Below are positions 1 through 64,000 of a stretch of DNA of 64,000 nt, one piece after another. Each line of letters starts with the position of its first letter. Within the stretch, counting starts at the first letter, position 1. The stretch covers positions 4,020 to 68,019 of the forward strand of contig JALFYY010000007.1 of NCBI GenBank assembly GCA_022783865.1, given 5' to 3'. The DNA comes from Bacteroidales bacterium (GTDB taxonomy: Bacteria > Bacteroidota > Bacteroidia > Bacteroidales > Paludibacteraceae). The translations under genes were made by a program, and so were the position numbers. Under the pieces are notes generated by a model that was given only the letters and a program-made list of their open reading frames with translations, was not told where the DNA came from and searched no databases.

Positions 1-103
1 TATCAACAACCATTATGTCATATTTAGAATTATCTATGGACGAAAGACATTTCTTTATCCATGGACAAAAATTATAGGCAACTATCACAATAAGTACTTT
101 CAT
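1..103 (-). CDS. glycosyltransferase family 2, N-terminal fragment (gene continues past window start)
   Basis: Not in the ORF track. Minus-strand ATG at 103-101 forms an ATGA overlap with the stop of the upstream gene. My translation, MKVLIVIVAYNFCPWIKKCLSSIDNSKYDIMVVD, fits the GT2 N-terminal motif. Confidence 0.55.
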   Translation of the reverse strand, partial: MKVLIVIVAYNFCPWIKKCLSSIDNSKYDIMVVD

Positions 104-795
104 TTTTTCCAGTGATTAATCATATCATCGAAGTTTTCAAACAATGGAACATTCTGCGCAAAGAATGCATCTGAAATACCATGCAATTGTACATTCTTAA
201 TTTGTTGTACAAAATCGGTCGGATATTGGTTTGGATTCTTCATAAATAGCGGGAACTCTTCCTTAAAATCATAGATATTATATTCCCCACGATAATCAAA
301 CATATTTTGAGCATATTCCCTTACATCGGACAACATATTTTGTTTCCTCTTCTGGTAATAAACGTCTAATGAACTCAAAATTTTAGCAGGCACTCCTGCA
401 ACTACAGAATTAGATGGAACATCTTTTGTTACAACCGAACCTGCTGCAATTATCACATTATCACCAATGGTAACACCCTTAAGAATCATAGCCCGCTGAC
501 CTATATACACATTGTTGCCAATAACAACTTTTTTTCTACCCGGAATATAATCATTGTATAAATTACGAAATACCCAACTACAAAAATCATGTGTCAAAAT
601 AGTAACATTAGCAGTAATAGCAACATTATTTCCAATTTTCAACAATCCAGGAGACGAAGTGTCAATACTTATCGTTTTATGATTGTAGAGACGGAAATTA
701 GTCCCAATTTCTACTCCCGATTTGCGCAGCCACGCTTCATAACCTTTGGCAGTACGGCAAAGCCACTTTTTATATATTACAGATAATTTGCTCAT
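100..795 (-). CDS. hexapeptide-repeat (left-handed beta-helix) O-acetyltransferase
   Basis: 231-aa ORF with hexapeptide repeats IGNNVYIGQRAMILKGVTIGDNVIIAAGSVVTKDVPSNSVVAGVPAKIL, typical of the maltose/galactoside acetyltransferase-like family. It sits in a glycan-locus context. Confidence 0.8.
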   Translation of the reverse strand: MSKLSVIYKKWLCRTAKGYEAWLRKSGVEIGTNFRLYNHKTISIDTSSPGLLKIGNNVAITANVTILTHDFCSWVFRNLYNDYIPGRKKVVIGNNVYIGQRAMILKGVTIGDNVIIAAGSVVTKDVPSNSVVAGVPAKILSSLDVYYQKRKQNMLSDVREYAQNMFDYRGEYNIYDFKEEFPLFMKNPNQYPTDFVQQIKNVQLHGISDAFFAQNVPLFENFDDMINHWKK

Positions 796-886
796 ATCTT
801 CTTTTTATTATATAATTATACAACCCTTACTAAATTTATCATCTTCTAACAATTGTGTATTGTAGGTTACTATGATTATGAGAACT

Positions 887-1765
887 CTATCCTTGTTTCA
901 ACCTGAGATAATGGACTATTAATGAAAACGGCATCAGGAGCATACAGGCAAAAGACCATAGAGAAAACTCAGGCAAAACCAACCTATTCATCCTCCGATG
1001 CTTTATTTGCAAAAGATTAGCATATACGACACCTGTTGCATGATGCAATGCCCCAGGGAACACAGCCATAGTATAATACCGATTCAGAATACTGTAGTTC
1101 GCCCGATATACTTTCTCAGCATTACCCGACAAACTGCCATTCACCATTCGATAGGTGAACAGCGTCTCCGGTACATTGCGAAATACATAGCCTTGACGAC
1201 ATATCTGCAGATAATAATCCCAATCTTCGGATGCCCGCATTGCTTCATCCCAATGCACCTTGGTCAATGCCTGCCGCGGGAACAATATAGCACCCGGGAT
1301 AAAGGCAAATTCTTGTCCGAAACCGGCATACATACCGTCAAAACCGATATCCGTAACATGTGTTTTCCGTGCATAAGGAGAAGTGAGATGAATATCCTGC
1401 TCAGCCCCTAAACACAAATCGGAGAAAAGCACCACATTGCCTTCGGTATGCTGATATGCCTCTAACATAGTTGCAAAGCGATGAGCAGGGAACCAATCAT
1501 CCGCATCGAGAAACTGGATATAATCGCCTTTGGCAAGGCGTAGCCCGTGGTTGCGTGCTGCTGAAGGTCCGGCATTGTCTTGATAAACATATTGTATGCG
1601 TCCGTCAGAGGAAGCCATGCGCCGGACGATATCCGCCCCATTGTCGGTAGAACCGTCATCCACTACAATACACTCCCAATCCCCGTAGGTTTGAGACTGC
1701 ACAGAAGCCAAAGTTTCTCCGATGAAACGGGCGGCATTATATAACGGAATGATTACGCTTATCAT
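887..1765 (-). CDS. glycosyltransferase family 2
   Basis: N-terminus MISVIIPLYNAARFIGETLASVQSQTYGDWECIVVDDGSTDNG and a later DADD motif are the canonical GT2 signature. Confidence 0.85.
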   Translation of the reverse strand: MISVIIPLYNAARFIGETLASVQSQTYGDWECIVVDDGSTDNGADIVRRMASSDGRIQYVYQDNAGPSAARNHGLRLAKGDYIQFLDADDWFPAHRFATMLEAYQHTEGNVVLFSDLCLGAEQDIHLTSPYARKTHVTDIGFDGMYAGFGQEFAFIPGAILFPRQALTKVHWDEAMRASEDWDYYLQICRQGYVFRNVPETLFTYRMVNGSLSGNAEKVYRANYSILNRYYTMAVFPGALHHATGVVYANLLQIKHRRMNRLVLPEFSLWSFACMLLMPFSLIVHYLRLKQG

Positions 1766-1787
1766 CTGTTACAATCAATAGTTTTTC

Positions 1788-2372
1788 TTATTCTATATAT
1801 TTTATCCATTTGGCAGGATTGCCGCCATATATCGAATTGGCAATACAATCCTTGGTAACCACACTGCCTGCTGCAATGATAGTGTTCTTTTCAATATGCA
1901 CACCTTTTAGAATAATGCAATTCATGCCTATCCACACATTATCTTCCAAAACAACAGGTGCAGCATCAGGTACTCCAGCTCTTCCTTCAACCGATAATGC
2001 CACTTTGTGCGAATCGTTATCGCACAAAATTGTTCCCGGACCAATCCGGCAATCATCACCTAATTTTATCAATTCGTTGGCATGCAACATACACCCGTTC
2101 AATTTACAATTGTTACCTATCTCTATCCTCGCATCCTTATTGTATGTTGAAAGTGCCACCTGAAACGGCGAACCGTTTGGAAAAGAGTTGCACCAACATT
2201 TCCCTCGGAAACAAATTGTTCCTCTGTTATTTATATATAGGGGGGGGGTAAATACAACACAGCCGTTTTCATACACTACCCGATTGGCAGAAAGAAACCG
2301 ATTTTGTTTATTCGTTTTTCGTTTCGTCATCCATCTATTCCACTTATGTTGCAAAACCTTCAGTACGCTCAT
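1788..2372 (-). CDS. hexapeptide-repeat acetyltransferase
   Basis: 194-aa ORF with C-terminal LbH repeats (NVWIGMNCIILKGVHIEKNTIIAAGSVVTKD). It overlaps the upstream gene stop by 4 nt and contains a C9 tract at 2240-2248 read as TPP. Confidence 0.75.
   Translation of the reverse strand: MSVLKVLQHKWNRWMTKRKTNKQNRFLSANRVVYENGCVVFTPPLYINNRGTICFRGKCWCNSFPNGSPFQVALSTYNKDARIEIGNNCKLNGCMLHANELIKLGDDCRIGPGTILCDNDSHKVALSVEGRAGVPDAAPVVLEDNVWIGMNCIILKGVHIEKNTIIAAGSVVTKDCIANSIYGGNPAKWIKYIE
2240..2248. repeat. G9 (C9 on coding strand) homopolymer inside acetyltransferase ORF, in frame
   Basis: ...tatatag ggggggggta... read directly; on the minus strand it is acc ccc ccc cta, encoding T P P L. Confidence 0.9.
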
Positions 2373-4555
2373 AGTCTTTTCAGTATTTCATCATATATCC
2401 GTTTGCAATTATCCGAATCGTTATATGGAAAAAAACGGTTGATTTTATCCACATACGTTTTTTCGTTTTTCCACTCGTTATGTGCCAATTCTTGTAGTCG
2501 GTTGAGCAAGTCATGCATTTCTCGGACTACAGGTCCGAACCCCATCGTTTCAAAGTCGAAATATCCTTTTTGGAGATGTTCCCGAATGATTTGCTCATAG
2601 TCCCACCAATAATAAATGAGAGGTTTCTTCATATACGCAAAATCGAATTGTACACTCGATACATCCGTTATCAGCACCATTGACTCCTTCAGCATTGATT
2701 GCACCGATTCGGTTTCCGGATTGGCGATAATAACTACATCGTTTTGCACATCTGCAAACAAAGGCAAATAAGCATTCATCAGATAATGCGGGCAAAACTT
2801 CAGCACCATATTGTTGTCTCGCAAGAATGCTGCCACAGCCTTGTCTGTAAGCAAACCTTTTATCGCCTTATAATAACCATTTTGGGCAAAATCGGAGAGC
2901 GGGCATTCCGCCAATTGCCGACGCCATGTCGGCATCAGCAAGATTTGTCGCTTCTCCTCGTACCCGTGCAATCCGTCGAAACGGGCAAACCCGGTTAAGC
3001 CAACCTCGTTGATCCCGTATCCGAAATCTTTCCGAACGGCTTCATATTCCGGGGTAGCACCACAGATAAACAGATTTATATCTGAAGTCTTTTTCCCATA
3101 AAAAGGAGATACATCTGCATAAGTGATACCATGCTGCAAAAAAACATTGAATCCTTTAGGCGGAAACGGATAGTGTTTTTTTCCAAAGACAGTAGAAGGA
3201 TAGTTGGCATTGTATTGAGAACTTGCATACACTCCGGCTGCACAGAAATAGATTTTATGCTTCAGCGAGTTATATTTCAACCAATGACCGTGCAAATCAG
3301 CCTTGTCGGCAATTGCCTGATTACATACATAGTATGCTTTAATTTCCGGATGAAATTGCTGCAAATAATTGAAGAAATAGATACCGTTTTCTTGTGCCGT
3401 ATCATTGCGCTCACCCGTCAACCATATATCCTTAGGAACAAAACATGTAGCCACTTTCACTACCGACAATTCAATTCTATCAAGTACCAAGCGGCATATC
3501 AAAATCAATTTTTTAAGCAAATCCTTAGTAACCAAACGCAATGTTATACCCCATGAATCCGACACAATCCAAGTTCGGGAATACTTATAAAGTTTATTTA
3601 CCCATTTCTGCATTACCGATAACGACCAACGATGTGCGAAACACAATTTGAGAAACACATTGCAAGGCGATGACGGCTTTATCGGAATATCGCTTTCGCT
3701 TAAATGTTTAGCAATAGCGGCTTGCTGTTCACTCCATGTGGGTTGCTCTATCAATCGGAACATTTTTATGCGCCACAACATGGAGAACAATCTTTTGCGG
3801 CATTGCATCTGCACTGCCTTCTCCGAAAAATTGCCTTGTTCCAAATTACGGAAAAACAAAGCATGAGAATAGAAAAAGGCATCCCAATTCTGAGCAGTAT
3901 GCAGTTTTGGCTTAGAGAGTGTTCCTTGCCTATTGCGATAGAAATACAGCCCCTTATCAATGATACTGATTTTATCACATCTACATAACCATTCTGCCAG
4001 AAACGGTTGGTCTTCCGATACGATTGCAGGTTGTTCTATATCCCGGATCAAATCACGCTTATACAACTTATTCCATACCGGTAAGATGGAGGGATACAAT
4101 CTGTAATCCTTCAACACCTGTTCCGCTGTTAACACTCCTTCTATGCGCAAATCCGCATTAGGATATTCCACCCCGTCTTCGTCCACAGAGTTTGCATAGC
4201 ACCATGCCACATCAACTGCTTTTTGAGTAATAGAATCATACAATATCTGCGCCATTGCCGTATCTACATAGTCATCGCTATCTACAAACATGATATAAGG
4301 AGCGGTAGCAACTTTCAATCCTGTATTACGTGCCGGTCCGAGTCCTTGGTTTTGCTCGTGCCGAACCAGTCTAATCCTGTTGTCTTGTTGCATATAACGC
4401 TGCACTATTTCCACCGAATTATCCGGTGAGCCGTCGTCCACGCAGATGATTTCAATCTCACGGAGCGTCTGACCGACCAACGAATCCAAACATGCAGGGA
4501 GATACTTCTCTACATTGTAAATCGGAACAATGATGGAAACCTTAGGCGTTTGCAT
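2369..4555 (-). CDS. bifunctional GT2 glycosyltransferase / CDP-glycerol glycerophosphotransferase (TagF-like) fusion
   Basis: The N-terminus VSIIVPIYNVEKYLPACLDSLVGQTLREIEIICVDDGSPDNS is GT2. The C-terminal half, with QHGITYADV...FGYGINEVGLTGFARFD...ILLMPTWR, matches the Glyphos_transf (TagF/TarB) pattern as I remember it. Confidence 0.8.
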   Translation of the reverse strand: MQTPKVSIIVPIYNVEKYLPACLDSLVGQTLREIEIICVDDGSPDNSVEIVQRYMQQDNRIRLVRHEQNQGLGPARNTGLKVATAPYIMFVDSDDYVDTAMAQILYDSITQKAVDVAWCYANSVDEDGVEYPNADLRIEGVLTAEQVLKDYRLYPSILPVWNKLYKRDLIRDIEQPAIVSEDQPFLAEWLCRCDKISIIDKGLYFYRNRQGTLSKPKLHTAQNWDAFFYSHALFFRNLEQGNFSEKAVQMQCRKRLFSMLWRIKMFRLIEQPTWSEQQAAIAKHLSESDIPIKPSSPCNVFLKLCFAHRWSLSVMQKWVNKLYKYSRTWIVSDSWGITLRLVTKDLLKKLILICRLVLDRIELSVVKVATCFVPKDIWLTGERNDTAQENGIYFFNYLQQFHPEIKAYYVCNQAIADKADLHGHWLKYNSLKHKIYFCAAGVYASSQYNANYPSTVFGKKHYPFPPKGFNVFLQHGITYADVSPFYGKKTSDINLFICGATPEYEAVRKDFGYGINEVGLTGFARFDGLHGYEEKRQILLMPTWRRQLAECPLSDFAQNGYYKAIKGLLTDKAVAAFLRDNNMVLKFCPHYLMNAYLPLFADVQNDVVIIANPETESVQSMLKESMVLITDVSSVQFDFAYMKKPLIYYWWDYEQIIREHLQKGYFDFETMGFGPVVREMHDLLNRLQELAHNEWKNEKTYVDKINRFFPYNDSDNCKRIYDEILKRL

Positions 4556-4683
4556 TTATCATATCTATTAATTCATCTTACTTGCTTCAACATGCAGCCT
4601 TGTATACTGCAATATGGCGACAGACCAACCATCCGGACGTCACAATCTATCGCCTGATACCAAGCAGACACGTTTATAACGTG

Positions 4684-4691
4684 CAAAGTTA
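4684..4691 (-). promoter_or_regulatory. Bacteroidetes -7 box TAacTTTG
   Basis: Matches TAnnTTTG and lies 129 nt upstream of the ATG of the GT2-TagF gene. Confidence 0.45.
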
Positions 4692-4739
4692 CAAAAGTTT
4701 ATTGACCTATGCAAATCTCCTAAAAACAATTATGCAATA

Positions 4740-5021
4740 TTATTTCACCCAATGCATCAAACGGAACAATCGTTTCCAAAATTCTTGTCGGGCAACAGGT
4801 ATCAGAATCGGCTTACTCATCTGTTTGATAGCACGATAGTAGGTCGATTTGCTGCAATGCAAATCAAGCGTTATGTCTATCCAATACTTCTGCGGATGTT
4901 GCAAATGGTACTCATAGTAACAAAAATAATTGGTTGTCTGCACTGTGATATAACCGGCTTCAACAAGCGGGTAATACATATCCAACATCTGGAGAATACG
5001 CAAAAAATCGTAATGTGTCAT
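4740..5021 (-). CDS. hypothetical small protein, possible HTH regulator (start trimmed to Met31 of the track ORF)
   Basis: A TAccTTTG -7 box at 5055-5062 (minus) lies inside the longest ORF, so the start is more likely ATG 5021. The C-terminal CSKSTYYRAIKQM resembles an HTH recognition-helix motif. I did not recognise a family. Confidence 0.4.
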   Translation of the reverse strand: MTHYDFLRILQMLDMYYPLVEAGYITVQTTNYFCYYEYHLQHPQKYWIDITLDLHCSKSTYYRAIKQMSKPILIPVARQEFWKRLFRLMHWVK

Positions 5022-5054
5022 AACTGTAAACCATTGTAAGGATTTATTTGCGTG

Positions 5055-5062
5055 CAAAGGTA
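5055..5062 (-). promoter_or_regulatory. -7 box TAccTTTG
   Basis: 34 nt upstream of ATG 5021. It is divergent from the box at 5123. Confidence 0.45.
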
Positions 5063-5122
5063 CGGCCGGCAAAGCACATTTCATTCCCAAACTTTTGGGA
5101 ATGGAATACATAAACTTTTATC

Positions 5123-5130
5123 TACCTTTG
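5123..5130 (+). promoter_or_regulatory. -7 box TAccTTTG
   Basis: 66 nt upstream of the 51-aa ORF. Confidence 0.45.
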
Positions 5131-5195
5131 CCGGCGCAAAACCACAGACGAGTTTTGCACCAACCCATATATAAACATTTTAACACATTATTCGT

Positions 5196-5351
5196 ATGAA
5201 ACAAAACGCAATCCGTGCCATTATGGCAGTGGCAGTAGAAGCCATCGAGCTCGCATTCGACAGTCCGCATCTCACCTCCGAACGCCGCAAGCAGTTGGGC
5301 GAGATGTACGTATGGATCAGCAAACAACTGCACAAAAACGAACCTCTATGA
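5196..5351 (+). CDS. unannotated 51-aa ORF, translationally coupled to the DUF4248-like gene
   Basis: Below the ORF-track cutoff. My translation is MKQNAIRAIMAVAVEAIELAFDSPHLTSERRKQLGEMYVWISKQLHKNEPL. The stop TGA (5349-5351) overlaps ATG 5348 of the next gene (ATGA). A TAccTTTG box lies 66 nt upstream. Confidence 0.35.
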   Translation: MKQNAIRAIMAVAVEAIELAFDSPHLTSERRKQLGEMYVWISKQLHKNEPL

Positions 5352-5527
5352 AAGGCAAAGCCATGCTGAAATCGGAATTAGCCCGCGAAGCAGGCGTAAG
5401 CAGACGCACCCTGTATCAGTGGCTGAAAACCGATGAAGAAGTATTGCGGCAGATGGGTGTGACCAAACACACCCGTCTGCTCCCGCCGCAAGCCGTGAAA
5501 TACCTTCGGGAAAAATACTCAATTTAG
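5348..5527 (+). CDS. DUF4248-like helix-turn-helix protein
   Basis: MKGKAMLKSELAREAGVSRRTLYQWLK...LLPPQAVKYLREKY fits the small Bacteroidales DUF4248 HTH family as I remember it. The start was moved from 5312 to 5348 because of the ATGA coupling. Confidence 0.65.
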   Translation: MKGKAMLKSELAREAGVSRRTLYQWLKTDEEVLRQMGVTKHTRLLPPQAVKYLREKYSI

Positions 5528-5696
5528 TTGATAATTAATATTTAACAGACAATATTGCATTATCAGACAATTTATAGAGACGAAGCGTGCACCGTCTAAA
5601 TGCCCCGATTAATGCCCGTGTAATTATCGTTCGTTCATAAGCGAACAATAATGAGTGCCTGAGCCGGACGTCCCAGCCTGCGACAATAACAATTGA

Positions 5697-5755
5697 TGAC
5701 CCTTGTATGACCCCTGTATAACCCTTGCGAGGGGTGCGTAAGGGGTACTACCGGA
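5697..5755. repeat. dispersed repeat, copy 1 (25-nt core TGACCCTTGTATGACCCCTGTATAA plus ~35 nt related tail)
   Basis: The 25-nt core is identical to 46033-46057. The tails share a small hairpin and the string ...GC(G/A)TAAGGGG / ...ACGCAAGGGG. Confidence 0.85.
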
Positions 5756-5816
5756 AGTGAGCGGGCAAAGCCCTAATTGAGAAACTGAATCATTTTATGC
5801 AGGGCGATATATATGA

Positions 5817-6221
5817 TTATTTTTTTGCGTGAAAGAAGCGGCGCAATATCAAGAAGTTCACCGGTATAACAATGGCATAAACAGGTATGGGAGCCCACAC
5901 TTCAGGAATCCCTATCCATAAGAACAGTTCCAATAGCAAAATATGCAGCGTATAGTTGATAACATGACTGAGAGCAAAACCGGCACCGTTTTTAACACTC
6001 GGTTTCGTGCGGAAAGTAAAATAGTTGGTAAGCAGATAGTTGATGCAAAAACTAACTGCATACCCTATCGTATAAGCGAGCCAGGTCCAAATCCACAGAT
6101 TGAGCAACAAATATACACCATAGTGTATCCCTGTTGCTACTACACCCACCACACCGAAACGAAACAATTCTTGCCAATTTTGTGGAATCTTCTGAAAAAA
6201 GGAATTAGTATTCATTCCCAA
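5817..6221 (-). CDS. gtrA: GtrA-family membrane protein (polyisoprenol-sugar flippase-like)
   Basis: 134 aa with 4 predicted TM segments. FRFGVVGVVATGIHYGVYLLL and C-terminal LILRRFF are typical of GtrA-like proteins. Confidence 0.85.
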   Translation of the reverse strand: MGMNTNSFFQKIPQNWQELFRFGVVGVVATGIHYGVYLLLNLWIWTWLAYTIGYAVSFCINYLLTNYFTFRTKPSVKNGAGFALSHVINYTLHILLLELFLWIGIPEVWAPIPVYAIVIPVNFLILRRFFHAKK

Positions 6222-6234
6222 AAAAGGTTAGTTC

Positions 6235-7881
6235 TTATTTCTTATTCAAACGGATATCTCTCACTTCCCGTTTATCTGCCGTGGCCGACACTATGACATA
6301 ACGCCAATTATCATCGTTAAATTGACGCCTTTCGATTAAATCTATCGTATATGGACGTGCTTGCCGATGCATTATCTTGTCTTTGCATTTATCAACAATA
6401 GTTGTTGCATAGCCACTATATGAAACACTAAATTGTTGATAATCTTCTTCAATAGGCAAACGGACAATATAATAAGATAGTTGCGTAGAAGCATAGAGCA
6501 TCGAATCAGATTGATTTTCCGGTACACACGTTGCAATAATCTGTTCTTTGCTTTCCGGAAGTATCAGTGTACAATCGGTTTGCCCACTTTTATTGAGGTA
6601 ACGAGAAAAAAGCGAGGCTATTATCATTCTGTCATAAAACCCATCTAATGCAAATTCATGAACATAATTGCGATAGAAACTACCTTGCATGACTTCTCTA
6701 TTGAAATGCTCAAATTCGCCATCTACACAATAATCGTTTTGATTATATGTAGTTTTTGTTTTTTCAAAACTATTATATAGTTGCTGCCGATACCAATATG
6801 CAGGGATATAGGTAGTTATACATAAAACGATTGTTATACCTGCAACAACATATTCTGCTTTTTGAGATAGACGGATATAACGATAGATAAATCGGATACA
6901 AAGTACAATAGAGCATATTGCAATCAAGGTAAATTGAGTTTCTCCATTATATGCCAATATTAAAGCAAAAAGAATAGCAAACAGAGGTGCTAAGAAAAAG
7001 AGGATATTGTCTTGAATAAAGGTAGGATGTATGTTGCGCTTTTTGTCAATCAAGAAACTCACAATGGCTAAAACTGCAATAATATATGTCGGTGGGACAT
7101 GCTTTAATATCTGTATAATAGTATGAATCAACTTAAAAATAGTCAATTCGTTTTTTCCCACACGCACAAAGTTACCAGGAGCAAATATAGCAAAACATGC
7201 ACCTATGCCAAATGCCAATACTAAATACAAAAGAGTAGAACGAGTATTTTTGAGGTGGAAAATGTGATAGAAGAACAGAGCACCGGCAATTCCAATACAG
7301 AAACTTTCTTGCCAACTACCACAAACCAATGCAAACAATATAATCAACACATTTTTCCACCACGGATATTGGATATTGTCTTCTTTGATATGGAAGTAAA
7401 TGCACAAAAAGAATGTATATACAGCCGCCGACCACATATAGTTAACCACAAAAGCAATCGCCCCATAGAACATAACCCCAGGCAATGGGATAAGCAACAG
7501 CATTCCTAACAGCAACCAGTATTTGTCAATACGACTATGCGTACGCCTACGGATAAGATATAACAAACTCATCAGGAGTAATATAAACATGAAGGTACTA
7601 AATACGAAAAATGTTTCTGCTCCACCATATCCACAGAAAAACTGCACAAAACAATGTACTAAAAAACGCCCGTTCCAGTTGTTGTACGACCACCAATTTG
7701 AAATCAATACCTCTTTTAGATTATCTATATAGTTATATTCCTCTTCACCACATACAGAACTATAATATAAATCATCCAAACAACAAGGTATATATTGTCT
7801 AACCAACAGATAATATACTATCCCGCAGATAGCAAAGAACAGATAGTCATATTTGGTGAATTGTCGGAAAAAATGTCGCAT
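6235..7881 (-). CDS. polytopic membrane protein, GtrC-position / GT-C-like glycosyltransferase candidate
   Basis: 548 aa with at least 10 hydrophobic segments followed by a soluble C-terminal domain. It sits between gtrB and gtrA and is AT-rich (about 38% GC). Confidence 0.65.
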   Translation of the reverse strand: MRHFFRQFTKYDYLFFAICGIVYYLLVRQYIPCCLDDLYYSSVCGEEEYNYIDNLKEVLISNWWSYNNWNGRFLVHCFVQFFCGYGGAETFFVFSTFMFILLLMSLLYLIRRRTHSRIDKYWLLLGMLLLIPLPGVMFYGAIAFVVNYMWSAAVYTFFLCIYFHIKEDNIQYPWWKNVLIILFALVCGSWQESFCIGIAGALFFYHIFHLKNTRSTLLYLVLAFGIGACFAIFAPGNFVRVGKNELTIFKLIHTIIQILKHVPPTYIIAVLAIVSFLIDKKRNIHPTFIQDNILFFLAPLFAILFALILAYNGETQFTLIAICSIVLCIRFIYRYIRLSQKAEYVVAGITIVLCITTYIPAYWYRQQLYNSFEKTKTTYNQNDYCVDGEFEHFNREVMQGSFYRNYVHEFALDGFYDRMIIASLFSRYLNKSGQTDCTLILPESKEQIIATCVPENQSDSMLYASTQLSYYIVRLPIEEDYQQFSVSYSGYATTIVDKCKDKIMHRQARPYTIDLIERRQFNDDNWRYVIVSATADKREVRDIRLNKK

Positions 7882-7906
7882 ATAATATATTATGAATTAG
7901 TTGTGA

Positions 7907-8877
7907 TTATTTTTCACTGATGGTACATTGCCGTTCACCGTTGTATTCTTGCGCCAAATATACCGGACGTCGTTTCACTTCGTTGAAAATACGGCCTAAA
8001 TACTCACCGATGATACCAATCGTAATCAGTTGGATACCACCCAGAAGCAGAATAACGATAATCAATGTAGGGAAACCGGCAACAGGGTCACCAACGATTA
8101 ATGTTTTGATAAAGTAATATAGCCCGTAGATAAATGCCCCCAACGCTGTTAACAAGCCGACATAGGTAGCAAATCTGAGTGGCGCAGTAGTGAAAGAAGT
8201 AATGCCTTCTATCGCCAAATTGAGCAATCCCATGAAATTCCATTTGCTTTCTCCGGCAATGCGCTCTTGTTGTTCAAACAGAATCTCTTGTTTGCGAAAT
8301 CCTATCCAGCAATACATGCCTTTGGTATATCGTTCGCTCTCACGCAGCCGGCGCAAAGCATCAATGGCTTGACGATCAAGCAAACGGAAATCACCCACGT
8401 TTTGCAAAATGTCAAAGCGCGTAGCATGGTCTAATATTCGATAGAAAAGCAGGCTCAGTTTCTTCCTTATCCAAGGCTCTCTTCCCCGTGTTTTCCGACG
8501 GGCATATACATCTTGCACCTCACCGAAGTTCCATATTCTCAACATTTCAGGAATGAGCGTAGGCGGGTGCTGCAAATCGGCATCCATAATGATGACAGCA
8601 TCTCCTTTGGCATAATCAAATCCGGCAAGCATGGCATTCTCTTTGCCAAAGTTACGGGACAAATCCACATACGACACCCTTGGGTCTTGCTCTCTGAGCG
8701 ACTTGATTATATCTAACGTATGGTCTTTTGACCCATCGTTAACAAACAGAAATTCAAATTGATACGAATGGGCGGGGGGGGCAAAATTTCACCTGCAACT
8801 TCAGAAATCGCCTTGTAAAGCGCCGGCAACGATTGCTCTTCGTTGTAGCATGGAATAAGAATGGTGATTAGTGCCAT
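7907..8877 (-). pseudogene. gtrB: gtrB-like polyprenol-phosphate glycosyltransferase (GT2), frameshifted in a C8 tract
   Basis: Two track ORFs (8713-8901 and 7907-8677) make up one gene. MALITILIPCYNEEQSLPALYKAISEVAGEILPPP is in one frame and (A)HSYQFEFLFVNDGSKDHTLDIIKSLREQDPRVSYVDLSRNFGKE... is in the next. The switch point is the G8 run at 8774-8781 (C8 on the coding strand). A length of C9 or C6 would restore a single ORF. Confidence 0.8.
8774..8781. repeat. G8 (C8 on coding strand) homopolymer at the gtrB frameshift point
   Basis: ggc gggggggg caaaat read directly. A TGA in the downstream frame lies just 5' of the tract, so the frame switch must occur at or just after the tract. Confidence 0.9.
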
Positions 8878-8898
8878 ATTGTGTTTACGTTTACGCTG

Positions 8899-8906
8899 CA
8901 AAGGTA
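8899..8906 (-). promoter_or_regulatory. -7 box TAccTTTG (gtrB)
   Basis: 22 nt upstream of the MALITIL ATG at 8877. Confidence 0.5.
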
Positions 8907-8940
8907 CGGAAAAGATTACATATGAACAAGAGGCTATTTA

Positions 8941-9004
8941 GAGATGAGTAGATGAGTAGTTGAGAAGTTGAGTAGTTGAGTAGTTGAGTAGTTGAGTAGA
9001 TGAG
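8941..9004. repeat. tandem array of eight 8-bp words (TAGWTGAG family)
   Basis: gagatgag tagatgag tagttgag aagttgag tagttgag tagttgag tagttgag tagatgag. The array starts about 35 nt upstream of the gtrB -7 box. Confidence 0.9.
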
Positions 9005-9116
9005 AAATTCGCAAAGCAAAAAAGCAGAAAGTACCATATTCGGGAAAAAGCGGGAAATATTGGGAAAGAACAAGTAGATACGGGAAAGAGCGGGAAGATG
9101 CGGTTGCTAAAGACAG

Positions 9117-9124
9117 TAATTTTG
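9117..9124 (+). promoter_or_regulatory. -7 box TAatTTTG (lysis-like operon)
   Basis: 59 nt upstream of ATG 9183. Confidence 0.5.
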
Positions 9125-9182
9125 CAACCGAAATCGATTTCCATCAAGTCAACCCAAAATGTAAAACCAAATCCAAATCATT

Positions 9183-9500
9183 ATGAGCAAAATTGTTCCA
9201 ATGGATCTAATCAACGTCATGCGAGGCAAAGTGTGCGAGCACAGTGATTTCTATTTCCAGAAACGCAACGGACAGATTTATACCGGCCGCATCTGTGAGC
9301 CCCGCAACTTGCAAACCAATCCGTACAGCACAGACGAGCTGGCACGCCAAGAAAAATTCCGTTCGACCCGGGCTGCTATGGCTAATCTGACCGACGAACA
9401 GAAAGCAGCATACAAGACTGCCTTCCGAAAACAAAACAAGTACCCAACACTGCAAGGATATATCTTTGCACAAGAGTACAAGAATTTGACAAATGCGTAA
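9183..9500 (+). CDS. small conserved hypothetical protein, tandem paralog 1
   Basis: 105 aa. It shares GKVC.H ... RIC.P ... KY.TL.G.IFA..Y with the next ORF. A TAatTTTG box lies 59 nt upstream. Confidence 0.6.
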   Translation: MSKIVPMDLINVMRGKVCEHSDFYFQKRNGQIYTGRICEPRNLQTNPYSTDELARQEKFRSTRAAMANLTDEQKAAYKTAFRKQNKYPTLQGYIFAQEYKNLTNA

Positions 9501-9549
9501 TTGCTTCAACTAAAAACATTTTATCAACCTATTCAATTTATCATTCATT

Positions 9550-9861
9550 ATGGCAAAAGTTGTTTATATCGACCCCATCGACCACATTTCCGGAAAGGTA
9601 TGCAGTCACACCCAAACCATCTTCATGCACCGCGGTGATAGCGGTACCAACTTCACCTCACGTATCTGCAACCCTCACAAGGGTGCCCCGTCCGACGGAC
9701 AGAAAGACGCAATGGCAGCTTTCGCAGCCGCACAGGCAAAAGTGAGTGAAGTGATGTCCGACCCCACGCAGCGCCAAGCCGCTACTCAGCGCTTCAAGAA
9801 CCAAACCAAGTACAAGACCTTGCGTGGCTTCATCTTCGCTGAGAACTACGGACAGGCGTAA
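9550..9861 (+). CDS. small conserved hypothetical protein, tandem paralog 2
   Basis: 103 aa and colinear with 9183-9500 (MAKVVYIDPIDHISGKVCSH...SRICNP...KYKTLRGFIFAENY). Confidence 0.6.
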   Translation: MAKVVYIDPIDHISGKVCSHTQTIFMHRGDSGTNFTSRICNPHKGAPSDGQKDAMAAFAAAQAKVSEVMSDPTQRQAATQRFKNQTKYKTLRGFIFAENYGQA

Positions 9862-9904
9862 ACGCAGCTATTGAATATCAAATATTAAATATCGGATATT
9901 CGTT

Positions 9905-10090
9905 ATGCGCAGCACCTTGCAAATCATCTTGGCAATCAGTATGGCTTCGTTTGGAGCCATACTGATTCTCACCGCCTTCTTTGTTCCGCCTATGGGCAAA
10001 ATCGACGCTTCGGTGCTCACGGCTTTTGGCGAAATGCTCACCTTCAGCGGCACCGTACTCGGTATCGACTATAAATACAAGCAGAGATAA
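9905..10090 (+). CDS. two-TM small membrane protein, holin-like
   Basis: 61 aa with hydrophobic segments at about residues 5-27 and 36-55 and a charged tail DYKYKQR, which is class II holin topology. It lies immediately upstream of a putative cell-wall enzyme. Confidence 0.5.
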   Translation: MRSTLQIILAISMASFGAILILTAFFVPPMGKIDASVLTAFGEMLTFSGTVLGIDYKYKQR

Positions 10091-10160
10091 AAGGACAATG
10101 GAATAAGGAGCCAGGAGTAAGGAACCAAGACAAATTGCCTTTGTCAACTGCCAACTTTTC

Positions 10161-10180
10161 AGACGGGGCACGCCCCGTCT
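10161..10180. repeat. REP-like 20-nt palindrome AGACGGGGCACGCCCCGTCT (copy 1)
   Basis: A perfect palindrome followed by CTACA, located between the holin-like and endolysin-like genes. Confidence 0.9.
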
Positions 10181-10249
10181 CTACAGAGCGTCAAATTGTA
10201 AATAGTCCTTTATCCTTGTTCCAATCGTCAAATTGTCAAATCGTAAATT

Positions 10250-10759
10250 ATGAAACTCACTTTAATCCGTAAAACAACCGCATCAACTCCCCCGCCCTTT
10301 CGGGAGGACATTAGGAAGCCTGACAAATCTGTTGTCGATTGTTCAGACTCCAATAGTCAAATTGCGAAATCGTCAAACTGTCAAATAGGAATGCTCTTTG
10401 ACGGCGACCGCAAACTTTGCGACACTCTCGAACCTATCGGCATCGTACCCTTGGGCTGGTACCGCCTCAGTCTGACCTACAGCCCGCGTTTCAAACGCCC
10501 GTTGCCCCTGCTCCACCACGTGCCCGGACACAGCGGCATCCGCATACACGCAGGCAACACCCTCCGCGATACCGCCGGCTGCATCCTTGTCGGTACTTTA
10601 ACGCACGATGACGTTTCGCTCACCAATGCCCGCCAAGCAGAACAACTGATTGTGAAACTTTTGCAAAACTGTGCACAGAATGAAGAACATTATATTGAGA
10701 TTGCTACTCCTCAGTACCGCAATGCTGAGTTGGAGTGCATGCAGTTGTTGGAAGAATAG
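10250..10759 (+). CDS. DUF5675-like protein, putative peptidoglycan-acting enzyme (endolysin candidate)
   Basis: The core LCDTLEP...YRLSLTYSPRFKRPLPLLHHVPGHSGIRIHAGNTLRDTAGCILVG has an H..GN...DT.GCILVG signature reminiscent of the YkuD-type His/Cys active site. The family assignment is from memory. The N-terminus carries about 37 extra residues built from repeat words. Confidence 0.55.
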   Translation: MKLTLIRKTTASTPPPFREDIRKPDKSVVDCSDSNSQIAKSSNCQIGMLFDGDRKLCDTLEPIGIVPLGWYRLSLTYSPRFKRPLPLLHHVPGHSGIRIHAGNTLRDTAGCILVGTLTHDDVSLTNARQAEQLIVKLLQNCAQNEEHYIEIATPQYRNAELECMQLLEE

Positions 10760-11102
10760 TTATCAATCGGTACAGCGCACAGATTCTGCCGCCTCACGCC
10801 ACTCGTGGCAAGCCGACAGTGTGCGGTTGGAGCACAGCTGCTTTGTATTGATCCGGGGTGACACCGTCCTCATCCGCGACACCATCTTCCGCGACCGCCT
10901 CCGCACCCTCACCCGCTCAGATACCATCTATCAAAAGCAAGAGGTGTATGTAGAGAAACCCGTGCGCTATGTGCCACGGTTCTACAAGGCGTGTGCTACC
11001 CTACTCGGACTGATACTGCTTGCTATCGGATGGTGGTGTATTTGGAAGATAAGGAACCGGAAAAGTCAGGGCAACCGCATCAAAATTTTATCAACTAATT
11101 AA
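10671..11102 (+). CDS. lipoprotein-signal plus C-terminal TM protein, unimolecular-spanin-like
   Basis: N-terminal signal with Cys (LLLLSTAMLSWSAC), a beta-rich middle and a C-terminal TM (ACATLLGLILLAIGWWCIWKI). It starts out of frame, 89 nt inside the preceding gene. The last about 12 codons run into the 20-bp inverted repeat. Confidence 0.45.
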   Translation: MHRMKNIILRLLLLSTAMLSWSACSCWKNSYQSVQRTDSAASRHSWQADSVRLEHSCFVLIRGDTVLIRDTIFRDRLRTLTRSDTIYQKQEVYVEKPVRYVPRFYKACATLLGLILLAIGWWCIWKIRNRKSQGNRIKILSTN

Positions 11103-11202
11103 CTTATTGATAATCAAATGTGACATTTTATGATATTAGATAAGATACAAAATTGACAAGTATTGATTGTCTGGCTGTTGACATTTTGATGCGGTTGCCC
11201 TG
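11067..11202. repeat. perfect 20-bp inverted repeat (CAGGGCAACCGCATCAAAAT / ATTTTGATGCGGTTGCCCTG) flanking a 96-bp AT-rich spacer
   Basis: The arms are 11067-11086 and 11183-11202, checked base by base. Both converging ORFs (10671-11102 and the GT2 remnant) terminate inside the spacer. Confidence 0.9.
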
Positions 11203-11463
11203 CCTTGACACTGATTTAGGCAATATTCCCAATTCTTCACATGCCCAAGGTTCTTAGGATGATGCTTTACGCTGATGCAGGAATGTTTTGCGGCGTATGT
11301 ATCAAGAATCTGCCCTGTAGTATCGGTAGAACAATCATCTCCTACGATAATTTCGTAGGAGAAATTGACTTCTTGCGCCAAGATACTATCCAAGCACTCG
11401 GATATATTGCTCTTGGTTGTAAGTAACAACCATTATACTCAATTTGGGTTTTGCTTGTTTCAT
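11136..11463 (-). pseudogene. GT2 glycosyltransferase remnant (frameshifted and 3'-truncated)
   Basis: ATG 11463 gives MKQAKPKLSIMVVTYNQEQYI and then a stop. The next frame continues SECLDSILAQEVNFSYEIIVGDDCSTDTTGQILDTYAAKH...HVKNWEYCLNQCQG. Similarity to the neighbouring paralog (HVLNYRRAFQTCTGDY) ends exactly at the right arm of the 20-bp IR. Confidence 0.7.
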
Positions 11464-11470
11464 ACAAATA

Positions 11471-12358
11471 TTAGTTCCTATGTTTTTTTAGAAAAACAGG
11501 TGGTATAAGACTTTTTAGAAAATATTGGATTATCGGCGGACAGATGCGCAACAAACGATGTTTGAAACCAGGTTTGGGCGGATTATATAGACATCGAATT
11601 TGGTTAAACTCTACAGAGTATTTACCTTGAAAAAGCGTGTCATATTGTTCAACCTGTTTCAATATAAGTTCTTTTTGCCCCTCTTTATCCAATCGACTCC
11701 ACAGACCGGCATCTTGGCAACGATAGACAGATGTTGACTCCTTGTGCTTGGCAAGGAAGCCCTTTTCTGCTAACATCAATTCCAAAAGCCAATCAAGCAT
11801 ATAAACTTGCCATAGTCTTTCATCTAATATCACTTGTTGAAGCGTTGCATTACGCAAGACACATGTGGACAGATTTGCAATCTTGTTGCCGGTAGCCTCA
11901 TCTTGTGCAGTAATCAACCATACATCACCTTTATCATCAGGAAAACTTGCAAAACCAAAACGCCCAGTACGCATATCATAAAGATACGGACGGGATGAAG
12001 ACAACACACACTCACGATGCAAATCAAGAAAATCCAAATGGCGCTGCAAATGCAATGGTGAGCACCACCAATCGTCTCCCTCCAAAATGGCTACATAATC
12101 GCCCGTACAAGTTTGAAATGCCCGACGATAATTCAACACATGCCCCATATTGGCAGCAGACGGCAAATAATGGAACGGGAAAGGCGATTGCTTTTCCATC
12201 TGACGGATAATTGCCAACGTATCGTCGGTTGAGGCGTCGTCTGCCACCAATACACGGACCTCAACATCGGAAGAGACACGTTGCATCAATACACTTTCCA
12301 AGGCCTGGCGAATGTATTTCTCTTGATTATAAGTAACTATTAATACATCTACTTTCAT
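11471..12358 (-). CDS. glycosyltransferase family 2
   Basis: MKVDVLIVTYNQEKYIRQALESVLMQRV...VLVADDASTDDT...ILEGDDWW. ATG 12358 is preferred over the TTG at 12382. Confidence 0.8.
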   Translation of the reverse strand: MKVDVLIVTYNQEKYIRQALESVLMQRVSSDVEVRVLVADDASTDDTLAIIRQMEKQSPFPFHYLPSAANMGHVLNYRRAFQTCTGDYVAILEGDDWWCSPLHLQRHLDFLDLHRECVLSSSRPYLYDMRTGRFGFASFPDDKGDVWLITAQDEATGNKIANLSTCVLRNATLQQVILDERLWQVYMLDWLLELMLAEKGFLAKHKESTSVYRCQDAGLWSRLDKEGQKELILKQVEQYDTLFQGKYSVEFNQIRCLYNPPKPGFKHRLLRICPPIIQYFLKSLIPPVFLKKHRN

Positions 12359-12382
12359 ATTTCCAGTTTCTTCGAGTAACAA

Positions 12383-13438
12383 TTACACAATTGCCCTATT
12401 CTTGCTTATGAATAGTCTTATCCAGCGAAATGGTTTGAGGAGGAACTTGCCTAAACGGTAAGCGTAAGAAGAACGGGCATCGCGTGCATCTTTCTTAAAT
12501 CGGAAGACCATTACACATAGGTTGGTATCCAAATGCAAATCTTCTGCTTTAGCATTATATTCATCAATGTATTGATTCAAATCAGCTTCCAAAGCCAATG
12601 GTAACAATTCTAAAATTTCATTTACTTTGAATATCGGTAACAAGCCTAATGTTTCTGAATCCTGTTTGGCATATTGCTGTTGAATCTCGTACACTCCTTT
12701 TCGATATTTAATCCATTGCGCAACAGTTAGAGGACGAGAGGCAGAGCCTTCATGTATGCGATAAGTTGCCGTAACCTCATTGACAAAATAAACAGCCGAA
12801 TGCAAGAAAAACTCCAAAGCCACTACAAAAGAGCCATCCACAACAGGTTGTCTTTGTATATCTTGCAACGCATCATAAACAGTTTTCCGATAAAGCCAAG
12901 TCATAGGAGCAATGTATCCCTGTGCTACCAAATGTTCGGCAAACGATACGGGAATCTTATTTATACCATTTGCGAAACATGCTTTATTTATAATTGTGCC
13001 TTTGGCATCGCAAGTATCATAATCAGTGTAGCAAAGCCCTATATCCGGATGTGTTTCAAGGAAGTCAACTTGCTTTTGAAGTTTGTGCGGATTGGTCCAA
13101 AAATCATCGCCTTCGCATATGGCGATGTAGGGGGCACCGGTGGCTTCTATGGCGGCATTCATTATTTTGGTTAAAGAACCGTCTTTTTTGCTGTATTGGT
13201 TCTCGGTTTCGTAGATGGGATGGATGATGTCGGGGTACTTGGCGGCATACTCACGGATAATGTCGGCGGAGTGGTCAGTGGAAGCATCATCGTGGACAAT
13301 GGCGACAAAAGGGAAATCGGTCTGCTGCATGACGAAACCTTCGAGGCAGTCTCGGAGGTAGGGCTCGTGGTTATAAACGAGGCATTTGATGGCGACTTTT
13401 ATGTCATTTCCATTCACTTTTGACATATAATTGCTCAT
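12383..13438 (-). CDS. glycosyltransferase family 2
   Basis: VAIKCLVYNHEPYLRDCLEGFVMQQTDFPFVAIVHDDASTDHSADII...ICEGDDFW, a pattern common in Bacteroidales capsule-locus GT2 enzymes. Confidence 0.85.
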   Translation of the reverse strand: MSNYMSKVNGNDIKVAIKCLVYNHEPYLRDCLEGFVMQQTDFPFVAIVHDDASTDHSADIIREYAAKYPDIIHPIYETENQYSKKDGSLTKIMNAAIEATGAPYIAICEGDDFWTNPHKLQKQVDFLETHPDIGLCYTDYDTCDAKGTIINKACFANGINKIPVSFAEHLVAQGYIAPMTWLYRKTVYDALQDIQRQPVVDGSFVVALEFFLHSAVYFVNEVTATYRIHEGSASRPLTVAQWIKYRKGVYEIQQQYAKQDSETLGLLPIFKVNEILELLPLALEADLNQYIDEYNAKAEDLHLDTNLCVMVFRFKKDARDARSSYAYRLGKFLLKPFRWIRLFISKNRAIV

Positions 13439-13647
13439 GTTATTGTATCCTTATTTGCTTATCTATTTACTTATCAATATCTCATAGTTTCACCTATTCC
13501 AAGACCACACATAGTCGGTATTCTCATAAAAGATTGTGGCTCTACTCAATATTCTTATCAAAATAGCCAATCAGTATTGATTATTAATCACCAATAGGAA
13601 GTAACCACTTGTAGATTCTAATAAAACTCTTGATTTACTGAATCTGC

Positions 13648-14535
13648 TCATCTTTTTTTATTATCAATTAGTTTCTTTTTATTCAATATATTCATAGCCA
13701 TACCATACATCGGTGGTCCTACAAATTTACCATTCTTCAGCGTTACCCCTTTGCCTTCATGCTGCGCTTCTTCATATAACTTCACCATTTCTTCTGCCCA
13801 AGCAATTTCATCTTCCGTTGGGGAAAAATACTGATGAACCAATGGTAATTCCTTCGGATTAAGAACCAACATACCTTCAAAACCTAATTTCTTTGATAGT
13901 TTTAGATTCTGCTCTAAATCTTCTAAATCGTGTACCTTAACGTGAACGGTATCAATAGGCAACACACCACACGCACGCGCTCCATTCACTATCATATTTC
14001 GCGCAAAGAAAATACTTTGTCCCTCGGGGTCATGTTGACCATGCAGACTAGTTACGTAATCTTCACATCCAAAAGCAACTGCTACTACACGATTAGGACA
14101 CGCCTTACAGATTGATTCAATATTCATCACAGCACCAACCGTTTCTATTAAAGGTATGACCTTAAATATGCCAACCGGTATATGCTTTTCATACTCAATT
14201 GTTTCCAAGAGTTTTCCTACGAAATAAACATCTTCCTCCTTATTAGACTTAGGATATACAAACCCTGTTATTCCCGGAATAGTCAATTGATATAAATCTT
14301 GTAGCAGTTCTCCACTCTCTCTATCATTAACACGCGGAAAAAGAAGTTTATCCTTGGATTCGGGCAACTGAACAAATGATTTTATATTATCTCTTGCCCT
14401 TTGTTTATCTTGGGGAGGAACAGAATCTTCTATATCCAGCAACAACACATCTGCATCTCTTCGAAGAGAACTCTCCAAAAGATGTTGGTTGTGAGCCGGC
14501 ACAAACATCAAACTGCGCATCAAATACTCATTCAT
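13648..14535 (-). CDS. HpcH/HpaI aldolase / citrate-lyase beta (CitE)-like lyase
   Basis: MFVPAHNQHLLESSLRRDADVLLLDIEDSVPPQDKQRAR and the later IPLIETV and AFGCEDY motifs are typical of the CitE/malyl-CoA lyase family. About 34% GC. Confidence 0.8.
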   Translation of the reverse strand: MNEYLMRSLMFVPAHNQHLLESSLRRDADVLLLDIEDSVPPQDKQRARDNIKSFVQLPESKDKLLFPRVNDRESGELLQDLYQLTIPGITGFVYPKSNKEEDVYFVGKLLETIEYEKHIPVGIFKVIPLIETVGAVMNIESICKACPNRVVAVAFGCEDYVTSLHGQHDPEGQSIFFARNMIVNGARACGVLPIDTVHVKVHDLEDLEQNLKLSKKLGFEGMLVLNPKELPLVHQYFSPTEDEIAWAEEMVKLYEEAQHEGKGVTLKNGKFVGPPMYGMAMNILNKKKLIDNKKR

Positions 14536-14993
14536 ACATTTTTCTTTTTTATAAGTACATGTCGACGGAAAGATAACACATCTTGACCATTCTGGTTACT
14601 TGCAATCGTCTCTACATACACGATACCACGATCCGATTTGGTATTAGACTCACGTTTATCAAGTACTTTTGTACGAACATATAAAGTATCACCAATAAAT
14701 ACCGGAGCCAAGTGCTTAATATTTTCGTAATCCAAATTAGCAATAGCCTTGCCACTAATATCGGGCACAGTCATACCAACAGAAAGCGAGAACACCAACG
14801 TACCGACTACCAGAATCCTTCCATGTTGATTACGACTGGCATAATCAGCGTTCGTATGCACAGGATGATGATTCATCGTTAGCAGACTAAAAAAATTATT
14901 GTCGCTCTCGAAAATAGTCTTGCTGAGTGAATGTTTTATTTCTTGACCGACTTCGAATTCTTCGAAGTACATGCCTAATTTACTTGGTTCCAT
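14532..14993 (-). CDS. MaoC-like (R)-hydratase/dehydratase
   Basis: Hot-dog fold pattern FSLLTMNHHPVHTNADYA...GRILVVGTLVFS. The start is set at Met21 (TAATG overlap with the upstream stop), and there is a 4-nt overlap with the downstream gene. Confidence 0.8.
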   Translation of the reverse strand: MEPSKLGMYFEEFEVGQEIKHSLSKTIFESDNNFFSLLTMNHHPVHTNADYASRNQHGRILVVGTLVFSLSVGMTVPDISGKAIANLDYENIKHLAPVFIGDTLYVRTKVLDKRESNTKSDRGIVYVETIASNQNGQDVLSFRRHVLIKKKNV

Positions 14994-15664
14994 TATCGTA
15001 TAATATGATTTAATTGTGGTTTTATTATTGCCGGATTGCCATATAACACACAATTATTATCAACTGATTTGGTTATATTTGATGACATTCCTACAATGTT
15101 ATTGTTGCCAATAATTATCCCATTTCTAATCGAAGAGTTAAGCCCTATAAAATTCTCATTTCCTATAGATAGTCCACTACCTACACAAACCTGACCTGCG
15201 AAATAATTATTATTGCCCACTTTAATATCATGCCCTAATAATGTACCCGAGTTAACAGTATTAAAGTTGCCCAATATAGCATTACAATTAACTACAACAT
15301 TCGCTAACAAAACATTACCAATGCCTATCTTTGCAGATTTTGCCAACATTACGGACGGATGAATAAAGTTACAAAACTTTTCTTGGGGGATATTCAGCTC
15401 TGTAAGGATTTGTGTCCTCTCTCGCATCGAATCCGGACGGTATAGTTGGTAAATAAATTTCACATCATCATACTTCTTAAACTTTTCGTATGCATCTTTG
15501 ATGTCGCACAAGATAGGGTAACCACTAACCTCATCACCTCCCGAATGATCATCTAAAGCAAGACCTAAGACTTCAATATCCATTCCAAATCGTTGTCTCG
15601 CGTCCCAGATTTGGTCTGCTATAACAATAGCCGTTCCACGACCACCAATTAATACAATTTTCAT
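14993..15664 (-). CDS. NeuD/PglD-like sugar N-acyltransferase (Rossmann-like N-domain plus LbH)
   Basis: MKIVLIGGRGTAIVIADQI N-domain followed by hexapeptide repeats (IGIGNVLLANVVVNCNAILGNFNTVNSGTLLGHDIKVGNNNYF...). Confidence 0.8.
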   Translation of the reverse strand: MKIVLIGGRGTAIVIADQIWDARQRFGMDIEVLGLALDDHSGGDEVSGYPILCDIKDAYEKFKKYDDVKFIYQLYRPDSMRERTQILTELNIPQEKFCNFIHPSVMLAKSAKIGIGNVLLANVVVNCNAILGNFNTVNSGTLLGHDIKVGNNNYFAGQVCVGSGLSIGNENFIGLNSSIRNGIIIGNNNIVGMSSNITKSVDNNCVLYGNPAIIKPQLNHIIR

Positions 15665-15700
15665 ATCTTTCTTACACTTTTAGTATTTCTACCATACAAT

Positions 15701-16426
15701 TCATTTCTTTCTCTCCATATCTTTGGTCAATGGGGAATCTATTAATGAATATCGTTGCAACATTCCTTTAATTTGTTTTGGAGAACAAAACATTAAAATA
15801 TCAATCATTGATAACCCAGGTACAAATTCATTCTTGAATTGCTGATAACATTCTATCTCCGGTTTTAAGAATAACAACTTGATATAATGGTTATCAAACA
15901 CATTCTTGTCGTATAGTTCGACACCTCCAATAGCATTGATATATGTATCGGCATGCAACAATTTACATATACTTATAATTTTATCTTGACCTTTCAAAGA
16001 ATTATCTTTTTCAATATCCGAAGAAAGAATAATGTTGGTTTGCATGTGCAAATAATCACACACATTTCTGATACTATTATCTATGAATAGCGCGATATTA
16101 TGTTTCGGGAAATCAAAGATAGTATCTAATAACTCCATAGTTTCCGCATAGAAAGGCGCTTTAGCATATGCCATTTGTATTGTTTTTCGTAATTTTGAGA
16201 AATCATCTGCAATAGAAATTTCATTTATCAATTTATTTTGACTAGCTTCATGCAAAGCAATAGAAAACAACTTTTTCTCTCCATTCAATAGGATATTATT
16301 TCGATTAATCCACCCGCGCTTAATAAAGTTTACATCATCATATACCACATATGTATCTACCGCCGCAATTAATTGCCAATAACCAATATATGGCATAAAA
16401 TATGGCTGCATTATTCCTATCCTCAT
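15701..16426 (-). CDS. WbqC-family protein
   Basis: MRIGIMQPYFMPYIGYWQLIAAVDTYVVYDDVNFIKRGWINRN is the characteristic WbqC N-terminus. Confidence 0.8.
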   Translation of the reverse strand: MRIGIMQPYFMPYIGYWQLIAAVDTYVVYDDVNFIKRGWINRNNILLNGEKKLFSIALHEASQNKLINEISIADDFSKLRKTIQMAYAKAPFYAETMELLDTIFDFPKHNIALFIDNSIRNVCDYLHMQTNIILSSDIEKDNSLKGQDKIISICKLLHADTYINAIGGVELYDKNVFDNHYIKLLFLKPEIECYQQFKNEFVPGLSMIDILMFCSPKQIKGMLQRYSLIDSPLTKDMERKK

Positions 16427-16464
16427 TTTTCTATTATTTTGTTCTTTTGGAGTTTAATATATGC

Positions 16465-16623
16465 TTAAAGCCAAGTTCCTTTTTCATCCGAATAACGATG
16501 CGCAACATTATTCGGCAGGTAGTCTGCCGTAATAACATAGTATCCTTGCTCGTACGCCGCCTTAATCACAGGCAGCAAATAGTGGATACCACCGAGGAGC
16601 ATTATTTTCTTTTGGACTGACAT
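16465..16623 (-). pseudogene. ATP-grasp enzyme remnant (first ~48 codons only)
   Basis: Not in the ORF track. My translation, MSVQKKIMLLGGIHYLLPVIKAAYEQGYYVITADYLPNNVAHRYSDE, is followed by KGTWL and a stop. It matches the pre-ATP-grasp N-terminus of the roughly 400-aa enzymes usually found beside WbqC and DegT genes (from memory). Confidence 0.5.
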
Positions 16624-16659
16624 ATTATAGCCTTTCTATCTCTTTCAAATATAACTTTT

Positions 16660-18222
16660 TCATATCTTATTTGCAACGCATTGTATCACACGCTCTACAT
16701 CCTCTTGACTTAATGCGTGGTGCATGGGGAGGCAGATGACGCTATCTGCCAACTTATGGGCATTAGGAAGATTAGCGGGCGTTGCTGACGCATACTTATC
16801 GTATGGGCTAAAGGTACTAATCAAAGGATAGAAATAGCGGCGCCCCAAGACATTTTGGGTCTTCATCTTCTCGTATAATGCGTCACGGCTCATACCATAT
16901 TGCGCTTCGTCCACAAAGATAGGGAAATAACTATAGTTATGCCTTACACCCGGCATATCGTCAAAGAAAGTGATACCTTCCACTCCGCGCAAAGCCTCGC
17001 GGTAACGGATGGCAACTTGGCGACGTGCTTCGATGGCAGCATCTACCTGCTTCAAATTGAGCAAACCATAAGCCGCACGCATCTCGTCCATCTTGCTATT
17101 GATACCCGGTGCAACGACCGTTGTCTCTCCACGGAAACCAAAGTTTTTCAAATTGTCGATATGCTCTTTCATCTCTTTGGAACGGCATATCAAGGCACCT
17201 CCCTCTATGGTATTATAGACTTTGGTAGCATGAAAAGACAAGGTGGACATGTCACCATACTGCAGCACAGAGACAAGCCTACCCCTTACCCCTCCCTTAA
17301 GGGAGGGGAGTTGGGCTACTGTTTCTTTGAGTTTAGATACTACTTGGTCGGGGTTATGCAGCAATTCTTCATTGGTAAAACGCAACTCTGTTACTCCTAA
17401 TTGTTGTAATTTGTACGTTCTGCGCGCATCTTCCTCTTGCTGCTCCTGAGTAAAATGGTAGCCACCATCCAACTCAATACTCAACCCCTTATCCACACAA
17501 AAGAAATCTACAATAAAGTCTTGGATGATATGCTGCCTACGGAAATGGAGTTCCAAACCATTTGCTTTCAATATATTCCACAGAACAGATTCTGCTTCTG
17601 TCGGATGTTTACGATGATACTCTGCATGCTCTTTCAGTTTTCCATACAAGACAGGATCTGCTGTATGAGCACCCCATTTGCTTACAAAAGACTCTTTTCC
17701 TTCATGGGAAAATTTAGGAGAGGCTATCTTTACGCCAAACGCATGGGCGGCATCATAAATAACACGCAAGTTGTACTTCTTTGCAATGGCATCGATACGT
17801 TCGACATCGCAGGGCTTTCCATACACATGCACCGGCATAATAGCCGTAGTACGGGGGGTGATAGCCGCTTCTATCTTATCGGGATCGATATTGCCTGTGC
17901 GCGGGTCAATATCCACAAAGACCGGCGTAAGTCCGTTCCACCAAATGGCATGCGTGGTCGCCACAAAAGAATATGGTGTGGTAATAACCTCTCCCTGTAT
18001 GCGAAGTGCTTGCAGAGCCGTGATAAGAGGCAAAGTGCCGTTGGTGAAGAGGGAGATATATTCTACTCCGAGATACTCTGCGAGTGCCTTCTCCAACTGC
18101 TGATGGTAGTAACCATTATTGGTAATCCACTTGCGATTCCAAATATCCTGCAACAACGCATTATACTCCTCCAAATCGGGGAGCAAAGGACAGGTAACGG
18201 TTATTTGACTGGTATTATCCAT
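16660..18222 (-). CDS. DegT/DnrJ/EryC1/StrS-family sugar aminotransferase carrying an in-frame DUF559 endonuclease-like insertion
   Basis: The aminotransferase motifs YDAAHAFGVK (aa 156-165) and TLSFHATK (aa 327-334) are separated by about 150 extra residues. These contain TEAESVLWNILK...FRRQHIIQDFIVDFFCVDKGLSIELDGGYH...RFTNEEL, the DUF559/Vsr-like pattern. Confidence 0.85.
   Translation of the reverse strand: MDNTSQITVTCPLLPDLEEYNALLQDIWNRKWITNNGYYHQQLEKALAEYLGVEYISLFTNGTLPLITALQALRIQGEVITTPYSFVATTHAIWWNGLTPVFVDIDPRTGNIDPDKIEAAITPRTTAIMPVHVYGKPCDVERIDAIAKKYNLRVIYDAAHAFGVKIASPKFSHEGKESFVSKWGAHTADPVLYGKLKEHAEYHRKHPTEAESVLWNILKANGLELHFRRQHIIQDFIVDFFCVDKGLSIELDGGYHFTQEQQEEDARRTYKLQQLGVTELRFTNEELLHNPDQVVSKLKETVAQLPSLKGGVRGRLVSVLQYGDMSTLSFHATKVYNTIEGGALICRSKEMKEHIDNLKNFGFRGETTVVAPGINSKMDEMRAAYGLLNLKQVDAAIEARRQVAIRYREALRGVEGITFFDDMPGVRHNYSYFPIFVDEAQYGMSRDALYEKMKTQNVLGRRYFYPLISTFSPYDKYASATPANLPNAHKLADSVICLPMHHALSQEDVERVIQCVANKI
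17289..17308. repeat. 20-nt perfect palindrome CCCCTCCCTTAAGGGAGGGG at the 3' edge of the DUF559 insertion
   Basis: Read directly. It is translated on the minus strand as PSLKGG inside the DegT ORF. Confidence 0.9.
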
Positions 18223-18225
18223 GTA

Positions 18226-19515
18226 TTAGCGGAGTTTGGTCTCTGTGTAGTTGAATTTTGGTGTTATATCACCGGGTTCACGCCCCATCCATGCTCCGAT
18301 TTCCAATTGCTTGTTCGACAAAGTAAACGAAAGCACATCAGAGCCACGATCTCCAATCAAATGCCGGATTCCGCCATCTGATGTTACCGCCATCAAATCA
18401 ATAATATAATTACCCCAATTCAGGAAATCGCGAGGAATATAGCAACGTTGTTCGTATTCTCCTGTTTCATGGCACTTATCGTAACAACGTCCGCCCCCAC
18501 TTGTCGAGAAGATACGATTTCCTTGCTCATTTTTCCAATGCATCGTAAGCCAAAAATTATCAAACGCCCGTGTTAAACGATAACGAATTACCATTTCCAA
18601 TTCATCATCCACGCGCATTACAGCATCATATCCGGCGCCACGTTTACGAATGCCTATTTCACACAATTCAAATCCACCGCCTTTAATCTCAGGTTCGTTC
18701 CAAGCTTTATAATTTTCGATATCATTATCCCCACGAAGATAACGACTCACAATCGGGTCAATATCACCAGATTCCAACAATTGACCATTCTGCAAAATAA
18801 TACCATGCTTGCACAAGGCTTTGACACTTGCCATGTTGTGGGAAACGAAGAGAACGGTGCGGCCTTCGCCGTGGGAGATGTCTTGCATCTTGCCGATAGC
18901 CTTCTTCTGGAACTCGGCATCACCAACCGCAAGGACTTCGTCAACAACCAAAATCTCCGGGTCAAGATGAGCCGCAATGGCAAAGCCCAAACGGACCGTC
19001 ATACCGGAACTATAACGCTTCACCGGCGTATCGATATAACGCTCACAACCGGAAAATGCCACAATCTCATCCAACTTGCCGGAAATCTCCGCCTTTGTCA
19101 TCCCCATAATGGCACCATTCATGTAGATATTCTCACGCCCCGTCATCTCCGGATGGAAACCCGTACCCACCTCCAACAAAGAAGCAATACGTCCACGGGC
19201 ACGGATTGTACCCGTAGTAGGCGCAGTAACACGACTGAGGAGTTTCAGCAACGTGCTTTTGCCGGCACCGTTCTTCCCGATAATACCTACCACATCGCCC
19301 TGCTCCACCTTGAAATCGATGTCACGAAGCGCCCAAACGTATTCGCTACTGCCTTTTGTAGCACGGTCGTTGGTTTCGCCTATCTTGAGATACGGGTCCT
19401 CGTGGCGCAAAACAGAAGTCTGCCACCAACGGTTAAGGTCGTGCGACAAAGTACGTGTAGAAACAAGCCCAAGGCGGTATTGTTTACTGACATGATTGAA
19501 TTCGATTGCCGTCAT
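18226..19515 (-). CDS. polysaccharide/teichoic-acid export ABC transporter ATP-binding protein (Wzt/TagH-like) with C-terminal extension
   Basis: Walker A GKNGAGKST, signature YSSGM and Walker B ILVVDE are present, plus a roughly 170-aa C-terminal beta-rich domain as in Wzt. Confidence 0.9.
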   Translation of the reverse strand: MTAIEFNHVSKQYRLGLVSTRTLSHDLNRWWQTSVLRHEDPYLKIGETNDRATKGSSEYVWALRDIDFKVEQGDVVGIIGKNGAGKSTLLKLLSRVTAPTTGTIRARGRIASLLEVGTGFHPEMTGRENIYMNGAIMGMTKAEISGKLDEIVAFSGCERYIDTPVKRYSSGMTVRLGFAIAAHLDPEILVVDEVLAVGDAEFQKKAIGKMQDISHGEGRTVLFVSHNMASVKALCKHGIILQNGQLLESGDIDPIVSRYLRGDNDIENYKAWNEPEIKGGGFELCEIGIRKRGAGYDAVMRVDDELEMVIRYRLTRAFDNFWLTMHWKNEQGNRIFSTSGGGRCYDKCHETGEYEQRCYIPRDFLNWGNYIIDLMAVTSDGGIRHLIGDRGSDVLSFTLSNKQLEIGAWMGREPGDITPKFNYTETKLR

Positions 19516-19539
19516 TTTAAGAGAGTAAATTTAACGGGG

Positions 19540-19547
19540 CAAAGTTA
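19540..19547 (-). promoter_or_regulatory. -7 box TAacTTTG (ABC ATPase / glycan operon)
   Basis: 25 nt upstream of ATG 19515. Confidence 0.5.
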
Positions 19548-19630
19548 GCAAATATATTTGAGGCTTGCAAATGTTTTTTATGTTTAGAGTTGAGTAAGAA
19601 CAATAAAGCATGAACTATTGTACAATCGTC

Positions 19631-20590
19631 TTAGTCGAAGAGGCAACGGCAGGTGTAGCGTTTGCGGTGCGGGATACGCCACGAGAGTCCCAACTCCAAT
19701 CCGAGCGAAAAAGCGTTCGCCCTGTTGCCGACAAGGTCGGTATCGAGCAGAGAAGTATAGTCGGGCATGAAGGCATGCAACGACTCCATACCCGGACGGT
19801 CGTTGCGGAAGCCGAGTTCTGAGACAGTCCGTCCAGCGGGCATGATGTCGGTGAAACCTCCTTCGAAGAAGAAGCGGCACGTGAGAGACATGTGCGCCGT
19901 GAGCGGCACCGCCACTCCGACTTTGAGAAAAGCACTCCACATATCCCTATATTTTACCTCTGTCCGGGGATTGAAATCAGTCTCGGTATAGAATCCGTAA
20001 GGCGGCAAGTCGTAGAGCAGCAGATGCCACTTGTCGTACCAGCCCGTATGGGTGACAGAGCCTGAAGCAACGGTACCTCCGGACAAGTAGATGCCATATT
20101 TGACCCCCACTTCCGCCAAGAAACGGATTTGCCCGACGGGGACATCGAAGCGCAAAGAGACAGGGAACTGCGCATAGAGCGCATTGTGCCGTTCGCGCCA
20201 GCCAGACAGCATAAGACGGTGTTCGTAAGGCTCACCATCGGAATCGGTCTGCCCCGCCCACGACAAAGCGGAAGGCGGAGTGAGTGCAGCACCATAGCGC
20301 GACAAGTCCACTCCGAGAGACACACCTACCACAGGTGTAAAGAACAGCGTGTAGCCGGCATGCGCCGTGAGTCCCCACGAGCCTGCATTGGATACCTCCT
20401 GCGCCAAAGGACGATAGGCGATATCACTCCAACCGCCTCCGACCGAAAGTTCGAAAGCGGAACTTGTACCCCCGTCCGCCGCCTTTACCACAGAGAAAGG
20501 CAGCAGAAAGGCAACAGCAAGACACCAGCGGAAGAAAATGCCAAGACTGCCAGAAGACGTATTTATTTGACGATAATCCTTACTATCCAT
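19631..20590 (-). CDS. outer-membrane beta-barrel protein (paralogous to the barrel of 24103-25875)
   Basis: It has a signal peptide and alternating beta-strand pattern. It shares W.G..DSDGE.Y.H...WRE and (G/D)FYTET with the 590-aa protein. Confidence 0.65.
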   Translation of the reverse strand: MDSKDYRQINTSSGSLGIFFRWCLAVAFLLPFSVVKAADGGTSSAFELSVGGGWSDIAYRPLAQEVSNAGSWGLTAHAGYTLFFTPVVGVSLGVDLSRYGAALTPPSALSWAGQTDSDGEPYEHRLMLSGWRERHNALYAQFPVSLRFDVPVGQIRFLAEVGVKYGIYLSGGTVASGSVTHTGWYDKWHLLLYDLPPYGFYTETDFNPRTEVKYRDMWSAFLKVGVAVPLTAHMSLTCRFFFEGGFTDIMPAGRTVSELGFRNDRPGMESLHAFMPDYTSLLDTDLVGNRANAFSLGLELGLSWRIPHRKRYTCRCLFD

Positions 20591-22158
20591 TGCGTACGTT
20601 CAGCTCCAGTGAGCCGAACCAGATAAAAGCCTTTCGGCAGGTTAGACAATACATTTTCCCCTTCCTTTACGGGAACAGCAGTGACAAGCCGTCCGTCGGG
20701 ACAGAAGAGCGCAAGTGCCGTATAAGCGGCATCAGACAAGGTGAGCACCAAAGTGCCGCCACGTGACACCAACCGTGCCGGAGAAGCATCGGCATAAGTG
20801 TCGGCACTGCGGGGAATGGCTGCATAAGGGAGTGCACAAGAACATTGTTCCTCACCCGAACGCATGCGGGCACATACATGGAAAACGGAGGCAGCCGTAG
20901 CCTTGCCGCCCGTATCAGGGAAATAGAGGAATTGCTTGGTTTCGCCCTCCAACGGACGCCCGTCGCAATACCATTGCCAAGCGATATAGGCATCGTCGGC
21001 ATTGCTGCAAAAGAGCACATCGGTCCACTTGGCATAGACCATGTCTTCTTTGCAGACAGGAGACGGAGGCGGGTCGGGCAAACAACGCACCGTATCGAGG
21101 ACAAGGACATGCAGAATACTATCGCATCCCCGAGGGCTCTGTTCTATCCATTCGACCCTATCGGGTTTAGTGAAAGTATAGCCCTGCCACTGATAGGGCA
21201 AGAGCGTATCGCAAACAACGGTATCCTGCACATCTTCGAAAGGCGTAGGACAAGGAAGATTGCAATCGTGCGGCTTGATAACAAAGACATTCTCATATAC
21301 CACTATATTGTCAATCGTAGTGGTTTTCTGGAACATGATATCGTCGAGGCAGAAATCGTTGCCACTGGACGAGGTGTTGTTGTCGTACACTCCAATAAGC
21401 ACTTCGTTAGAGGAAACAGGAGATTTCCACGTTGTTTCTATCAGTTCCCACGCATTGAGCGGAGAGGCCTTTCCCAAGGTATGTTCGGTGCCCAGATTAT
21501 AGGTCTGCGAACGTCCTGAAGCGTCCTTGCAAACGATGACGAACTGCAAGCGTGCCGGAGAATTGTTGGGATTTTTGTTGGGATATGCCGCCCAGTAGGA
21601 GAAAAGATAGGTAGAGTCCTTTTCAAGCACCAAATCGGGGTTGTCTTTGGTCTCGGCTTTCCACGCATAACCGTCGGTACCTGCATCGAACAGCGCAAAC
21701 CAGTTGCCTCCATGCGGACGGACCGGATAGAAATCTTTCCAGAAGTAAGAAGCATCGTGCGTGATGGCATAGAGATTGGAAGCTCCTCCGTGATTACTAT
21801 AGTACTGCGACGGGTCCCAACCGGCATAAGCATAGTCGGAAGAGAAAGAGGCAGGAGGGTTCGCCTCGAAGTCGCCATTCGCCATTAAATTGAACTTTGC
21901 ACTTACCGTCTTTTCCAGCACTTGGCACACATAAACAGCGGGCGCATCCGCCTGCACAATGACGGAACGACGGTCGTCGGGCAACAAATGCCCGTCTTTG
22001 GTCCACCGATAGGCATCGCCCGACTGAGTTGCCGTAAGAATCTGCTGGACACCGATACAAGGCGTCAGAGTGGTAGTTTCGGAGGGATACTCTTCCCCCC
22101 GAACTATCAGTGCACAGACGCTCAGCAATATTATCAACAGACTACTACGCAAACGCAT
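20563..22158 (-). CDS. secreted CBM-like (GDFE jelly-roll) protein with T9SS C-terminal sorting domain, paralog A
   Basis: It has a signal peptide. The central domain reads NLMANGDFE...HGGNWFALFDAGTDGYAWKAET...SPARLQFVI...NDFCLDDIMFQK. The tail LPKGFYLVRLTGAERTQWIVRIIVK is typical of a type A CTD. Confidence 0.7.
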   Translation of the reverse strand: MRLRSSLLIILLSVCALIVRGEEYPSETTTLTPCIGVQQILTATQSGDAYRWTKDGHLLPDDRRSVIVQADAPAVYVCQVLEKTVSAKFNLMANGDFEANPPASFSSDYAYAGWDPSQYYSNHGGASNLYAITHDASYFWKDFYPVRPHGGNWFALFDAGTDGYAWKAETKDNPDLVLEKDSTYLFSYWAAYPNKNPNNSPARLQFVIVCKDASGRSQTYNLGTEHTLGKASPLNAWELIETTWKSPVSSNEVLIGVYDNNTSSSGNDFCLDDIMFQKTTTIDNIVVYENVFVIKPHDCNLPCPTPFEDVQDTVVCDTLLPYQWQGYTFTKPDRVEWIEQSPRGCDSILHVLVLDTVRCLPDPPPSPVCKEDMVYAKWTDVLFCSNADDAYIAWQWYCDGRPLEGETKQFLYFPDTGGKATAASVFHVCARMRSGEEQCSCALPYAAIPRSADTYADASPARLVSRGGTLVLTLSDAAYTALALFCPDGRLVTAVPVKEGENVLSNLPKGFYLVRLTGAERTQWIVRIIVK

Positions 22159-22172
22159 ACAATTATGTATAA

Positions 22173-24071
22173 TTAGAAGACAACTTGTTTTTCTGCCTCC
22201 ACAGAGCCGTCGCTGTAGGTAACGACTATCAAGCGGAAGTTGGTAGATACTTCATACATACGGCGTACCACCTCCATTCTTGTATTATCTGCCGGATAGA
22301 CAGCAGCAGAGGGTTCGGCATCGGCAAACGTAGTATGGCACGATTCAACTTCGCCGTTGACAACCACCCAGAACTCATCGTCAGGAGCGGGCTCGCTCTC
22401 CATACGGAAATACTGCCCCGTGGCACCTTCGACAAGCTGCCCGTTGCAATACCATTGATAAGAGGTATAGCGTTTTTCGCTATTATCCACGAAAAGGAAA
22501 TCGTTCCACTTACGATAAACATTCAGGTCGCACTGCGGCTCGTTGCAGTCTTCGACAGTAATGATGTAATGGTCGGTGAACGCCACCCGAGATTCGCTAT
22601 AGGAAACGGTTTGGAACATGATATCGTCTAAACAGAAGTCGTTGCCCGTGCCCGCATTGGAGTTCAAGTCTTTGACACCAATCATGACCTTGGTAGAATT
22701 GACAGGCGATTTCCACGTGACAGTCTGCTGATGCCACTCGTTGTCGTCGGTAGGCAGGGTATAAGGCTCACCCAAGTTTTCTTCGGTACCATCGTAGGAA
22801 ATAACGAACTGCAAACGGGCAGGAGAATCGCTCTCGGATGCTCCATTGGGATGTGCCGCCCAATAGGAGAAATAGTAGATGGAATCTTTCAGAATAACGA
22901 GGTTGGGATTGTCCTTTGTATGGTCGGAAGCACATTCCGTTTCCGCTTTCCATGCGTAACCTGACTTGCCTGCATCGAAGAGTCCGAAAAGATTACCTCC
23001 ATGCGGCGTTACCGGTTCATAGTTCTGCCAAAACCAATTGGCATCGTCGGTAAGGGTATAAAGGTTGGATGTTTCAGGGTGCGCCGTATAATAGTTATGC
23101 TCGTTGGACACATAAGCATAATCGGAAGTGAAACCGACATTGTCTTCGAAATCGCCTCCAAGCATAAGGTTGCGCTCGGCATTGACTACCGTCTTATAGG
23201 CAGTGACAGTGACATGATAAGTCTGCTGCTTATCGGTAGGAAGCGCAAGTGTACGTGCCGTTTCGCCATCGACCGGTACCTGCTGCACTTCCCACGCATA
23301 GACTTCGGCATCGACCGCAGAGGTGAGTTGCAATTCGTCGCCCATACATACAGTGAGCGAAGTGGTCTTCTCGCATTCGGGTGCAGGTGCCACCACCTTG
23401 ATTTGCTTTTCTTCCAGCAACAAAGTGCAAGCGACATCGCCATAGAGACCGACCATGAAGGCGACCTCATCCCCCTGCTGCAGGTTGAGACCGGTAACGG
23501 TATATTCGTAAGGAGAATGCGGCGTCTTGACCAATTTGTCTTTTTCGAGCATACTGCTGCTGATGCGCAACCCGCAAGGAGCACCGTCAAAACGAAAGGC
23601 AAGTTCCGCCATATAGGTGTCATCGGCACAATTGTACACAAGATTGCAATCTGCCGACTGCAAAGCAGTAGCCCCTGTAGCAGAAGGAGCCGCCGCCCAA
23701 TGAAATTCCCTTCCGTTCTCCGTATCGATAACACAATAGGGCTTAGACTTGGACCAACCGTTGGCATCCTCGGTATGGGTACCGACTTGCCCGTTGACCG
23801 CAGCCGCCGTTTCGGAATCGCTGTAGCAGAAACGGATATTGTCTTGCGTGGAGGTTGTGGCTGTGTACTGATATACACCGTCGTTGCCCGTGACGGGCGT
23901 CATTTTGTAGGACTTGTTGTCACGACTGAGGTATATATAGTAGGACTTCTTGCAGCACCAATGCTGTGTAACATCCAGATAGATAATAGCCCCCTTGGGT
24001 ATATCGGCAAATGCAGCTACTGCTGCAACCAACGCCAACAAACTGATATATAAACGCTTCTTCATATTCAT
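22173..24071 (-). CDS. secreted CBM-like protein, paralog B (extra N-terminal domain)
   Basis: MNMKKRLYISLLALVAAVAAFA signal peptide. NLMLGGDFE...HGGNLFGLFDAGKSGYAWKAET...SPARLQFVI...GNDFCLDDIMFQT is colinear with paralog A. The start was trimmed to Met10. Confidence 0.7.
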   Translation of the reverse strand: MNMKKRLYISLLALVAAVAAFADIPKGAIIYLDVTQHWCCKKSYYIYLSRDNKSYKMTPVTGNDGVYQYTATTSTQDNIRFCYSDSETAAAVNGQVGTHTEDANGWSKSKPYCVIDTENGREFHWAAAPSATGATALQSADCNLVYNCADDTYMAELAFRFDGAPCGLRISSSMLEKDKLVKTPHSPYEYTVTGLNLQQGDEVAFMVGLYGDVACTLLLEEKQIKVVAPAPECEKTTSLTVCMGDELQLTSAVDAEVYAWEVQQVPVDGETARTLALPTDKQQTYHVTVTAYKTVVNAERNLMLGGDFEDNVGFTSDYAYVSNEHNYYTAHPETSNLYTLTDDANWFWQNYEPVTPHGGNLFGLFDAGKSGYAWKAETECASDHTKDNPNLVILKDSIYYFSYWAAHPNGASESDSPARLQFVISYDGTEENLGEPYTLPTDDNEWHQQTVTWKSPVNSTKVMIGVKDLNSNAGTGNDFCLDDIMFQTVSYSESRVAFTDHYIITVEDCNEPQCDLNVYRKWNDFLFVDNSEKRYTSYQWYCNGQLVEGATGQYFRMESEPAPDDEFWVVVNGEVESCHTTFADAEPSAAVYPADNTRMEVVRRMYEVSTNFRLIVVTYSDGSVEAEKQVVF

Positions 24072-24102
24072 GGTTGATTGAATTATCTCATATAACAATA
24101 CA

Positions 24103-25875
24103 TCATTCTACAGGAATTATCTCGGTACGACGGTCCAAAGCAATGGAGTGTTCCGCTCCGTCGCCTGCATCGTAGGCTATATCGGCGGCATGCGCCTCTA
24201 CGGCAATCTGCTCCGGTTTGGCTCCTTTGGCGACAAGTAAATCGGCAACCGCCTGTGCACGCTGCTCGGAGAGAATACGGTTCTTACGGGCATTACCTTC
24301 TTTGCTGGCATGACCGGAAACAATAATCTTCTGGTCGGGATTCTCTACCAAGACAGCCGCTATACGGTCGAGAATATCAGCCGGTTCGAGCTTGGGAACA
24401 ATGGAATTGACATCGAACCAAATGACTGATTTGTCCATCAGACGCACAATCTGACGTGCCGCCTCTTTCTTGGGTTTAAGAACTGTTTCCTGACGGTTTG
24501 CCACCGTAAAGGTGGTATCGCAAAGTTGGATACGTTCGTAAACGGGCTCGGGCTTGCGTGGCCGTTCCACATGGTGCCAAGAAATACCCACTTTGAGTCC
24601 GACACCCCACGGACGCACTGCAGAAGCAAAGTCGGTAGCGAGTTCACCCCGATACTCGTTCATGAAAGCATGCTGACGATAGCCCGACTGTCCGGGTTGC
24701 TGCCAACCGACAGGTGCCTTGGTCTCGTTGTTCAAATCGAGGCAATTCATCTGAAAATAGACGCCACACATCAAATCGAGCTGATTGTTCAAAGGAATCA
24801 TGACTCCCAAATCGGCTCCTGCCGCCAATGCCACCTTCTTGAGATTGAGGTCGCGACGGCCGGTAGCAAAATCGCTGCCGATGGTTTCGGTATAGAAATC
24901 GCGGTCGGGCTGACCGGTGACCAGCATATTCCATTGCGGATAGTAGCCTTGATGTTCCAAGGAACCGCTTTTGAGCGCATACTTGCTATAGACAGGAACA
25001 CCGACACGCACTCCGGCACCCGCATAGAGACGGAGACCATTATCGCCCAACGGATATTGGCATTGGATACCGACGGGAAGTTCTACGATATGGGTAATCT
25101 GCTGCTCGCGCCATTTGCGGGTGAGTGCATAGTGATTGTAGATTTCACCATCGGAATCGCCGACACCTGTCCATTCGTTACGGTTGTCAAGGACACCATA
25201 ACTGCCGTAGCCCGAAAGCGCAACACCTGCCGTGATACCCCAGTTCTCGTGGAAATAGTAAGCATACTGCACTTGCAGAAGTCCCTGCAAATCGCCGGTA
25301 TTCTTTCCGACTTTGCCGCCGTCGGCATTGCGAAGCGTATAACCCATGGAGCCATAACCCACCCCTAGATGCGCCTGCACATAGTGCCCTTTGCGGGTAA
25401 CGACAGGAAGAATAACGCTATCGGATTCGATAAGGTGCGTTTGTGTACGGCACGACACCGACCAAGTGGTATCGGCATAGGTACGGACTATCTTTTCGTC
25501 GTCTTCCTCCACCTTGTAAGGCTCGGTTGCCGTCTGCTGCCAAACCACAGGCGGCACCGGCACATTGGTAATACGGATAACGCCTCTTTTGGATTTGACG
25601 ATATACTGCTTGCCCAAAATCTTCTTAACCGCCGCCACAGCACTCACCTCTTTGAACTTACGATTGACGGGCTCACCGAGGTCGATATCCGCTTCTTCGA
25701 AATTAATGATATAGCCTGTGCGCTTGCCTATGTCTTGCAAAACATCTGCCATAGGAGTATTGACATAGGTGTGCGTAAGTTTCTTATACGACGCTTTTTT
25801 CTTCTGCTGTGCCGCCTCAGCTCCACCAAGAGCCAACAAGAGGCAAAGCACCAGCGACAATAACCGGTTGTTCAT
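24103..25875 (-). CDS. STN-domain / beta-barrel / OmpA_C-domain outer-membrane protein
   Basis: After the signal peptide, VNTPMADVLQDIGKRTGYIINFEE...VSAVAAVKKILGKQYIVKSKRGVIRITN resembles an STN domain. A central barrel follows. The C-terminal IIVSGHASKEGNARKNRILSEQRAQAVADLLVAKG...LDRRTEI is OmpA-like. Confidence 0.75.
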   Translation of the reverse strand: MNNRLLSLVLCLLLALGGAEAAQQKKKASYKKLTHTYVNTPMADVLQDIGKRTGYIINFEEADIDLGEPVNRKFKEVSAVAAVKKILGKQYIVKSKRGVIRITNVPVPPVVWQQTATEPYKVEEDDEKIVRTYADTTWSVSCRTQTHLIESDSVILPVVTRKGHYVQAHLGVGYGSMGYTLRNADGGKVGKNTGDLQGLLQVQYAYYFHENWGITAGVALSGYGSYGVLDNRNEWTGVGDSDGEIYNHYALTRKWREQQITHIVELPVGIQCQYPLGDNGLRLYAGAGVRVGVPVYSKYALKSGSLEHQGYYPQWNMLVTGQPDRDFYTETIGSDFATGRRDLNLKKVALAAGADLGVMIPLNNQLDLMCGVYFQMNCLDLNNETKAPVGWQQPGQSGYRQHAFMNEYRGELATDFASAVRPWGVGLKVGISWHHVERPRKPEPVYERIQLCDTTFTVANRQETVLKPKKEAARQIVRLMDKSVIWFDVNSIVPKLEPADILDRIAAVLVENPDQKIIVSGHASKEGNARKNRILSEQRAQAVADLLVAKGAKPEQIAVEAHAADIAYDAGDGAEHSIALDRRTEIIPVE

Positions 25876-25887
25876 GTTGCTATTATA

Positions 25888-25918
25888 TTAAGGCAGGTTC
25901 TATAAATCAGAAACCTGC
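25888..25918 (-). terminator. hairpin element (shares 20 nt TTAAGGCAGGTTCTATAAAT with 55631-55650)
   Basis: The stem GCAGGTT/AACCTGC lies 14 nt downstream of the 875-aa amylase stop. The U-tract is weak. Confidence 0.35.
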
Positions 25919-25931
25919 TGAATTAATTACA

Positions 25932-28559
25932 TCAGTACACTACCACTTTCTGTCTGCCAACGAGATAGAGTCCCTGCGGCAGTGCAACGGTGTTTGTTCC
26001 TTCGTGCAAAAGCATACGGTTTACCATATGTCCGTCAGCAGCATAGATATTCACCTGTTGTGGCGTAGGGCTACCGATGTAGAGAATACCGTTTTCGCTA
26101 TAAAGCGTAAGCGCATCCGACGCAAGATTTTCCACACCTGCGGGTACATCGTCACAGACAAGACTCACCGTAGAGGTGCATTTGATGTCATTTCTGTCGG
26201 TACCTGTGTAAAGTCCGTGCATAGTGAAAGGAAGGTCGTTGGTCTGATTGCCGCCGTCGTTCCAGATAATCATCCAATCGGAAGCCACTGCCGGCCATTC
26301 GTCCGGCAAAACAAACTTATAGTTGCCTCCACCGAGAGAGGTTGCCCGCAAACCGGGCCACGAGGTGAACGAAGTACTGCCTTTCACCCACATGTGGACA
26401 TTAATACCACTCCCCCATCCGCCAGGCTTGGTAAAGAAGACCGCACGTTCGTCCTCCGTTTCCAGGCAAGGAGGAACAGCCGGACCGACGATAGGGTCAT
26501 CGCCACCAAAATTCTTGTCATCCTCTTCTTGCGTGCCGTCCCATTGCGGATCGGCAACAGAAACTGCAGAGGAAGTATAGATGTACTTGCCATCGGTACC
26601 AATCTTGCCCGGAGCGGGTGTTTTGGCTGTGGACAACACATAGACACGAAGGTTGCCTTTGCCTTTGCAAGTAGCAGTAAGCGTACCGTTAGTAACGGTT
26701 TTGACATCACCGGTTACAACATCGGTATAAGTACCGTTGGGAATGCCTGTGAAAGTAGCATTACCAGAGATAGTAACCAGTGCATAACTATCGGTAGCGG
26801 CATCGGTATAACGGCGTTTGAAAGCAAAAGTACCATTGCAACCGGTGGTGCTGTACTGCCCTTTACGCAAGGCGGGCACCGCCATACGAATCCGACTCAG
26901 GCGCTGTATGTGCAGCGCCAAAGGATGGGAGAGCGTTTGTGCCATGTTGCCCGTAGCCCCCGTATATTCGGCAAAGTCGGTAACTTGGGCAGAGCCTTTG
27001 ATATAGCCGCCGAAATAGGCACGACCCGATTCCTTCAATGCAAGATTAGGTCCATCGTCAATAATGCAACCTTTCTTAAATTCGATTTCCGACCCATAGT
27101 ACACACAGGGAATACCACGGAAAGTGTACATGAGACAGAGGTTTTCAGCCCATGTATCCTGCGGTTGCGCAAAACGCTGTTTCTCGGGAGCACCGTCGGG
27201 TGCATAGTCGTGGGAATCGACATAGACAACGTTCCAAGTGGCATCGTTGTAGTATTTGTCACCAGACCTGACACTCCATGCCTCGGCAGTACTACGGAAA
27301 TTCCAGTGCATAGGGAAGTCGATGACACTCAAGCCGGAGAATTGGCTATAGTCGGGCGTATGGTAGTCGTTGCCATTGAGCAAAGCATTTTGCGAAGTAC
27401 GTCCGTCGCTGTATTGTCCATCGTAATCGGCAGCGAATTGGTCAACAGAGGTTACATTGGTATGGGTGCCTTTTTGCCCTTCCATCACTACGACATTATC
27501 CCAAGAAGTTTCGCTTGTATCCCAAGCGTAGTTTTTCTTTTCGGTCCACGTATAGAAATAAGGACTGAGATTATCGTGATTGCGGTAGGTTACGTTACGC
27601 TCACGGGCACAGACTTCCGCAAACATAAAGAAATCACCTCCGTTGCGTTTGGCTTTGTTCTCTTCTGCCAATTTGCGGAATTGAGGTATGAAGTTCTTAT
27701 TGAACGTAAGGCGTGAGATATGTCCTCCCGTGTCGATACGGAAACCATCCACCCCCATTTTGATAAACTCTCCGTAGCAACGCACGAGATAGTTTGCCAC
27801 ATACTGGTTTTCGGTATTGAGATCAACGCAATCGCCTGCAATCTGCCCCCACCAACGCGTAGGATCGTCCCAGCCGAAATGGGCAAAATGATGCCAATAG
27901 TTGTGAGTATCGTGGTTGACACCGTCGGTATTCTTCATTTCCGCCAAACGCCAATCGTATTGTTTTTTCACCTGCTGCGAATAATCATCGGGAAGACGTC
28001 CGCCGTCTTTTTTGGTAAAGGGAATCATGCAGGCATTGATATCGCTCTGGTCGGCAGACCAATCGCGGTCGAAAAGTTTGCAGAGATTGGCTTCGCCGAA
28101 ATTGCCGGTATGGTTGAGCACAATATCGAGAATGAGCTTCATTCCACGGGCATGCACTGCATCAATCAGGTCTTGGAAATCAACATCCTCAGACTCGTAA
28201 CGATGGTCAACTTTTGAGAAATTGCCGGCATGATAGCCGTGATAGTCGAATCCGGAAGCATTTTCCACCACAGGGGTAATCCATACGGCAGTGAAGCCGA
28301 GTGCTTTGATGTAATCGAGTTTTTCAATCAGCCCCTTGAAATCGCCACGCCAAGCAGGGTCACCGACATTACGGCTCTGTCCGTCCCAACACTGTGTATT
28401 GTTGGAAGGGTCGCCATCGTAAAAACGCGTGGTTATGACAAAATAAATTTGCTCGTCACGGAAATCCGTTCTGCTCGGGAAAAGGGTTGCCGCCATGGTT
28501 GACTGCCAAAGCAACAGCCCCACCGCTACCATCATCAGATGTCTGAATATTCTATTCAT
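25932..28559 (-). CDS. GH13 alpha-amylase-family enzyme with C-terminal CBM-like region and T9SS CTD
   Basis: GH13 conserved regions are present: LDIVLNHTG, GVDGFRIDTGGH, FMFAEV and VYVDSHDY. The tail reads QGLYLVGRQKVVVY. Confidence 0.9.
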   Translation of the reverse strand: MNRIFRHLMMVAVGLLLWQSTMAATLFPSRTDFRDEQIYFVITTRFYDGDPSNNTQCWDGQSRNVGDPAWRGDFKGLIEKLDYIKALGFTAVWITPVVENASGFDYHGYHAGNFSKVDHRYESEDVDFQDLIDAVHARGMKLILDIVLNHTGNFGEANLCKLFDRDWSADQSDINACMIPFTKKDGGRLPDDYSQQVKKQYDWRLAEMKNTDGVNHDTHNYWHHFAHFGWDDPTRWWGQIAGDCVDLNTENQYVANYLVRCYGEFIKMGVDGFRIDTGGHISRLTFNKNFIPQFRKLAEENKAKRNGGDFFMFAEVCARERNVTYRNHDNLSPYFYTWTEKKNYAWDTSETSWDNVVVMEGQKGTHTNVTSVDQFAADYDGQYSDGRTSQNALLNGNDYHTPDYSQFSGLSVIDFPMHWNFRSTAEAWSVRSGDKYYNDATWNVVYVDSHDYAPDGAPEKQRFAQPQDTWAENLCLMYTFRGIPCVYYGSEIEFKKGCIIDDGPNLALKESGRAYFGGYIKGSAQVTDFAEYTGATGNMAQTLSHPLALHIQRLSRIRMAVPALRKGQYSTTGCNGTFAFKRRYTDAATDSYALVTISGNATFTGIPNGTYTDVVTGDVKTVTNGTLTATCKGKGNLRVYVLSTAKTPAPGKIGTDGKYIYTSSAVSVADPQWDGTQEEDDKNFGGDDPIVGPAVPPCLETEDERAVFFTKPGGWGSGINVHMWVKGSTSFTSWPGLRATSLGGGNYKFVLPDEWPAVASDWMIIWNDGGNQTNDLPFTMHGLYTGTDRNDIKCTSTVSLVCDDVPAGVENLASDALTLYSENGILYIGSPTPQQVNIYAADGHMVNRMLLHEGTNTVALPQGLYLVGRQKVVVY

Positions 28560-28708
28560 TGGTTCGTTATGTATTATAAAAAGTTTATGTTTATAAAATA
28601 TTTATTCTTCAATTGCAGCAGGAAAGGCAGTGCCGTACAGACTCTGCTTACCGGTATCCCTATCCTACTTTCATATATCCATCAAATTCAATGTATCGGC
28701 GAAAGCAC

Positions 28709-31700
28709 TTACCATGCTTTCAGTTGTCTGCCCTGTACGTCGTAGAGCCGATTGTCTTTGCGTATATACAGGTTTCCGTCGATCAAGTATTTGCGTATGG
28801 TATTGTCTTCTGTTCCGACATTATCGCTTGCGGTTATGATATGCTGCTTTGGGTTTACCTCCAACACAAAGCGTTGCGCATACGTGCCCTTGGCAAGCGT
28901 AACCGTATAGGAATCAAACAGCAGATTCGTGCGTATGCCTGTTTCCGTATCGAGAAGAGTTACAGACATACCTTCCGTGCCATCGGGCAAGGCGAAAGTA
29001 TATTCGCCGTCCTGCGTAAGACTCACTCCGACAGGAATCTGCTTCAGAGCGACAGGCACAGGCTGTACATTAGCCGCCACACGGATAGAATCGCCATCGG
29101 TAAGTGTATAGAGTGATACACCGGCATTGTCTATCTTGGTGAGGTCGATATTCAAATCGAACTCACAAGTAGCTTCTCCGTCCCGGAAACGGACATAGGT
29201 TTTGTCCAACCGTTTTCCATTACGGCTAAGGGCAAGAAGCAAAGTGTAGCATTCTTCTTCGCCTGCCACCCTGCGGGCTTGCAATTCCTTCGGCAACGTT
29301 CCACTGTAGTTTTTTTCTTTCCAATCAATTGTTCCCGCAAACTGCACCATATAGGCGTAAGTACTCATGAAATCAATACTCTCCGCCTCATTGACATTAT
29401 AGCAAATCTTATTGGGGTCATACTCGTACAGGAATCCCACCTTATAATTGCCAATCTGCTCCATCGGCATCGGATTGCCAAATTGGTCGATATTAGCAAA
29501 CGAAGGTGCACCAATCAGATTCCAGTTGGAATCGTAGATATAGCGGTTGTCGCGCTTAATGGAACAAGGATGCGCCGGTACATCCACCGACACCCACTCC
29601 CCGCTGATATCCATAGGCTCTTTATTAGCAGAGGGGAAATAGATACAAACTTCCTCATTACCAGCAGTGAAGAAGCGATCTACAATCCGTTTCCAGTCAA
29701 GCACTATGACATAGCCGAAACCTTTCTGAAGTTTCACTCCTGCGGTTTCTTCATAGTATTTCCAATAGGTTGGGGAGTCGCTCCAGCAACCTTTATCTGC
29801 CCGGGCAACTCCATCGTAGTACTGCACCATATAGTCGTTGCCGTATTCCAATCCTCCTCCGAACACTTCCGACAACATGACATCAAACGGGAAGGAAATC
29901 CAATAGATACTTTTCTCTTTTGAGGATGCCTTTCCCTCAAGATATTCTTTCGTCAGTACCAGCACCAAATAAGCCGTATTCACCTGCTTGAGTTTGGTAG
30001 AATTAGGATCGAATGTCAATTGTTCCGCTTCTTCATGATTTTTACGGATAATCATCAAATCCGTCTCTATCTCATCTTCCACCGTAATTTGCTGATTACC
30101 GGGCAACCACGAACAGATAAGATGATTTGTCTTGAAATCGTAGAGTACACGGATTTTATAACGGCTTGTCTGCTTTCCTCCCAACAGTTTATAGACGTTT
30201 TCTTCCGTAAAATCGCCTTCTTTGCCTTTGAAATACTGCTTGACATTCTGATAGGGAGCAAGCACTTTCACAAAAGTATTGGCATTGGCATACATATCGG
30301 CACGATACACCCAGTTTTCACGGTCTTTCAAACAAACTTTGGTCTGAGGATCGCCCCCTTCAGCCTCCTGATATATACCTTCCTTGCTGAGCAGTTGGAC
30401 ATTCTCTCCGGCACCTGCCAAATAGGCACGGTTGAGCGAATTGTCGTAGCTATTCCACATGAAGCGCACATTGGCATCGTTGGACAACTTACCATCGCTA
30501 CCGACAAAGCCGTTGGAGATTTCGTAAGTATTGCGTACCAAGGTATCGGCAATGCAATAACTATAAGGAGTAGCCAAAGTGAAGCGTATATCGGTTCCAT
30601 GTGTTACCCACTCGCAATAGTAGTAATCGAAAGTTTCGTTGTTTCGTGCATACTCGGAATAGTAGCAACGATTCATTAGATTCCCGATATAATTCAGGTC
30701 GGAGAACCCTACCCCGCCACGCCGTTTGGCGGCATCTGAGCGGATATAATAGGCACCCGTATAAGGATAAACTTCAAGCACTCCGATATTGTCTTCAGAT
30801 TGCTTGCGGAGAACAAAATTGTACACACCGTTGCCTTTAATAGACGCATGCTGTTTGACATCGATGGTTTTGACGGTTGTCCACTTCGTAGTGCCGATTG
30901 CCATCTTCTGCAACCAAACCTCGCATGTATTGGGATTGGCGGATTCCACTCCGGCAGCGTCTTTGCACATAGGACGCACATGCATACTGATAGTGTCGCC
31001 CACTAAACTGCCGACAGCCACCCGCGTGCGCGGCACGACACTATGCGAAGGATGGCACAGCACCTGCGTAGTGCCGTTGCGCTCCACATAAACCAACCTA
31101 TAGGCATCGCCCGGTTCTTCGCCAAAGCCTATCACCACTTTGCCATCGGCAAGCGAAAGAGTGATGGTATAGTCTCCGGAGTGAGAGGGCGTAAAAGAAA
31201 CATAAGTAGGAGAGGAAGCCCAATCGTCCCATTTATAGAGCCGGTAAGCCTCTTCGTCGCCCTGCAGGACTGCATTGTAACCCACAGAGTACCACTCGTT
31301 TCTGCCGTTGGTGACACAAAGCGTGTAGGTCTGTCCTGCCGTAGCCTGTACAACAGCCTCGAACTTGTAGCCACCTGCCGTAATTGCCGTGAAAGGCACA
31401 CGGGTTTCGGCATTGCCCTGTCGCCATACCAACGAATAGCCCGATTCGGTGGAGTTGTATTTCATCCAGATACCGTGGTTATAGTAGTTGACCTCGTTGG
31501 TGCGATAGGCAGCCATACCCCGTTCGTGCACAAAGAGCGGCATATCAGGAGTGAACTGATACAGATAGACCGCTTCCGTTTGGTACAAGTAGTCATAATC
31601 GTTTTGATTGTCTTTGGCGAAAGCGATGTATTTAGGCGACTGAACAGTGAGGACATGTCCGTAAATATCATCGCGCACCCGCTTCATCTGCAGCACATCA

Positions 31701-33538
31701 CCGATACGCTTTGCTTTCGGTTGTACTCCTTTTTCCTCGTCGGTATGTCCGGTTTCGGTGCGGTGTTTTGTACTCCAAACGTTATCAGAGAAGAGATAGA
31801 GATAGACATCGTTCCAGTTAAGCCCGTTTTGCTTGAAATAGACAGCCGTGAGTTGCCGGAAGCGGACATAGACCTGACTATTGTCTTCTGTAACTTGAGA
31901 GAGCGTATAAACGGTTTCCGTTCCGGCAGCGTCGATACGGTGGGTACCATCGATGTCGGTGTACCAACCTTCCACCGTATAGCCTGTTTCCGGCACAGCA
32001 GTGAACGTAGCAGACATGACAGCATCGCCCGAATCGATAACACGGTTGCCAGATTTCGCCGTGAGTGCACCGCCTTGATTGTCAATCACACCGAAACTGA
32101 CAGGATAGGGGTCGGAAATAACAGGCAGACTGTAGCCGGCACAAAGAATATGCTTGTCGGAAGGGTTGACGGACGTATTCGGCATAAAGAGGAATACGTA
32201 GTAGGAACTTGTAGTGTTGCCAATACAAGCATTGTGCCATTTACGTTCATTTTCATTGGGATCCTCACTCAACGTAATGTTGGTACCGGCAAACCCGTTG
32301 CTAATATAAGTATCACCATAATAGGGTATATCATCAGCATTGTTGTTCTGAGTAAAGATTTTAAACTTATTGTTATCGTTATAAGCAGGTCGCTGAATAT
32401 AGGCATACAAATGGTCTTCGTCGTTCCACAACATCTGTATTCCCTTGTTATTTCCCCAGTTTGTTACTTTCTCATCCATATAATAGAGTTCGGGGCGTTC
32501 GATTGCCGGCAGCCATTTAGCATAAAGTGTAAAATCAGAGGTTACAGCAGTATTGAAATCATAGGCAGTGCCTGTACATTCAGCATTGGTGTACCAACCG
32601 CCGAACGTATAGCCGGAAGCCGTCGGGTCTGTAGGTTTGTCAGCCTTATCGCCACTATTGACCGTCTGCGCACTCGGTGCCGTACCGTGTCCGTTAGCAT
32701 TAAAGGTTACGGTAAAAGTAGTGACAGAAGCTTTTGTAATCCATGTTTGTTTCGCACTATAATCAAACCATATGCGTATTGTAGCACCACTGGTGCCATG
32801 GTAGTAACAAACAGATTTATTATCCCATCCGCTGATATCTTTGTCCGCACTAACTTTAGAGCCATTTGCTATTACCTCAGTTCCTGTAGGATAAGAACTC
32901 CAATCCCCTGCATAAATAGCCTTTTCGTCTGTTCTTTGGAAACGAAAGCAAAAGTATTCTTGAGTAGTCTTTATATCAACATAGTATGCTTTTGTAGTAG
33001 CATCATATGTCATAACTTTGTTATTATTCATAGTTCCTGTATAACTACCTGAAGAGGTATTCACATATAGCAACTTGCATTCTGTCGGTTCTAACGAGCC
33101 ACTGCTATAAGTTGACCAAGAAGACGAGTTATCCCAACCTGATAACTTAACGCAATTGTTGCTACCCATCTCGTCTGCCTTCATCTTAGCAGAATAGTTC
33201 CATACGTCAGTTCCCTTCTTACGTATAAAATACATCTCTTTAACAATAGCATTAGGAACCGTAACCTCAAAAATTGTATCTGCCACCTTTGTGGTGGGAG
33301 TAGAGGCTGACAAATTGTTTTTTGGTGAATATTCAGAGTTTGTTTCGTAGCACAAACTCGTTTTATCGGAATAGTAGAAAATAGCAACTATTTCGGCACC
33401 GTCCTTTGCCCAATCTGTCTTATCTATGTTTAAATAAATCTTAGAACCTTGTGTAAAATTTGCTCCCCACGATGCTTGACTTACTCCGAGCAGAAGCAGC
33501 AACGTACAGAAAACATATTTGCGTATATATTGTTTCAT
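28709..33538 (-). CDS. 1609-aa exported multidomain protein (Listeria-Bacteroides repeats, CBM-like modules)
   Basis: It has a signal peptide. FTVTFNANGHGTAPSAQTV...GYTFGGWYTNAECTGTAYDF...TLYAKW is a Flg_new/List-Bact repeat, and a second copy occurs near aa 470-550. The C-terminus reads KYLIDGNLYIRKDNRLYDVQGRQL. Confidence 0.75.
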   Translation of the reverse strand: MKQYIRKYVFCTLLLLLGVSQASWGANFTQGSKIYLNIDKTDWAKDGAEIVAIFYYSDKTSLCYETNSEYSPKNNLSASTPTTKVADTIFEVTVPNAIVKEMYFIRKKGTDVWNYSAKMKADEMGSNNCVKLSGWDNSSSWSTYSSGSLEPTECKLLYVNTSSGSYTGTMNNNKVMTYDATTKAYYVDIKTTQEYFCFRFQRTDEKAIYAGDWSSYPTGTEVIANGSKVSADKDISGWDNKSVCYYHGTSGATIRIWFDYSAKQTWITKASVTTFTVTFNANGHGTAPSAQTVNSGDKADKPTDPTASGYTFGGWYTNAECTGTAYDFNTAVTSDFTLYAKWLPAIERPELYYMDEKVTNWGNNKGIQMLWNDEDHLYAYIQRPAYNDNNKFKIFTQNNNADDIPYYGDTYISNGFAGTNITLSEDPNENERKWHNACIGNTTSSYYVFLFMPNTSVNPSDKHILCAGYSLPVISDPYPVSFGVIDNQGGALTAKSGNRVIDSGDAVMSATFTAVPETGYTVEGWYTDIDGTHRIDAAGTETVYTLSQVTEDNSQVYVRFRQLTAVYFKQNGLNWNDVYLYLFSDNVWSTKHRTETGHTDEEKGVQPKAKRIGDVLQMKRVRDDIYGHVLTVQSPKYIAFAKDNQNDYDYLYQTEAVYLYQFTPDMPLFVHERGMAAYRTNEVNYYNHGIWMKYNSTESGYSLVWRQGNAETRVPFTAITAGGYKFEAVVQATAGQTYTLCVTNGRNEWYSVGYNAVLQGDEEAYRLYKWDDWASSPTYVSFTPSHSGDYTITLSLADGKVVIGFGEEPGDAYRLVYVERNGTTQVLCHPSHSVVPRTRVAVGSLVGDTISMHVRPMCKDAAGVESANPNTCEVWLQKMAIGTTKWTTVKTIDVKQHASIKGNGVYNFVLRKQSEDNIGVLEVYPYTGAYYIRSDAAKRRGGVGFSDLNYIGNLMNRCYYSEYARNNETFDYYYCEWVTHGTDIRFTLATPYSYCIADTLVRNTYEISNGFVGSDGKLSNDANVRFMWNSYDNSLNRAYLAGAGENVQLLSKEGIYQEAEGGDPQTKVCLKDRENWVYRADMYANANTFVKVLAPYQNVKQYFKGKEGDFTEENVYKLLGGKQTSRYKIRVLYDFKTNHLICSWLPGNQQITVEDEIETDLMIIRKNHEEAEQLTFDPNSTKLKQVNTAYLVLVLTKEYLEGKASSKEKSIYWISFPFDVMLSEVFGGGLEYGNDYMVQYYDGVARADKGCWSDSPTYWKYYEETAGVKLQKGFGYVIVLDWKRIVDRFFTAGNEEVCIYFPSANKEPMDISGEWVSVDVPAHPCSIKRDNRYIYDSNWNLIGAPSFANIDQFGNPMPMEQIGNYKVGFLYEYDPNKICYNVNEAESIDFMSTYAYMVQFAGTIDWKEKNYSGTLPKELQARRVAGEEECYTLLLALSRNGKRLDKTYVRFRDGEATCEFDLNIDLTKIDNAGVSLYTLTDGDSIRVAANVQPVPVALKQIPVGVSLTQDGEYTFALPDGTEGMSVTLLDTETGIRTNLLFDSYTVTLAKGTYAQRFVLEVNPKQHIITASDNVGTEDNTIRKYLIDGNLYIRKDNRLYDVQGRQLKAW

Positions 33539-33550
33539 AACATTATAGTT

Positions 33551-34024
33551 TTAAGCGTTATGTGTTGTATCTTTCGTATTTTGTGCAAGCGTATTCCGAC
33601 GTTGTTGACGCAGAAATATCCCTACAGCTGCCAAAGCGGCAAAGAGTAGCATACTCCATGCGTCGCCAAGGGGCGAATATTCACTTCTGTTGGGGTCGTC
33701 TTTATTATCAGACCCCATGCCTTCTCCTCCGAAGGCTCTGCGCTTCACCATCCCATCATTGTCAACAGCAACGAGCGGAGCAGGCGTTTCAGTTGAAAAC
33801 GGCATATAGATAGTGGAACGATACGTTCCCGCCCCCCCTGCAGGGGATACCGTGAGGCTATGTACACCCCACGAAACAGTAGGCGCAGATAGTTCCTTAC
33901 CCATAGGTAAGGTATATATAGTTTGCTTGTCTGTTTCCAATAACGGAGAACAGACAAATCTTTGTGCCTGTAATGACAAAGCCACAAGCACAAAAAGGCA
34001 TATCATTTGCAGTTTGTTTTTCAT
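33551..34024 (-). CDS. small exported protein with C-terminal TM anchor and basic cluster
   Basis: Signal peptide MKNKLQMICLFVLVALSLQAQ. The C-terminus is SPLGDAWSMLLFAALAAVGIFLRQQRRN plus 12 further residues. The stop lies 12 nt before the start of the 1609-aa gene. Confidence 0.55.
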   Translation of the reverse strand: MKNKLQMICLFVLVALSLQAQRFVCSPLLETDKQTIYTLPMGKELSAPTVSWGVHSLTVSPAGGAGTYRSTIYMPFSTETPAPLVAVDNDGMVKRRAFGGEGMGSDNKDDPNRSEYSPLGDAWSMLLFAALAAVGIFLRQQRRNTLAQNTKDTTHNA

Positions 34025-34072
34025 GGTAGGTATACAGAGGTTGCGCCTGCAGGCGCAACCTCTAACGGGTAA

Positions 34073-35758
34073 TCAAAAAACAACCAATTTTTCTGTCGTA
34101 TTGTCCACACGGAGAATATAGATACCAGCATTGAGCGTGCAACGGTAATCGGAGGTGAACTGCATATCCAACAATTGTCCACCCATAGTATAGAGTGCCA
34201 CAGAAGCAGCCTTATCCGTTGCAACAGAAAGACATCCGTTGTTCAACGTCAGTGCATAACCGGCAGTTACATTCTCTACAGCAGAAGGAGTATCTTCAAT
34301 CTGATAAGAGAGCGTAAGCGTGCCATCGGTATTGCCAAGCAAGGTAAAGGATATTTGCTTATTACCAGGCACAAACATTTTCTCACCGGCTGTAGTAGTC
34401 GCCGTGTTATACAACGTAGCGGGCGATTCAGCAACATAGGTTTTCGACATGAACCAGTTCTTGTTGTCACCGGTCTTGACGAACACATAGGAGTCTTGTG
34501 TGAAAGTTGCAGTAAGTGCACCATTTACGAAATGATACTCACCCATATTGTCAGCATCGTCTTCGCAACCATAGTCAGCACCGTTGATGTAGCCTACAAG
34601 GTAGAAATCGCCCGTGATTTGAACAGGTGCGGTTACCGTCATTTCTTTGGTATCTTCCGCTGTAGCACCGCCATCACCGGCAACACTTACTTTCACAGTA
34701 TAAACACCTTCAGCAGCAGGTGTGTAGGCAACACCTTCCAAAGCAACAAAGTCAGTTGCTTCCGGAGCCTTCACGCTATAGGTATAAACAGGATTTTCTA
34801 TATTCATTGCCGTAGCGGAGAATGTAACTTCTTCGTTTACAACAGCGCGTTCGGGTACGTCAAGAACAACCAGAGGAGTTTCATCAGCCACAACACTCAG
34901 TGTGCTTGCAGCATAATCGTAGGTATAAGTAACCATCATGCCCGTAGCGGCAGGAGCACCCGTAATCTGATCAGCGGAAATCCATTTGGCACCGGCATCA
35001 CCAGCCGTTGTATTGACGTTGACACCACCTCCCTGCCAATAATCTTTTCTGCTGAAAGTACCGTTGTCTTGCTTCGTCATCTCGCGCCATTCCCATGCAT
35101 TGTTTTCGAAGGGGTGTTTCAGATACATCTTGTCAGGCAGTACAATTACCACTTCACCATCGAAGCTGTTGGTCCAACCGTTGTTGTAATACAAGTTTTC
35201 GGGATCAACGGTGAGGTCATCGGTTTTCTGCGAACCGTTATTAAAGATAATATTGGCAGGCACACCACCTTTGAAATCAACAGAGAACCAACCGGCATGG
35301 TCAGCCACAGCAGTCATCTCAGTACCGGGCCAACCGGCAGTAACGGCAGCACCTCCCCATCCGTAAGCATACACCTTATCCCAATTTTTGACATTGTTGT
35401 AGTAAATGGTATAGATTTCCACAATCACTTCACCATCGAAGGAGGAAGTCCAACCGTCGTTATAATAAGGTTTGGCGGCATCCAAAGTAAGGTCACCGGT
35501 TTGACCTTTTCCACCTCCAACGCCATTGTTGAAGATAATCTTTGTAGCCTTGGTTTCGTCCACTTCGACAGAGAACCAACCAGCATGATCAGCCACAGCC
35601 GTCATCTCAGTACCGGGCCATTTGCCCAAGGTCTCTTCAGAGAACGTGTAGGCACATACTTTCGTCCAATTGGAAGCAGTGTTGTTGTAGAAAACAGTCA
35701 GCGCATTAGCAGCCATAGAAAAGAGGGCAAGCGCCAACATAAGTGTAAATTTTTTCAT
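34073..35758 (-). CDS. secreted protein with two starch-binding-module-like repeats, Ig-like region and T9SS CTD
   Basis: A duplicated module reads YYNN..NW.KVYAY.W...WPGTEMTAVADHAGWFSV...IIFNNG...T.DL...YYN.GW (CBM25/26-like, from memory). The tail is AGIYILRVDNTTEKLVVF. Confidence 0.75.
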   Translation of the reverse strand: MKKFTLMLALALFSMAANALTVFYNNTASNWTKVCAYTFSEETLGKWPGTEMTAVADHAGWFSVEVDETKATKIIFNNGVGGGKGQTGDLTLDAAKPYYNDGWTSSFDGEVIVEIYTIYYNNVKNWDKVYAYGWGGAAVTAGWPGTEMTAVADHAGWFSVDFKGGVPANIIFNNGSQKTDDLTVDPENLYYNNGWTNSFDGEVVIVLPDKMYLKHPFENNAWEWREMTKQDNGTFSRKDYWQGGGVNVNTTAGDAGAKWISADQITGAPAATGMMVTYTYDYAASTLSVVADETPLVVLDVPERAVVNEEVTFSATAMNIENPVYTYSVKAPEATDFVALEGVAYTPAAEGVYTVKVSVAGDGGATAEDTKEMTVTAPVQITGDFYLVGYINGADYGCEDDADNMGEYHFVNGALTATFTQDSYVFVKTGDNKNWFMSKTYVAESPATLYNTATTTAGEKMFVPGNKQISFTLLGNTDGTLTLSYQIEDTPSAVENVTAGYALTLNNGCLSVATDKAASVALYTMGGQLLDMQFTSDYRCTLNAGIYILRVDNTTEKLVVF

Positions 35759-35822
35759 GTTGATTTATGTTAAAAAGTTATACATACGGGGAGCGGAAAA
35801 AGGATTCCGCTCCCTTAATAAT

Positions 35823-38342
35823 TTATTGCTTGATAAAGAGCTGTGTAGTGCACTCACCTGCTTTTGTACGCAGCCGGAGCAGATACATACCTGCCTGCAA
35901 ACCGGCAACATCCATGGAATAGACGTTGTTAACAGGCTGACAGGATTCCGCCTTTTGGCATTGACCGGTGAGCGAATAAACAGAGATTGTAGCCAATTCA
36001 GACTCGGTTTGCACCATCAACAGATTGTGAACAGGGTTAGGATAGACTGTGATGCGAGTAGCAGCCTGAATATTCTCCACAGCGGTCATTTGGCAATCAG
36101 CAACGAGCTTCTCCGCCCCATTCTCCCAAGCATAGCAAACATCTTCGTCAGTATAGAGGTCGGCCGTCTGGTCTTTGCCACTTCCGGCATTGAAGATGAA
36201 ATTCACTTCTTTAAGAGCAGCATCGAACTGATAGGAATACCAACCATCAGCGGATGCGGTAAGTTCCGTACCGGGCCATTTGCCAAGATAGGTAGTTTCG
36301 TCAGTGACCGACCAAGCATAGAGATACACTTTGCTCCACGAAGCCGGTTTATAGAAACGCACCGTGATAGGCGTAGTTTGCGGTTCCTTATATGTATAGG
36401 TATAGGTCTGCACAGCGGTTTCCTGTGTTCCTGAAACGGCATAGGCTTTGAGCGTTGTAGTTTGTTTTAGGGTGACAGGAGCGGAATAAGTCTGCTTTGC
36501 AGGCGAAGTTTTAGGATTGCTGCCATCGAGCGTATAGTAGATAGTAGCATTGCCGGCACCGACAGCCTGCATAGTAACGGTGATGCCTTTGGTATTGTCT
36601 TTGAAAGTGGTGCTACCGGGTGATACCATCAGCGTAGGTGCGACAGGCGTAGTAGTCTGATAGTAAACGCCATAACCATTTCCCTTGACAGCCAAAGTAT
36701 AGCCTGTAGGAGTGGTGGCATAACCGCTGTTAGGACCCAAGAAGAGTTTGATAGAGCCGTTTTTACCGGTGATAGTAGCCCGATAGAAACCGTTGCCCGC
36801 TTCGTCGGACACACTGCTTTCGCTATGTACACCCGTGGCATGACGGGCGATAATCATCTTACTGATTTCGTTTTTGAACGTAACCCAATGCGGATAGAAC
36901 ACACAGGGTACACCCGGCATAGAAAGGATATAAGCATTGGCTTGCAAGAGTTTGTCTTTCATCTTCATACTCTGCCCTGCTCCACCGAATTCGTTGCCAT
37001 CACGCTGGTAAGTATCGTGCGAATCGACAAAGGTAACAGCATATTTGCCCATTCCTTTGCCCAACAAGCCAGCACCTTTGCAACCGGCATAGTTGCCTTT
37101 GGCGATACCATCGTTGAGAGCAGTATATTTAGTAGCGAAGTCGAAAGTAAGGGTATTCTTAGCGGCATCGTTAAGATAGTTAGCCAAAGCGTTGGGATTG
37201 CCGTCCCAATACTCGGTTACGGAGAAATAGTTTTTGGCAGCGGAGTTATACTCATTGACATGCGAGCCATGGAAGCCTTTGCAATAGTCGTAGCGCCACC
37301 CATCGTATTTCATATCGTATTTCATCCATTGAAGATAAGCACGGAACATACTGCGGACAGTGGCATTGCAATGGTCCCAATCGCGTGCATCAGGATAGTT
37401 AGCTTCACTTCCGTATCCATCGTCGGCAGCTCCGGTAGCCTTTCCTTTGCAACCGGCAGAACCTTTGGTATTGACCTCATCGGTTTTGCAAATCCAAGCA
37501 GCCGTAGGAGAGAACTTGCCATACTTGCCAAAGTCCAAGTCGTAGAAATCGCACCAAGTGGATTTGTTATTAGCATGATTGATAACGATATCGGCAATCA
37601 CTTTGGTATCGGTAGCATGCAAAGCGGCAATCAGTGCCTCCAACTCGGCACGTGAACCCCAAGCACTGGTCTGGTTGGAGTATTGAGAAGGCAAGTAGCC
37701 TACTCCCCCCGAGGATTTAGCCGAAGGCGGCAACCAAACCATATCGAAATATGCACCTATCTCGCTTGCTTGCGCAAGAAGGGTTTTCCACTTTGTATCG
37801 CCATGCCCTTTGTCGGAATAGGAATCCCAATAGAAACCTTGCAACATGACATCGGGACACTGCGCGGGAACAGAGGTTGTATAGTCTTTGGGCATATATT
37901 CACCCGGATTTTCGGGATCGGGATCAGGATCGGGATCTGGGTCAGGATCGGGATTCGGGTCGGGATCTACAGGCGTACAAGTGGTGTTCTCCTGGATATA
38001 GAGCATATCGTCGTTGGACCTGAGCTTGAGATAGAAATCGTAAACACCAGCCACATTACAAGTCACCTTCGTACCGGCAGTGAAATTAGCATAAGCACCA
38101 AAAGGGTCGATAACACCAATGGTCCATTCGGCTTTTGAAGATTCGTCGTAGCAAGTAATGACATCGCCGGCAGCCAATTTGACACAAGAAGCCAAGTATT
38201 GGGTACGACCCTGCATATCAGCTTCTCCAGTCGGGGTAGCAGGATAGTCTGTTTTGCCATTCACACGGATAGAAAACGGTTCCGCAAAAGCGACACCAGT
38301 CAACAGCAAACAAAACAGAATAGAAAGTATTTGTTTTTTCAT
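35823..38342 (-). CDS. GH13 alpha-amylase with (Asp-Pro)n linker, starch-binding module and T9SS CTD
   Basis: VMLQGFYWDS, VIADIVINHAN, DGWRYDYCKGF, VTEYWD and TFVDSHD are present. The linker is DPDPNPDPDPDPDPDPDPENP. The canonical CTD reads YPNPVHNLLMV...GMYLLRLRTKAGECTTQLFIKQ. Confidence 0.9.
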   Translation of the reverse strand: MKKQILSILFCLLLTGVAFAEPFSIRVNGKTDYPATPTGEADMQGRTQYLASCVKLAAGDVITCYDESSKAEWTIGVIDPFGAYANFTAGTKVTCNVAGVYDFYLKLRSNDDMLYIQENTTCTPVDPDPNPDPDPDPDPDPDPENPGEYMPKDYTTSVPAQCPDVMLQGFYWDSYSDKGHGDTKWKTLLAQASEIGAYFDMVWLPPSAKSSGGVGYLPSQYSNQTSAWGSRAELEALIAALHATDTKVIADIVINHANNKSTWCDFYDLDFGKYGKFSPTAAWICKTDEVNTKGSAGCKGKATGAADDGYGSEANYPDARDWDHCNATVRSMFRAYLQWMKYDMKYDGWRYDYCKGFHGSHVNEYNSAAKNYFSVTEYWDGNPNALANYLNDAAKNTLTFDFATKYTALNDGIAKGNYAGCKGAGLLGKGMGKYAVTFVDSHDTYQRDGNEFGGAGQSMKMKDKLLQANAYILSMPGVPCVFYPHWVTFKNEISKMIIARHATGVHSESSVSDEAGNGFYRATITGKNGSIKLFLGPNSGYATTPTGYTLAVKGNGYGVYYQTTTPVAPTLMVSPGSTTFKDNTKGITVTMQAVGAGNATIYYTLDGSNPKTSPAKQTYSAPVTLKQTTTLKAYAVSGTQETAVQTYTYTYKEPQTTPITVRFYKPASWSKVYLYAWSVTDETTYLGKWPGTELTASADGWYSYQFDAALKEVNFIFNAGSGKDQTADLYTDEDVCYAWENGAEKLVADCQMTAVENIQAATRITVYPNPVHNLLMVQTESELATISVYSLTGQCQKAESCQPVNNVYSMDVAGLQAGMYLLRLRTKAGECTTQLFIKQ
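37914..37968. repeat. imperfect hexanucleotide repeat (GGATCR)n encoding the (Asp-Pro)n linker
   Basis: cgggatcgggatcaggatcgggatctgggtcaggatcgggattcgggtcgggatc. Confidence 0.85.
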
Positions 38343-38385
38343 ATTCTATGTATCAGTTTTCAGGGTTAAGTATTCATTTAGCATG

Positions 38386-38393
38386 CAAAGATA
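38386..38393 (-). promoter_or_regulatory. -7 box TAtcTTTG (amylolytic cluster)
   Basis: 44 nt upstream of ATG 38342. Confidence 0.55.
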
Positions 38394-38487
38394 CGTCAGA
38401 AATCAAGAAATTCCAAGCCCAAAATGACGAGCTAAGGAAACTTTCAGGACGAACGGCAGGATTTTATAGATGAACGGAGAGAATGTA

Positions 38488-38543
38488 GGACGATTGGACA
38501 ATTGGACGATTTCACAATTGGACAATTTGACAATTCGAGATTG
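38488..38543. repeat. tandem array of seven 8-bp words (GGACAATT family)
   Basis: ggacgatt ggacaatt ggacgatt tcacaatt ggacaatt tgacaatt cgagattg. Confidence 0.9.
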
Positions 38544-38559
38544 AACGCCTATGATATGC

Positions 38560-38625
38560 GGAATCACCCAGTAATCACCCAGTAATCACCAAATAACGAT
38601 AGGATAGTTAATAGTTAATAGTTAA
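38560..38625. repeat. 11-bp x3 (GTAATCACCCA) and 7-bp x3 (TAGTTAA) tandem repeats
   Basis: ggaatcaccca gtaatcaccca gtaatcaccaa ... tagttaa tagttaa tagttaa. Confidence 0.85.
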
Positions 38626-38660
38626 TATTGCATTGAAGAGTAATGTATGACAAACATATT

Positions 38661-38699
38661 TGACGATTTACGATTAGACAATTTGACAATTGGACAATT
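38661..38699. repeat. GACAATT-word array (second block)
   Basis: tgacgatt tacgatt agacaatt tgacaatt ggacaatt. The same string TGACRATTTACGATT recurs at 45504-45526 and, reverse-complemented, at 10219-10247. Confidence 0.85.
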
Positions 38700-38756
38700 A
38701 TACAGGCGAGACCACAGAAATGCTCCTGTGCACCGACAGACATTATCAAGCATTTT

Positions 38757-38776
38757 AGACGGGGCACGCCCCGTCT
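38757..38776. repeat. REP-like palindrome AGACGGGGCACGCCCCGTCT (copy 2)
   Basis: Identical to copy 1, including the 3' flank CTACA. Confidence 0.9.
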
Positions 38777-38855
38777 CTACAAAGATGCAGTTGGAGATTC
38801 AGACGCAATCGGACAAGTCCTAATCGCGTCTCTACATGGCATTGATGAATAATTC

Positions 38856-38875
38856 AGACGGAGCACGCTCCGTCT
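38856..38875. repeat. REP-like palindrome variant AGACGGAGCACGCTCCGTCT (copy 3)
   Basis: It carries a compensatory double change (G to A and C to T) that keeps the stem paired. The same CTACA flank follows. Confidence 0.9.
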
Positions 38876-38888
38876 CTACAGAACAGAA

Positions 38889-39419
38889 TCATATAATATC
38901 CGACAAGTCTGACAAGTGCAGCAAACCTTCGGGCACAGACATCGTGATTTGCCTCAGGTCGGCGTCAACGGCTTGCACCAAATCTTCGTGGAACGGCAAA
39001 AGCAGACCATTGTCCAATACCAAAAGCGTATTGACTGTAGAAGTATCCACCTCCACTACCCGACCCAACAAGCCTTTTTCACGCTCCACCACCTGATAGC
39101 CAACAAATGAACCGACAGACTGCTGCAGTTCTATATCTTGGGGCAATTGACGCTGATGGAGATAGACTTTTGCACCCGTCAAACGCAATGCCTGTTCTGC
39201 CGTATCAATATCACAGAACTTCACCAAAACAGTATCGCCGGTGGTAAAACGATATTCTTCGATGAAGAAAGGCACCAAGATATGGTCGAGTTCCAATATC
39301 AGATAATCAGGGTCGGCAAGGTCGAAACAATCGTTTTGCAATTCGCAAACTATTTCACCACGAGTGGCATGCGGCTTGCGCAAAATACCTATCTGTATAA
39401 CTTCTTGGAGGGTAATCAT
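38889..39419 (-). CDS. rimM: 16S rRNA processing protein RimM
   Basis: IGILRKPHATRGEIVCEL...PFFIEEYRF pattern (RimM plus PRC barrel), 176 aa. Confidence 0.9.
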   Translation of the reverse strand: MITLQEVIQIGILRKPHATRGEIVCELQNDCFDLADPDYLILELDHILVPFFIEEYRFTTGDTVLVKFCDIDTAEQALRLTGAKVYLHQRQLPQDIELQQSVGSFVGYQVVEREKGLLGRVVEVDTSTVNTLLVLDNGLLLPFHEDLVQAVDADLRQITMSVPEGLLHLSDLSDII

Positions 39420-39421
39420 GG

Positions 39422-39453
39422 GAGATGAGGAGTTGAGGAGATGAGGAGTTGTT
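39422..39453. repeat. 8-bp word array (GAGWTGAG x4), same word family as 8941-9004
   Basis: gagatgag gagttgag gagatgag gagttgtt, lying between the rimM start and the stop of the upstream gene. Confidence 0.85.
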
Positions 39454-39923
39454 TATGGGGTGATATAAAGTTTGCCTTTCTGCGGGTCAAAGCGTGTGGT
39501 ATATTGCCTAAGGGCTTCCTTTGAAATACCTTTGACGGGCACTCCCAATCCGTAAGAGAGGTCGTATTCTTCCCCACAAACCGGACAAACGGCAAACCAT
39601 GCAAACAATGCTGCGTCCGGCTCAATCACTTCGTCACGTGACAGGCAATGCGGACAAGCCAAATCGTAGGCATGATAAGCACCGTCCATACCGATATGCA
39701 CCAGCAATCCTGCATAGCCGACATAATCCACTCCTTCGTAGCGCGGTTTCTGAAAGACCAGATACTGCAACGTGTTCGATTGCACGAAATGCGGATATTC
39801 AGCCCATATATTGAGTTCCATACGCACCGGGAATGCCGGTACGGAACTGCGATAGGTGGTATCGTCACAACTACAGAGCACCATCAGTATCAGCCAAAAG
39901 CCATATAAGCGAAAACATTTCAA
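39453..39923 (-). CDS. lipoprotein with CPHC...CPVC zinc-ribbon/Rieske-like motif, function unknown
   Basis: Lipoprotein signal LILMVLCSC and two CxxC pairs (CPHC, CPVC). There is a 4-nt overlap with the upstream FKBP gene. Confidence 0.6.
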   Translation of the reverse strand: MKCFRLYGFWLILMVLCSCDDTTYRSSVPAFPVRMELNIWAEYPHFVQSNTLQYLVFQKPRYEGVDYVGYAGLLVHIGMDGAYHAYDLACPHCLSRDEVIEPDAALFAWFAVCPVCGEEYDLSYGLGVPVKGISKEALRQYTTRFDPQKGKLYITP

Positions 39924-40399
39924 TTCTGCACGTCCTCCAATGTGACATCAAAAATCAAAGTAGAATAAGGCGGAATGGACGAAGGCCGGTTCTTGTTCTC
40001 CGCATCGCCATAGCCCAACTCCCAAGGAATATACAACTCATAGTGCGCTTTCTTCTGCATCAGTTTCAGTCCTTCTGCAAAACCTGTAATTGTTTGCGGC
40101 AAATAGAATGAACTCCATTCAGTTTTCATCGGATCTATCACCTTACCATTTATCAAACGAAGTTCATATCTCACATATACAGTGCTGGTGGGTCCTGGCT
40201 TTTTATCTTTATCAATGCCGAGAAAATCCACTTTATATTGCAAACCGGAACCAGTAGGCGAAAGTTGTACACCCGGGGCATCGGCATTCTGCTCTATCCA
40301 CAGTTCGTTTTGCAGTTTCCAATCCACCCAATCGTCTTGTTTGCATCCGGTGAATAGCAATGCGAGTGTTGCAATAAGCAATAATGTTTTCTGTTTCAT
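39920..40399 (-). CDS. FKBP-type peptidyl-prolyl cis-trans isomerase (lipoprotein)
   Basis: The C-terminal ITGFAEGLKLMQKKAHYELYIPWELGYGD...IPPYSTLIFDVTLEDV is FKBP_C. It has an N-terminal lipobox. Confidence 0.85.
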   Translation of the reverse strand: MKQKTLLLIATLALLFTGCKQDDWVDWKLQNELWIEQNADAPGVQLSPTGSGLQYKVDFLGIDKDKKPGPTSTVYVRYELRLINGKVIDPMKTEWSSFYLPQTITGFAEGLKLMQKKAHYELYIPWELGYGDAENKNRPSSIPPYSTLIFDVTLEDVQN

Positions 40400-40414
40400 A
40401 TTGTTATCCTGTTA

Positions 40415-41587
40415 TTATTGTGCCAACCACAATGTAGGATTGAGCACGTCGGTATCTTTGCGTATTTGAAAAAATATCTCGGTTTGGTTGTCGTTGTCAG
40501 GGTCGGTATATATCTTGCCAATTTTCTGTTTGGCTTGCAGTTTATCGCCCATCTTCACGTAGAGCGTCGTGAGGTTGCTATACACCGTGCGATAGTTGCC
40601 GTGCTTGAGAATCACCACATTCTGTCCGCCGGAAACAAAGACTGCCGAAACCTCCCCTTCGTAAACAGCGCGAGCAATTGCTCCTGCTGTAGTCTGAATG
40701 TAAATGCCACGGTTGTTGACCGTTACATGCGACAAGGTGGGATGCGGCTGCACACCGAATTGTCCGCTTACAAAGCCTTTTTCCGTGGGCCAAGGCAAAC
40801 GCCCTTTGTTTTTCTCGAAGCCGCCTGCCAGCAGTTTTTCTTCTTTGGTGAGCGTATTGGCGGTCTTCTTCACATCTTTCTGAATGAGCCGGTCGATTTG
40901 CTTATTCAGTTCGTTGGCTTTCTGCTGCTGTTTCTTCTGCTGTGCCAACAAGGTCTTTTCTTTCTTCTTCAGTTCGGTGAGCATCTGCTTCTGTTTCCGC
41001 TCGTCGCGTGTCAGATTGTCCTGCTCCCGCTTCTGCACTTGCAAAACATTCTGTTTGTTTTTACGGTTCGTCTGCAAAAGTTCGTTCTGCCGGTCGATGG
41101 CTTCTTGTTTTTCCTCAATCTGTTGTACCTGTTGCCGGCGATATTGTGCAAACTCCTGCATATAGCGCAAACGGCGATAGAACTGTTGAAAATCGGAAGC
41201 AGAGAGCAAGAACAGCAAAGGCGAATTCTGCATCGAAGCATAGTGGGTTTGCCTAACGAGGTTCACATAGTCGGCTTTGAGCGAATCCAACTCTTGTTGC
41301 AACACAGTCTTTTCCGCTTTAAGCGTCTGCATCTCACGGTCTAATGCCCCAATCTCCGCATTGATATTGGAGATAAGTTGGCGGCGCGTCTTGATATCCT
41401 TGTTCAGGAGGTTCAGTTTGTTGATAGTAGCCGTCTCGTTGCGCTTGGTTTCTTTGAGCATCTTGCCGGTTTGCTCCAATTGCTGCAAAGTCTGCTTGCG
41501 TTGCTTCTCCAACTCCTTTACGCTTTGCCCCATAAGCGACAAAGTGACGAGGGTTGCCAACAAACATATATAAAGTATTCGTTTCAT
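40415..41587 (-). CDS. M23 peptidase-domain murein hydrolase activator (EnvC-like)
   Basis: A long Q/K-rich coiled coil is followed by LPWPTEKGFVSGQFG...GIYIQTTAGAIARAVYEGEVSAVF...VILKHGNYRTVYSNL. Confidence 0.85.
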   Translation of the reverse strand: MKRILYICLLATLVTLSLMGQSVKELEKQRKQTLQQLEQTGKMLKETKRNETATINKLNLLNKDIKTRRQLISNINAEIGALDREMQTLKAEKTVLQQELDSLKADYVNLVRQTHYASMQNSPLLFLLSASDFQQFYRRLRYMQEFAQYRRQQVQQIEEKQEAIDRQNELLQTNRKNKQNVLQVQKREQDNLTRDERKQKQMLTELKKKEKTLLAQQKKQQQKANELNKQIDRLIQKDVKKTANTLTKEEKLLAGGFEKNKGRLPWPTEKGFVSGQFGVQPHPTLSHVTVNNRGIYIQTTAGAIARAVYEGEVSAVFVSGGQNVVILKHGNYRTVYSNLTTLYVKMGDKLQAKQKIGKIYTDPDNDNQTEIFFQIRKDTDVLNPTLWLAQ

Positions 41588-41590
41588 CGG

Positions 41591-42391
41591 TTATTTGCTG
41601 AGTAAGGTTGAGAGGTTCACTTGTTTGTATCTATCCAATTCCAATGGTTTGACATTCACATTACATTCAAAGCACAAGCGTTGCAAGCTGATTGTACAAG
41701 AACCCGTCAGTTTGGGCAGATTGAATATCAACTCTATCACCTGCGGAAAGTACACACCATCCACCGTCTCAGGTTGCCTATAACATACCTGAGCGGTATA
41801 GTTGGTCATTGGCACAGATAGTTCGGTTTGTTGCAAAGCATAATCGTCTTTTCCGACGACATAAGTATAGCGAAGCAAGCCTGCGTTGTGTTGCAACAGC
41901 CAGTGTCCGTCTTCCTGTGTCAGACGGAAATTGAGGTCAGGTATGCGTGAGGGCTCTTTGCCTATCACAAACAAGCGGTTAGTGCACAAGGCTTGGATAT
42001 CTTGGAACGAAACGGGCATATGCGCTTTCTTTTGCAGTTCCCCGAAAGTCATTCTCACAAACCGACGGTTCATTTTATCCACCACAACAACCGCCTGCGG
42101 CGTCAACTCAATACGCAACATCTCGATACCCAACATGGGTTGCACCGAAACCAGAATAGCCGAATCGGTATAGATGTTGATAGTACCGGAAGCCGTAATC
42201 AGCCGTTCTTCATAACGGATAGAGAAACGCACTTTTGCCGCCTTTGCCGTTTGGAAGACGGGTTGGTGTTGCACGACTTGCTCCAACACCTGCTTTTTGC
42301 CTTCACGACGATGAGGGGCTTGTCCGGTTTTTTGCGTATGGCAAGCAGTCATCAACAAAAGTACCGCCAATATGTAAATCAACCTTTTCAT
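41591..42391 (-). CDS. DUF4292-like lipoprotein
   Basis: Lipobox LLLMTACHT. It occupies the usual position between the TPR protein and the M23 peptidase downstream of dut in Bacteroidales (family assignment from memory). Confidence 0.6.
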   Translation of the reverse strand: MKRLIYILAVLLLMTACHTQKTGQAPHRREGKKQVLEQVVQHQPVFQTAKAAKVRFSIRYEERLITASGTINIYTDSAILVSVQPMLGIEMLRIELTPQAVVVVDKMNRRFVRMTFGELQKKAHMPVSFQDIQALCTNRLFVIGKEPSRIPDLNFRLTQEDGHWLLQHNAGLLRYTYVVGKDDYALQQTELSVPMTNYTAQVCYRQPETVDGVYFPQVIELIFNLPKLTGSCTISLQRLCFECNVNVKPLELDRYKQVNLSTLLSK

Positions 42392-44007
42392 TGTGCCAAC
42401 GCCTGTTTGATTTGTTGATAATGCTCCATCAGTTCTTCCCGATCGTCGGTGTCTTGCAGATTATCCAGAGCTCTTTGGATATAGAATTCCGCCAGGCGGT
42501 ATTGCCCTTGCAAATAAAGAATCCAAGCATAGGTATCCAGATAAGTGGCATTGTCAGGCTCTTTCTCTATCGTTTTCTGGCTCATGCGTTCCGCCTTTTT
42601 CAAGTCACCACCGTTCACTGCCAAAGTATAGGCATAATTGTTGAGCGTATAGATGTGGTCGGGAGAGAGTTTCAAGGTCTCTTCGTATGCTGCAAAAGCC
42701 TCATCGTACTGTTCTCTTGATATAAATATATCCCCCAACAAAGTCCACAGCGACACTTTGTATTGCAAATTGCCGGTGCGTTGCCGGATATCGGTTTGCA
42801 TCATTACTATCGCCGAATCGGTTTCTCCCCGAATCATCAACAGACGTGCCATCCACCATGTCCATTCCAAATCGTCAGGCTGATATCCGTACGCTTTCCG
42901 GATCACCTGTTCATATTCCTCATCGGTACTCGCGGAGTCGGCTTGCAAAAGAGCCATATAACTATGCCATGTCTCTTTAGAACGGGGATTGATGTCCGTC
43001 ATGGTTTGCACAAGGGGCTTGGCTTTGCCGTATTGCTTCCGAGCGATATAGAAACCGCTCAATGCTTTGTATGCCTGTTCTTCCAACGGGTAATCGTCAA
43101 CCAATTGCAGCAAAAACCGCTCGTATCGCTCTCCCTCTGTTTGCAAAAATGCCGCATTCTGTTCCAACAGATACAACTTTTCCTGCAATCCCCATTCTTC
43201 GCTACGCAATGCCTGTTCCACACAACAGATTACTTTCGGCACATTGTTTTGCTCCCGGTAGTGATGCGAAAGAAACAGATAGGCATACGCATTGTCGGGA
43301 TGCCGCTCCAATTCTTCGGCATAGAGCTGCAAGGCTTTCTGTGTCTGTCGGATATCCATATAAAGGTCTGCTCTGAGTGCCGCCATCCGGTAGTCCTCAG
43401 GATTATGCTCTACATAACGCTCAATGGCAGCAATCGCCTCTTTGGGCTTGCCCATGGCTACATAAAGCCGATAACGGTTGGTAGCATTGGCAGCATTGAT
43501 TCCCTGTAATTCCTCTACTTTGTTTTGTGCTTTCAGCGCTTTGCGATAATCTTCTTGCCGGGCATACACCGAAACCAATATATCCCAAACCTCCTCATTC
43601 TTAGGTTCAATCTTCGTCAGGCGTTCCAAGACCTGTACTGCCTCGGCAGGTTCGTCTTTCTGCAACAGATAACTCACATATTGCCGCCAATAAGCTATGG
43701 GGGCTTGCATGTATGCCAACCGATAATAATGAAGGGCTTTTTCGGTATTCCCCAAAGCCTGGTACATGTTTCCCAGATTGCTGTTGGTGGCAGCATCCGT
43801 ATCAGGTGCAAGGTTGTTGAGGAAAAGCATCAGTGCCATTGCACGTCCGTACTGCTCCAAGTCGAAACAACGTTGCGCTTCGTAGAAATAGTAGCGGAAA
43901 CGCTGTTCGTCTTGCGTCATCTGCGGCACAACGGTATCACTGCCGGGCTTTTGCCGCCGGGCATAGACAGGTTGCAACGCCACTGAGAGCGTCAACAAGA
44001 ATAGCAA
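42388..44007 (-). CDS. tetratricopeptide-repeat protein
   Basis: 539 aa with repeated A..Y......Y..A...(Y/F) TPR periodicity throughout. Confidence 0.8.
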   Translation of the reverse strand: MLFLLTLSVALQPVYARRQKPGSDTVVPQMTQDEQRFRYYFYEAQRCFDLEQYGRAMALMLFLNNLAPDTDAATNSNLGNMYQALGNTEKALHYYRLAYMQAPIAYWRQYVSYLLQKDEPAEAVQVLERLTKIEPKNEEVWDILVSVYARQEDYRKALKAQNKVEELQGINAANATNRYRLYVAMGKPKEAIAAIERYVEHNPEDYRMAALRADLYMDIRQTQKALQLYAEELERHPDNAYAYLFLSHHYREQNNVPKVICCVEQALRSEEWGLQEKLYLLEQNAAFLQTEGERYERFLLQLVDDYPLEEQAYKALSGFYIARKQYGKAKPLVQTMTDINPRSKETWHSYMALLQADSASTDEEYEQVIRKAYGYQPDDLEWTWWMARLLMIRGETDSAIVMMQTDIRQRTGNLQYKVSLWTLLGDIFISREQYDEAFAAYEETLKLSPDHIYTLNNYAYTLAVNGGDLKKAERMSQKTIEKEPDNATYLDTYAWILYLQGQYRLAEFYIQRALDNLQDTDDREELMEHYQQIKQALAQ

Positions 44008-44083
44008 TATGTATCTGAACCGTTTCGTAAAACTCTTTTGTTTATGTTTACAAAGGCTATGCCATTGCCATAGGCAGCAGCAT

Positions 44084-44518
44084 TTATTTCAGTCCGCTGT
44101 GTCCGAATCCGCCGGCACCGCGTTCGGTGTCAGATAATGTTTCCACTTCGACAAGCAGGGGCTGTTCGTGCCGGGCAATCACCATCTGGCAAATGCGTTC
44201 GCCATCGTCTATCGTCACATCTTCCGCCGACAAATTGATGAGTATCACACCTATTTCCCCCCGATAATCGGCATCGATAGTGCCGGGCGTATTGAGTACC
44301 GTAATGCCTTTTTTGAGTGCCAATCCGCTTCTGGGACGAATCTGTGCCTCGTAGCCTGCGGGCAATTCGATAAAAAGTCCGGTCGGAAAGAGTTTGCGCT
44401 CCAAAGGGTGCAACGTTACGGGTGCGTCAAGATTGCAACGCAAATCCATACCTGCCGCTTGCTCCGATTGGTAGCGGGGCAACTCGTGTCTGGATTGATT
44501 GATGATACGTATAGTCAT
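44084..44518 (-). CDS. dut: dUTP diphosphatase
   Basis: The start is at Met35 of the track ORF (MTIRIINQS...). Motifs [35 protein letters not shown] and [11 protein letters not shown] are present. Confidence 0.9.
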
Positions 44519-44529
44519 TGCTGTGTATA

Positions 44530-45411
44530 TTAAAAGCGTTTTTCTACCAGTACTTTCAAGCCGTCGGGCACGATACGGATATGGATTTCTTTTCCCATCT
44601 GCACAGGGTCGCCATCGCAATGGAAAGGTCCGTCGTCAGTGCGAAGGAGCGTCACTTCACGGGCTTTGATTGTATTCATAAAGAGACCGTTGTCAATAGT
44701 TTTCGTGAAGAGCTGCAATGCCAATCCGGGTGCCGCCAACATCGGAAACGGACTCATAACGGCAATATCCATTTGTCCGTCCTGCACGCTCGCTTTGGGT
44801 GCGATAAACGCATCGTTGCCCCATTGGTTGGCATTGGCAAAGGTGATAAAGAACGCATCGGTCTGCAAGTCGATTCCTTCGCCGCGCAACTGATAATGTC
44901 CGGGCTGATAGGTGAACACATCTTTGATAATCTGTTGCAGATAAGAGAAGAATCCACGTTTGCCGCCTTGCCCGAAATGCTCACTGATACAGGCATCGAA
45001 GCCCGTTCCGCAGGTACAGAAGAACGGTTGATTGTCCACCATTCCATAGTCCACCGTAATAGGTTCGGAGTTGTTGAGCGTTTCGATAGCACGGGGTACA
45101 CGGGTAGATATACCCAAATGACGTGCAAACCCGTTGCCTGACCCGACGGGAATAATACCCAATGCAGTATTGGTATGGAGCAATCCTGTTGCCACTTCGT
45201 TCACTGTTCCGTCGCCCCCCACTGCCACTACGGCATCGAAATCCATCTTGGCATATTGCATGGCAAGTTCTGTGCCATGCCCTTTGTATTCGGTGAAAAC
45301 GATATCGGGCGTCCACTGCTCACGATTAAGCGTTTTCTCGATGAGTTTGAGAATCCTGTGCTTGTTTTGCGTACCGGAAACAGGATTTATGATAAAGGCT
45401 ATATTTTTCAT
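44530..45411 (-). CDS. diacylglycerol-kinase-family lipid kinase (YegS/BmrU-like)
   Basis: [14 protein letters not shown]...[17 protein letters not shown]...[13 protein letters not shown]. Confidence 0.85.
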
Positions 45412-45449
45412 ACAAACATTGTTTTCGCTGTTGATTGCATATCACCTTG

Positions 45450-45457
45450 CAAAGGTA
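45450..45457 (-). promoter_or_regulatory. -7 box TAccTTTG (lipid kinase/dut operon)
   Basis: 39 nt upstream of ATG 45411. Confidence 0.5.
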
Positions 45458-45737
45458 CAAATTATTTTACAATTGGACAAAGGAGCAAAAACAATTCATA
45501 TTTTGACAATTTACGATTTGACAAAGGAACAAGGATAAAGGAGCAAAGACGAATTACTATTACTCAGTTAATCAATTAGGGCTCTGCCCGCTCAATTACC
45601 CGATTACTCAGTTCTTCATTTTCTCTAAAGTGACCTGTTTTTTGTCTTTTGTCCCGGCTTTAGAGTTGATTCGTGTTAAAAAAGATAAAAAAGCACTGTG
45701 GTAGCCGATTAATACTGATTTGCAAACACTATTTGAA

Positions 45738-45781
45738 CAGGGAATGAACAACGAATGAAGAGGGAATGAAGAGGGAATGAA
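45738..45781. repeat. 11-bp tandem repeat x4 (GAGGGAATGAA)
   Basis: cagggaatgaa caacgaatgaa gagggaatgaa gagggaatgaa. Confidence 0.85.
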
Positions 45782-46032
45782 CAGGAACGCACTATAAAAA
45801 GCGACTAAAATTGCCTCAAAACAGTCCGTTTTTGTCCTTGAAAAATGCCTTGTCTTTAGTGAAGATTAAAAAGTATTAACACTTCAAATACGCAGGCGAA
45901 GACAGATAATTTGTCAATTGGACAATTTACAATGACAATTATGCGGGCAAGACACCCACACCCCGGCAACATTGACAACACCCCGTACACCTCAACAGAT
46001 ACAACTCTAATTGTTATTCTATGAAACCTGCA

Positions 46033-46100
46033 TGACCCTTGTATGACCCCTGTATAAACCTTTCAAGGGATATGAGGAGTACGCAAGGGGTCTGAATGAA
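46033..46100. repeat. dispersed repeat, copy 2
   Basis: Same orientation as copy 1. It lies about 130 nt upstream of the promoter box at 46192. Confidence 0.85.
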
Positions 46101-46191
46101 ATTTCCATTAGTAAATACAACGTTTACGAAAGATGTAAGATGTGAAGACCTTGAAATTTGCGCAAATATTTACATATTGGGATGTTTTTCG

Positions 46192-46199
46192 TATCTTTG
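46192..46199 (+). promoter_or_regulatory. -7 box TAtcTTTG
   Basis: 28 nt upstream of ATG 46227. Confidence 0.5.
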
Positions 46200-46226
46200 C
46201 AAACGAAAACAAATTACAAACCACGA

Positions 46227-46685
46227 ATGACCACTACACCCGAACAGCACAAAGCCATGATGGCAGATATGAAGTCTTTCGACGAACCAATGCCTGCCGT
46301 GGGAATATTTTGGTACGACCCGGAGGAGCACTCTTTCTTTGGTGTCCGCAAGAAAGAAATGACTCCCAATATGGAAGAAGAAGCTGCGCAGAAAGGACTA
46401 CCCTTTGTCAACTATCAAAGGTTGCATTACAAAATTTGGCAACAGGAACACTATCGGGCATTGGCAAAAAACGAACCCACCAAGTTCACTGGCGACTATA
46501 CTCAAATTCCTCGAGGACGAGTAGCGTGGAACATCAATAAGTTCATTGTTTTTGTAGGTCAGTGGGCGAAAGATATAGGGCCGGAACTAACCGAACTCAT
46601 CGAGAAAGAATTTGCGCTCCCTTATTTCGAGTTCCTCTACGATGAGCATTGGGATCTCGGTCATGGCTGGTCGGGAGATTTGTAA
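46227..46685 (+). CDS. hypothetical cytoplasmic protein (152 aa), family not recognised
   Basis: The start is set at MTTTPEQ, 28 nt after a TAtcTTTG box at 46192-46199 that lies inside the longer track ORF. Codon composition resembles the core genome. Confidence 0.55.
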   Translation: MTTTPEQHKAMMADMKSFDEPMPAVGIFWYDPEEHSFFGVRKKEMTPNMEEEAAQKGLPFVNYQRLHYKIWQQEHYRALAKNEPTKFTGDYTQIPRGRVAWNINKFIVFVGQWAKDIGPELTELIEKEFALPYFEFLYDEHWDLGHGWSGDL

Positions 46686-46722
46686 GAAAATAATACATAT
46701 TCACCAATATCTATATAATTTT

Positions 46723-48135
46723 ATGAAAAGAATACATGTAGTAATTATCCTATCCATTTTTTGTTGTGCAGCCTCTGCACAAAATAAAGCTGTTTCTGTT
46801 TCCTCGAATAATACAGAAATGCAGATTTTGAACGAATTACAAGAAATTCATAAAATCCAGGAAGATGCAAAACGCAAAAGGGAAGAGATTAGAAAACAAC
46901 ATAGCAATCAGGTTGAGAGAGATTCTACAAAGATACCTCCGCATGAATATGGAGTAATGCTTAGTATTGCTGAGAATACTGCTGACAAGCCATTAACCGA
47001 CGGATGGAATTTGTTTGGTTGGGTGACAATTTTTTTGGCCATTGTTTCTATTGCATGCGCAATTATAACATACATCGCGCAGAAAAAGACTGAACAACAT
47101 ACCGAAAACGCCCCGCTGAACGCTCAAATCGGGGTCTTGAAAGATTTGCCACGGCATTTTTACCGTAATCTTGTCTGCACTTGTGCATTATTATTAAAAT
47201 TCAGAGATGCGGCAAATAGTAATAAAAATGGAACACGTCGTCAGTATCCGTCGGAGGCAAATTTATATAAACTTTCTACACTGCCTGATGAATTTATCTT
47301 GCCCATAGACATTTCGGATGATGATGTATACAAAATAATGCATGAGGCAAAGTTGCTTTTCAAGAACTATAATACGGAAATTGAAGTAGCCGCAAAGCAT
47401 TTTACTATCAAAACTTTGTCTGATGAGTCATTAAAGAATGATTATGATAATCTTTTGTTTAAACCATTCTATCTTACTTTCAGAATGTTTGCACTTGTAG
47501 ATAGACTTTTCTATAATAAGAAAGTGAAAGAAAAGGAAAAGTGGAACAATATTTCTTATACAATATATGCTTTTGTAAAAGAACATCTTAGCAAAATGGA
47601 TTACATGGATTTAAAAAAAATCTTGGAAAATAAAGATAATGAATTCGATAATGAATTGTCTATACTTAATAAGATACGTTCTGATGAGGCTTTTATCAAT
47701 GCTGTAGGATATAAACAGAATAGTATTGAGCGCGGGGTGAAGCGGATTATCGCATATGAATTTAATGGAAAGGATAAAATAGATTTTATTGACCGCTATG
47801 CAAAGGAGAAAGATGAAAACGGCAAGAGTGGCAAAACAGATACAAACAAACCTGAATTCGACAGGGCGGAAATTAATCGGGACAAGTTCATAAAATATTT
47901 CGAGGAACTTTATAGAAAAGAAGAACCTAAAACGACCAAAGCTATTGATTGTTTGATGTGTTTGACTGGTAAACAACAAAGTTTGGTCAACATAGATTGG
48001 GACGAAAACATTAAAGCATATTATTTTGATTTCTTCGAAAAGGATACATGGGATGTTGAAGAACTTGTTTTCAGAATTTTAAAAATAGATACAGTATTGG
48101 AAATGAGTAAAATAGGAATGATAGACTGTCAATAA
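46723..48135 (+). CDS. hypothetical membrane protein (signal/anchor, coiled coil, TM, ~330-aa C-terminal domain), AT-rich
   Basis: The start is set at MKRIHVVIILSIFCCAASAQ (Met38 of the track ORF). There is a TM at WVTIFLAIVSIACAIITYIA. Sampled lines give roughly 23-35% GC against about 50% in neighbouring genes. Confidence 0.6.
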   Translation: MKRIHVVIILSIFCCAASAQNKAVSVSSNNTEMQILNELQEIHKIQEDAKRKREEIRKQHSNQVERDSTKIPPHEYGVMLSIAENTADKPLTDGWNLFGWVTIFLAIVSIACAIITYIAQKKTEQHTENAPLNAQIGVLKDLPRHFYRNLVCTCALLLKFRDAANSNKNGTRRQYPSEANLYKLSTLPDEFILPIDISDDDVYKIMHEAKLLFKNYNTEIEVAAKHFTIKTLSDESLKNDYDNLLFKPFYLTFRMFALVDRLFYNKKVKEKEKWNNISYTIYAFVKEHLSKMDYMDLKKILENKDNEFDNELSILNKIRSDEAFINAVGYKQNSIERGVKRIIAYEFNGKDKIDFIDRYAKEKDENGKSGKTDTNKPEFDRAEINRDKFIKYFEELYRKEEPKTTKAIDCLMCLTGKQQSLVNIDWDENIKAYYFDFFEKDTWDVEELVFRILKIDTVLEMSKIGMIDCQ

Positions 48136-48416
48136 AATTGTAATCGAATTACAACAGATATAAAGTCCGATACTGATTGCAAAATCTTATATAATAGAGA
48201 CGGTTACAGAAGATATATTATAGCACTAATTATTGAGGAAAAATTTGTGTAATCAACGGACTGTCCAATGCTGAAATTGTGTACGAATTAGGAGCAAGAA
48301 GCCGGTCGTATCTATTGGGACAAACAACAGAGTGCCAAGCAAATGGGCAACTCTTATTGAAGCATATATTAAAGAACAACTGCATTGAATGAGCAGTAAC
48401 GATTCGGTGCTCTGAT

Positions 48417-48449
48417 ATACATGCGTGAAGAAAAAAGAAAGACGGGGCA
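48417..48449 (-). terminator. REP-like palindrome AGACGGGGCATGCCCCGTCT (copy 4) with T-run; likely intrinsic terminator for murQ
   Basis: On the minus strand the 20-nt hairpin is followed by ttcttttttcttc. It lies about 110 nt downstream of the murQ stop. Confidence 0.55.
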
Positions 48450-48557
48450 TGCCCCGTCTTTACAATTAATTACTCTGTCGGTCAGTTTCTCTGTTTTGGA
48501 ATTGCTCAATCAAGCTATTATTCCAACTACTCAACTGTGCAAATATCCAACCGTCCG

Positions 48558-49376
48558 TCAGTCTTTTTCGGCACGATAGGCATCGACGGCTTTTTTCACA
48601 GAGCCGTGCAAGAGCAAGAGATGTTGAGCTGTACCATAGTCGAGCCCGAGTTCCTCTACAATCATACGCGTACCACGGTCAACCAGCTTCTTGTTCGACA
48701 GTTGCATATTGACCATCTTATTGCCTTTTACGCGACCCAACTTGATCATCGTCGTGGTGGTAATCATGTTGCAAATAAGCTTCTGTGCCGTACCGGATTT
48801 GAGGCGCGTACTGCCCGTTACGAACTCCGGTCCTACAATCGCTTCGATAGGAATTTCCGCTTCTTGTGCCACAGGTGAATCGGGATTGCAAGAGATAGAA
48901 GCCGTCAGCATACCATGCTCACGGGCATTGCGTAATGCCCCAATCACATAGGGTGTAGTGCCGGAAGCCGCAATACCGATAATAGTATCGAGGCTGGTCA
49001 CTTTGTGGTCGAGCAACTCCTGCCAACCTTTGTTCTGGTTGTCCTCGGCATTCTCCACAGGGTTTCGCAATGCCGTTTCGCCACCGGCAATCAATCCGAT
49101 TACCACCGTAGGCGGCATACCGAAAGTAGGAGGTATCTCGCTGGCATCCAACACGCCCAAACGTCCGGACGTGCCTGCACCCATATAAAAGATGCGTCCA
49201 CCTTGCATAACACGCGGCACAATGCGTTCTACCAACTTGGTGATTTGCGGTATGGCTTTCTCCACTGCAAACGCCACTTTCTTGTCTTCTTCGTTCATCT
49301 CGGTGAGCAACTCAGCCACCGATTTTTGGTCGAGATTGTCGTGCAACGACGTCTGTTCTGTTATCTTGACAAACAT
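48558..49376 (-). CDS. murQ: N-acetylmuramic acid 6-phosphate etherase
   Basis: GGRIFYMGAGTSGRLGVLDASEIPPTFG...GIAASGTTPYV...STRLKSGTAQK, a SIS-domain MurQ pattern. Confidence 0.9.
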   Translation of the reverse strand: MFVKITEQTSLHDNLDQKSVAELLTEMNEEDKKVAFAVEKAIPQITKLVERIVPRVMQGGRIFYMGAGTSGRLGVLDASEIPPTFGMPPTVVIGLIAGGETALRNPVENAEDNQNKGWQELLDHKVTSLDTIIGIAASGTTPYVIGALRNAREHGMLTASISCNPDSPVAQEAEIPIEAIVGPEFVTGSTRLKSGTAQKLICNMITTTTMIKLGRVKGNKMVNMQLSNKKLVDRGTRMIVEELGLDYGTAQHLLLLHGSVKKAVDAYRAEKD

Positions 49377-49412
49377 AATATCAAATCAGGTTAAAGAGGT
49401 TCAACTACGGCA

Positions 49413-50273
49413 TTATGCCTCTGCGGGTTTGATGTCGCCTTTGTGGTACTCTTTCAAGCCCTCCATAGGCGATTGCAAGATTTGCGCCAATTGGAAACCG
49501 TTGTCAGCCAGCACTTTTTTCAGTACGTCTTGATAATAGTATGCAATAGAGCCGATAAAGCCCACCGGCAAAACGGGATATTGCTTCAGGTTACGCACCA
49601 CAAACTGATTGAAGTGGTCATATACCAAAGCATAGATTTGCGGGTTGTCGATATTCTCGGCTGCAAACTTGCTCATCGATGCCAAATAGCGGTTAGGGAA
49701 AGGCTTGCGATAAACATTGTCGATGATTTCGGCTTGGGTAGTATTGTACTGCGTAAGGAATTTCTGTTTGAGTTCTTCGCCCAACTGATTCTTCAGCAAA
49801 TCAGCCACCAAGCGTTTGCCCAACACTGCCCCGCTACCTTCGTCACCCAAGATAAAACCGAGTGCCGGAACGTTCTTCACGATATTCGTGCCGTCGAAAA
49901 GGCAAGAGTTGGAGCCTGTTCCCAAGATACAAGCGATACCATCGGTATGTCCGATCAGTCCGCGAGCTGCACCTACCATATCGCTCTCCACCGTGACAGC
50001 GGCTTGCCTGAAACAGGCTTGGAGGGCTTCAACAACGAGTTTCTTCTTCTCAGGCGTACAACCGGCACCATAGAAGAATATATCGGTTACAGGACCTACC
50101 CACATCAAATGCCCCATCTGCGGCAACAACTGATTGGAAATAGAAGCCTTGATACCATCAGAAGTCTGATAGAAAGGATTGATACCATCGGTAAAAAACT
50201 CGGATGTTTGTCCGTTGGCTGCCATCAAGCACCAATGTGTCTTGGTGGAACCACTGTCAGCAATAAGAATCAT
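49413..50273 (-). CDS. BadF/BadG/BcrA/BcrD-type ATPase, N-acetylglucosamine/MurNAc kinase-like
   Basis: MILIADSGSTKTHWC...ACILGTGSNSC...GFILGDEGSGAVLG. It lies immediately upstream of murQ in the same orientation. Confidence 0.75.
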   Translation of the reverse strand: MILIADSGSTKTHWCLMAANGQTSEFFTDGINPFYQTSDGIKASISNQLLPQMGHLMWVGPVTDIFFYGAGCTPEKKKLVVEALQACFRQAAVTVESDMVGAARGLIGHTDGIACILGTGSNSCLFDGTNIVKNVPALGFILGDEGSGAVLGKRLVADLLKNQLGEELKQKFLTQYNTTQAEIIDNVYRKPFPNRYLASMSKFAAENIDNPQIYALVYDHFNQFVVRNLKQYPVLPVGFIGSIAYYYQDVLKKVLADNGFQLAQILQSPMEGLKEYHKGDIKPAEA

Positions 50274-50353
50274 AGTATTGATAATTAAGTTGTTATTTTA
50301 TGTATATATATTTCTTTTCCATATGCAAATCCGCATGATTTGCATTCACGCTG

Positions 50354-50361
50354 CAAAGATA
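50354..50361 (-). promoter_or_regulatory. -7 box TAtcTTTG (kinase-murQ)
   Basis: 81 nt upstream of ATG 50273. Confidence 0.5.
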
Positions 50362-50398
50362 CGCAAAAATCAAGACACCGCAACCATCATTTTATATG

Positions 50399-53300
50399 CT
50401 ATACAACAGCATTTTGCACAAAAGGCACTTCTTCAATCCGTTTGAGATTGATATAACAGAGGTATCCCCGTGGTTCGTAGCCCATCTTAGAGAGGAGCGA
50501 CATATAATCGTGCACCTGACGGTTGTAGGCAGGACGAGGCATGTTGCCAAACTTATAGTCAATAACAACAGCCGTTTTATCTTTCAGCAAAATGCGGTCG
50601 GGACGACGGATAGTGCCGTCGGGCAACAAGATGTCCTGTTCGTTAAGATCGGTATATTCACCGGAGAACCAATCGGTAGAAGCCACCAAACTGTTGAACT
50701 TACGGAGTTCTTCATTGAGTATTTCCACATCACGAGGCGTGAGATTGCCCTCCTGCTGCATCTGAAGAAGCAAGGGTTGTTCATCGTCGAATCTATGGAT
50801 TTGTTGCAATATATTGTGCATAACGCTTCCGAGATTGACAGGCTTTGAGAAGTCGGGCATAGCATCTTCAGCGGTCAAATATGTTGCAGAGGAGAGCTTG
50901 ATACGCAAACGGTTGTTCAATGGTTCGCTCATCCGCTTATCGGTTTGCATTACTTGTCCGGCAGCAGGCATCGGGGCATTGTGCACTTTCTCGCCACGCT
51001 CATATATATTATCGGTGAGTCGGTTATTCTCCGACAAGACCTTGTGCAACAGCGCACCCATAGTTGAAGTATTGTCTTTTTTGCAAACCGGCGCATATAC
51101 ATAGAGTTCACGTTTGGCACGCGTGAAAGCCACATACGTAAGATTAAGATTATCAATATAGGCATTCTGCTTCTCCTGATAATAATCTTCAGCAAATGAG
51201 GTATCAGCCATTTTATCGCTATACATCACCGGCAGAACAGGCAAGGGACAAAGAGGCAGCAATGTGCTTTTCTTCGGGTCAAGCCACAAGAGCGGTATTT
51301 TATTCGCCGAAGCGGGAACACCTTTTTCCCAGTCGCAGAAAGGAATGATAACCACATCGTATTCCAATCCTTTCGACTTGTGCATAGTGAGCAATTGCAC
51401 TGCACCGGAAGAGTCTGACGATGCAACCGACAATTTGTCAGCATGTTCGTTCCACCATTGCATAAAGCTATAAAGATCCGCCTGATACTTGGTGATATAG
51501 CGATACACACAATCCAGGAACGATTGGAGATAGGGTTTCGCACTGTCGCTCTTGTCTAATCCGAAAAGTGTAACGAGTGCCTGCACTTGGTCGTAAAGAG
51601 GCAAGCCGGCTATCGTTTGCAATGCCGATTGTTGTTCCTCGGAGAAAATACGGTTTCCGCTGACGGCACATTGTATTGCCTCATCAGCATTCTTGCCCAT
51701 AAGAAGAGCATATTCATAACAGGTATTAAGGCTTTGTACCTTATCATCGGGCGATTGGATTATCGCTAACAATCCAACCAAAAAACGCACTTCACGTGAC
51801 GCAGTGAGCAGCAAGCCTTCGTTTGACATTACGCGAAAACCTCCGGCGGTAAGGCATTGTGCCACTTCGCGGATTTCTTTGGAATTGCGCAACAATACGG
51901 CTACCCTGCCTAATGGGATATTGCGACTTTGTATATCCCGGAGCAAGCCGGGCAATCGCTCCAATATATCTTCGCGGAAAGAAGTCCTGGTGGTACTATC
52001 CAGGAACTGAAAACGCACATACCCCTGTTCGCCTGTCTTCTGCGGATGCTGCTCCAAGGTGGCAAATACATTATGTATCTTGTCTGTCAAAGCAGGATAT
52101 GATGCGCCTGTAAGACCATTGATTTCGTCATTCTCCGCTTCTGCAAGCAAACGAAACACATAGTTGTTGGTTTCCACAATCTGTACGTCGCTTCGCCAGT
52201 TGTCTCCCAAATTCACTTTTGTGATTTGGCCCGCCGAGAAGTCGTCATCGAGTTGCGACAACATCAGGTTATAGTCGGAATTGCGGAAACGATAGATACT
52301 CTGCTTTACATCACCTACCACCAGATTGTATTGTCCGGTAGCCAAAGCCTCTTTGAGCAACGGACGGAAATTATCCCACTGCATACGGCTCGTATCCTGA
52401 AACTCATCGATGAGATAATGCGAGAGGCGTACGCCTATCTTGTCGTATACGAAAGGCGCTTCTTCGTTGGCACTAATCACATCGTTAAGCAGTCGGTTGG
52501 TTTCGTCGATAGGCAAGCGGTTGAGTTCTGCATTCTTCTCACTTATCTTTGCAGAGATATCCGACAGCAACGACAGATACGGCAGTTTATCCGAAACGAG
52601 CAACAGTTCGGTGAGTTGGGCATAAAGTCCGATCCAGTTCCGTGCCAAAGGTTGTATTGCCCGGGCTGCAGCAATGAGAGCGTCTTTATTGCTCCCCTTA
52701 TAAGTTTTAGCCACAGCCGATTCCGCATCGTTTTCCGCAAACTTACGGAATGTTGCGGTAAACTTGGCGTTTCCTTTGCGCAAGTCACTCCTTGATGCAT
52801 AGAAAGGATTGAACAAACTGCCATTCCTGATAAAATCCTCTTTTGCCAGATGGTTGCCCGCCAGCACATTTTTATAGTCTCTGCCTGCATCGAGCATCTG
52901 TTGCAGCAACGTGTCTATCTTGGTTTGGAGTTCTTTCTGAAACCGGTAGAAAGCTTGCGGCTGATTATCAAAAACATTCTCCAGCACTTTCCGGTGTACC
53001 TTATAAACCTCCTTGTTGAGTTCACGGCTCAAAGACAACACCTTTTCTTTGATGCTCACATTGTCATCTTCATTGATACTGCCGGCAACCAACTGATGCA
53101 ATGATTTCACCAAAGGGTCTTTCGGATCAGAAGACAAATCAAAGAAAAAACCATCTACAGCTTCTTGCAGGATATGCTTGCTATCCAACTCAAGATTATA
53201 GCTGCCCGGCAGATTCAATTCACGGGAGAAACTGCGGATAATGCGTTGGAAGAAACTGTCGATAGTGGATACCGCAAATGCCGAATAGTCTTGCAATATA

Positions 53301-53581
53301 TCACAGAGCAACATCCTTGCCTTTTCCTGCAATTCTTCTTCTGACAGTTTGTGTCTGTCCATCAGATACTCCCGATGACGTGAAGGCTCACCATTCGCCA
53401 GGAAAGAGAGTTCTTGCACGATACGCTCTTTCATCTCTGCCGTAGCTTTCTTGGTAAAAGTCACCGCCAATATACGGCGATGGAGATTAGTGCCTTTGTG
53501 GGAAAGCAAGAGGTCGATATAGGTTCGTGCCAACTTGAATGTCTTTCCCGATCCGGCTGATGCACTGGTGATGTCGAGCAT
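50399..53581 (-). CDS. UvrD-like helicase fused to a PD-(D/E)XK nuclease domain (AddA-like)
   Basis: Walker A SASAGSGKTF, helicase motifs (ILAVTFTKKA, IDEFQDTS, MHKSKGLE) and a C-terminal RPDRILLKDKTAVVIDYKFG nuclease motif. Confidence 0.85.
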   Translation of the reverse strand: MLDITSASAGSGKTFKLARTYIDLLLSHKGTNLHRRILAVTFTKKATAEMKERIVQELSFLANGEPSRHREYLMDRHKLSEEELQEKARMLLCDILQDYSAFAVSTIDSFFQRIIRSFSRELNLPGSYNLELDSKHILQEAVDGFFFDLSSDPKDPLVKSLHQLVAGSINEDDNVSIKEKVLSLSRELNKEVYKVHRKVLENVFDNQPQAFYRFQKELQTKIDTLLQQMLDAGRDYKNVLAGNHLAKEDFIRNGSLFNPFYASRSDLRKGNAKFTATFRKFAENDAESAVAKTYKGSNKDALIAAARAIQPLARNWIGLYAQLTELLLVSDKLPYLSLLSDISAKISEKNAELNRLPIDETNRLLNDVISANEEAPFVYDKIGVRLSHYLIDEFQDTSRMQWDNFRPLLKEALATGQYNLVVGDVKQSIYRFRNSDYNLMLSQLDDDFSAGQITKVNLGDNWRSDVQIVETNNYVFRLLAEAENDEINGLTGASYPALTDKIHNVFATLEQHPQKTGEQGYVRFQFLDSTTRTSFREDILERLPGLLRDIQSRNIPLGRVAVLLRNSKEIREVAQCLTAGGFRVMSNEGLLLTASREVRFLVGLLAIIQSPDDKVQSLNTCYEYALLMGKNADEAIQCAVSGNRIFSEEQQSALQTIAGLPLYDQVQALVTLFGLDKSDSAKPYLQSFLDCVYRYITKYQADLYSFMQWWNEHADKLSVASSDSSGAVQLLTMHKSKGLEYDVVIIPFCDWEKGVPASANKIPLLWLDPKKSTLLPLCPLPVLPVMYSDKMADTSFAEDYYQEKQNAYIDNLNLTYVAFTRAKRELYVYAPVCKKDNTSTMGALLHKVLSENNRLTDNIYERGEKVHNAPMPAAGQVMQTDKRMSEPLNNRLRIKLSSATYLTAEDAMPDFSKPVNLGSVMHNILQQIHRFDDEQPLLLQMQQEGNLTPRDVEILNEELRKFNSLVASTDWFSGEYTDLNEQDILLPDGTIRRPDRILLKDKTAVVIDYKFGNMPRPAYNRQVHDYMSLLSKMGYEPRGYLCYINLKRIEEVPFVQNAVV

Positions 53582-53587
53582 GGTATA

Positions 53588-53929
53588 TTATTGAATCAGT
53601 TTCACTTTATAGCCCAATTCCTGTAGCAAGGCAGCGGTTTTCTCACGCACATCGCCTTGCAGCAGTATCTCACCGTCACGCACCGAACCGCCTACGGCAA
53701 GGCGCACTTTGAGATGTTTAGCCAAAGCTGCCACCTCTTCGTCAGTGCCGTCGTGCCCCGTAACAAGCGTTGCCGTCTTGCCTTTGCGCTTGTCTTTTTC
53801 CACACGGAGAAGAGGCAGTTTGTGCTGTGCAGGCTTCTGTTCGGGCAGTTCAGCCGAAGCATTATCAACAGGCGGCATATCCGCCAAAAGACTTTCGAGT
53901 TGTGTTTTCCAATCAGCCATATCCATCAT
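53588..53929 (-). CDS. translation initiation factor SUI1/YciH family
   Basis: The start is set at Met67 of the track ORF (ATGA overlap with the trmH-like stop). LRVEKDKRKGKTATLVTG...LAVGGSVRDGEILLQGDVREK is SUI1-like. Confidence 0.8.
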   Translation of the reverse strand: MMDMADWKTQLESLLADMPPVDNASAELPEQKPAQHKLPLLRVEKDKRKGKTATLVTGHDGTDEEVAALAKHLKVRLAVGGSVRDGEILLQGDVREKTAALLQELGYKVKLIQ

Positions 53930-54471
53930 TGTTTTGCGGCAGACGAATGCAGTGCCGTCGCCATTTGATACATTACTATTCCTGCCGTGACCGACACATT
54001 GAGCGAATGTTTGGTGCCGTATTGCGGTATTTCGATACAACCGTCGGCTGCATCCACCACTTCTTGCTGTACGCCGAACACCTCGTGCCCAAAGACGACA
54101 GCATACTTGCCATCGGCACTGAGACACAAATCCTGGAGCATAGTGCTATTGTGCGCCTGCTCAACGGCAAACACTTTGTATCCTGCGGTTTGCAACTCTC
54201 TGACGGCATCGAGCGTTGATTGCCTGTACTGCCAATCCACAGTGAGTTCCGCTCCCAACGCCGTCTTATGAATCTCCTGATTGGGCGGTGTGCAACACAG
54301 TCCGCAAAGATAGATACCTTCCAAAAGGAAAGCATCAGCAGTGCGAAAGACTGCTCCGATATTGTGCTGACTACGCACATTGTCGAGCACCACCACCAAC
54401 GGCACTTTCTTTGCCTGCTTGAATTCTTCCGCCGTCAAGCGGTTCATCTCTATTGTCTTCAGTTTCTGCAT
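53926..54471 (-). CDS. SpoU/TrmH-family RNA 2'-O-methyltransferase
   Basis: LVVVLDNVRSQHNIGAVFRTADAF...VFGHEVFGV...IEIPQYGTKHSLNVSVTAGI. Confidence 0.8.
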   Translation of the reverse strand: MQKLKTIEMNRLTAEEFKQAKKVPLVVVLDNVRSQHNIGAVFRTADAFLLEGIYLCGLCCTPPNQEIHKTALGAELTVDWQYRQSTLDAVRELQTAGYKVFAVEQAHNSTMLQDLCLSADGKYAVVFGHEVFGVQQEVVDAADGCIEIPQYGTKHSLNVSVTAGIVMYQMATALHSSAAKQ

Positions 54472-54507
54472 ATCTATTGCTTTACTCCGGCATTCATTTA
54501 TTGATTA

Positions 54508-54515
54508 CAAAAGTA
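54508..54515 (-). promoter_or_regulatory. -7 box TActTTTG (trmH-like)
   Basis: 37 nt upstream of ATG 54471. Confidence 0.45.
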
Positions 54516-54577
54516 CAAAACTTTAGGCAAACAAGCAAATTATTTTGCAAGAAGAGGCATAATTGAGAAATTATTCG

Positions 54578-54585
54578 TAATTTTG
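54578..54585 (+). promoter_or_regulatory. -7 box TAatTTTG
   Basis: 30 nt upstream of ATG 54615. Confidence 0.45.
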
Positions 54586-54614
54586 CTGCTGTAAATAAAT
54601 GTATCAGACCGACA

Positions 54615-55418
54615 ATGAAAAAAATTGCTATACTACTGCTATGCGTTTTGCCGTGTGCTGCTATGGCACGCACCAATGTACAAAAGCTCCTTTCGTCTGC
54701 ACAGCGATTGCAAAAAGAAGGGCTCTATCTTGAAGCGATGGACTCCGCCACGTTGGCGCTTAGGATTGACGAAGACAACCGCAACGCCAAAGATTTTGTG
54801 TACCGCAACTGGGACAATCTCATCCGCCAAACCGACTCCTATTTGGGGCAATTCAACGATATGGAAAGCCTTGAGCATGCCGCTGCGCGCTGCGAGACAT
54901 ACCGTCTGTTAGAGGAAATCTACAATAACCTGAGAGAAGTAAGAATGCCGCTCTACGGTCCGAACCAGTCATGGGTATGGCAGCCCGAGATAGCCTATTA
55001 TACAGGACATTACGACGAAGAGCGTTTTCGTGCGTTCCGGTTGGCTGTCAGTAAGACAGAAAAAGCCCTCCGCAGTTACGACACTTTCACGGCGGAAACG
55101 TATATAGACCAAGCGCTCAACCAATTCCTTATCACCGATAACGAAAGGGAAACGAACAGAAAAGAGATTGTAGAACGTTGCCGGCAAGTATTGTCAGAGA
55201 TGAGCCAAAGCCAACAAATCCACCAAGTCATCTTCGCCTACGATTTGTGCGGCTTACTGCTTCATCTCGACAGCACACAAACCGATATAGAGGAAGAACA
55301 AACCAAGATACGGCAACACATAGCAGCATTATATACCGCGCAAGCCCTTGCAGCAGAGCAAGCCGGTGATACCATCCGTGCAGTAGAACTGCGTTTGTCG
55401 GCTGAAGACTGGCAATAA
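54615..55418 (+). CDS. hypothetical secreted helical protein
   Basis: Signal peptide MKKIAILLLCVLPCAAMA. A TAatTTTG box lies 30 nt upstream. I recognised no family. Confidence 0.6.
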   Translation: MKKIAILLLCVLPCAAMARTNVQKLLSSAQRLQKEGLYLEAMDSATLALRIDEDNRNAKDFVYRNWDNLIRQTDSYLGQFNDMESLEHAAARCETYRLLEEIYNNLREVRMPLYGPNQSWVWQPEIAYYTGHYDEERFRAFRLAVSKTEKALRSYDTFTAETYIDQALNQFLITDNERETNRKEIVERCRQVLSEMSQSQQIHQVIFAYDLCGLLLHLDSTQTDIEEEQTKIRQHIAALYTAQALAAEQAGDTIRAVELRLSAEDWQ

Positions 55419-55534
55419 ATTTATAGACAAGGGAGTAAGGACAACGGACAAAAGACTATTTTGTCAGTCTCCGTTAACTGCCGTTTATGGATTATTAATA
55501 TTGCAGTTAGAGAGTTGGCAAGGTGCTTACAAAT

Positions 55535-55563
55535 AAAAGTTTCCTTTTTTCAAGGAAACTTTT
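55535..55563 (+). terminator. AT-rich 10-bp-stem hairpin AAAAGTTTCC...GGAAACTTTT
   Basis: Located in the convergent gap between 54615-55418 (+) and lipB (-). The T-run is part of the 3' arm. Confidence 0.35.
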
Positions 55564-55630
55564 CTGCAACTACACAGCCACGCAACCCGACAAGGAAGTT
55601 ATCCAAACAACATCTACACAAGCAAACAAC

Positions 55631-55666
55631 TTAAGGCAGGTTCTATAAATAGGACACCTGCCTTAA
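55631..55666 (-). terminator. 11-bp-stem hairpin TTAAGGCAGGT...ACCTGCCTTAA just downstream of lipB
   Basis: A perfect 11-bp stem with a 14-nt loop, starting 6 nt after the lipB stop. Confidence 0.45.
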
Positions 55667-55671
55667 CAACT

Positions 55672-56376
55672 TCACAGCAAACAGAACAAGCGCCGGGCTT
55701 CGGTTTGCAAAAGGCGATTCACTTCTTCTATAGGCACTTCGTGTCCCAACTCCCGGGCGAGAGAAGTCACTCCTTTGTCCACAAAGCCGCATGGGTTGAT
55801 ATAGGAGAAATACTTCAAGTCGGTATTCACATTGAGCGCGAAGCCGTGCATTGTCACATAGCGGGAAGCCCTGACACCTATCGCACAGATTTTGCGAGCC
55901 TGAGCAGATGCCGGTTCTATCCATACACCGGTGGCTCCCTGCAACCGTTCTCCCCGAACGCCATACTCCGCCAGCACATTGATAATCATCTGCTCCAAGA
56001 GAAAGATATATTCCTTCAGTCCGAGGTGACGCCCCACGGACGACAAAGGCGAGAGTTGCTCCAGGTCGAAGACAGGATAGCCCACTGTCTGTCCGGGACC
56101 ATGGTATGTGATGTCGCCGCCTCGGTCGATATGAAACCACTCCGCCCCTATCTGCTGCAGACGCTCAGGCGAAAGGAGCATATTCTCATCTTTGCCGTGC
56201 CGTCCGATAGTATAAACATGCGGGTGCTGACAAAGAATGAAATCGTTCGCCGGACGCAATCCCTCCTGCTTTTGCCGAATCTTCTCATCGAACAACCGGT
56301 GTTGCCGTTCCCATGCCTCAGCGTATGGCACCATGCCCCAATCTATACAATTAATCATAGTATCCGTTTTGCTCAT
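55672..56376 (-). CDS. lipB: octanoyltransferase LipB
   Basis: The start is set at Met15 (a TAtcTTTG box at 56406-56413 lies inside the longer ORF). HPHVYTIGRHG, FHIDRGGDITYHGPGQ and RKICAIGV motifs are present. Confidence 0.9.
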   Translation of the reverse strand: MSKTDTMINCIDWGMVPYAEAWERQHRLFDEKIRQKQEGLRPANDFILCQHPHVYTIGRHGKDENMLLSPERLQQIGAEWFHIDRGGDITYHGPGQTVGYPVFDLEQLSPLSSVGRHLGLKEYIFLLEQMIINVLAEYGVRGERLQGATGVWIEPASAQARKICAIGVRASRYVTMHGFALNVNTDLKYFSYINPCGFVDKGVTSLARELGHEVPIEEVNRLLQTEARRLFCLL

Positions 56377-56405
56377 TACGAAAAATATATGTACTTTTGT
56401 GGTTG

Positions 56406-56413
56406 CAAAGATA
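56406..56413 (-). promoter_or_regulatory. -7 box TAtcTTTG (lipB)
   Basis: 30 nt upstream of ATG 56376. Confidence 0.5.
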
Positions 56414-56493
56414 CACAAATTTGACGATTTGACAATTTTACAATTTAACCGGACATAACCTATTGAACAAATTCGGAATTTGACAATTTATAT

Positions 56494-58347
56494 ATGAGTA
56501 CCACTCCCACCTATATAGAGCTATTGGCGCCTGCGAAGAACGCGGAAACAGGCAAAGCCGCCATTGACAGCGGTGCAGATGCCGTATATATCGGTGCGCC
56601 CCGTTTCGGTGCCCGTCAGGCGGTGGGCAATACGATAGAAGATATCCGTGAGCTGGCTGATTACGCCCATATCTTCTCTTGCAAGGTGTGGGTTACGCTC
56701 AATACGATATTGCACGACGACGAGCTGCCTGCCGCTACGGCATTGGCTTGGCAACTCTACGAAGCCGGTGCGGACGGACTCCTGATACAGGATATGGGAC
56801 TATTGGAACAAGACCTGCCGCCTATCCGTCTGCACGCCTCTACCCAATGCCACAACACAAGCGTCGAAAAAGTACAATGGCTCGAACAATTGGGCATACA
56901 GAGAGTCGTTTTGGCACGAGAGTTATCTTTGGAGGAAATAAAGGACATCCGTTCCCATACCAAAGTGGAGCTCGAAGCCTTTGTGCATGGCGCATTGTGC
57001 GTGAGCTACTCGGGACAATGCTATCTATCCGAAGCCGTTTGCGGAAGGAGTGCCAACCGCGGGTGCTGCTCACAGATGTGCAGACAACGCTACGACCTTC
57101 TGGACAAGGACGGCAAAGAGATTGCACACCAACAGTATCTGCTCTCGCTCCACGACATGGACCGGAGTCAGTATCTGGAAGAACTGCTGCAAGCGGGCGT
57201 TACGAGTCTGAAGATAGAAGGGCGGCTGAAAGACACCGACTATGTACGCAACGTGGTAGGCTACTACCGGCAGTGCCTTGACCGTATCTTCAGTCAGGAG
57301 AACAGTCCGTACAAACGGGCATCACAGGGAAATATATATTTGGGATTCACTCCGCAAACAGAGAAGACTTTCCACAGAGGCAGTACGGATTATTTCCTCC
57401 ACGGGCGCACACAGCATCTGGCAAATTGGGCGACTCCCAAGTCAACGGGCGAATACTTGGGCAAGATTGTTTTGATAGAGCGCAACGCTCTCTTGCTCAG
57501 AACCGGCAAGCCGCTCCACAATGGCGACGGTCTGTGCTTTGCCGACCAAGGGTTCTCCGTCAATACGGCTGTGCCTACCCGAGAAAAAGACGTATGGCGC
57601 ATTGTGCCGAACCGGATGCCTGACCTCAGTATCGGCGAGGACATCTATCGGAATACCGACAAGGCGTTTACCGACTGCCTCCGCAGTACCCGCAGCGTCC
57701 GCAAACTGCCTATCGACATCTGTTTGAGCGAAACCGAAAAGGGCTTTCTGCTGCAGATGGGCGGACGCACTATGGAGTTCCGGCATGAGAAAACGGTGGC
57801 ACAAAAGAAGGAACAGGCACTGCAGAATATCCGTACGCAACTCAGTAAGTTAGGCGATACGCCCTATGAGGCAAAGTCCGTCACCCTGCAACTGCAGGAA
57901 GCTTGGTTTCTGCCGGTGAGTGTACTCAACGAGTGGCGGCGCCGTTGTCTGGCAAGCGGTTCTGCCATGTCAGACAACGACAAGCGAAACGCTGCAACTG
58001 CCGAATCGTCGAATCGTCCGATTATCAAACTATCCGCCCGTCCCGCTTTGCCCGAGCAGCCGCACGACTACCGCCTCAATATCCTCAACCAAGCGGCAAA
58101 GCGTTTCTACGCTGAATGCGGCGCAGAGGATACCGAGCCTGCTTTTGAAATCTCGCATGACCACGGGGCGGCACTGATGACTTGCAAATATTGCATTTTG
58201 TACGAGACGGGTATGTGCCGTAAACACACTACTGCCGACGAGCGCAAAAGAGAACCTGCTTTTATCCGCACCAACGGCAAAGTGTTCCGATTGGTATTCG
58301 ACTGCAAAGAGTGCGTGATGAGGATAGTTGAGGAGATGAGGAGATGA
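56494..58347 (+). CDS. peptidase U32 family protein
   Basis: IELLAPAKNAETGKAAIDSGADAVYIGAPRFGAR...VTLNTIL...ARELSLEEI...E(A)FVHGALCVSYSGQC. Confidence 0.85.
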   Translation: MSTTPTYIELLAPAKNAETGKAAIDSGADAVYIGAPRFGARQAVGNTIEDIRELADYAHIFSCKVWVTLNTILHDDELPAATALAWQLYEAGADGLLIQDMGLLEQDLPPIRLHASTQCHNTSVEKVQWLEQLGIQRVVLARELSLEEIKDIRSHTKVELEAFVHGALCVSYSGQCYLSEAVCGRSANRGCCSQMCRQRYDLLDKDGKEIAHQQYLLSLHDMDRSQYLEELLQAGVTSLKIEGRLKDTDYVRNVVGYYRQCLDRIFSQENSPYKRASQGNIYLGFTPQTEKTFHRGSTDYFLHGRTQHLANWATPKSTGEYLGKIVLIERNALLLRTGKPLHNGDGLCFADQGFSVNTAVPTREKDVWRIVPNRMPDLSIGEDIYRNTDKAFTDCLRSTRSVRKLPIDICLSETEKGFLLQMGGRTMEFRHEKTVAQKKEQALQNIRTQLSKLGDTPYEAKSVTLQLQEAWFLPVSVLNEWRRRCLASGSAMSDNDKRNAATAESSNRPIIKLSARPALPEQPHDYRLNILNQAAKRFYAECGAEDTEPAFEISHDHGAALMTCKYCILYETGMCRKHTTADERKREPAFIRTNGKVFRLVFDCKECVMRIVEEMRR

Positions 58348-58380
58348 ATAATTGAATATTCAATATTTGATATTTCATAT
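58325..58380. repeat. 8-bp word array (TAGTTGAG GAGATGAG GAGATGAA, then AT-rich words)
   Basis: tagttgag gagatgag gagatgaa taattgaa tattcaat atttgata tttcatat. The first three words encode the last residues and the stop of the U32 peptidase. Confidence 0.85.
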
Positions 58381-58792
58381 TCCCTGCAGAGCCTTTGTCG
58401 GGATGAGCATAAACCTTGCAAGCACCATATCAAAGCACTGAAAGTTTATAAATATTTATATTTTACTACTGCGCTATCCTTATAATATCCCTAAGGTATC
58501 GTTTCGGTATCCCTAAAGAAAAAGGATGGTAAGGGCTTTAATGTCTTTTTAACATTAAGGCAACGGGACGGCAACAAGACGGCTGAGATTTTGGTCTCCG
58601 TCGGTTGACGCTAATGCAACATCGGTCTGTACGCCTGCCTGCGTATGCGGGCGCAGACGCCCACACAGCGACACACATTACGAGCGGGGATTGCACGAGT
58701 GCTCCCAGACCCGGGCAGGAGTCCGGCAACAGAATTTTACATTTTTCTTGAAAGATATTGCGCAGAGACTTGTGCATATCAAAAATATGTAG

Positions 58793-58800
58793 TACCTTTG
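58793..58800 (+). promoter_or_regulatory. -7 box TAccTTTG (rplS)
   Basis: 80 nt upstream of ATG 58880. Confidence 0.55.
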
Positions 58801-58879
58801 CACGCATTTTGGGCAAAGTCTCTGGCAAATACAGAAATAGCGAATACTCTGCCCGTTAACATTAAATTCGTACGAAACA

Positions 58880-59233
58880 ATGGATTTGATCAAGATTGCT
58901 GAACAAGCATTCGCCGGAGAAAAGAAAGAGTTCCCGGCATTCAAAAGCGGTGACACTGTTACGGTTGCTTACCGTATCAAAGAAGGTAACAAGGAGCGTA
59001 TTCAGGAGTTCCGCGGCGACGTTATCCGCATCAGCGGCAGCGAAGACAAAAAGCGCTTCACCGTCCGCAAAATGTCGAACGGCGTAGGCGTAGAGCGTAT
59101 CTTCCCTATGGATTCTCCTTTCGTGGAGAAGATTACCGTTAACAAATACGGTAAAGTACGCCGTGCCAAATTGTATTACTTACGTGACCTCACGGGTAAG
59201 AAAGCCCGTATTCCCGAGCGCCGCGTAAAATAA
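58880..59233 (+). CDS. rplS: 50S ribosomal protein L19
   Basis: [33 protein letters not shown]...[17 protein letters not shown], 117 aa. Confidence 0.95.
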
Positions 59234-59307
59234 TGCTCTCAGCAGAAACCGAGAACGGGGGACTTCATGCAAATGGGTTCCCTGTTTGCTTTTATAGGTA
59301 AACAACT

Positions 59308-59778
59308 ATGACACAAAAGACCAATGCCGCCCGACTCTTGGACGCAGCCAAGATAACTTACGAATTAGTCTCCTACAAGGTGGACGAATCGGACCTCTCC
59401 GCCGTGCACGTGGCAACGCAATTAGGCGAGGACGTCGCATGCGTGTTCAAGACCCTTGTACTGCGCGGCGACCGGACCGGTATCTTCGTTTGTATCGTCC
59501 CGGGCGACAAGGAAGTGGACCTCAAGAAAGCCGCCAAAGCCAGCGGCAACAAGTCGTGCCAGATGACACAGGTAAAGGAATTGCTCGGTTTGACGGGCTA
59601 TATACGCGGCGGCTGCTCGCCTATCGGCATGAAGAAACCTTATCCGATGTATATCCATCAGTCAGCCGAAGAGCATCCCTCGCTCTATGTCAGCGCCGGT
59701 GTCCGTGGCATGCAGATTCATCTTGCCACTACCGACCTTATCCGCTTCGCCCGACTGCAGGTAGCGGACCTGATATAG
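59308..59778 (+). CDS. ybaK: Cys-tRNA(Pro)/Cys-tRNA(Cys) deacylase YbaK
   Basis: KTNAARLLDAAKITYELVSY...FKTLVL...GYIRGGCSPIGMKK pattern. Confidence 0.85.
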   Translation: MTQKTNAARLLDAAKITYELVSYKVDESDLSAVHVATQLGEDVACVFKTLVLRGDRTGIFVCIVPGDKEVDLKKAAKASGNKSCQMTQVKELLGLTGYIRGGCSPIGMKKPYPMYIHQSAEEHPSLYVSAGVRGMQIHLATTDLIRFARLQVADLI

Positions 59779-59821
59779 ATACGACGGACACAATATATAA
59801 TAGGTATCAGCAGGAAAGACA

Positions 59822-60748
59822 ATGGAAAAAATCAGTTGGAAAGGACACGGCGCGATGCTCTCAGCCAATGTGATGTGGGGCTTGATGGCACCTGTCTCCA
59901 AGTTCGTCATGACGGGCGGCTTAGTGGCTCCCCTCGTCATCACCGACTTGCGTGTAGGGGGTGCTATGGTGCTCTTTTGGATAGCCTCATTCTTCCAAAA
60001 GAAAGAATATGTCTCCACCAAAGACATGCTCAAACTCTTTGCCGCATCGCTCCTCTGCATCGTCTTCAACCAAGGAAGCATGATGTTCGGACTGAGCCTC
60101 ACCTCTCCTATGGACGCCTCTATCATCACCACGAGTATGCCGCTGTGGATCATGCTGCTCTCCGCTCTGATTCTGAAAGAACCCATCACCAATAAGAAGG
60201 TACTGGGCATCGCCGCCGGAGCTGGAGGCGCATTGCTCCTTATCCTGAGCAGCCACTCTGCCACAGTCCAAGCCGGCAGCAACGGCACGCAGATATGGGG
60301 CGACCTGCTAGTAGTGCTGGCGCAACTGAGCTATGCATCCTACATCGTGCTATTCAAGAACTTCGTGAGCAAATACTCGATGATTACCATCATGAAGTGG
60401 ATGTTCACCTTCGCCTTTATCTGCCTGTTGCCTTTCTCCGGCAACCAACTCATGACCACCCCGTGGGCGGCCTTGCAACCAAGCCAATATTGGGGATTGG
60501 CATTCATCGTGGTCTGCGCCACGTTCTTTTGCTACATGCTGATTGTGGTCGGGCAACGGACTTTGCGCCCCACCGTGGCAGGCATGTACAACTATATCCA
60601 ACCCATCGTGGCGAGCATCGTTGCCATCTATTGGGGCATGGACACGTTCAGTATCACCAAACTGCTGGCTATGCTGCTCATCTTCGGCGGTGTGTATCTG
60701 GTAACAGCCAGCCGGGCAAGAAAAGAACAAACAGAACAGAAAGTATAA
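59822..60748 (+). CDS. EamA/DMT-family transporter
   Basis: 308 aa with 10 hydrophobic segments and a duplicated EamA-like architecture. Confidence 0.85.
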   Translation: MEKISWKGHGAMLSANVMWGLMAPVSKFVMTGGLVAPLVITDLRVGGAMVLFWIASFFQKKEYVSTKDMLKLFAASLLCIVFNQGSMMFGLSLTSPMDASIITTSMPLWIMLLSALILKEPITNKKVLGIAAGAGGALLLILSSHSATVQAGSNGTQIWGDLLVVLAQLSYASYIVLFKNFVSKYSMITIMKWMFTFAFICLLPFSGNQLMTTPWAALQPSQYWGLAFIVVCATFFCYMLIVVGQRTLRPTVAGMYNYIQPIVASIVAIYWGMDTFSITKLLAMLLIFGGVYLVTASRARKEQTEQKV

Positions 60749-60760
60749 AACGCGATCAAT

Positions 60761-61600
60761 ATGCAAATCATTACAACCCAAAAAGCACTGCGGGAAACCG
60801 TCAGCGCACTCAAAGAACTCAACAAAACCATCGGCTTGGTACCCACCATGGGCGCCTTGCACCAAGGGCACGCTTCGTTGGTACGCCGCTGCGTGGCAGG
60901 CAACGATGTAACATTCGTATCGGTGTTTGTCAACCCGACGCAGTTCAACAACAAGGAGGACCTCGTCAAGTATCCCCGCAACCTCCAAGCCGATGCCGAA
61001 CTACTGACAGATATGGGCGTGGACTTTGTGTTCGCCCCCACTCCCGAAGAGATGTACACAGCCGAGGAGATGAACCAGACATTCGCCTTCGATTTTGGCG
61101 GTCTCGACCAAGTGATGGAGGGCAAATACCGTCCGGGACATTTCAACGGAGTGGTGCAAATCGTATCGAAACTCTTCCGCTTGGTGCAGCCTAACCGTGC
61201 TTATTTCGGAGAGAAAGACTATCAGCAACTTGCCATCATCCACCGCATGGTGGAGGTAATGCACATGGACGTGCAGATTTGCGACTGCCCTATTGTGCGT
61301 GAGCAGACAGGATTGGCACTGTCCAGCCGCAACCAGCGACTCACTGAACAGCAGCGCACCACTGCACAGAACATTGCCCGAGTGCTCTTCGAGAGCCGCC
61401 AACTCACCCAATCGCAGACCGTACAACAAGTGCAGAGTTGGGTCATCGAGCAAATCAACCGTATCGACGGTCTCACCGTAGAATACTACGAGATTGTGGA
61501 CCAAACCACCCTTCAGCCGGTCAGCGATTTCAGTCACGCCATCGGCTGCGTAACGGTCTATTGCGGCGATGTGCGCCTCATCGACAATATCAAATACTAA
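60761..61600 (+). CDS. panC: pantoate--beta-alanine ligase
   Basis: IGLVPTMGALHQGHASLV...SVFVNPTQFN...YFGEKDYQQL. Confidence 0.95.
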   Translation: MQIITTQKALRETVSALKELNKTIGLVPTMGALHQGHASLVRRCVAGNDVTFVSVFVNPTQFNNKEDLVKYPRNLQADAELLTDMGVDFVFAPTPEEMYTAEEMNQTFAFDFGGLDQVMEGKYRPGHFNGVVQIVSKLFRLVQPNRAYFGEKDYQQLAIIHRMVEVMHMDVQICDCPIVREQTGLALSSRNQRLTEQQRTTAQNIARVLFESRQLTQSQTVQQVQSWVIEQINRIDGLTVEYYEIVDQTTLQPVSDFSHAIGCVTVYCGDVRLIDNIKY

Positions 61601-61618
61601 GCATTACTGTCGGACTTT

Positions 61619-62596
61619 ATGAAGGTCATCATCGATAGTCATATTCCTTATATAAAGGGTCTGCTCGAGCCTTATGCCGATGTGCAGTATCGGGAGCCGC
61701 AAGCCATTACACCCGATGCCGTGCGTGATGCCGATGCGCTCATTGTGCGCACCCTTACCCGTTGCGACCGGCAGTTGCTGGAACATAGCCGTGTGCAGTT
61801 CATTGCTACCGCCACCATTGGTTTCGACCATATAGATACCGACTATTGCCGGCAGCGCGGCATCACGTGGACCAACGCTCCCGGATGCAATGCCCAAGGC
61901 GTGTGCGACTATGTGGAAACGGCACTCGATTACGTCGAAAACCTACAAGGCAACCGGCGCCAGACCATAGGCATAGTAGGCGTCGGGCATATCGGCAGTT
62001 TGGTAGCACAGATGGCTGAACGCAAAGGCTACACCGTCCTGCTCAACGACCCGCTACGGGCAGCCGCAGAAGGCGGGGCGCAGTATGTCCCTCTGCAAAC
62101 CATTATCCGTGAGGCGGACATTATCACTTTCCATACGCCGCTCACCGCCGCAGGCGACTATCCAACCTGGCACCTCATGAACGAAGCATTGCTCTCTCAG
62201 TTGCGCCCCGATTGTCTGCTCATCAATGCGGCACGAGGCGGCATTATCGATGAATCCGCATTGCTCCGCCGTCTCTCGCAACCCAGTGCTCCCACACTCA
62301 TCATCGATTGCTGGGAGAACGAACCGAATATCAATACAATTTTGCTCCGCCAAAGCCTGATTGGCACCTATCATATTGCAGGCTACACCAAAGCAGGCAA
62401 ACTGAGTGCCACACAAATGTGCCTGACTGCATTCTGCCGGCACTTTGACATTCCTGAAACAAGCGTTTGCACAAATCAGGAAAATAGCGTACCTTTGCAA
62501 GGTGGAGCGGGCTTCGATATTGAGCGGCTCAGCAGGCAACTCAAAAGCGCACCCTGGCAGTTCCGTACGCTCCGGCAGAACTACCCGCTCCGCTAA
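61619..62596 (+). CDS. pdxB: 4-phosphoerythronate dehydrogenase (PdxB-like D-2-hydroxyacid dehydrogenase)
   Basis: DADALIVRTLTRCDRQLLEHSRVQFIATATIGFDHIDTDYC...APGCNAQGVCDYV...IGIVGVGHIGS. Confidence 0.8.
   Translation: MKVIIDSHIPYIKGLLEPYADVQYREPQAITPDAVRDADALIVRTLTRCDRQLLEHSRVQFIATATIGFDHIDTDYCRQRGITWTNAPGCNAQGVCDYVETALDYVENLQGNRRQTIGIVGVGHIGSLVAQMAERKGYTVLLNDPLRAAAEGGAQYVPLQTIIREADIITFHTPLTAAGDYPTWHLMNEALLSQLRPDCLLINAARGGIIDESALLRRLSQPSAPTLIIDCWENEPNINTILLRQSLIGTYHIAGYTKAGKLSATQMCLTAFCRHFDIPETSVCTNQENSVPLQGGAGFDIERLSRQLKSAPWQFRTLRQNYPLR
62489..62496 (+). promoter_or_regulatory. -7 box TAccTTTG (proS), inside the 3' end of pdxB
   Basis: 143 nt upstream of ATG 62639. Confidence 0.4.
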
Positions 62597-62638
62597 ACAA
62601 CCAACGAACTACAAACAAAGCATTAAACTATATTATCT

Positions 62639-64000
62639 ATGGCATATCAGAAACTTACAACACGTGCAGAAAACTATTCGCAGTGGTACAACGAACTTGT
62701 AGTAAAAGCCGATTTGGCAGAACAATCCGCAGTGCGCGGCTGCATGGTAATCAAACCCTACGGCTACGCTATCTGGGAACGCATGCAGGCGGAACTGGAC
62801 CGCATGTTCAAAGAAACCGGACACCAGAACGCCTATTTCCCGTTGCTTATTCCGAAATCGTTCCTTTGCCGCGAGGCGGAACACGTGGAAGGCTTTGCCA
62901 AAGAGTGCGCCGTAGTAACCCACTACCGCTTGAAGAACGACCCCGCCGGCAAGGGCGTGATTGTGGATCCTGATGCCAAACTCGAGGAGGAACTCATTGT
63001 ACGTCCCACCTCGGAAACCATTATCTGGAGCACCTACAAGAACTGGATTTCTTCCTACCGCGACCTGCCTATTCTTTGCAACCAATGGGCTAACGTGATG
63101 CGTTGGGAAATGCGTACGCGTCTTTTCCTCCGCACTGCCGAGTTCCTTTGGCAAGAAGGACACACCGCACACGCTACCCGTGAAGAAGCGTTGGAAGAAG
63201 CCACCCGTATGCTTAACGTATATGCCGACTTTGCCGAACGTTTCATGGCTATCCCTGTTATCAAAGGAGTCAAAAGTGCCAACGAACGTTTTGCCGGTGC
63301 TATCGAAACATTCTGTATCGAAGCCCTTATGCAGGACGGCAAGGCGCTCCAAGCAGGTACGTCGCATTTCCTCGGGCAGAACTTCGCCAAAGCCTTCGAC
63401 GTTACTTTCCTCAACAAGGAGAATAAACAAGAATACGTTTGGGCAACTTCGTGGGGCGTCAGTACCCGTCTGATGGGTGCCCTCATCATGACGCACTCCG
63501 ACGACGACGGTCTGGTGCTGCCGCCGCATCTCGCTCCTTATCAGGTAGTCATCGTGCCTATCTTCAAGAAGCCGGAGCAGTTGCAGGAGATTCTATCGAA
63601 ACTCGACCCTGTCATTGCACAACTCAAACAGATGGGCATCCGTATCAAACTCGATACCAACGACCAGCAAACGCCGGGTTGGAAGTTCGCAGAATACGAA
63701 CTCAAAGGTGTTCCCGTCCGTTTGGCTATGGGTGCACGCGATATGGAGAACGGCACTATCGAAGTCTTCCGCCGTGACACCAACACCAAAGAAACCCTGC
63801 CTTTGGAAGGTATTGCAGAGCACATCCAAGCCCTTTTGGAAAACATACAGCAAACTATCTTCCAAAAAGCGCTCGACCGTCGCACCGCCTATACCCGCAC
63901 CGTTGATACCTACGAAGAGTTCAAGGAAGAAATCAAGAAAGGCGGTTTCCTGCTCTGCCATTGGGACGGTACTCCCGAAACGGAGGAGAAAATCAAGGCG
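62639..64000 (+). CDS. proS: prolyl-tRNA synthetase (5' 454 codons; continues past window end)
   Basis: Absent from the ORF track because it is open at the window edge. My translation, [50 protein letters not shown]...[10 protein letters not shown], is archaeal/eukaryote-type ProRS as found in Bacteroidetes. A TAccTTTG box lies 143 nt upstream. Confidence 0.9.

Follow-up and report, generated by a model that had tools for sequence, protein, structure and literature searches.

The window, by which we mean the whole stretch of 64,000 nucleotides that was analysed, comes from the chromosome of a gut Bacteroidales bacterium, and five open reading frames (ORFs) lie on its plus strand between positions 9183 and 11102. 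The first two, famA1 (9183–9500; 105 aa, pI 9.6) and famA2 (9550–9861; 103 aa, pI 9.5), form a pair of paralogs. They are followed by a gene for a 61-aa holin-family protein with two hydrophobic segments and a charged C-terminus (9905–10090), a gene for a 169-aa DUF5675 protein that is a candidate endolysin (10250–10759), and a gene for a protein resembling unimolecular spanins (u-spanins; 10680–11102), which overlaps the DUF5675 gene. The initial annotation had described five genes resembling a phage lysis cassette within a glycan locus. All five genes that it listed are present on that strand and at those positions; judged by their sequences, genes three to five form a phage-type lysis cassette of holin, cell-wall enzyme and spanin candidates, whereas the first two paralogs are not lysis genes. 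The five genes would be transcribed together as one operon. Phage structural genes, which had been described as absent, were not found among the approximately 26 ORFs scanned, namely those at 100–15664 and the ten largest elsewhere in the window.

A repeat-rich divergent intergenic region (8945–9103) separates the operon from a gtrB-like gene and contains 7.5 copies of an 8-nt tandem unit, TGAGTAGT (8945–9004), and a GGGAA-rich repeat with a 20-nt period (9041–9103); in other genomes, too, famA operons are preceded by similar 8-nt arrays, with different unit sequences. The TAatTTTG box that had been noted earlier was read at 9117–9124 of the plus strand as TAATTTTG, a Bacteroidetes-type -7 box that presumably acts as the promoter. 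At 19 of 61 loci the motif TAnnTTTG lies no more than 160 nt 5' of the first famA gene, with a background frequency of 0.08 per 160 nt; scanning for sigma-70 promoters and terminators is uninformative for Bacteroidota. Just 3' of the box, on the same strand, lies a perfect palindrome, GAAATCGATTTC (9130–9141), a candidate operator of which the window holds a single perfect copy. The window and loci L001, L013 and L014 share the block CGAAATCGATTTC without any change, while the mean column identity of the remaining intergenic DNA is 62%. A famA heterodimer, or the HTH protein encoded at 5312–5527, might bind the palindrome.

The two famA proteins, previously described as paralogs of roughly 104 aa, share 34% identity and represent an ancient pair of about 103 aa each. 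The proteins are basic (pI about 9.5–9.7), and their family is represented by 675 clusters. No usable match to famA was found in Pfam, PHROGs, NCBIfam or PADLOC, and single-sequence and profile searches of PDB sequences returned nothing meaningful. The AF2 model of famA2 (pLDDT 90) predicts a beta-hairpin and three helices, for which Foldseek gave no significant fold match in the PDB. Matches to the AP205 coat protein in two of 84 family members (E 0.004) were at chance level and were set aside, and a zinc-finger identity was dropped because the two cysteines are not conserved in distant members.

The famA genes are almost missing from viruses, and the phage lysis cassettes that we compared never carry them; some bacterial genomes have several copies. 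At 29 loci the pair lies upstream of the lysis cassette, co-oriented with it and separated by short gaps, but at 33 loci it occurs without lysis genes and therefore does not strictly need the cassette. The famA pair is the more widespread unit of the two. At locus L034 the pair is followed by an Amidase_2 gene in place of DUF5675, and the closest relatives of that amidase are located in Mu-like prophages. As a possible analogue we considered a putative pairing of HU-like and amidase genes in the capsule loci of Bacteroides, and we do not use it here. The HU-HIG paper gives almost no conserved operon links, and the amidase homologs that we sampled occur in Mu-like prophages.

The 61-aa protein had been called holin-like on the basis of two transmembrane (TM) segments and a charged tail, and its relatives bear this out, as in Bacteroidales and Porphyromonas phages the family sits in the holin slot. 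It has a strong hydrophobic segment at residues 3–31, a weaker one at 37–51 and the charged tail DYKYKQR, and so shows the features expected of a holin, namely small size, one or more TM domains and a hydrophilic C-terminus that carries charges. Holins make membrane lesions through which the endolysin is released or activated, as the present candidate might do. It has no usable match in Pfam, PHROGs, NCBIfam or PADLOC, and relatives were found 173 times in IMG/VR and in 57 GenBank phage records. In viral contigs the gene is preceded by tail genes and directly followed, at −16 to +46 nt, by a lysin gene of the Amidase_2 (11 loci), Amidase_3 (10 loci) or DUF5675 (8 loci) type, and adjacency to the endolysin gene in phages is a further property of holins. 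In the Porphyromonas phage PP754931, tail genes are followed by the holin homolog and then by genes annotated 'endolysin' and 'spanin'. The family is of phage origin. Its members in many Bacteroides and Porphyromonas phages carry the annotation 'hypothetical protein'.

The 169-aa protein matches Pfam DUF5675 (PF18925) at residues 40–138 with 73.2 bits (cut-off 26.7; E 1.9e-20), as do all 41 aligned relatives; its exact sequence has no record in the collection searched. H100 and C111, which lie in the motif RIHxGN...GCILVG, are invariant across the 41 homologs, as are most other residues of the motif, and these two residues are probably catalytic. The protein has neither a signal peptide nor a hydrophobic segment, and its ORF carries a 30-aa in-frame loop insertion (10289–10378) that is missing in most homologs. 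The initial annotation had taken the protein for a YkuD-type, DUF5675-like enzyme. The DUF5675 assignment holds, but kinship with YkuD is weakly supported: matches below the curated cut-offs were obtained for Tlde1_dom (PF10908) in 14 of the 41 relatives (best E 0.0022) and for YkuD (PF03734) in 6 of 41 (best E 0.0037), and the window protein itself matched neither HMM. The Foldseek comparison that the initial annotation had called for, made against the PDB with an AF2 model of pLDDT 86.7, returned no match at E ≤ 0.001; the highest TM-score, 0.32 at E 3.1, was to Tlde1a (7uma_A). Single-sequence and profile searches of PDB sequences also gave nothing meaningful, and because these fold and sequence searches were empty, the argument for peptidoglycan activity draws on genomic context and weak homology. 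DUF5675 shares with the Tlde1/YkuD (MEROPS C82) enzymes a conserved His and a conserved Cys in a G-C-[IV] context, but a 2026 preprint, which terms the family 'C82-like' with 'significant differences' from C82, describes a different His-to-Cys spacing and overall topology. This candidate lysin would be expected to yield L,D-carboxypeptidase or endopeptidase products. The family is found in crAss-like phages, where it is annotated as transpeptidase/L,D-carboxypeptidase, and in Microviridae and siphovirus-like contigs; phages place it where other phages have amidases, and its origin is in phages.

The fifth ORF opens at GTG 10671 (143 aa), but since homologs of its product begin with MKNIIL, the gene probably starts at ATG 10680, which gives 140 aa. 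The out-of-frame start within the DUF5675 gene that had been described is kept in related loci, where the gene likewise overlaps the 3' end of its neighbour; the extent of the overlap is probably 80 nt rather than 89 nt. The earlier proposal of a unimolecular spanin agrees with the architecture of the family. In 12 aligned homologs a hydrophobic N-terminus is followed by an invariant lipobox Cys (SAC, TAC, SGC or SC; ..LSWSAC in the window), and the conserved C-terminal TM helix corresponds to a hydrophobic segment at residues 100–125 of 140, preceded by the conserved motif PVRYVPRFYK. A lipobox Cys, a C-terminal TM domain and the last position in a holin-endolysin cassette, which characterize u-spanins (PMC6139136), are each found here, and in viral locus L079 a homolog lies directly 3' of the holin gene (E 8e-8). 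Phage T1 gp11 has the same N-terminal lipoprotein signal, C-terminal TM helix, length of about 130–140 aa and last position in the cassette (PMC6139136). U-spanins can work with odd lipoboxes such as AWAC, their periplasmic domain is typically built mainly of beta-strands, and the 58 catalogued ones have no periplasmic cysteines (PMC6139136); unlike these, the window protein has cysteines after its lipobox. No sequence similarity to GenBank phage proteins and no usable match in Pfam, PHROGs, NCBIfam or PADLOC was detected, and profile comparison with the spanin of a P. gingivalis phage revealed no homology, the architecture alone being common to both.

A gene set of this composition might also act without lysis. 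DUF5675 would then trim or exchange peptide stems as an L,D-carboxypeptidase or transpeptidase, in the manner of Tlde1, the small membrane protein would admit it to the periplasm, and famA would control the operon as a transcription or nucleoid factor, so that the wall is changed locally, for example for export of the neighbouring glycan. The weak Tlde1_dom and YkuD matches, the variable glycan genes adjoining the operon in this lineage, the operator-like palindrome at the promoter and the basic character of famA are consistent with such remodelling, and type 10 secretion systems (T10SSs) were themselves initially proposed to be non-lytic (PMC10847048). Nevertheless, the glycan neighbourhood varies across loci, a spanin-type protein has no obvious role unless the outer membrane is disrupted, and the same holin family is paired with classic amidase endolysins in phages; we regard this explanation as unlikely.

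Between the holin and lysin genes of the window, whose counterparts in L001 are separated by 22 nt, an inserted repeat element of about 160 nt (10091–10249) contains a hairpin, AGACGGGGCACGCCCCGTCTCTAC (10161–10184), and 8-nt TCAAATTG-like repeats (10189–10249); the hairpin recurs at 38757, 38856 and 48440. At the right edge, homology with L001, L153 and L154 stops near 11050, the last 14 codons of the spanin gene are replaced relative to close relatives, and a 31-nt inverted repeat (11063–11093 and 11176–11206) enters a truncated GT2 fragment on the minus strand (11136–11429). Local rearrangement is indicated by two neighbouring GT2 genes, one with a frameshift and the other truncated. Owing to the hairpin repeat element, the 30-aa lysin insertion and the replaced spanin tail, this copy of the cassette could be impaired.

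A survey for the same gene order, as called for by the initial annotation, found it in 29 fetched loci, some 20 of which are distinct; the order is kept down to about 40–50% protein identity with unrelated flanks. The neighbours include ribosomal operons, glycosyltransferase/glycan genes and genes for surface proteins; the glycan-locus setting is particular to this organism's own lineage. None of the 334 flanking ORFs matched ORFs of the holin-bearing viral loci. All five ORFs in the window are intact and under purifying selection, with dN/dS values of 0.14 for famA1 (versus L001), 0.13 for famA2, 0.20 for the holin gene, 0.34 for DUF5675 and 0.25 for the spanin gene. The earlier view that the locus is not a prophage remnant is in keeping with these data, as no prophage was found here or in the 29 related loci.

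The recurrence and selection data bear directly on the idea that the cassette is a decaying, functionless leftover of a prophage lysis module that came to lie beside an unrelated pair of small genes by chance. The phage origin of the holin and DUF5675 families, the repeat insertions and changed spanin C-terminus of the window copy, and the nearby GT2 frameshift and truncation could be read in this way. However, a leftover would hardly be expected to keep five intact ORFs in one order across 29 loci at such protein divergence and between unrelated flanks, to show dN/dS values of 0.13–0.34, to retain the His/Cys pair of DUF5675 and the lipobox Cys, and to have no phage-like gene among 334 flanking ORFs, and we consider this idea very improbable.

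A further explanation is regulated suicide as a defence against phages, that is, abortive infection. The famA pair would act as a sensor of infection that binds, for instance, foreign nucleic acid or a phage protein, and would free the cassette early, so that the infected cell bursts before progeny are made. In favour of this, the famA proteins are small, basic, paired and diversified into 675 clusters, some genomes have several copies, the variable genomic contexts recall defence islands, and the effector module would be lethal by design. On the other hand, PADLOC has no model that matches any of the five proteins, the flanks that we examined showed no known defence genes, many famA pairs stand without the effector, and selection on famA is of the ordinary purifying kind, without signs of an arms race. 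This role appears distinctly unlikely.

Our preferred reading, to which we assign a probability of about 0.6, is that the operon is a domesticated phage-derived lysis cassette, located outside a prophage and fused 3' of a cellular famA pair, that acts as a release module similar to T10SSs. The conservation of a complete phage-type kit together with the famA pair outside prophages suggests programmed self-lysis or lysis-based release in these bacteria. Transcription would start from the TAATTTTG box and would probably be gated at the conserved palindrome GAAATCGATTTC. The 61-aa holin-family protein would build up in the inner membrane and then open it, after which the signal-less DUF5675 protein, a putative Cys/His enzyme remotely similar to the Tlde1/YkuD L,D-peptidases, would reach the peptidoglycan, and the u-spanin-type lipoprotein with its C-terminal TM helix would break the outer membrane. 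The expressing cells, most likely a subpopulation, would lyse and release their cytoplasmic content together with the co-transcribed famA pair, which may serve as cargo or as a regulator.

T10SSs are non-phage clusters of holin, endolysin and spanin genes that release transcriptionally coupled cargo (PMC10847048), and include Serratia ChiWXYZ, the Salmonella TtsA and ChiA systems and Yersinia entomophaga YenLC. The present locus resembles these systems in its cluster of candidate holin, peptidoglycan hydrolase and spanin genes outside a prophage, by which T10SSs are recognized, in its co-oriented adjoining genes for signal-less possible cargo proteins, and in its evident descent from a phage lysis cassette. 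The differences lie in the host (Enterobacterales versus Bacteroidota, where the module is known from its sequence), in the enzyme (a muramidase or L-Ala-D-Glu endopeptidase versus DUF5675), in the spanin (two-component versus unimolecular) and in the cargo (a toxin or chitinase versus, as a candidate, a pair of basic proteins of ~103 aa). The lysis cassettes of Bacteroidales and Porphyromonas phages (for example the Porphyromonas phage phage019b_ATCC49417, accession PP754931, and the Bacteroides phages SJC01 and relatives) have a homologous holin (35–55% identity) and the same order of holin, endolysin and lipoprotein/TM spanin, and some of them use DUF5675. Unlike the present locus, they lie 3' of tail genes within phage genomes of 30–55 kb, mostly use Amidase_2 or Amidase_3, and never include famA.

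A bolder proposal, which we hold to be doubtful, is that famA1 and famA2 form a small basic heterodimer of a new class, which binds nucleic acid and is tied to programmed lysis, either exported with DNA by the cassette or acting as the switch that chooses which cells of a gut Bacteroidales population burst. If exported with DNA, the pair might, for example, build an eDNA matrix or package and protect the released DNA. Were this proposal true, it would describe the first lysis-based, T10SS-like release system in Bacteroidota, in which a holin from an uncharacterised family works with a DUF5675 lysin and a u-spanin.

T10SS cassettes are so far on record from Enterobacterales, and Clostridioides offers an analogous case; on our best reading, the operon is a domesticated T10SS-like lysis/release module new to Bacteroidota. 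If a conserved version under purifying selection holds in gut and rumen Bacteroidales, programmed lysis-based release would extend to a phylum that is dominant in the gut. A testable lysin role would be gained for DUF5675, a widespread family among crAss-like phages and microviruses; a name could be given to the holin that many phages of Bacteroides and Porphyromonas encode; and the small basic proteins of the orphan famA family, with its about 675 clusters, would gain a functional handle. A module of this kind could matter for the production of vesicles and for the release of eDNA and public goods in the gut.

Behind a putative -7 promoter box read in the sequence, TAATTTTG (9117-9124, plus strand), five ORFs follow one another on the same strand, as the initial annotation had described for 9117-11102: famA1 (9183-9500, 105 aa) and famA2 (9550-9861, 103 aa), whose paralogy is borne out by 34% identity; a holin candidate (9905-10090, 61 aa); a DUF5675 protein (10250-10759, 169 aa); and a u-spanin-like ORF spanning 10671-11102, which overlaps the DUF5675 ORF out of frame. 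This overlap had been correctly recognized, but the start proposed at 10671 is less likely than the ATG at 10680, because homologs of the protein begin MKNIIL. The operon has a GC content of ~0.47-0.52, higher than the 0.33-0.45 of the flanking glycan genes. The perfect palindrome GAAATCGATTTC (9130-9141), located 5 or 6 bases past the -7 box, occurs once in the window and is unchanged in four loci in which the remaining intergenic DNA has diverged; we infer that it is a candidate operator.

Many intergenic, promoter-proximal regions of the window contain short tandem arrays whose period is 8 nt and whose unit sequence varies (8945-9004, 10189-10249, 10349-10392, 38488-38704, 39421-39451 and 56418-56446), and similar arrays built from other units precede famA operons in other genomes (L010, L018, L022, L023 and L065). 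Divergent from the cassette is a gtr-like trio of a gtrB-like GT2 gene (7907-8901, minus strand), a DUF6056 gene (6235-7881) and GtrA (5817-6221); the GT2 gene is read as two ORFs owing to a frameshift at an eight-C run (8774-8781, minus strand), possibly either a tract subject to phase variation or an error of assembly.

The 61-aa protein, originally called holin-like, has two hydrophobic segments, the first strong and the second weaker, and ends in a charged tail; its family is conserved across related cellular loci. The family has 173 confirmed relatives in IMG/VR and occurs in 57 GenBank phage records, which derive from P. gingivalis prophages and cultured Bacteroides phages. Its gene is placed after the tail genes in 77 viral loci, and the annotated order in Porphyromonas phage phage019b_ATCC49417 is tail protein, hypothetical protein, holin homolog, endolysin and spanin; this position is the canonical holin slot. 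At -16 to +46 nt from the viral homolog, the next gene encodes Amidase_2 in 11 loci, Amidase_3 in 10 or DUF5675 in 8, and the interchangeability of these three wall enzymes behind the holin gene speaks for a role of DUF5675 as an endolysin. Phage cassettes frequently pair the holin gene with DUF6808-like proteins that have an N-terminal TM helix and a C-terminus rich in Gly and aromatic residues (viral contigs L077, 3480-3998; L087, 6906-7478; L108, 6209-6724), possibly outer-membrane disruptors of a further type.

The 169-aa protein matches Pfam DUF5675 (E 1.9e-20) and PHROG 1501 (E 1.6e-10). Its motif RIHxGN...GCILVG has a His and a Cys that never vary across 41 homologs, and most other motif residues are likewise invariant. 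No signal peptide or hydrophobic segment was found in the protein, whose access to the wall would thus depend on a membrane lesion. Its AF2 model (pLDDT 86.7) is confident outside residues 12-43, a 30-aa (90-nt) in-frame insertion (10289-10378) that includes an 8-nt tandem repeat, appears in the model as a disordered loop and is common only to the three closest relatives. The assignment to DUF5675 proposed earlier holds, but the accompanying YkuD link is weak: Foldseek against the PDB gave no significant match (best TM-score 0.32, Tlde1a), and PDB sequence and profile searches were empty. Sub-threshold Pfam matches among the 41 relatives do point consistently towards such enzymes (Tlde1_dom in 14, YkuD in 6). 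A 2026 preprint independently described DUF5675 as 'C82-like' from predicted structures and stated its function as unknown. The sub-threshold Pfam matches would also suit non-lytic wall remodelling, which fits less well, since a spanin has no evident use absent outer-membrane disruption. In phages, DUF5675 is encoded by crAss-like members, annotated there as transpeptidase or L,D-carboxypeptidase, occurs as a domain within very large proteins, and, in many Microviridae genomes of 5-7 kb, belongs to a very small set of accessory genes (for example, 4710-5162 in PQ006894.1), which would fit a function in lysis for such small phages.

A lipoprotein N-terminus combined with a C-terminal TM helix is the architecture by which unimolecular spanins are defined (PMC6139136), and the claim that the last protein has it is supported by 12 homologs that share a hydrophobic N-terminus ending at an invariant Cys, a PVRYVPRFYK motif and a C-terminal TM helix. 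In viral contig L079, a family member (E 8e-8) is encoded immediately after the holin gene. Neither GenBank phage proteins nor the P. gingivalis phage spanin showed sequence similarity to the family; the relation to T1 gp11 is thus architectural only.

We interpret genes 3-5 as a complete, phage-derived lysis cassette of the Gram-negative type, retained outside prophages in a predicted operon with a cellular gene pair. All four families occur in the same order in 29 fetched cellular loci (~20 distinct after merging near-identical contigs), famA alone in 33 further loci and famA with the holin in 5, some incomplete loci being cut by contig ends. Most hosts belong to Paludibacteraceae or are unnamed Bacteroidales MAGs of guts and rumens, with 2-3 copies in some genomes. 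The flanks vary, comprising rplQ and rpmA/rplU operons in L007, glycosyltransferases in L001, L154 and the window, and giant surface proteins in L010; PFK, ThrRS, PheT, DXS or NamZ genes lie downstream of famA-only loci. Of 334 flanking ORFs, none is similar to ORFs of the holin-bearing viral loci, and the scanned window ORFs encode glycan enzymes, an ABC transporter, an OmpA-family protein, amylases with T9SS tails and a UvrD/Cas4-type helicase, in agreement with the initial suggestion that this may not be a prophage remnant. One window gene, a DegT/DnrJ/EryC1 aminotransferase (16660-18222, minus strand), carries a DUF559 endonuclease-like domain at residues 196-301 that splits the aminotransferase match in two. 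At L034 (7977-9723), the famA pair precedes an Amidase_2 gene and an overlapping i-spanin-like ORF (N-terminal TM helix and coiled coil), which replace DUF5675 and the u-spanin; the closest relatives of the amidase lie in Mu-like prophages, and no holin-family gene was detected at L034.

The window copy has a repeat inserted between the holin and lysin genes, the lysin loop insertion and a replaced spanin tail, changes that could reduce its activity and would favour a dead remnant; this explanation fits less well, as conservation of order and sequence argues against decay (dN/dS against L001 for genes 1-5: 0.14, 0.13, 0.20, 0.34 and 0.25). Homology to related cassettes ends near 11050, which suggests a rearrangement at the right edge. 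A 31-nt inverted repeat (87% complementary) within 11063-11206 extends from the spanin ORF end into a truncated GT2 N-terminal fragment (11136-11429, minus strand). The GC-rich hairpin AGACGGGGCACGCCCCGTCTCTAC is dispersed in the window, always on the plus strand (10161-10184, 38757-38780, 38856-38879 and 48440-48463); it follows the spanin stop codon in L001 and L153, and in the window one copy lies between the holin and lysin genes.

A profile search with famA yielded 675 cluster representatives, nearly all of 95-115 aa, and a genome scan showed that the genes almost always form a tandem pair whose first and second copies are old paralog classes. The proteins are basic (median pI 9.7-9.9, net charge ~+8.6) and are predicted to fold into a beta-hairpin and three helices (pLDDT 90), with no fold match in the PDB and no name in the family libraries searched. 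The family is nearly absent from viruses: tblastn against GenBank phages gave no matches, and only two IMG/VR contigs carry famA, one gene each, beside an HTH ORF (L151, 6510-6695; L152, 1549-1734). A 71-aa HTH protein of the window (5312-5527, plus strand) shows 39% identity (E 3e-13) to that ORF.

The nearest described concept to the five-gene module is the type 10 secretion system, in which holin/endolysin/spanin clusters outside phages release transcriptionally coupled proteins through lysis of a subpopulation (PMC10847048). From this likeness, we propose that the module could mediate programmed lysis or release, in which the famA pair may act as cargo or controller. Abortive-infection suicide, in which lysis would serve phage defence, fits less well, as PADLOC finds nothing. 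A literature search for such a module in Bacteroidota found no paper. The class of mechanism is already known; the module is new in its phylum, enzyme family, spanin type and associated protein pair, and the hypothesis of programmed lysis or release is directly testable.

Follow-up and report, generated by a model that had tools for sequence, protein, structure and literature searches.

A nuclease element bounded by inverted repeats, nested in frame in a Bacteroidales sugar aminotransferase gene and belonging to an apparently undescribed family in Bacteroidota

A sugar aminotransferase gene in a Bacteroidales contig is interrupted in frame by a complete DUF559 nuclease unit. We interpret the insert as probably being a mobile element with terminal inverted repeats (TIRs), whose sole protein is a Vsr-fold nuclease produced as a domain within the host enzyme. 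For selfish endonuclease genes residing in needed genes, splicing is considered a condition of survival, at the level of RNA for introns and at the level of protein for inteins. The family of DUF559 elements appears to survive by being tolerated, not spliced, and its DNA ends also encode flexible linkers. The tolerated sites lie in surface loops, and the enzymes concerned include ones of central importance (Ile-, Leu- and Val-tRNA synthetases, RecG). Whether these elements form a hitherto unrecognised class of transposable elements in prokaryotes, in which a Vsr-fold nuclease works on its own hairpin TIRs and the repeats double as stop-free linkers, unspliced in essential proteins, is a more tentative proposal that we regard as possible but do not assert.

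The window, i.e., the whole stretch of 64,000 nucleotides that was analysed, contains the host gene and the nuclease domain at the following positions:

16660..18222, minus strand: DegT/DnrJ/EryC1-family PLP-dependent sugar aminotransferase gene, 520 aa counting the insert
17728..18222, minus strand: N-terminal host segment, aa 1-165, with DAAHAFGVK as its last residues (Pfam; aligns with empty alleles)
17320..17637, minus strand: DUF559 / Vsr-like PD-(D/E)XK nuclease domain, aa 196-301 (Pfam PF04480)
16660..17275, minus strand: C-terminal host segment, (L)VSVLQYGDMSTLSFHATK... up to the stop codon, the second DegT stretch

The host protein matched the Pfam profile DegT_DnrJ_EryC1 (PF01041, E 2.8e-97) in two separate stretches. 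The first of these (aa 18-168) covers profile positions 5-156, and the break in the match at position 156 is filled by the complete DUF559 domain. Similarly, DesI (2po3), a solved sugar aminotransferase, aligned with aa 28-166 and 322-514, leaving the insert between both blocks, and its residues 188-377 corresponded to the C-terminal DegT stretch. The cofactor aspartate Asp157 (DAAHAFG) and the PLP lysine Lys334 (SFHATK) are both kept in the filled protein, at a spacing of 177 residues compared to 29 in the empty allele P0093. The host has the profile, PLP lysine, cofactor aspartate and fold type I architecture of a DegT/DnrJ/EryC1 sugar aminotransferase; activity of the fusion would be an inference from these features alone. 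Only one of the six reading frames is open through the element, while the other five contain 2-11 stop codons each. A preliminary description of this DNA had proposed a complete DUF559 unit nested in frame in a DegT enzyme, an abnormally wide spacing of the DAAHAFG and SFHATK motifs and a reading frame kept through the insertion, and each of these observations was borne out.

The same description had named failure of the segment to score against DUF559 profiles as a possible refutation. The match to PF04480 was far above the cut-off (E 1.9e-26; 92.5 bits vs 20.6) and spanned profile positions 3-107 of 109. NCBIfam PRK09767 also matched (E 3.7e-13), under its equivalog cut-off, as did the 'endonuclease-like protein' in PDB entry 3hrl (E 2.5e-14 for the DUF559 part). 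The domain is preceded by an N-terminal helix of the subfamily (aa ~184-195, WGAHTADPVLYG). The motif D ... E-x-D-G-x-x-H ... D is present, reading DF...IELDGGYH...D in the window, and its D, E-x-D-G, H and D columns were invariant in an alignment of 13 inserts (A2) as well as in 70 divergent DUF559-bearing proteins (A4; long proteins, each at least 250 aa). The nuclease core had a dN/dS of 0.09 relative to locus L003. Judged from these alignments, the nuclease is under purifying selection with catalytic-type residues intact. Endonuclease activity and substrate can only be inferred from homology and conservation, as there are no enzymology or expression data.

Inspection of the ends of the inserted segment placed the nuclease gene between two inverted repeats:

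17276..17725, minus strand: inserted element from TIR to TIR, 450 nt = 150 codons, absent from the empty allele L001
17692..17725, minus strand: 5' TIR, partly decayed, AGCCTCTCCTAAATTTTCCCATGAAGGAAAAGAG, encoding (I)ASPKFSHEGKE, with a weak 6-bp hairpin only
17276..17310, minus strand: 3' TIR, intact, CTCCCCTCCCTTAAGGGAGGGGTAAGGGGTAGGCT on the coding strand, encoding LPSLKGGVRGRL (inverted repeat I17)
17289..17308, no strand: 20-nt perfect palindrome CCCCTCCCTTAAGGGAGGGG, the hairpin/cruciform core of the 3' TIR, single in the window

On the coding strand, the element has the termini 5'-AGCCT...AGGCT-3'. It is slightly narrower than the span given in the preliminary description (17272-17727), which encodes residues 166-317. 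Thirty-four related elements share AGCC...GGCT as termini, as do the MITE-like forms derived from them. The 5' TIR matched the reverse complement of the 3' TIR at 22/35 positions and closely resembled the 5' TIRs of the subfamily members L005 and L007. Its fold energy (-4.9 kcal/mol) was no better than that of shuffles; the hairpin of the 3' TIR does form, with a z-score of only -1.8. The hairpins of the window copy alone are therefore statistically unremarkable, and the argument is carried by the family-wide pattern. The palindrome was unique in the window and had no match in any of 100 shuffles, even at 3 mismatches. The preliminary description, which had seen in it the end of the insertion, was right that it is perfect and real, but it is rather the hairpin of one of two TIRs.

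The element copy lies in sense orientation in the host frame and has neither a start nor a stop codon of its own. No further element copies or solo hairpins were present in the 64-kb window. In silico excision of the element left a junction that read GVK-I-VSVLQ, where empty alleles have GVK-KDG-VSVLQ; the Ser codons were different, too (TCT vs AGC). Hence, the earlier statement that the aminotransferase resumes precisely did not hold, and since excision does not restore the empty allele, the original insertion event and its exact target cannot be reconstructed. No recognised transposase (DDE, Ser, Tyr or HUH) was found in the element, of which DUF559 is the sole domain. A target-site duplication was not indicated either: in the 34 elements whose termini were clear, repeats of 1-4 nt in the flanks were no more frequent than by chance. 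The lengths of these elements modulo 3 left residues of 1 (n=16), 2 (n=10) and 0 (n=8).

To place the insertion in time, we compared filled and empty alleles. The best 120 homologs of the host comprised 40 empty and 76 filled sequences and 5 with short remnants. All 13 ortholog clusters nearest to the window protein (90-97% host identity) were empty and read GVK-KDG-VSVLQ, so that the segment is not universal among orthologs; its universal presence is what the preliminary description had named as the sign of an old domain fusion. Only one further allele, P0087/L002, shared the insert. Its comparison with the window gave a dS of 0.027 for the insert, ~13-fold lower than the 0.35 for the host gene. 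Across the upstream ABC gene and the 5' half of the DegT gene, filled L002 and empty L001 showed mostly 0-2 differences per 60 nt, and the window was 25-30% different from both. At 0-2 differences per 60 nt, the C-terminal host segment was almost identical to that of empty L001. Immediately 5' of the insert, the window and L002, both filled, had the same 60 nt, which departed from the empty allele at 5 positions. The locus is a mosaic in which segments of the window, L001 and L002 pair differently.

Host and insert trees were in strong disagreement. For example, P0150 and P0155 shared 94% identity in the host and 38% in the insert, compared to 80% and 98%, respectively, for P0112 and P0119. 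The empty orthologs at 90-97% identity together with this discordance rule out an ancient domain fusion. Moreover, the same DegT loop was entered by three element types at differing nucleotide offsets. Presence or absence of the insert is polymorphic among near-identical alleles, and the insert is much younger than the host alleles.

All 76 filled DegT clusters had an intact ORF, and the same junctions recurred in independent assemblies, namely in an 11-member cluster (Logan, ENA) and at locus L002. This excludes the mis-assembly that the preliminary description had named as a possible refutation. There is practically no room left for an assembly or annotation artefact or a chimeric contig, for which we found no support; the window protein has no NCBI protein accession, though its neighbour has one.

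The mosaic locus, the decayed 5' TIR with its weak hairpin and the single copy in the window could also point to an immobile relic, a dead copy from an old invasion whose patchy distribution reflects ordinary homologous recombination at a hypervariable polysaccharide locus. Indeed, Bacteroidales polysaccharide loci recombine heavily, so homologous recombination could yield part of the mosaic and discordance signal. We nevertheless consider a relic unlikely, though not negligible, given the intact catalytic residues, the purifying selection on the core and the much lower dS of the insert. In addition, a 73%-identical element occupies the same profile position in a DegT paralog of only 22% identity, and the nearest relatives of the window insert (57-65% identity) reside in FemAB-like, GT2, other DegT and epimerase genes. 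Such a distribution over a distant paralog and unrelated genes is beyond the reach of homologous recombination.

To reveal how far the arrangement extends, we searched for relatives of the same architecture. At least 575 genome matches were obtained, and the 80 loci that were kept came nearly all from Bacteroidota, most of them with DUF559 nested in long ORFs. Representative clusters scoring E<=1e-3 numbered 18,687. Family members occur in standalone, nested in-frame, N-terminally fused and MITE-like forms. The hosts of nested copies include other positions in DegT proteins, glycosyltransferases, epimerases, IleRS, LeuRS, ValRS, RecG, MazG, an MCM-MeaB fusion and SpoIID, whereas N-terminal fusions involve Gmk, IspF and similar genes. 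The 70 long DUF559-bearing proteins alone span 92 Pfam families. Junction residues vary among the other family members.

The repeats are a property of the family. The TIR score reached at least 28 in 50 of 73 loci and in none of 73 shuffles, and the ends within one element matched better than ends between elements (p = 5e-15). In the 80 loci, C-run/G-run hairpins occurred at 2.0 per kb beside DUF559 cores vs 0.12 per kb elsewhere. Locus L028 contained a 469-bp DUF559 element along with two near-identical 131-bp MITE-like copies that have the ends AGCCTCCCCC...GGGGGAGGCT in common, and similar pairs of element and MITE-like copy were found at L022, L029, L040, L045, L051, L070 and L082. Short in-frame inserts consisting of TIRs only were found at L166 and in P0089-P0091; when metagenomes were scanned with a degenerate 48-nt pattern representing the window subfamily, a single match resulted, again L166. 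With one contig considered per match, only MITE-like forms occurred in near-identical copies at more than one locus of a genome; nuclease-bearing forms did not. IMG/VR contained only distant relatives (<=48% identity over partial matches), and a phage origin was rejected on these grounds.

The breadth of the family also bears on a classical site-specific homing endonuclease gene, which would recognise the empty DegT loop and spread by gene conversion only, its hairpins being incidental (e.g., translational or serving as linkers). In favour of this, filled alleles are near-isogenic to empty ones, with a short tract resembling co-conversion, the insert is of more recent origin than the host alleles, and Vsr-fold homing endonucleases are known, namely I-Bth0305I (PMC3239194) and the fractured-gene family (PMC2677866). 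However, the nuclease lineage does not keep to a single target, with close relatives in dozens of unrelated genes, and three element types have entered one loop at different offsets. Furthermore, standalone intergenic copies and MITE-like copies without nuclease carry the same TIRs, and a protein of ~125 aa leaves little room for recognising a long gene-specific site. This makes classical homing quite unlikely.

A different possibility is that the DUF559 domain was domesticated and kept for an added function such as DNA tethering, regulation or defence. Support comes from RecG of Flavobacteriaceae, where the insert is carried vertically across genera with concordant divergence, and from the conserved nuclease motifs. 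However, nearly all close orthologs in the DegT lineage of the window lack the insert, the host enzymes are functionally unrelated, and TIRs and MITE derivatives suggest a parasite acting at the DNA level. Thus, we judge domestication to be very unlikely, and a mobile element bounded by TIRs remains our preferred reading.

We then asked how the host protein could accommodate the insert. The AlphaFold model of the filled protein had a mean pLDDT of 84.9 with both domains confident, and its DegT part resembled DesI, perosamine synthase (PerA) and ArnB (target-normalised TM 0.86-0.90). Two linkers (aa 170-186 and 309-313) had a pLDDT below 50. The insertion site is located at the turn of a DegT beta-hairpin, between the strand bearing the aspartate and the strand bearing the PLP lysine. 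According to the model, the Pro/Gly-rich stretches encoded by the TIRs are predicted to be disordered linkers that leave the DegT fold intact, as would be required for the loop insertion that the preliminary description had suggested testing by structure prediction. Its broader view of a selfish endonuclease-type element in a tolerated loop is likewise supported, but was incomplete, as it missed the TIR ends and the large family.

Removal of the insert by splicing found little support. No Hint or intein family was among the Pfam matches at E<=0.01, and the 152 inserted residues are fully explained as two linkers plus DUF559. The insert starts with Ile-Ala and ends with Gly-Arg-Leu-Val before Ser318, whereas intein junctions need a Cys/Ser/Thr start and a His-Asn end with Cys/Ser/Thr as the next residue. 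An intein is therefore ruled out, in agreement with the earlier reading that intein termini are absent. Rfam gave no match at E<=1 on either strand of 16500-18400, and none at gathering score in the whole window, which rules out group I and group II introns. An unrecognised intron- or intein-like mechanism could still be imagined, e.g., the complementary TIRs pairing in the mRNA to loop out the ORF; the two TIRs of most family members are complementary to each other, and their pairing would join the junctions. In the window, however, the TIRs pair poorly and the junction (I...L-V|S) is not of the type Cys/Ser...His-Asn. Given also the missing Hint domain and Rfam match, and a frame that is strictly kept with both junctions free of stops in dozens of hosts, which speaks for translation of the full fusion, a spliced element is hardly tenable.

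We therefore return to a mobile element that is read through. Such an element would comprise ~450 bp with TIRs of 30-50 nt, each with a GC hairpin, and a single protein, the Vsr-fold (DUF559) nuclease. Read through by the ribosome, the element would add the nuclease to the aminotransferase as an internal domain. The C-run/G-run repeats would yield flexible Pro/Ser...Gly-rich linkers from which the nuclease may hang off the enzyme surface; with the DegT fold unbroken, splicing would be unnecessary. It is inferred, not shown, that the nuclease acts on its own repeats (as hairpin or cruciform) and/or on unoccupied DNA. By the same inference, the break would be healed by host recombination or repair, leading to homing-like spread of the element between alleles and occasionally to new sites, and within needed genes only sense, in-frame insertions in tolerant surface loops would survive. 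The window copy itself may no longer be mobile alone, as inferred from its decayed 5' repeat.

Several observations count against a mobile element: there is no target-site duplication, unlike in classical TIR transposons, the 5' TIR is decayed, and the window holds a single copy. Moreover, a lone hydrolytic nuclease is incapable of strand transfer, which leaves the integration step unexplained.

Nested, in-frame or TIR-bounded DUF559 elements were not described in the searchable full-text literature, with subscription-only papers outside reach. The family is large and apparently undescribed, as the preliminary description had suspected for the single arrangement it saw. Partial likenesses exist to several known systems. 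Inteins, too, are inserts that keep the frame, contain a nuclease and show presence/absence polymorphism, and their hosts are conserved and often essential proteins such as aminoacyl-tRNA synthetases and helicases. In contrast, the DUF559 element lacks a Hint domain and splice-junction residues and is evidently retained in the mature protein. Insertion sequences with TIRs and MITEs share co-varying TIRs, the combination of autonomous and short non-autonomous forms with the same ends, and many unrelated sites. They differ in that the only ORF of the DUF559 element encodes a hydrolytic nuclease, no known transposase type, and that no target site is duplicated.

Vsr-like (EDxHD) homing endonucleases likewise use a Vsr-type PD-(D/E)XK core in a selfish element invading conserved genes (PMC3239194, PMC2677866). 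I-Bth0305I and the fractured-gene endonucleases are free-standing or located in group I introns or split inteins, possess additional regions for DNA binding and each have a single long target (PMC3239194, PMC2677866), whereas the ~125-aa nuclease of the DUF559 element is bounded by TIRs, translated within its host and found at many targets. The insertion in the DNA methylase of phage ShiLan is similar in bearing an endonuclease, keeping the host ORF open, lacking an intein or intron signature, being predicted to loop out and showing homing-like presence and absence (PMC11855218). There, the endonuclease is of the HNH type, is not in the host frame and has start and stop codons of its own; a single host gene in actinophages is involved, and TIRs or MITEs are unreported (PMC11855218). 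The DUF559 elements differ in that their nuclease has the Vsr fold and shares the host frame, and in that their host genes are chromosomal and number in the hundreds.

Rickettsia palindromic elements (RPEs) and in-frame MITEs are comparable as hairpin repeats that lie in frame in many unrelated genes and are read through, tolerated and unspliced (PMC10969869). RPEs are ~150 bp long and do not code for an enzyme, and what mobilises them is unknown. Unlike these, the full-length DUF559 form brings along a conserved nuclease gene that is read in the host frame, has AGCC...GGCT termini and occurs in Bacteroidota. If the elements do constitute a new class, they would represent a third strategy beside introns and inteins and would supply the missing autonomous partner for RPE-like in-frame palindromic elements. 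If the nuclease mobilises the repeats, this would be a new transposition chemistry, combining a PD-(D/E)XK nuclease and hairpin TIRs without target duplication. It would also offer a tractable model for the in-frame entry of palindromes, a puzzle dating from the Rickettsia elements, and a natural source of insertion-tolerant sites and linkers for protein engineering.

For genome annotation, such inserts carry a risk, as they can lead pipelines to call essential genes 'fusion' proteins or pseudogenes. In Bacteroidales from gut and rumen, they serve as markers of recombination that took place very recently in capsule and O-antigen loci.

The DegT aminotransferase gene of the window carries a DUF559 (Vsr-like nuclease) segment in its reading frame, bounded by terminal inverted repeats (TIRs):

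16660-18222, minus strand: DegT-DUF559 ORF, 520 aa
17276-17725, minus strand: inserted element from TIR to TIR, exactly 450 nt
17289-17308: 20-nt palindrome, occurring once in the window
17276-17300: G-tracts, coding strand GGGAGGGGTAAGGGGTAGG

In Pfam searches, the window protein matched DegT_DnrJ_EryC1 in two separate stretches (E 2.8e-97), the first of which (aa 18-168) covers profile positions 5-156, and an almost full-length DUF559 domain lies between them (aa 196-301, profile 3-107 of 109, E 1.9e-26). NCBIfam agreed with this layout. DesI (2po3) and similar solved sugar aminotransferases align to two parts, aa 28-166 and aa 322 onward, with the intervening part matching the DUF559 structure 3hrl (E 2.5e-14). 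Throughout 17276-17725 the host frame is the sole open frame, and the palindrome is not expected by chance. The preliminary description had reported a DUF559 unit at 17272-17727, nested in frame, ending in this palindrome and lacking intein termini, and was correct on each point. Neither an intein domain (Pfam, E<=0.01) nor, on inspection of the junction residues, an intein junction signature was present in the window protein, and Rfam found no intron-like RNA in the DegT-insert region or the whole window.

An AlphaFold model built from a 77-sequence alignment (mean pLDDT 84.9) was confident in the DegT part and in the DUF559 part alike. The insert leaves the DegT fold between strands 165-167 and 316-318, and superposition of the DegT part on DesI, perosamine synthase, and ArnB gave TM 0.86-0.90. 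Since pLDDT falls below 50 in the repeat-encoded segments (aa 170-186 and 309-313), these are predicted to be flexible linkers. In the databases, the protein encoded at 16660-18222 (minus strand) was found only among Logan/ENA gene calls, whereas the adjoining ABC-transporter ATPase (18226-19515, minus strand) has an NCBI accession (MCI7575413.1, 'Bacteroidales bacterium' MAG). The deposited annotation may therefore have handled the DegT-DUF559 gene as a pseudogene.

We searched the whole window protein against 5.8 billion sequences and classified the 120 best matches at the insert position: 76 were filled, 40 were empty, and 5 held short remnants. The 13 clusters nearest to the window in the host part (90-97% identity) were all empty, reading GVK-KDG (or KNG)-VSVLQYGD, and their existence excludes an old DegT-DUF559 fusion. 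Judged by this ortholog alignment, the segment is an insertion, as had been proposed. In the DNA of the empty allele L001, AAAGATGGAGTGAGC takes the place of 468 nt of the window. Only P0087, encoded by a second filled allele (L002), shares the window's insert among the closest proteins (host 95%, insert 96% identity); in the next filled protein the host part is just 79% identical.

Synonymous divergence between the window and L002 was 0.027 in the DUF559 core versus 0.35 in the DegT host codons. A dN/dS of 0.09 for the core, calculated against the related element L003, points to purifying selection on the nuclease. In a three-way sliding comparison of the window, L001, and L002, the filled L002 was nearly identical to the empty L001 in the upstream ABC-transporter gene and the DegT 5' half, with the window 25-30% off both; in the DegT 3' half, the window equaled L001, and L002 was unlike both. 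The 60 nt directly 5' of the insert are the same in the window and L002 and differ at 5 positions from L001, which looks like a short co-conversion tract. Host and insert identities were also discordant among the 76 filled DegT proteins, for example in the pairs P0150/P0155 (host 94%, insert 38%) and P0112/P0119 (host 80%, insert 98%). Because three element types in the same DegT loop have different offsets from the flanking Val/Ser codons (+5/-4, +8/-12, and +3/-6 nt), they are separate events, not one inherited insertion. These comparisons indicate that the insert is younger than the host gene and moves independently of it.

The nuclease core is flanked on both sides by hairpins with C-run/G-run stems, and the downstream hairpin, including its loop, is the upstream one reverse-complemented. 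When upstream DNA was aligned locally to reverse-complemented downstream DNA, TIRs of 30-50 nt emerged, with the consensus 5'-AGCC(T/C)xCCCC - 4-5 nt - CCCCTCC - loop - GGAGGGG. Fifty of 73 loci scored at least 28, versus none of 73 shuffles, and ends matched better within than between elements (p = 5e-15). Beside cores, the density of such hairpins is 2.0 per kb, versus 0.12 per kb elsewhere; those away from cores mostly come in mirrored pairs and represent short (MITE-like) elements that have the same termini but no nuclease. One contig, L028, holds three elements within ~2 kb, all with the ends AGCCTCCCCC...GGGGGAGGCT:

2927-3395: DUF559 element, 469 bp
3945-4075: MITE-like copy, 131 bp
4645-4775: MITE-like copy, 131 bp, nearly identical to the preceding one

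The DUF559 element of L028 is fused to the 5' end of a guanylate kinase gene, and L029 contains homologous copies of the L028 elements. Further derivatives include a 73-aa remnant that has lost its internal part and kept both ends (P0163), TIR-only in-frame inserts (P0089-P0091, L166), and hairpin units (PIPPNGGE..TPLSGLGG) lodged within a loop of the nuclease domain (P0136, P0170). No target-site duplication was detectable at elements of the family. In the window, the 3' repeat is intact and includes the palindrome; the 5' repeat, close to those of the subfamily members L005 and L007, is decayed (the two repeats agree at 22 of 35 positions), so that the window copy itself may be inactive. In the window's 3' repeat and in those of most family members, the sense strand has four closely spaced G-tracts, as does the antisense strand of the 5' repeat; they might fold into a putative G-quadruplex instead of the hairpin.

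The nearest relatives of the insert (57-65% identity) reside in FemAB-like acyltransferases, family-2 glycosyltransferases, another DegT at a different position, and the C-terminal part of NAD-dependent epimerases. On a koala gut metagenome contig (L166), an element with 73% identity to that of the window occupies the same Pfam profile position in a DegT paralog that is just 22% identical, and L004 likewise has a related element there. Because the target DNA is unrelated and the structural loop identical, the site is better explained by selection for a tolerant loop than by sequence recognition in the target DNA. The DegT of L166 (2-1159) also holds two TIR-only in-frame inserts elsewhere (ASPQPSPEGKGARL and TPPFREGQGVGLPSLQGGAGGRLP). 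In the orthologs P0173, P0175, P0189, and P0194, an unrelated short repeat, RHPERSEGSH(DLS)RHSERSEGS, occupies the loop at window aa 165/318, which suggests that this loop takes insertions from several repeat families.

A scan of one genome per species yielded at least 575 relatives. The best 80 of these were nearly all from Bacteroidota (Prevotella, Paludibacteraceae, Bacteroidaceae, Flavobacteriales, Chitinophagales); most were nested in long open frames, and ~17 were standalone ORFs of 120-150 aa. Nested hosts, by Pfam, included DegT (four positions or more), epimerases, a GNAT/FemAB protein, IleRS, LeuRS, ValRS, RecG, an MCM-MeaB fusion, MazG, SpoIID, an AAA_11/12 helicase, and a GAF protein. 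Other elements form N-terminal fusions: they contribute the ATG, lack a stop, and are read through their 3' repeat into the host gene. The partners here were guanylate kinase, IspF (YgbB; L033), SpoU methylase (L035), RNase H (L051), and an aconitase-family protein (L081). When 1.84 billion representatives were searched exhaustively with HMMER, 18,687 DUF559 clusters reached E<=1e-3. Among the best 150, the domain was internal in 49, N-terminal in 21, C-terminal in 20, and standalone in 60. Seventy long members (at least 250 aa) carried 92 different Pfam families, and all kept the D/E-x-D-G/H/D columns.

RecG of Flavobacteriaceae (L041, L050, L052, L062, L066, L069, L071; Tenacibaculum, Polaribacter, Algibacter, and others) carries the insert between the DEQH/FGV motif and the MTATPIPRT sequence. 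Across genera, host and insert parts diverge concordantly, so the insert has been inherited vertically, can persist for long, and may be fixed or domesticated; such retention implies that the fusion protein is functional.

The best-supported reading is that the window segment is a selfish TIR-bounded element whose sole product is a Vsr-fold nuclease (nuclease activity inferred), translated as an internal DegT domain and tolerated instead of spliced. This upholds and considerably extends, with TIRs, a family, and MITE-like forms, the initial proposal of a selfish endonuclease insertion. The anatomy of the element was observed, as were its recent gain or loss, its movement between unrelated genes, the MITE-like derivatives, the selection acting on the nuclease, and the lack of splicing signatures; the mechanism is inferred. 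The nuclease would cut its own repeats and/or empty DNA, host repair would finish copying or insertion, and survival within genes would reflect selection for insertions that lie in sense orientation, in frame, and in permissive loops. As a hydrolytic nuclease alone cannot join DNA and target duplication is absent, the nuclease does not by itself account for the integration chemistry.

Like Rickettsia palindromic elements (PMC10969869), the DUF559 elements are in-frame and unspliced in many genes, but they include an enzyme. They resemble the ShiLan insertion (PMC11855218), from which they differ in having an in-frame nuclease of another fold and in forming a huge chromosomal family. The catalytic fold is common to Vsr-like homing endonucleases (PMC3239194, PMC2677866), which have been grouped with DUF559 (PMC3424549); the DUF559 element, however, has no intron or intein context and no single target. 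TIRs and MITEs are shared with insertion sequences, whereas transposase and target duplication are lacking. The family can be placed alongside selfish endonuclease elements and in-frame MITEs, both already known, as a variant of them, and there is a substantial chance that it is a distinct class of mobile element. DUF559 is seldom mentioned at all in full-text-searchable literature, where we found no account of a nested, in-frame, or TIR-bounded arrangement (subscription-only papers were outside this scope).

Similarity between the window and L001 stops just 3' of DegT (~16700), where two further features follow:

16465-16700 region: 52-aa ORF without a Pfam match
15701-16426, minus strand: WbqC-like gene

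The polysaccharide locus of the window is a recombination mosaic.

Follow-up and report, generated by a model that had tools for sequence, protein, structure and literature searches.

The four genes described here are one instance of a large class of loci, in which T9SS cargo proteins ending in a particular Ig-like domain and a CTD are encoded beside members of a single beta-barrel family. They lie on the minus strand of a 64,000-nucleotide stretch of DNA (the window) from a gut Paludibacteraceae genome, which is 1.92 Mb long and 98.8 per cent complete. An earlier note on the same DNA had treated the module as an unrecognised combination; its layout is real, but it is not a one-off. Our tentative reading is that its proteins anchor or shuttle type A T9SS cargo.

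The earlier note had described four tightly spaced genes, and all four minus-strand ORFs (590, 641, 531, and 319 aa) are present, with spacings of 4 nt, 14 nt, and then a 28-nt overlap for the listed starts. The first, P0001 (24103..25875), is a putatively peptidoglycan-tethered barrel protein. The second and third encode exported proteins, cargo A (P0002, 22173..24098 in the ORF list) and cargo B (P0003, 20563..22158). The last, P0004 (19631..20590), is a stand-alone barrel that ends in a basic-CxC motif (HRKRYTCRCLFD). The 641-aa length of cargo A counts from a TTG, but translation more probably begins at the ATG at 24071, which opens a signal peptide (MNMKKRL...). From this ATG the gene (22173..24071) encodes ~632 aa and the gap to its neighbour is 31 nt; an ortholog is annotated at 631 aa.

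P0001 consists of a signal peptide, an STN-like periplasmic N-domain (aa 30–106, 25558..25788), a beta-barrel (aa ~120–466, 24478..25518), and an OmpA_C peptidoglycan-binding domain (aa 470–590, 24106..24468). The AF2 model (single chain) has a mean pLDDT of 85. As proposed earlier, the protein joins a barrel to OmpA_C: the PF00691 score is 57.8 bits (Pfam cut-off 27.2), and Foldseek aligns the domain to Pal and OmpA C-domains at TM 0.7–0.8, with PorE C-domain structures also among the matches. The barrel, delimited by its paralogy to P0004 and by the model, resembles the OmpA, OmpW, OprG, Pla, and OmpT structures. Two 32-residue strands in the model (aa 245–276 and 281–312) bear the motifs DSDGE.Y.H and WRE. 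The STN-like assignment of the N-domain stands at the family level, where PF07660 is matched by 18/32 members (best E 1.2e-6) and FecR_C by 3/32, and in the modelled topology (beta-alpha-beta-beta-alpha-beta-beta, pLDDT 80–90), but not for the P0001 sequence by itself, which had no STN match in Pfam at E ≤ 1. A PDB profile search with this domain returned only a weak match, to a BfpB-G complex lipoprotein (E 0.0037). Within the barrel family the STN domain is an accessory, confined to the one sub-branch that adjoins alpha-glucan genes; most barrels of the family lack it yet are still linked to cargo.

The barrels of P0001 and P0004 share 31 per cent identity over 255 aa (E 3e-30), which is far beyond chance and includes the DSDGE.Y.H, WRE, and FYTET motifs that had suggested their kinship. 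An iterated search unites them with the barrels of two sister loci (on contigs C4 and C16) in one family, and no further barrels of this genome were drawn in. In the tree, the free barrels and the OmpA-fused ones fall into two sister clades of old origin (support 98/93), and orthologous loci, single-cargo loci included, retain one of each. Because loci with a single cargo still have two barrels, of types that diverged early, the paired cargo/barrel layout of the earlier note, though real, is more aptly seen as a set of two barrels, of which one is peptidoglycan-tethered, with one or two cargo.

P0004 itself has no Pfam or NCBIfam match, and a 61 per cent identical ortholog is named ‘PorT family protein’ by NCBI. 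The PorT/OMP_b-brl_2 family of small Bacteroidota barrels (PF13568) is matched at E < 0.01 by 26/32 P0001 relatives in the family alignment, and P0001 scores below its threshold (19.3 bits vs 27). PorT is a single-copy core T9SS factor, whereas the P0001/P0004 family is multi-copy and cargo-linked. We also considered membership in the PorP/SprF family and rejected it (no PF11751 match; hhalign probability of 0.5 per cent against PorP).

The two cargo proteins are paralogs, as claimed and again far beyond chance, with 45 per cent identity over 294 aa (E 4e-68) and a second aligned segment (E 3e-10) spanning the KW..LF/QWYC motif. Cargo A comprises a signal peptide, an N-terminal region, an Ig-like domain, a CBM-like jelly roll, a terminal Ig-like domain, and a short tail; cargo B has a signal peptide, an Ig-like domain, the jelly roll, a Cys-rich repeat, the terminal Ig-like domain, and a long type A CTD. 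The jelly-roll core of cargo B (aa 86–280, 21319..21903) runs from NLMANGDFE to GNDFCLDDIMFQ and has thirty-five invariant columns among twenty-eight relatives. The CBM-like character proposed for it is a matter of fold: Foldseek matches CBM22 (4xuo, 4xup) and CBM16 (2zey, 2zex) structures at a target-normalised TM of 0.69–0.75, although with 12–14 per cent identity and a sub-threshold Pfam score (CBM_4_9, 19.8 bits vs 25.9). The NG.FE motif at the N-terminal end of the core and the DD motif at its C-terminal end are also typical of CBM4/9, CBM22, and CBM16 modules. The core of the cargo differs from these modules in being unusually conserved (PHGG.YFALFDAG..GYAWKA).

The C-terminal KW.D.LF...QWYC.G..EG motif is the terminal Ig-like domain, which we name cmod. 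It occupies aa 522–601 of cargo A (TTG numbering; 22296..22535, located by hmmsearch with the cmod profile) and aa 369–455 of cargo B (20794..21054). Against the PDB, the profile finds Ig-like domains of phage tail proteins and T4 Hoc (E 4.5e-19 to 2.6e-9). The domain is always the last one, followed by a type A CTD of 70–90 aa or a tail of 25–41 aa. Its core is a very common Ig-like repeat, and the profile matches 40,183 representative proteins; any specificity must therefore sit in the first strand (KW-D-V-L) and in the terminal position.

The earlier note had seen a clear T9SS CTD in one paralog and a weaker, CTD-like tail in the other, and this distinction holds, with the clear CTD on cargo B and the weaker tail on cargo A. 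The CTD of cargo B (aa 461–531, 20566..20778) scores below the TIGR04183 cut-off (20.7 bits vs 23, E 3.1e-4), and its assignment comes from five long-tailed relatives that match the family (E down to 1.2e-11) and from a modelled seven-strand C-terminal sandwich (aa 461–530). The tail of cargo A is 40 aa long (VVRRMYEVSTNFRLIVVTYSDGSVEAEKQVVF). Short three-strand CTDs work as T9SS signals in Prevotella intermedia (Ye et al. 2025, PMC11969387), and a by-eye comparison with them suggests that this tail is a CTD-like signal of the same type: at ~40–50 aa it shows their R-x-Y, hydrophobic-strand, and E-K pattern. The window locus thus resembles the P. intermedia situation, with one cargo bearing a seven-strand long CTD and the other a putative short one.

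The association of cmod cargo with barrels is selective within the window's own genome. All five strong cmod proteins directly adjoin three of the six OmpA_C proteins, and 6/7 barrel-family members adjoin cmod or CTD cargo; some eighteen other CTD proteins, all without cmod, have no barrel-family neighbour, one weak case excepted. A sample of Paludibacteraceae gave a barrel gene at most 400 bp from the cmod gene in 20/20 loci, covering at least fourteen genera. Among eighty loci from species-representative genomes, forty-nine have a barrel at most 400 bp away, and in seven more it lies at 0.8–1.8 kb. As thirteen of these loci are cut by contig ends, this amounts to 56 of 67 evaluable loci; in the other eleven, no barrel neighbour was detected despite adequate flanks. 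All module genes detected with our first profiles (cmod cargo and barrels) lie on a single strand in each of the eighty loci, and the gaps that we inspected are small or overlapping. Co-conservation of the four genes, a check raised in the earlier note, is also seen: the full set occurs in L001/L002 at 82 per cent identity and, in another genus, in L041. L003, L005, and L007 carry a reduced module of one cargo and both barrels (35–41 per cent identity).

These counts bear on whether any specific partnership exists. The barrels could be general OmpA-like envelope-integrity proteins (compare the Porphyromonas OmpA-like proteins and CHU_0125) that are co-transcribed with large surface proteins and stabilise the outer membrane under load. 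E. coli OmpA, Capnocytophaga OmpA, and the CHU_0125 family share the plan of an N-terminal barrel and a C-terminal peptidoglycan-binding domain, structural proteins that combine OmpA_C with a Bacteroidota-type barrel are common, and our family has weak NCBIfam matches to CHU_0125-type ‘outer membrane integrity’ proteins. The eleven loci with cmod cargo and no barrel fit this explanation as well. We nevertheless consider it unlikely, given linkage that favours cmod cargo in one genome (5/5 vs ~0–1/18 other CTD proteins), that spans many genera and cargo types, and that is accompanied in the tree by multiplication of the barrels together with the cargo loci. P0001 also departs from the OmpA-like proteins in its STN-like N-domain, its larger barrel with the two 32-residue strands, and its strict gene linkage to secreted cargo.

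Upstream of the module, at a distance of 56 nt and on the same strand, are genes for T9SS-exported GH13 amylases and CBM26 proteins (Pfam; 25932..38342), with no obvious promoter in between. Amylase-gene synteny is maintained in L001, L041, and L003, and an amylase gene adjoins the L044 module; in all four loci the STN-barrel subfamily has amylase or CBM26 genes next to it, and GH97/SusC/SusD genes flank the module in L005 and L007. From this synteny and the CBM22/CBM16-like fold, putative glycan binding and a starch-capture role are plausible. One could go further and see a starch-uptake accessory that replaces the missing SusC/SusD in a T9SS-based amylolytic cluster, with the cargo as surface glycan-binding proteins and the barrels as small oligosaccharide channels. 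We give this only a small chance. The same barrel family is linked elsewhere to IgGFc_binding, PKD, and giant adhesin-like cargo, in loci without glycoside hydrolases; its Foldseek matches are non-channel or narrow barrels (OmpA, OmpW, Ail, NspA, Pla); and sugar porins are not characterised by OmpA_C or STN domains.

The closest parallels to an anchor are the PorP/SprF-like, PorE-like, and type B CTD operons of Flavobacterium johnsoniae and, in Porphyromonas gingivalis, the PorP-PorE-PG1035 complex, where a cargo gene likewise sits beside a barrel gene and an OmpA_C gene or domain. Static anchoring of cargo to the cell wall is the published model for such systems (PMC9143113, PMC12618676). The C4 and C16 loci strengthen the likeness, as they encode barrel–CarboxypepD_reg–OmpA_C proteins whose C-terminal half resembles the CarboxypepD_reg and OmpA_C half of PorE (NF052230, 83 bits, positions 458–600). 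The module differs in that its barrel is not PorP/SprF, barrel and OmpA_C are fused rather than separate proteins, a free barrel paralog usually accompanies the fused one, the cargo carry cmod followed by a long or short type A CTD in place of a type B CTD, and one sub-branch adds the STN-like domain.

The same parallel could make the barrels cargo-specific export or assembly helpers, which act as shuttles, not as permanent anchors, and receive the cargo at the SprA translocon in the way that PorP/SprF-like proteins serve type B CTDs. The genetic logic is that of type B CTD/SprF-like pairs, whose secretion needs stoichiometric cognate shuttles (PMC12618676). The genome encodes the T9SS core proteins SprA, PorP, and a PorK/GldK-like lipoprotein, with only one PorP/SprF gene, so no PorP-like paralogs are available for cmod cargo. 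Against such helpers, the cargo already bear type A or short CTDs, which are handled by PorV, and a static role is the likelier one for a protein tethered to peptidoglycan through OmpA_C; a purely transient function seems to us improbable. It overlaps with anchoring and differs from it in timing only. A trans-envelope sensor, passing a ligand signal from the surface CBM-like proteins through barrel and STN-like domain to a periplasmic partner (e.g. a FecR-type anti-sigma factor) and controlling the amylase genes in the style of TonB-dependent transducers, fits the family-level STN and FecR_C matches and the restriction of the domain to the sub-branch beside alpha-glucan genes, but is very improbable, since both a plug and a TonB box are absent, a Pfam scan of window genes found neither a sigma nor an anti-sigma gene among those it covered, and most family barrels keep their cargo linkage without STN.

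Anchoring, which the earlier note had suggested beside glycan capture, is thus the reading favoured by the context evidence. Both CBM-like proteins would be exported via Sec and then the T9SS, directed by the long type A CTD of the 531-aa protein or the short CTD-like tail of the 641-aa protein. After removal of this signal, cmod would form the membrane-proximal end of the mature cargo and dock on the outer-membrane unit encoded next door, made up of the free 319-aa barrel and the 590-aa barrel. The OmpA_C domain of the latter would fasten the unit to peptidoglycan and its STN-like domain may offer a periplasmic contact surface, giving a static, cell-wall-tethered display of cargo. The structure predictions behind this scheme are of single chains; cmod–barrel binding, surface location, CTD cleavage, and glycan binding are all predicted. 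Under current models PorV and LPS attachment generally suffice for type A cargo, which leaves no need for a protein anchor. At the window locus, alpha-glucan is the probable ligand of the cargo, which would act beside the amylases encoded upstream. Across the family, the recurrent pairing of barrel and cargo is probably a means, not described so far, of keeping secreted proteins at the cell surface.

The module consists of four genes on the minus strand. P0001 (24103-25875; 590 aa) encodes a protein with an STN-like domain, a beta-barrel and an OmpA_C domain, P0002 (22173-24098; 641 aa when read from a TTG) and P0003 (20563-22158; 531 aa) encode paralogous CBM-like secreted proteins, and P0004 (19631-20590; 319 aa) encodes a stand-alone ('free') barrel. 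The true start of P0002 is more likely the ATG at 24071, which opens a normal signal peptide (MNMKKRLYISLL...), than the TTG. A locus of 82 per cent identity has a 631-aa gene at the P0002 position.

The genome to which this contig belongs (1.92 Mb, 98.8 per cent complete) includes a 2480-aa frame matching SprA_N (E = 4e-196) and one PorP gene (E = 9e-56) with an adjoining GldK/PorK-like lipoprotein, and by its gene content the organism is T9SS-bearing. P0002 and P0003 both carry a terminal Ig-like domain ahead of the T9SS signal, here called cmod, and we refer to secreted proteins with this domain as cargo. A profile search of the genome found five strong cmod proteins: P0002, P0003, one on contig C16, and two on contig C4. 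All five directly adjoin three of the genome's six OmpA_C proteins. The C16 module (C16:146911-151951) starts with a 732-aa protein that combines a barrel, a CarboxypepD_reg domain (CRD), and OmpA_C, and that has a long Lys/Glu/Gln-rich N-terminal stretch; this is followed by a 951-aa IgGFc_binding/PKD cargo ending in cmod and a T9SS C-terminal signal (CTD). The C4 module (C4:49357-58459) has the same four kinds of parts as the window in a different order, namely a cargo of 1084 aa with a short tail, a barrel-CRD-OmpA_C protein of 616 aa, a cargo of 1027 aa with a CTD, and a free barrel of 315 aa, and then comes a 2891-aa CTD protein. An iterated search grouped P0004 and these module barrels into one family, which has seven members in this genome, six of them adjoining cmod or CTD cargo. 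A rough CTD profile identified about twenty CTD proteins, and those lacking cmod had no barrel neighbour, with one weak exception. Elsewhere on C16 (C16:238387-246179), a 537-aa barrel-domain protein follows a 2061-aa CTD protein.

The same linkage is found throughout the Paludibacteraceae, where cmod is present in 115 of 151 genomes and 31 of 33 genera, at up to 23 copies per genome and in frames of 327-7,681 aa. In a set of 20 loci from at least 14 genera, every locus had a barrel of this family within 400 bp of a cmod gene. Locus L048, from a complete genome in the sample, has a cmod cargo of more than 3,400 aa adjoining a 607-aa barrel-OmpA gene. We also examined 80 loci from species-representative genomes, collected with a narrower cmod alignment. 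The nearest barrel was within 400 bp in 49 of these and at 0.8-1.8 kb in 7 others; 11 had none despite adequate flanks, and 13 were cut by contig ends. Given about seven barrels per 1.9 Mb, chance adjacency is expected at well below 1 per cent. Every detected module gene in the 80-locus sample was on one strand, and the gaps that we inspected were small or overlapping. Judged from these gene positions, the cargo/barrel module exemplifies a gene linkage that extends across the family and is broader than supposed in the earlier note, whose observation was confirmed and whose interpretation as a surface capture or anchoring complex was partly supported. Four of the loci (L061, L062, L072, L118) have typical Paludibacteraceae-like cmod cargo and barrel-OmpA genes on contigs titled 'Firmicutes bacterium CAG:95', 'uncultured Clostridium sp.', or 'Dialister sp. 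CAG:486'. These non-Bacteroidales titles on clearly Bacteroidales-like contigs are most likely wrong bin labels and not transfer.

In a maximum-likelihood tree built from 102 barrel domains, the P0004-type free barrels make up one clade (100/99). Its sister group (98/93) holds the P0001-type barrels, in which the barrel is fused to OmpA_C. The other large branch is divided in the same way, its 39 fused barrels making up a single clade (100/97). Six orthologous loci (L001, L041, L003, L005, L007, L042) each contain one free and one fused barrel, even where there is a single cargo. The sister clades and the presence of one of each per locus indicate that the duplication is old and that both barrel types have been kept together. 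As read from these sequences, a peptidoglycan-tethered barrel and a free barrel together form the stable unit, to which one or two cargo genes are attached. A strict pairing of one cargo with one barrel is not supported, as one-cargo loci retain both barrels and a single barrel accompanies two cargo genes in many loci; the paired layout described earlier thus survives as a linkage of barrels to cargo, but not as two pairs. STN is found only in the P0001 sub-branch (L041, L042, L044), and other branches have CarboxypepD_reg instead.

The barrel of P0001 and P0004 are paralogs, as first suggested by a few shared motifs (31 per cent identity over 255 aa, E = 3e-30). The OmpA_C domain recognized by eye in P0001 was also borne out: PF00691 matches aa 495-564 with 57.8 bits against a Pfam gathering cut-off of 27.2, and all 32 of the P0001 relatives match it. 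An AlphaFold2 model of P0001 (mean pLDDT 85) comprises an N-domain, a barrel in which two of the strands are 32 residues long, and an OmpA_C fold at the C-terminal end. Foldseek matched the C-terminal domain to Pal, OmpA_C, and PorE-C structures and the barrel to OmpA, OmpW, OprG, and Pla/OmpT. The STN-like nature of the N-domain holds at the level of the family and of the model but not for P0001 by itself, which has no Pfam match to STN (PF07660) at E ≤ 1. Eighteen of the 32 relatives match PF07660 (best E = 1.2e-6) and three match FecR_C, and the modelled topology (beta-alpha-beta-beta-alpha-beta-beta) fits the STN fold. A profile of the N-domain found only a weak match in the PDB, to the BfpB-G complex lipoprotein (E = 0.0037).

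By their sequences, the barrels appear loosely PorT/OMP_b-brl_2-like. P0001 scores 19.3 bits against PF13568 (OMP_b-brl_2; gathering threshold 27 bits) and P0004 has no match; 26 of the 32 P0001 relatives have weak matches at E < 0.01, and NCBI names a P0004 ortholog 'PorT family protein'. We rejected a PorP/SprF identity, since neither P0001 nor P0004 matches PF11751 in Pfam and hhalign of the barrel-family profile against the genome's own PorP gave a probability of 0.5 per cent. P0001 was likewise rejected as a member of the PorE family (NF052230), which is defined by a TPR, beta-propeller, CRD, and OmpA_C architecture and a score of at least 600 bits: P0001 scores 33.6 bits, over the OmpA_C part only, and its C4 paralog 83 bits, over CRD and OmpA_C only. 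We found no curated NCBIfam model that covers the barrels, and no Pfam or NCBIfam family for P0002, the free barrels, or cmod. Most free barrels have a basic stretch and then C-x-C right after the last strand (e.g. HRKRYTCRCLFD, KKYDCHCDWN; in P0004 at 19631-19670). This C-x-C is within the last 25 aa in 33 of 47 free barrels and slightly further upstream in a few more. The fused barrels instead have two conserved cysteines in the long strands flanking the barrel (C141 and C451 of P0001).

The two cargo proteins, P0002 (cargo A) and P0003 (cargo B), are also paralogs as claimed, with 45 per cent identity over 294 aa (E = 4e-68) and a second matching segment over the KW.D.LF/QWYC motif (E = 3e-10). 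The model of P0003 (pLDDT 83) contains an Ig-like domain followed by a jelly roll, then a Cys-rich repeat and a small beta-domain, and at the C-terminus a sandwich of seven strands. At domain level, the jelly roll is matched best by CBM22 and CBM16, with 12-14 per cent identity and TM 0.69-0.75 normalised to the target. P0003 scores 19.8 bits against CBM_4_9 (PF02018), under the threshold of 25.9, and P0002 has no match, and in the model the jelly roll is CBM-like at fold level only. Its PHGG.YFALFDAG..GYAWKA loop is very highly conserved in an alignment of 28 relatives, which is compatible with various ligands of the jelly roll, or even with an activity. The Cys-rich repeat (V-C-D-T-L-x-P-Y-x-W-x-G-x-x-F ... 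G-C-D-S-I) is present in 1-3 copies between the jelly roll and cmod in many relatives and can also be made out by eye in the sequences of the large cargo proteins of C4 and C16; among the scanned proteins that carry it, it matched no Pfam or NCBIfam model.

In the 28-relative alignment, the cmod block (Y-A-K-W-x-D-V-I-F-V ... Y-Q-W-Y-x-x-G-x-x-I-x-G-A-T-x-Q-F-Y ... S-C) invariably comes second to last, followed by either a type A CTD tail of about 75-90 aa or a short tail of 25-41 aa. Searched against the PDB, a cmod profile matched phage tail proteins and T4 Hoc at their Ig-like domains (E = 4.5e-19 to 2.6e-9), and 40,183 representative proteins match the cmod core, mostly as internal repeats of giant proteins. 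The core is thus a common Ig-like repeat, which rules out a wholly new domain or fold; cmod stands out by its first strand and by being placed terminally.

The CTD signals proposed for the two cargo proteins were upheld in part. P0003 is modelled with seven strands at aa 461-530, and five long-tailed relatives match the type A CTD (TIGR04183 / PF18962), with a best E of 1.2e-11 for TIGR04183, but P0003 itself scores 20.7 bits against TIGR04183, just below the cut-off of 23, and P0002 has no match. The 40-aa tail of P0002 and its orthologs has R-x-Y-x-I/V, a hydrophobic strand, and D-G/N-S...E-K, and judged by eye only it fits the published description of a 'short CTD'. Short CTDs are three-strand T9SS signals that are cleaved and glycosylated in Prevotella intermedia (PMC11969387), with 43-55 aa from the cleavage site to the C-terminus and motifs B, D, and E (PMC11969387; Ye et al. 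2025). The window locus appears to encode both a long type A CTD (20566-20778) and a short CTD-like tail (22173-22295). A second, very short tail of about 25 aa (K-V-L-R-N-x-x-L-Y-I-x-x-x-x-x-L-Y-D-x-x-G-x-R-V-E) follows cmod in C4:55208-58459, L066-L074, L082, L093, L120, and L123. Its only motif-B-like element is Y-D-x-x-G-x-R-V, and its motif order is unlike that of the published short CTD. Cargo with this tail sit beside an OmpA_C-fused barrel in 11 of 15 cases, or 11 of 13 without two on short contigs.

Genes for T9SS-exported GH13 amylases and CBM26 proteins form a run that ends 56 nt upstream of P0001 on the same strand. The 56-nt spacer (25876-25931) contains no Bacteroidetes-type TAnnTTTG box, and the Wzt-type ATPase gene downstream of the module has its own TAACTTTG box about 25 nt ahead of its ATG. 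From this, the four-gene module appears to be the last part of the transcription unit of the amylase genes. The spacer also holds a 7-bp hairpin (GCAGGTT...AACCTGC) without a T-run, which could be an RNA processing or attenuation site inside the operon. A scan for sigma-70 promoters and terminators gave counts no higher than in shuffled sequences, and no sigma or anti-sigma genes were found among the window genes scanned against Pfam. Directly downstream of the module (13648-19515), the Wzt-type ABC ATPase gene is accompanied by amino-sugar genes for a DegT aminotransferase, WbqC, and a hexapeptide acyltransferase. In other Bacteroidales, N-acylated amino sugars join T9SS cargo to LPS, and it is conceivable that this cluster is tied to cargo attachment. 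The DegT aminotransferase gene (16660-18222) has an in-frame DUF559 endonuclease unit at aa 196-301, between two DegT stretches in Pfam.

Starting from the observed gene linkage, the domain architectures, and the T9SS of this organism, we propose the following as the most likely sequence of events. Both cargo proteins would be exported by the T9SS, and we infer that their signals are then removed by cleavage. The leftover terminal Ig-like domain would dock on the neighbouring two-barrel unit; the docking, like the location of the cargo, is our inference. OmpA_C would fix this unit to peptidoglycan, and the STN-like domain may make an additional periplasmic contact. For the window locus, binding of alpha-glucan by the cargo is a reasonable guess, since the fold is CBM-like and amylase genes recur nearby (also at L001, L041, L003, and L044, with GH97/SusCD beside L005 and L007).

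The closest described logic is that of the type B CTD operons. Flavobacterium johnsoniae has five or six operons in which a type B cargo is encoded together with its cognate PorP/SprF-like barrel and with an OmpA_C protein resembling PorE. The products are proposed to make up a static, cell-wall-bound complex, as for PorP-PorE-PG1035 in P. gingivalis (PMC9143113, PMC12618676). Here the same three functions would fall to other parts: the barrels belong to a different family from PorP/SprF, OmpA_C is fused to the barrel, and the cargo combine a terminal Ig-like domain with a type A or short signal. In the sister loci (C4 and C16), the fusion also takes in the CRD, which in PorE stands ahead of OmpA_C. 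To our knowledge, current models have type A T9SS cargo held by a glycan (LPS) link only and reserve PorP/SprF-like barrel partners for type B. We found no description of the cmod cargo/barrel arrangement in the open-access literature. Anchoring of T9SS cargo by a barrel and a peptidoglycan binder is known, and this version of it, as read from genomic context, appears to be new.

A bolder reading, which we regard as more likely to be wrong than right, is that the Paludibacteraceae have a hitherto undescribed, protein-based branch of T9SS anchoring for type A cargo. In it, a terminal Ig-like 'address' immediately ahead of a long or short CTD would direct each cargo to a cognate two-barrel unit, made of a free barrel and an OmpA_C-fused barrel, sometimes with STN or CRD. 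This unit would have evolved independently of PorP/SprF and PorE while doing the same job, and would here hold alpha-glucan binders beside the secreted amylases as a form of Sus-independent starch display. Less probably, the module could consist of generic envelope proteins, or serve as a transient shuttle. A channel formed by the barrels, or signalling through STN as the primary role, fits poorly with a single barrel family that is linked to such a broad range of cargo types.

If the address-domain reading is true, cell-wall protein anchoring in the T9SS arose at least twice, and a simple genomic rule (a terminal Ig-like domain and a neighbouring barrel) would predict which secreted proteins stay cell-bound. 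The Ig-like domain and CTD, together with their barrel, might also offer a compact display scaffold for surface engineering. For T9SS biology and gut-glycan biology, the interest would lie in a barrel family that is linked to cargo, has an origin of its own, and occurs in most genera of a family of gut and rumen bacteria at up to dozens of loci per genome, and in a hint as to how SusC/D-poor Bacteroidales may keep polysaccharide and enzymes together at the surface.
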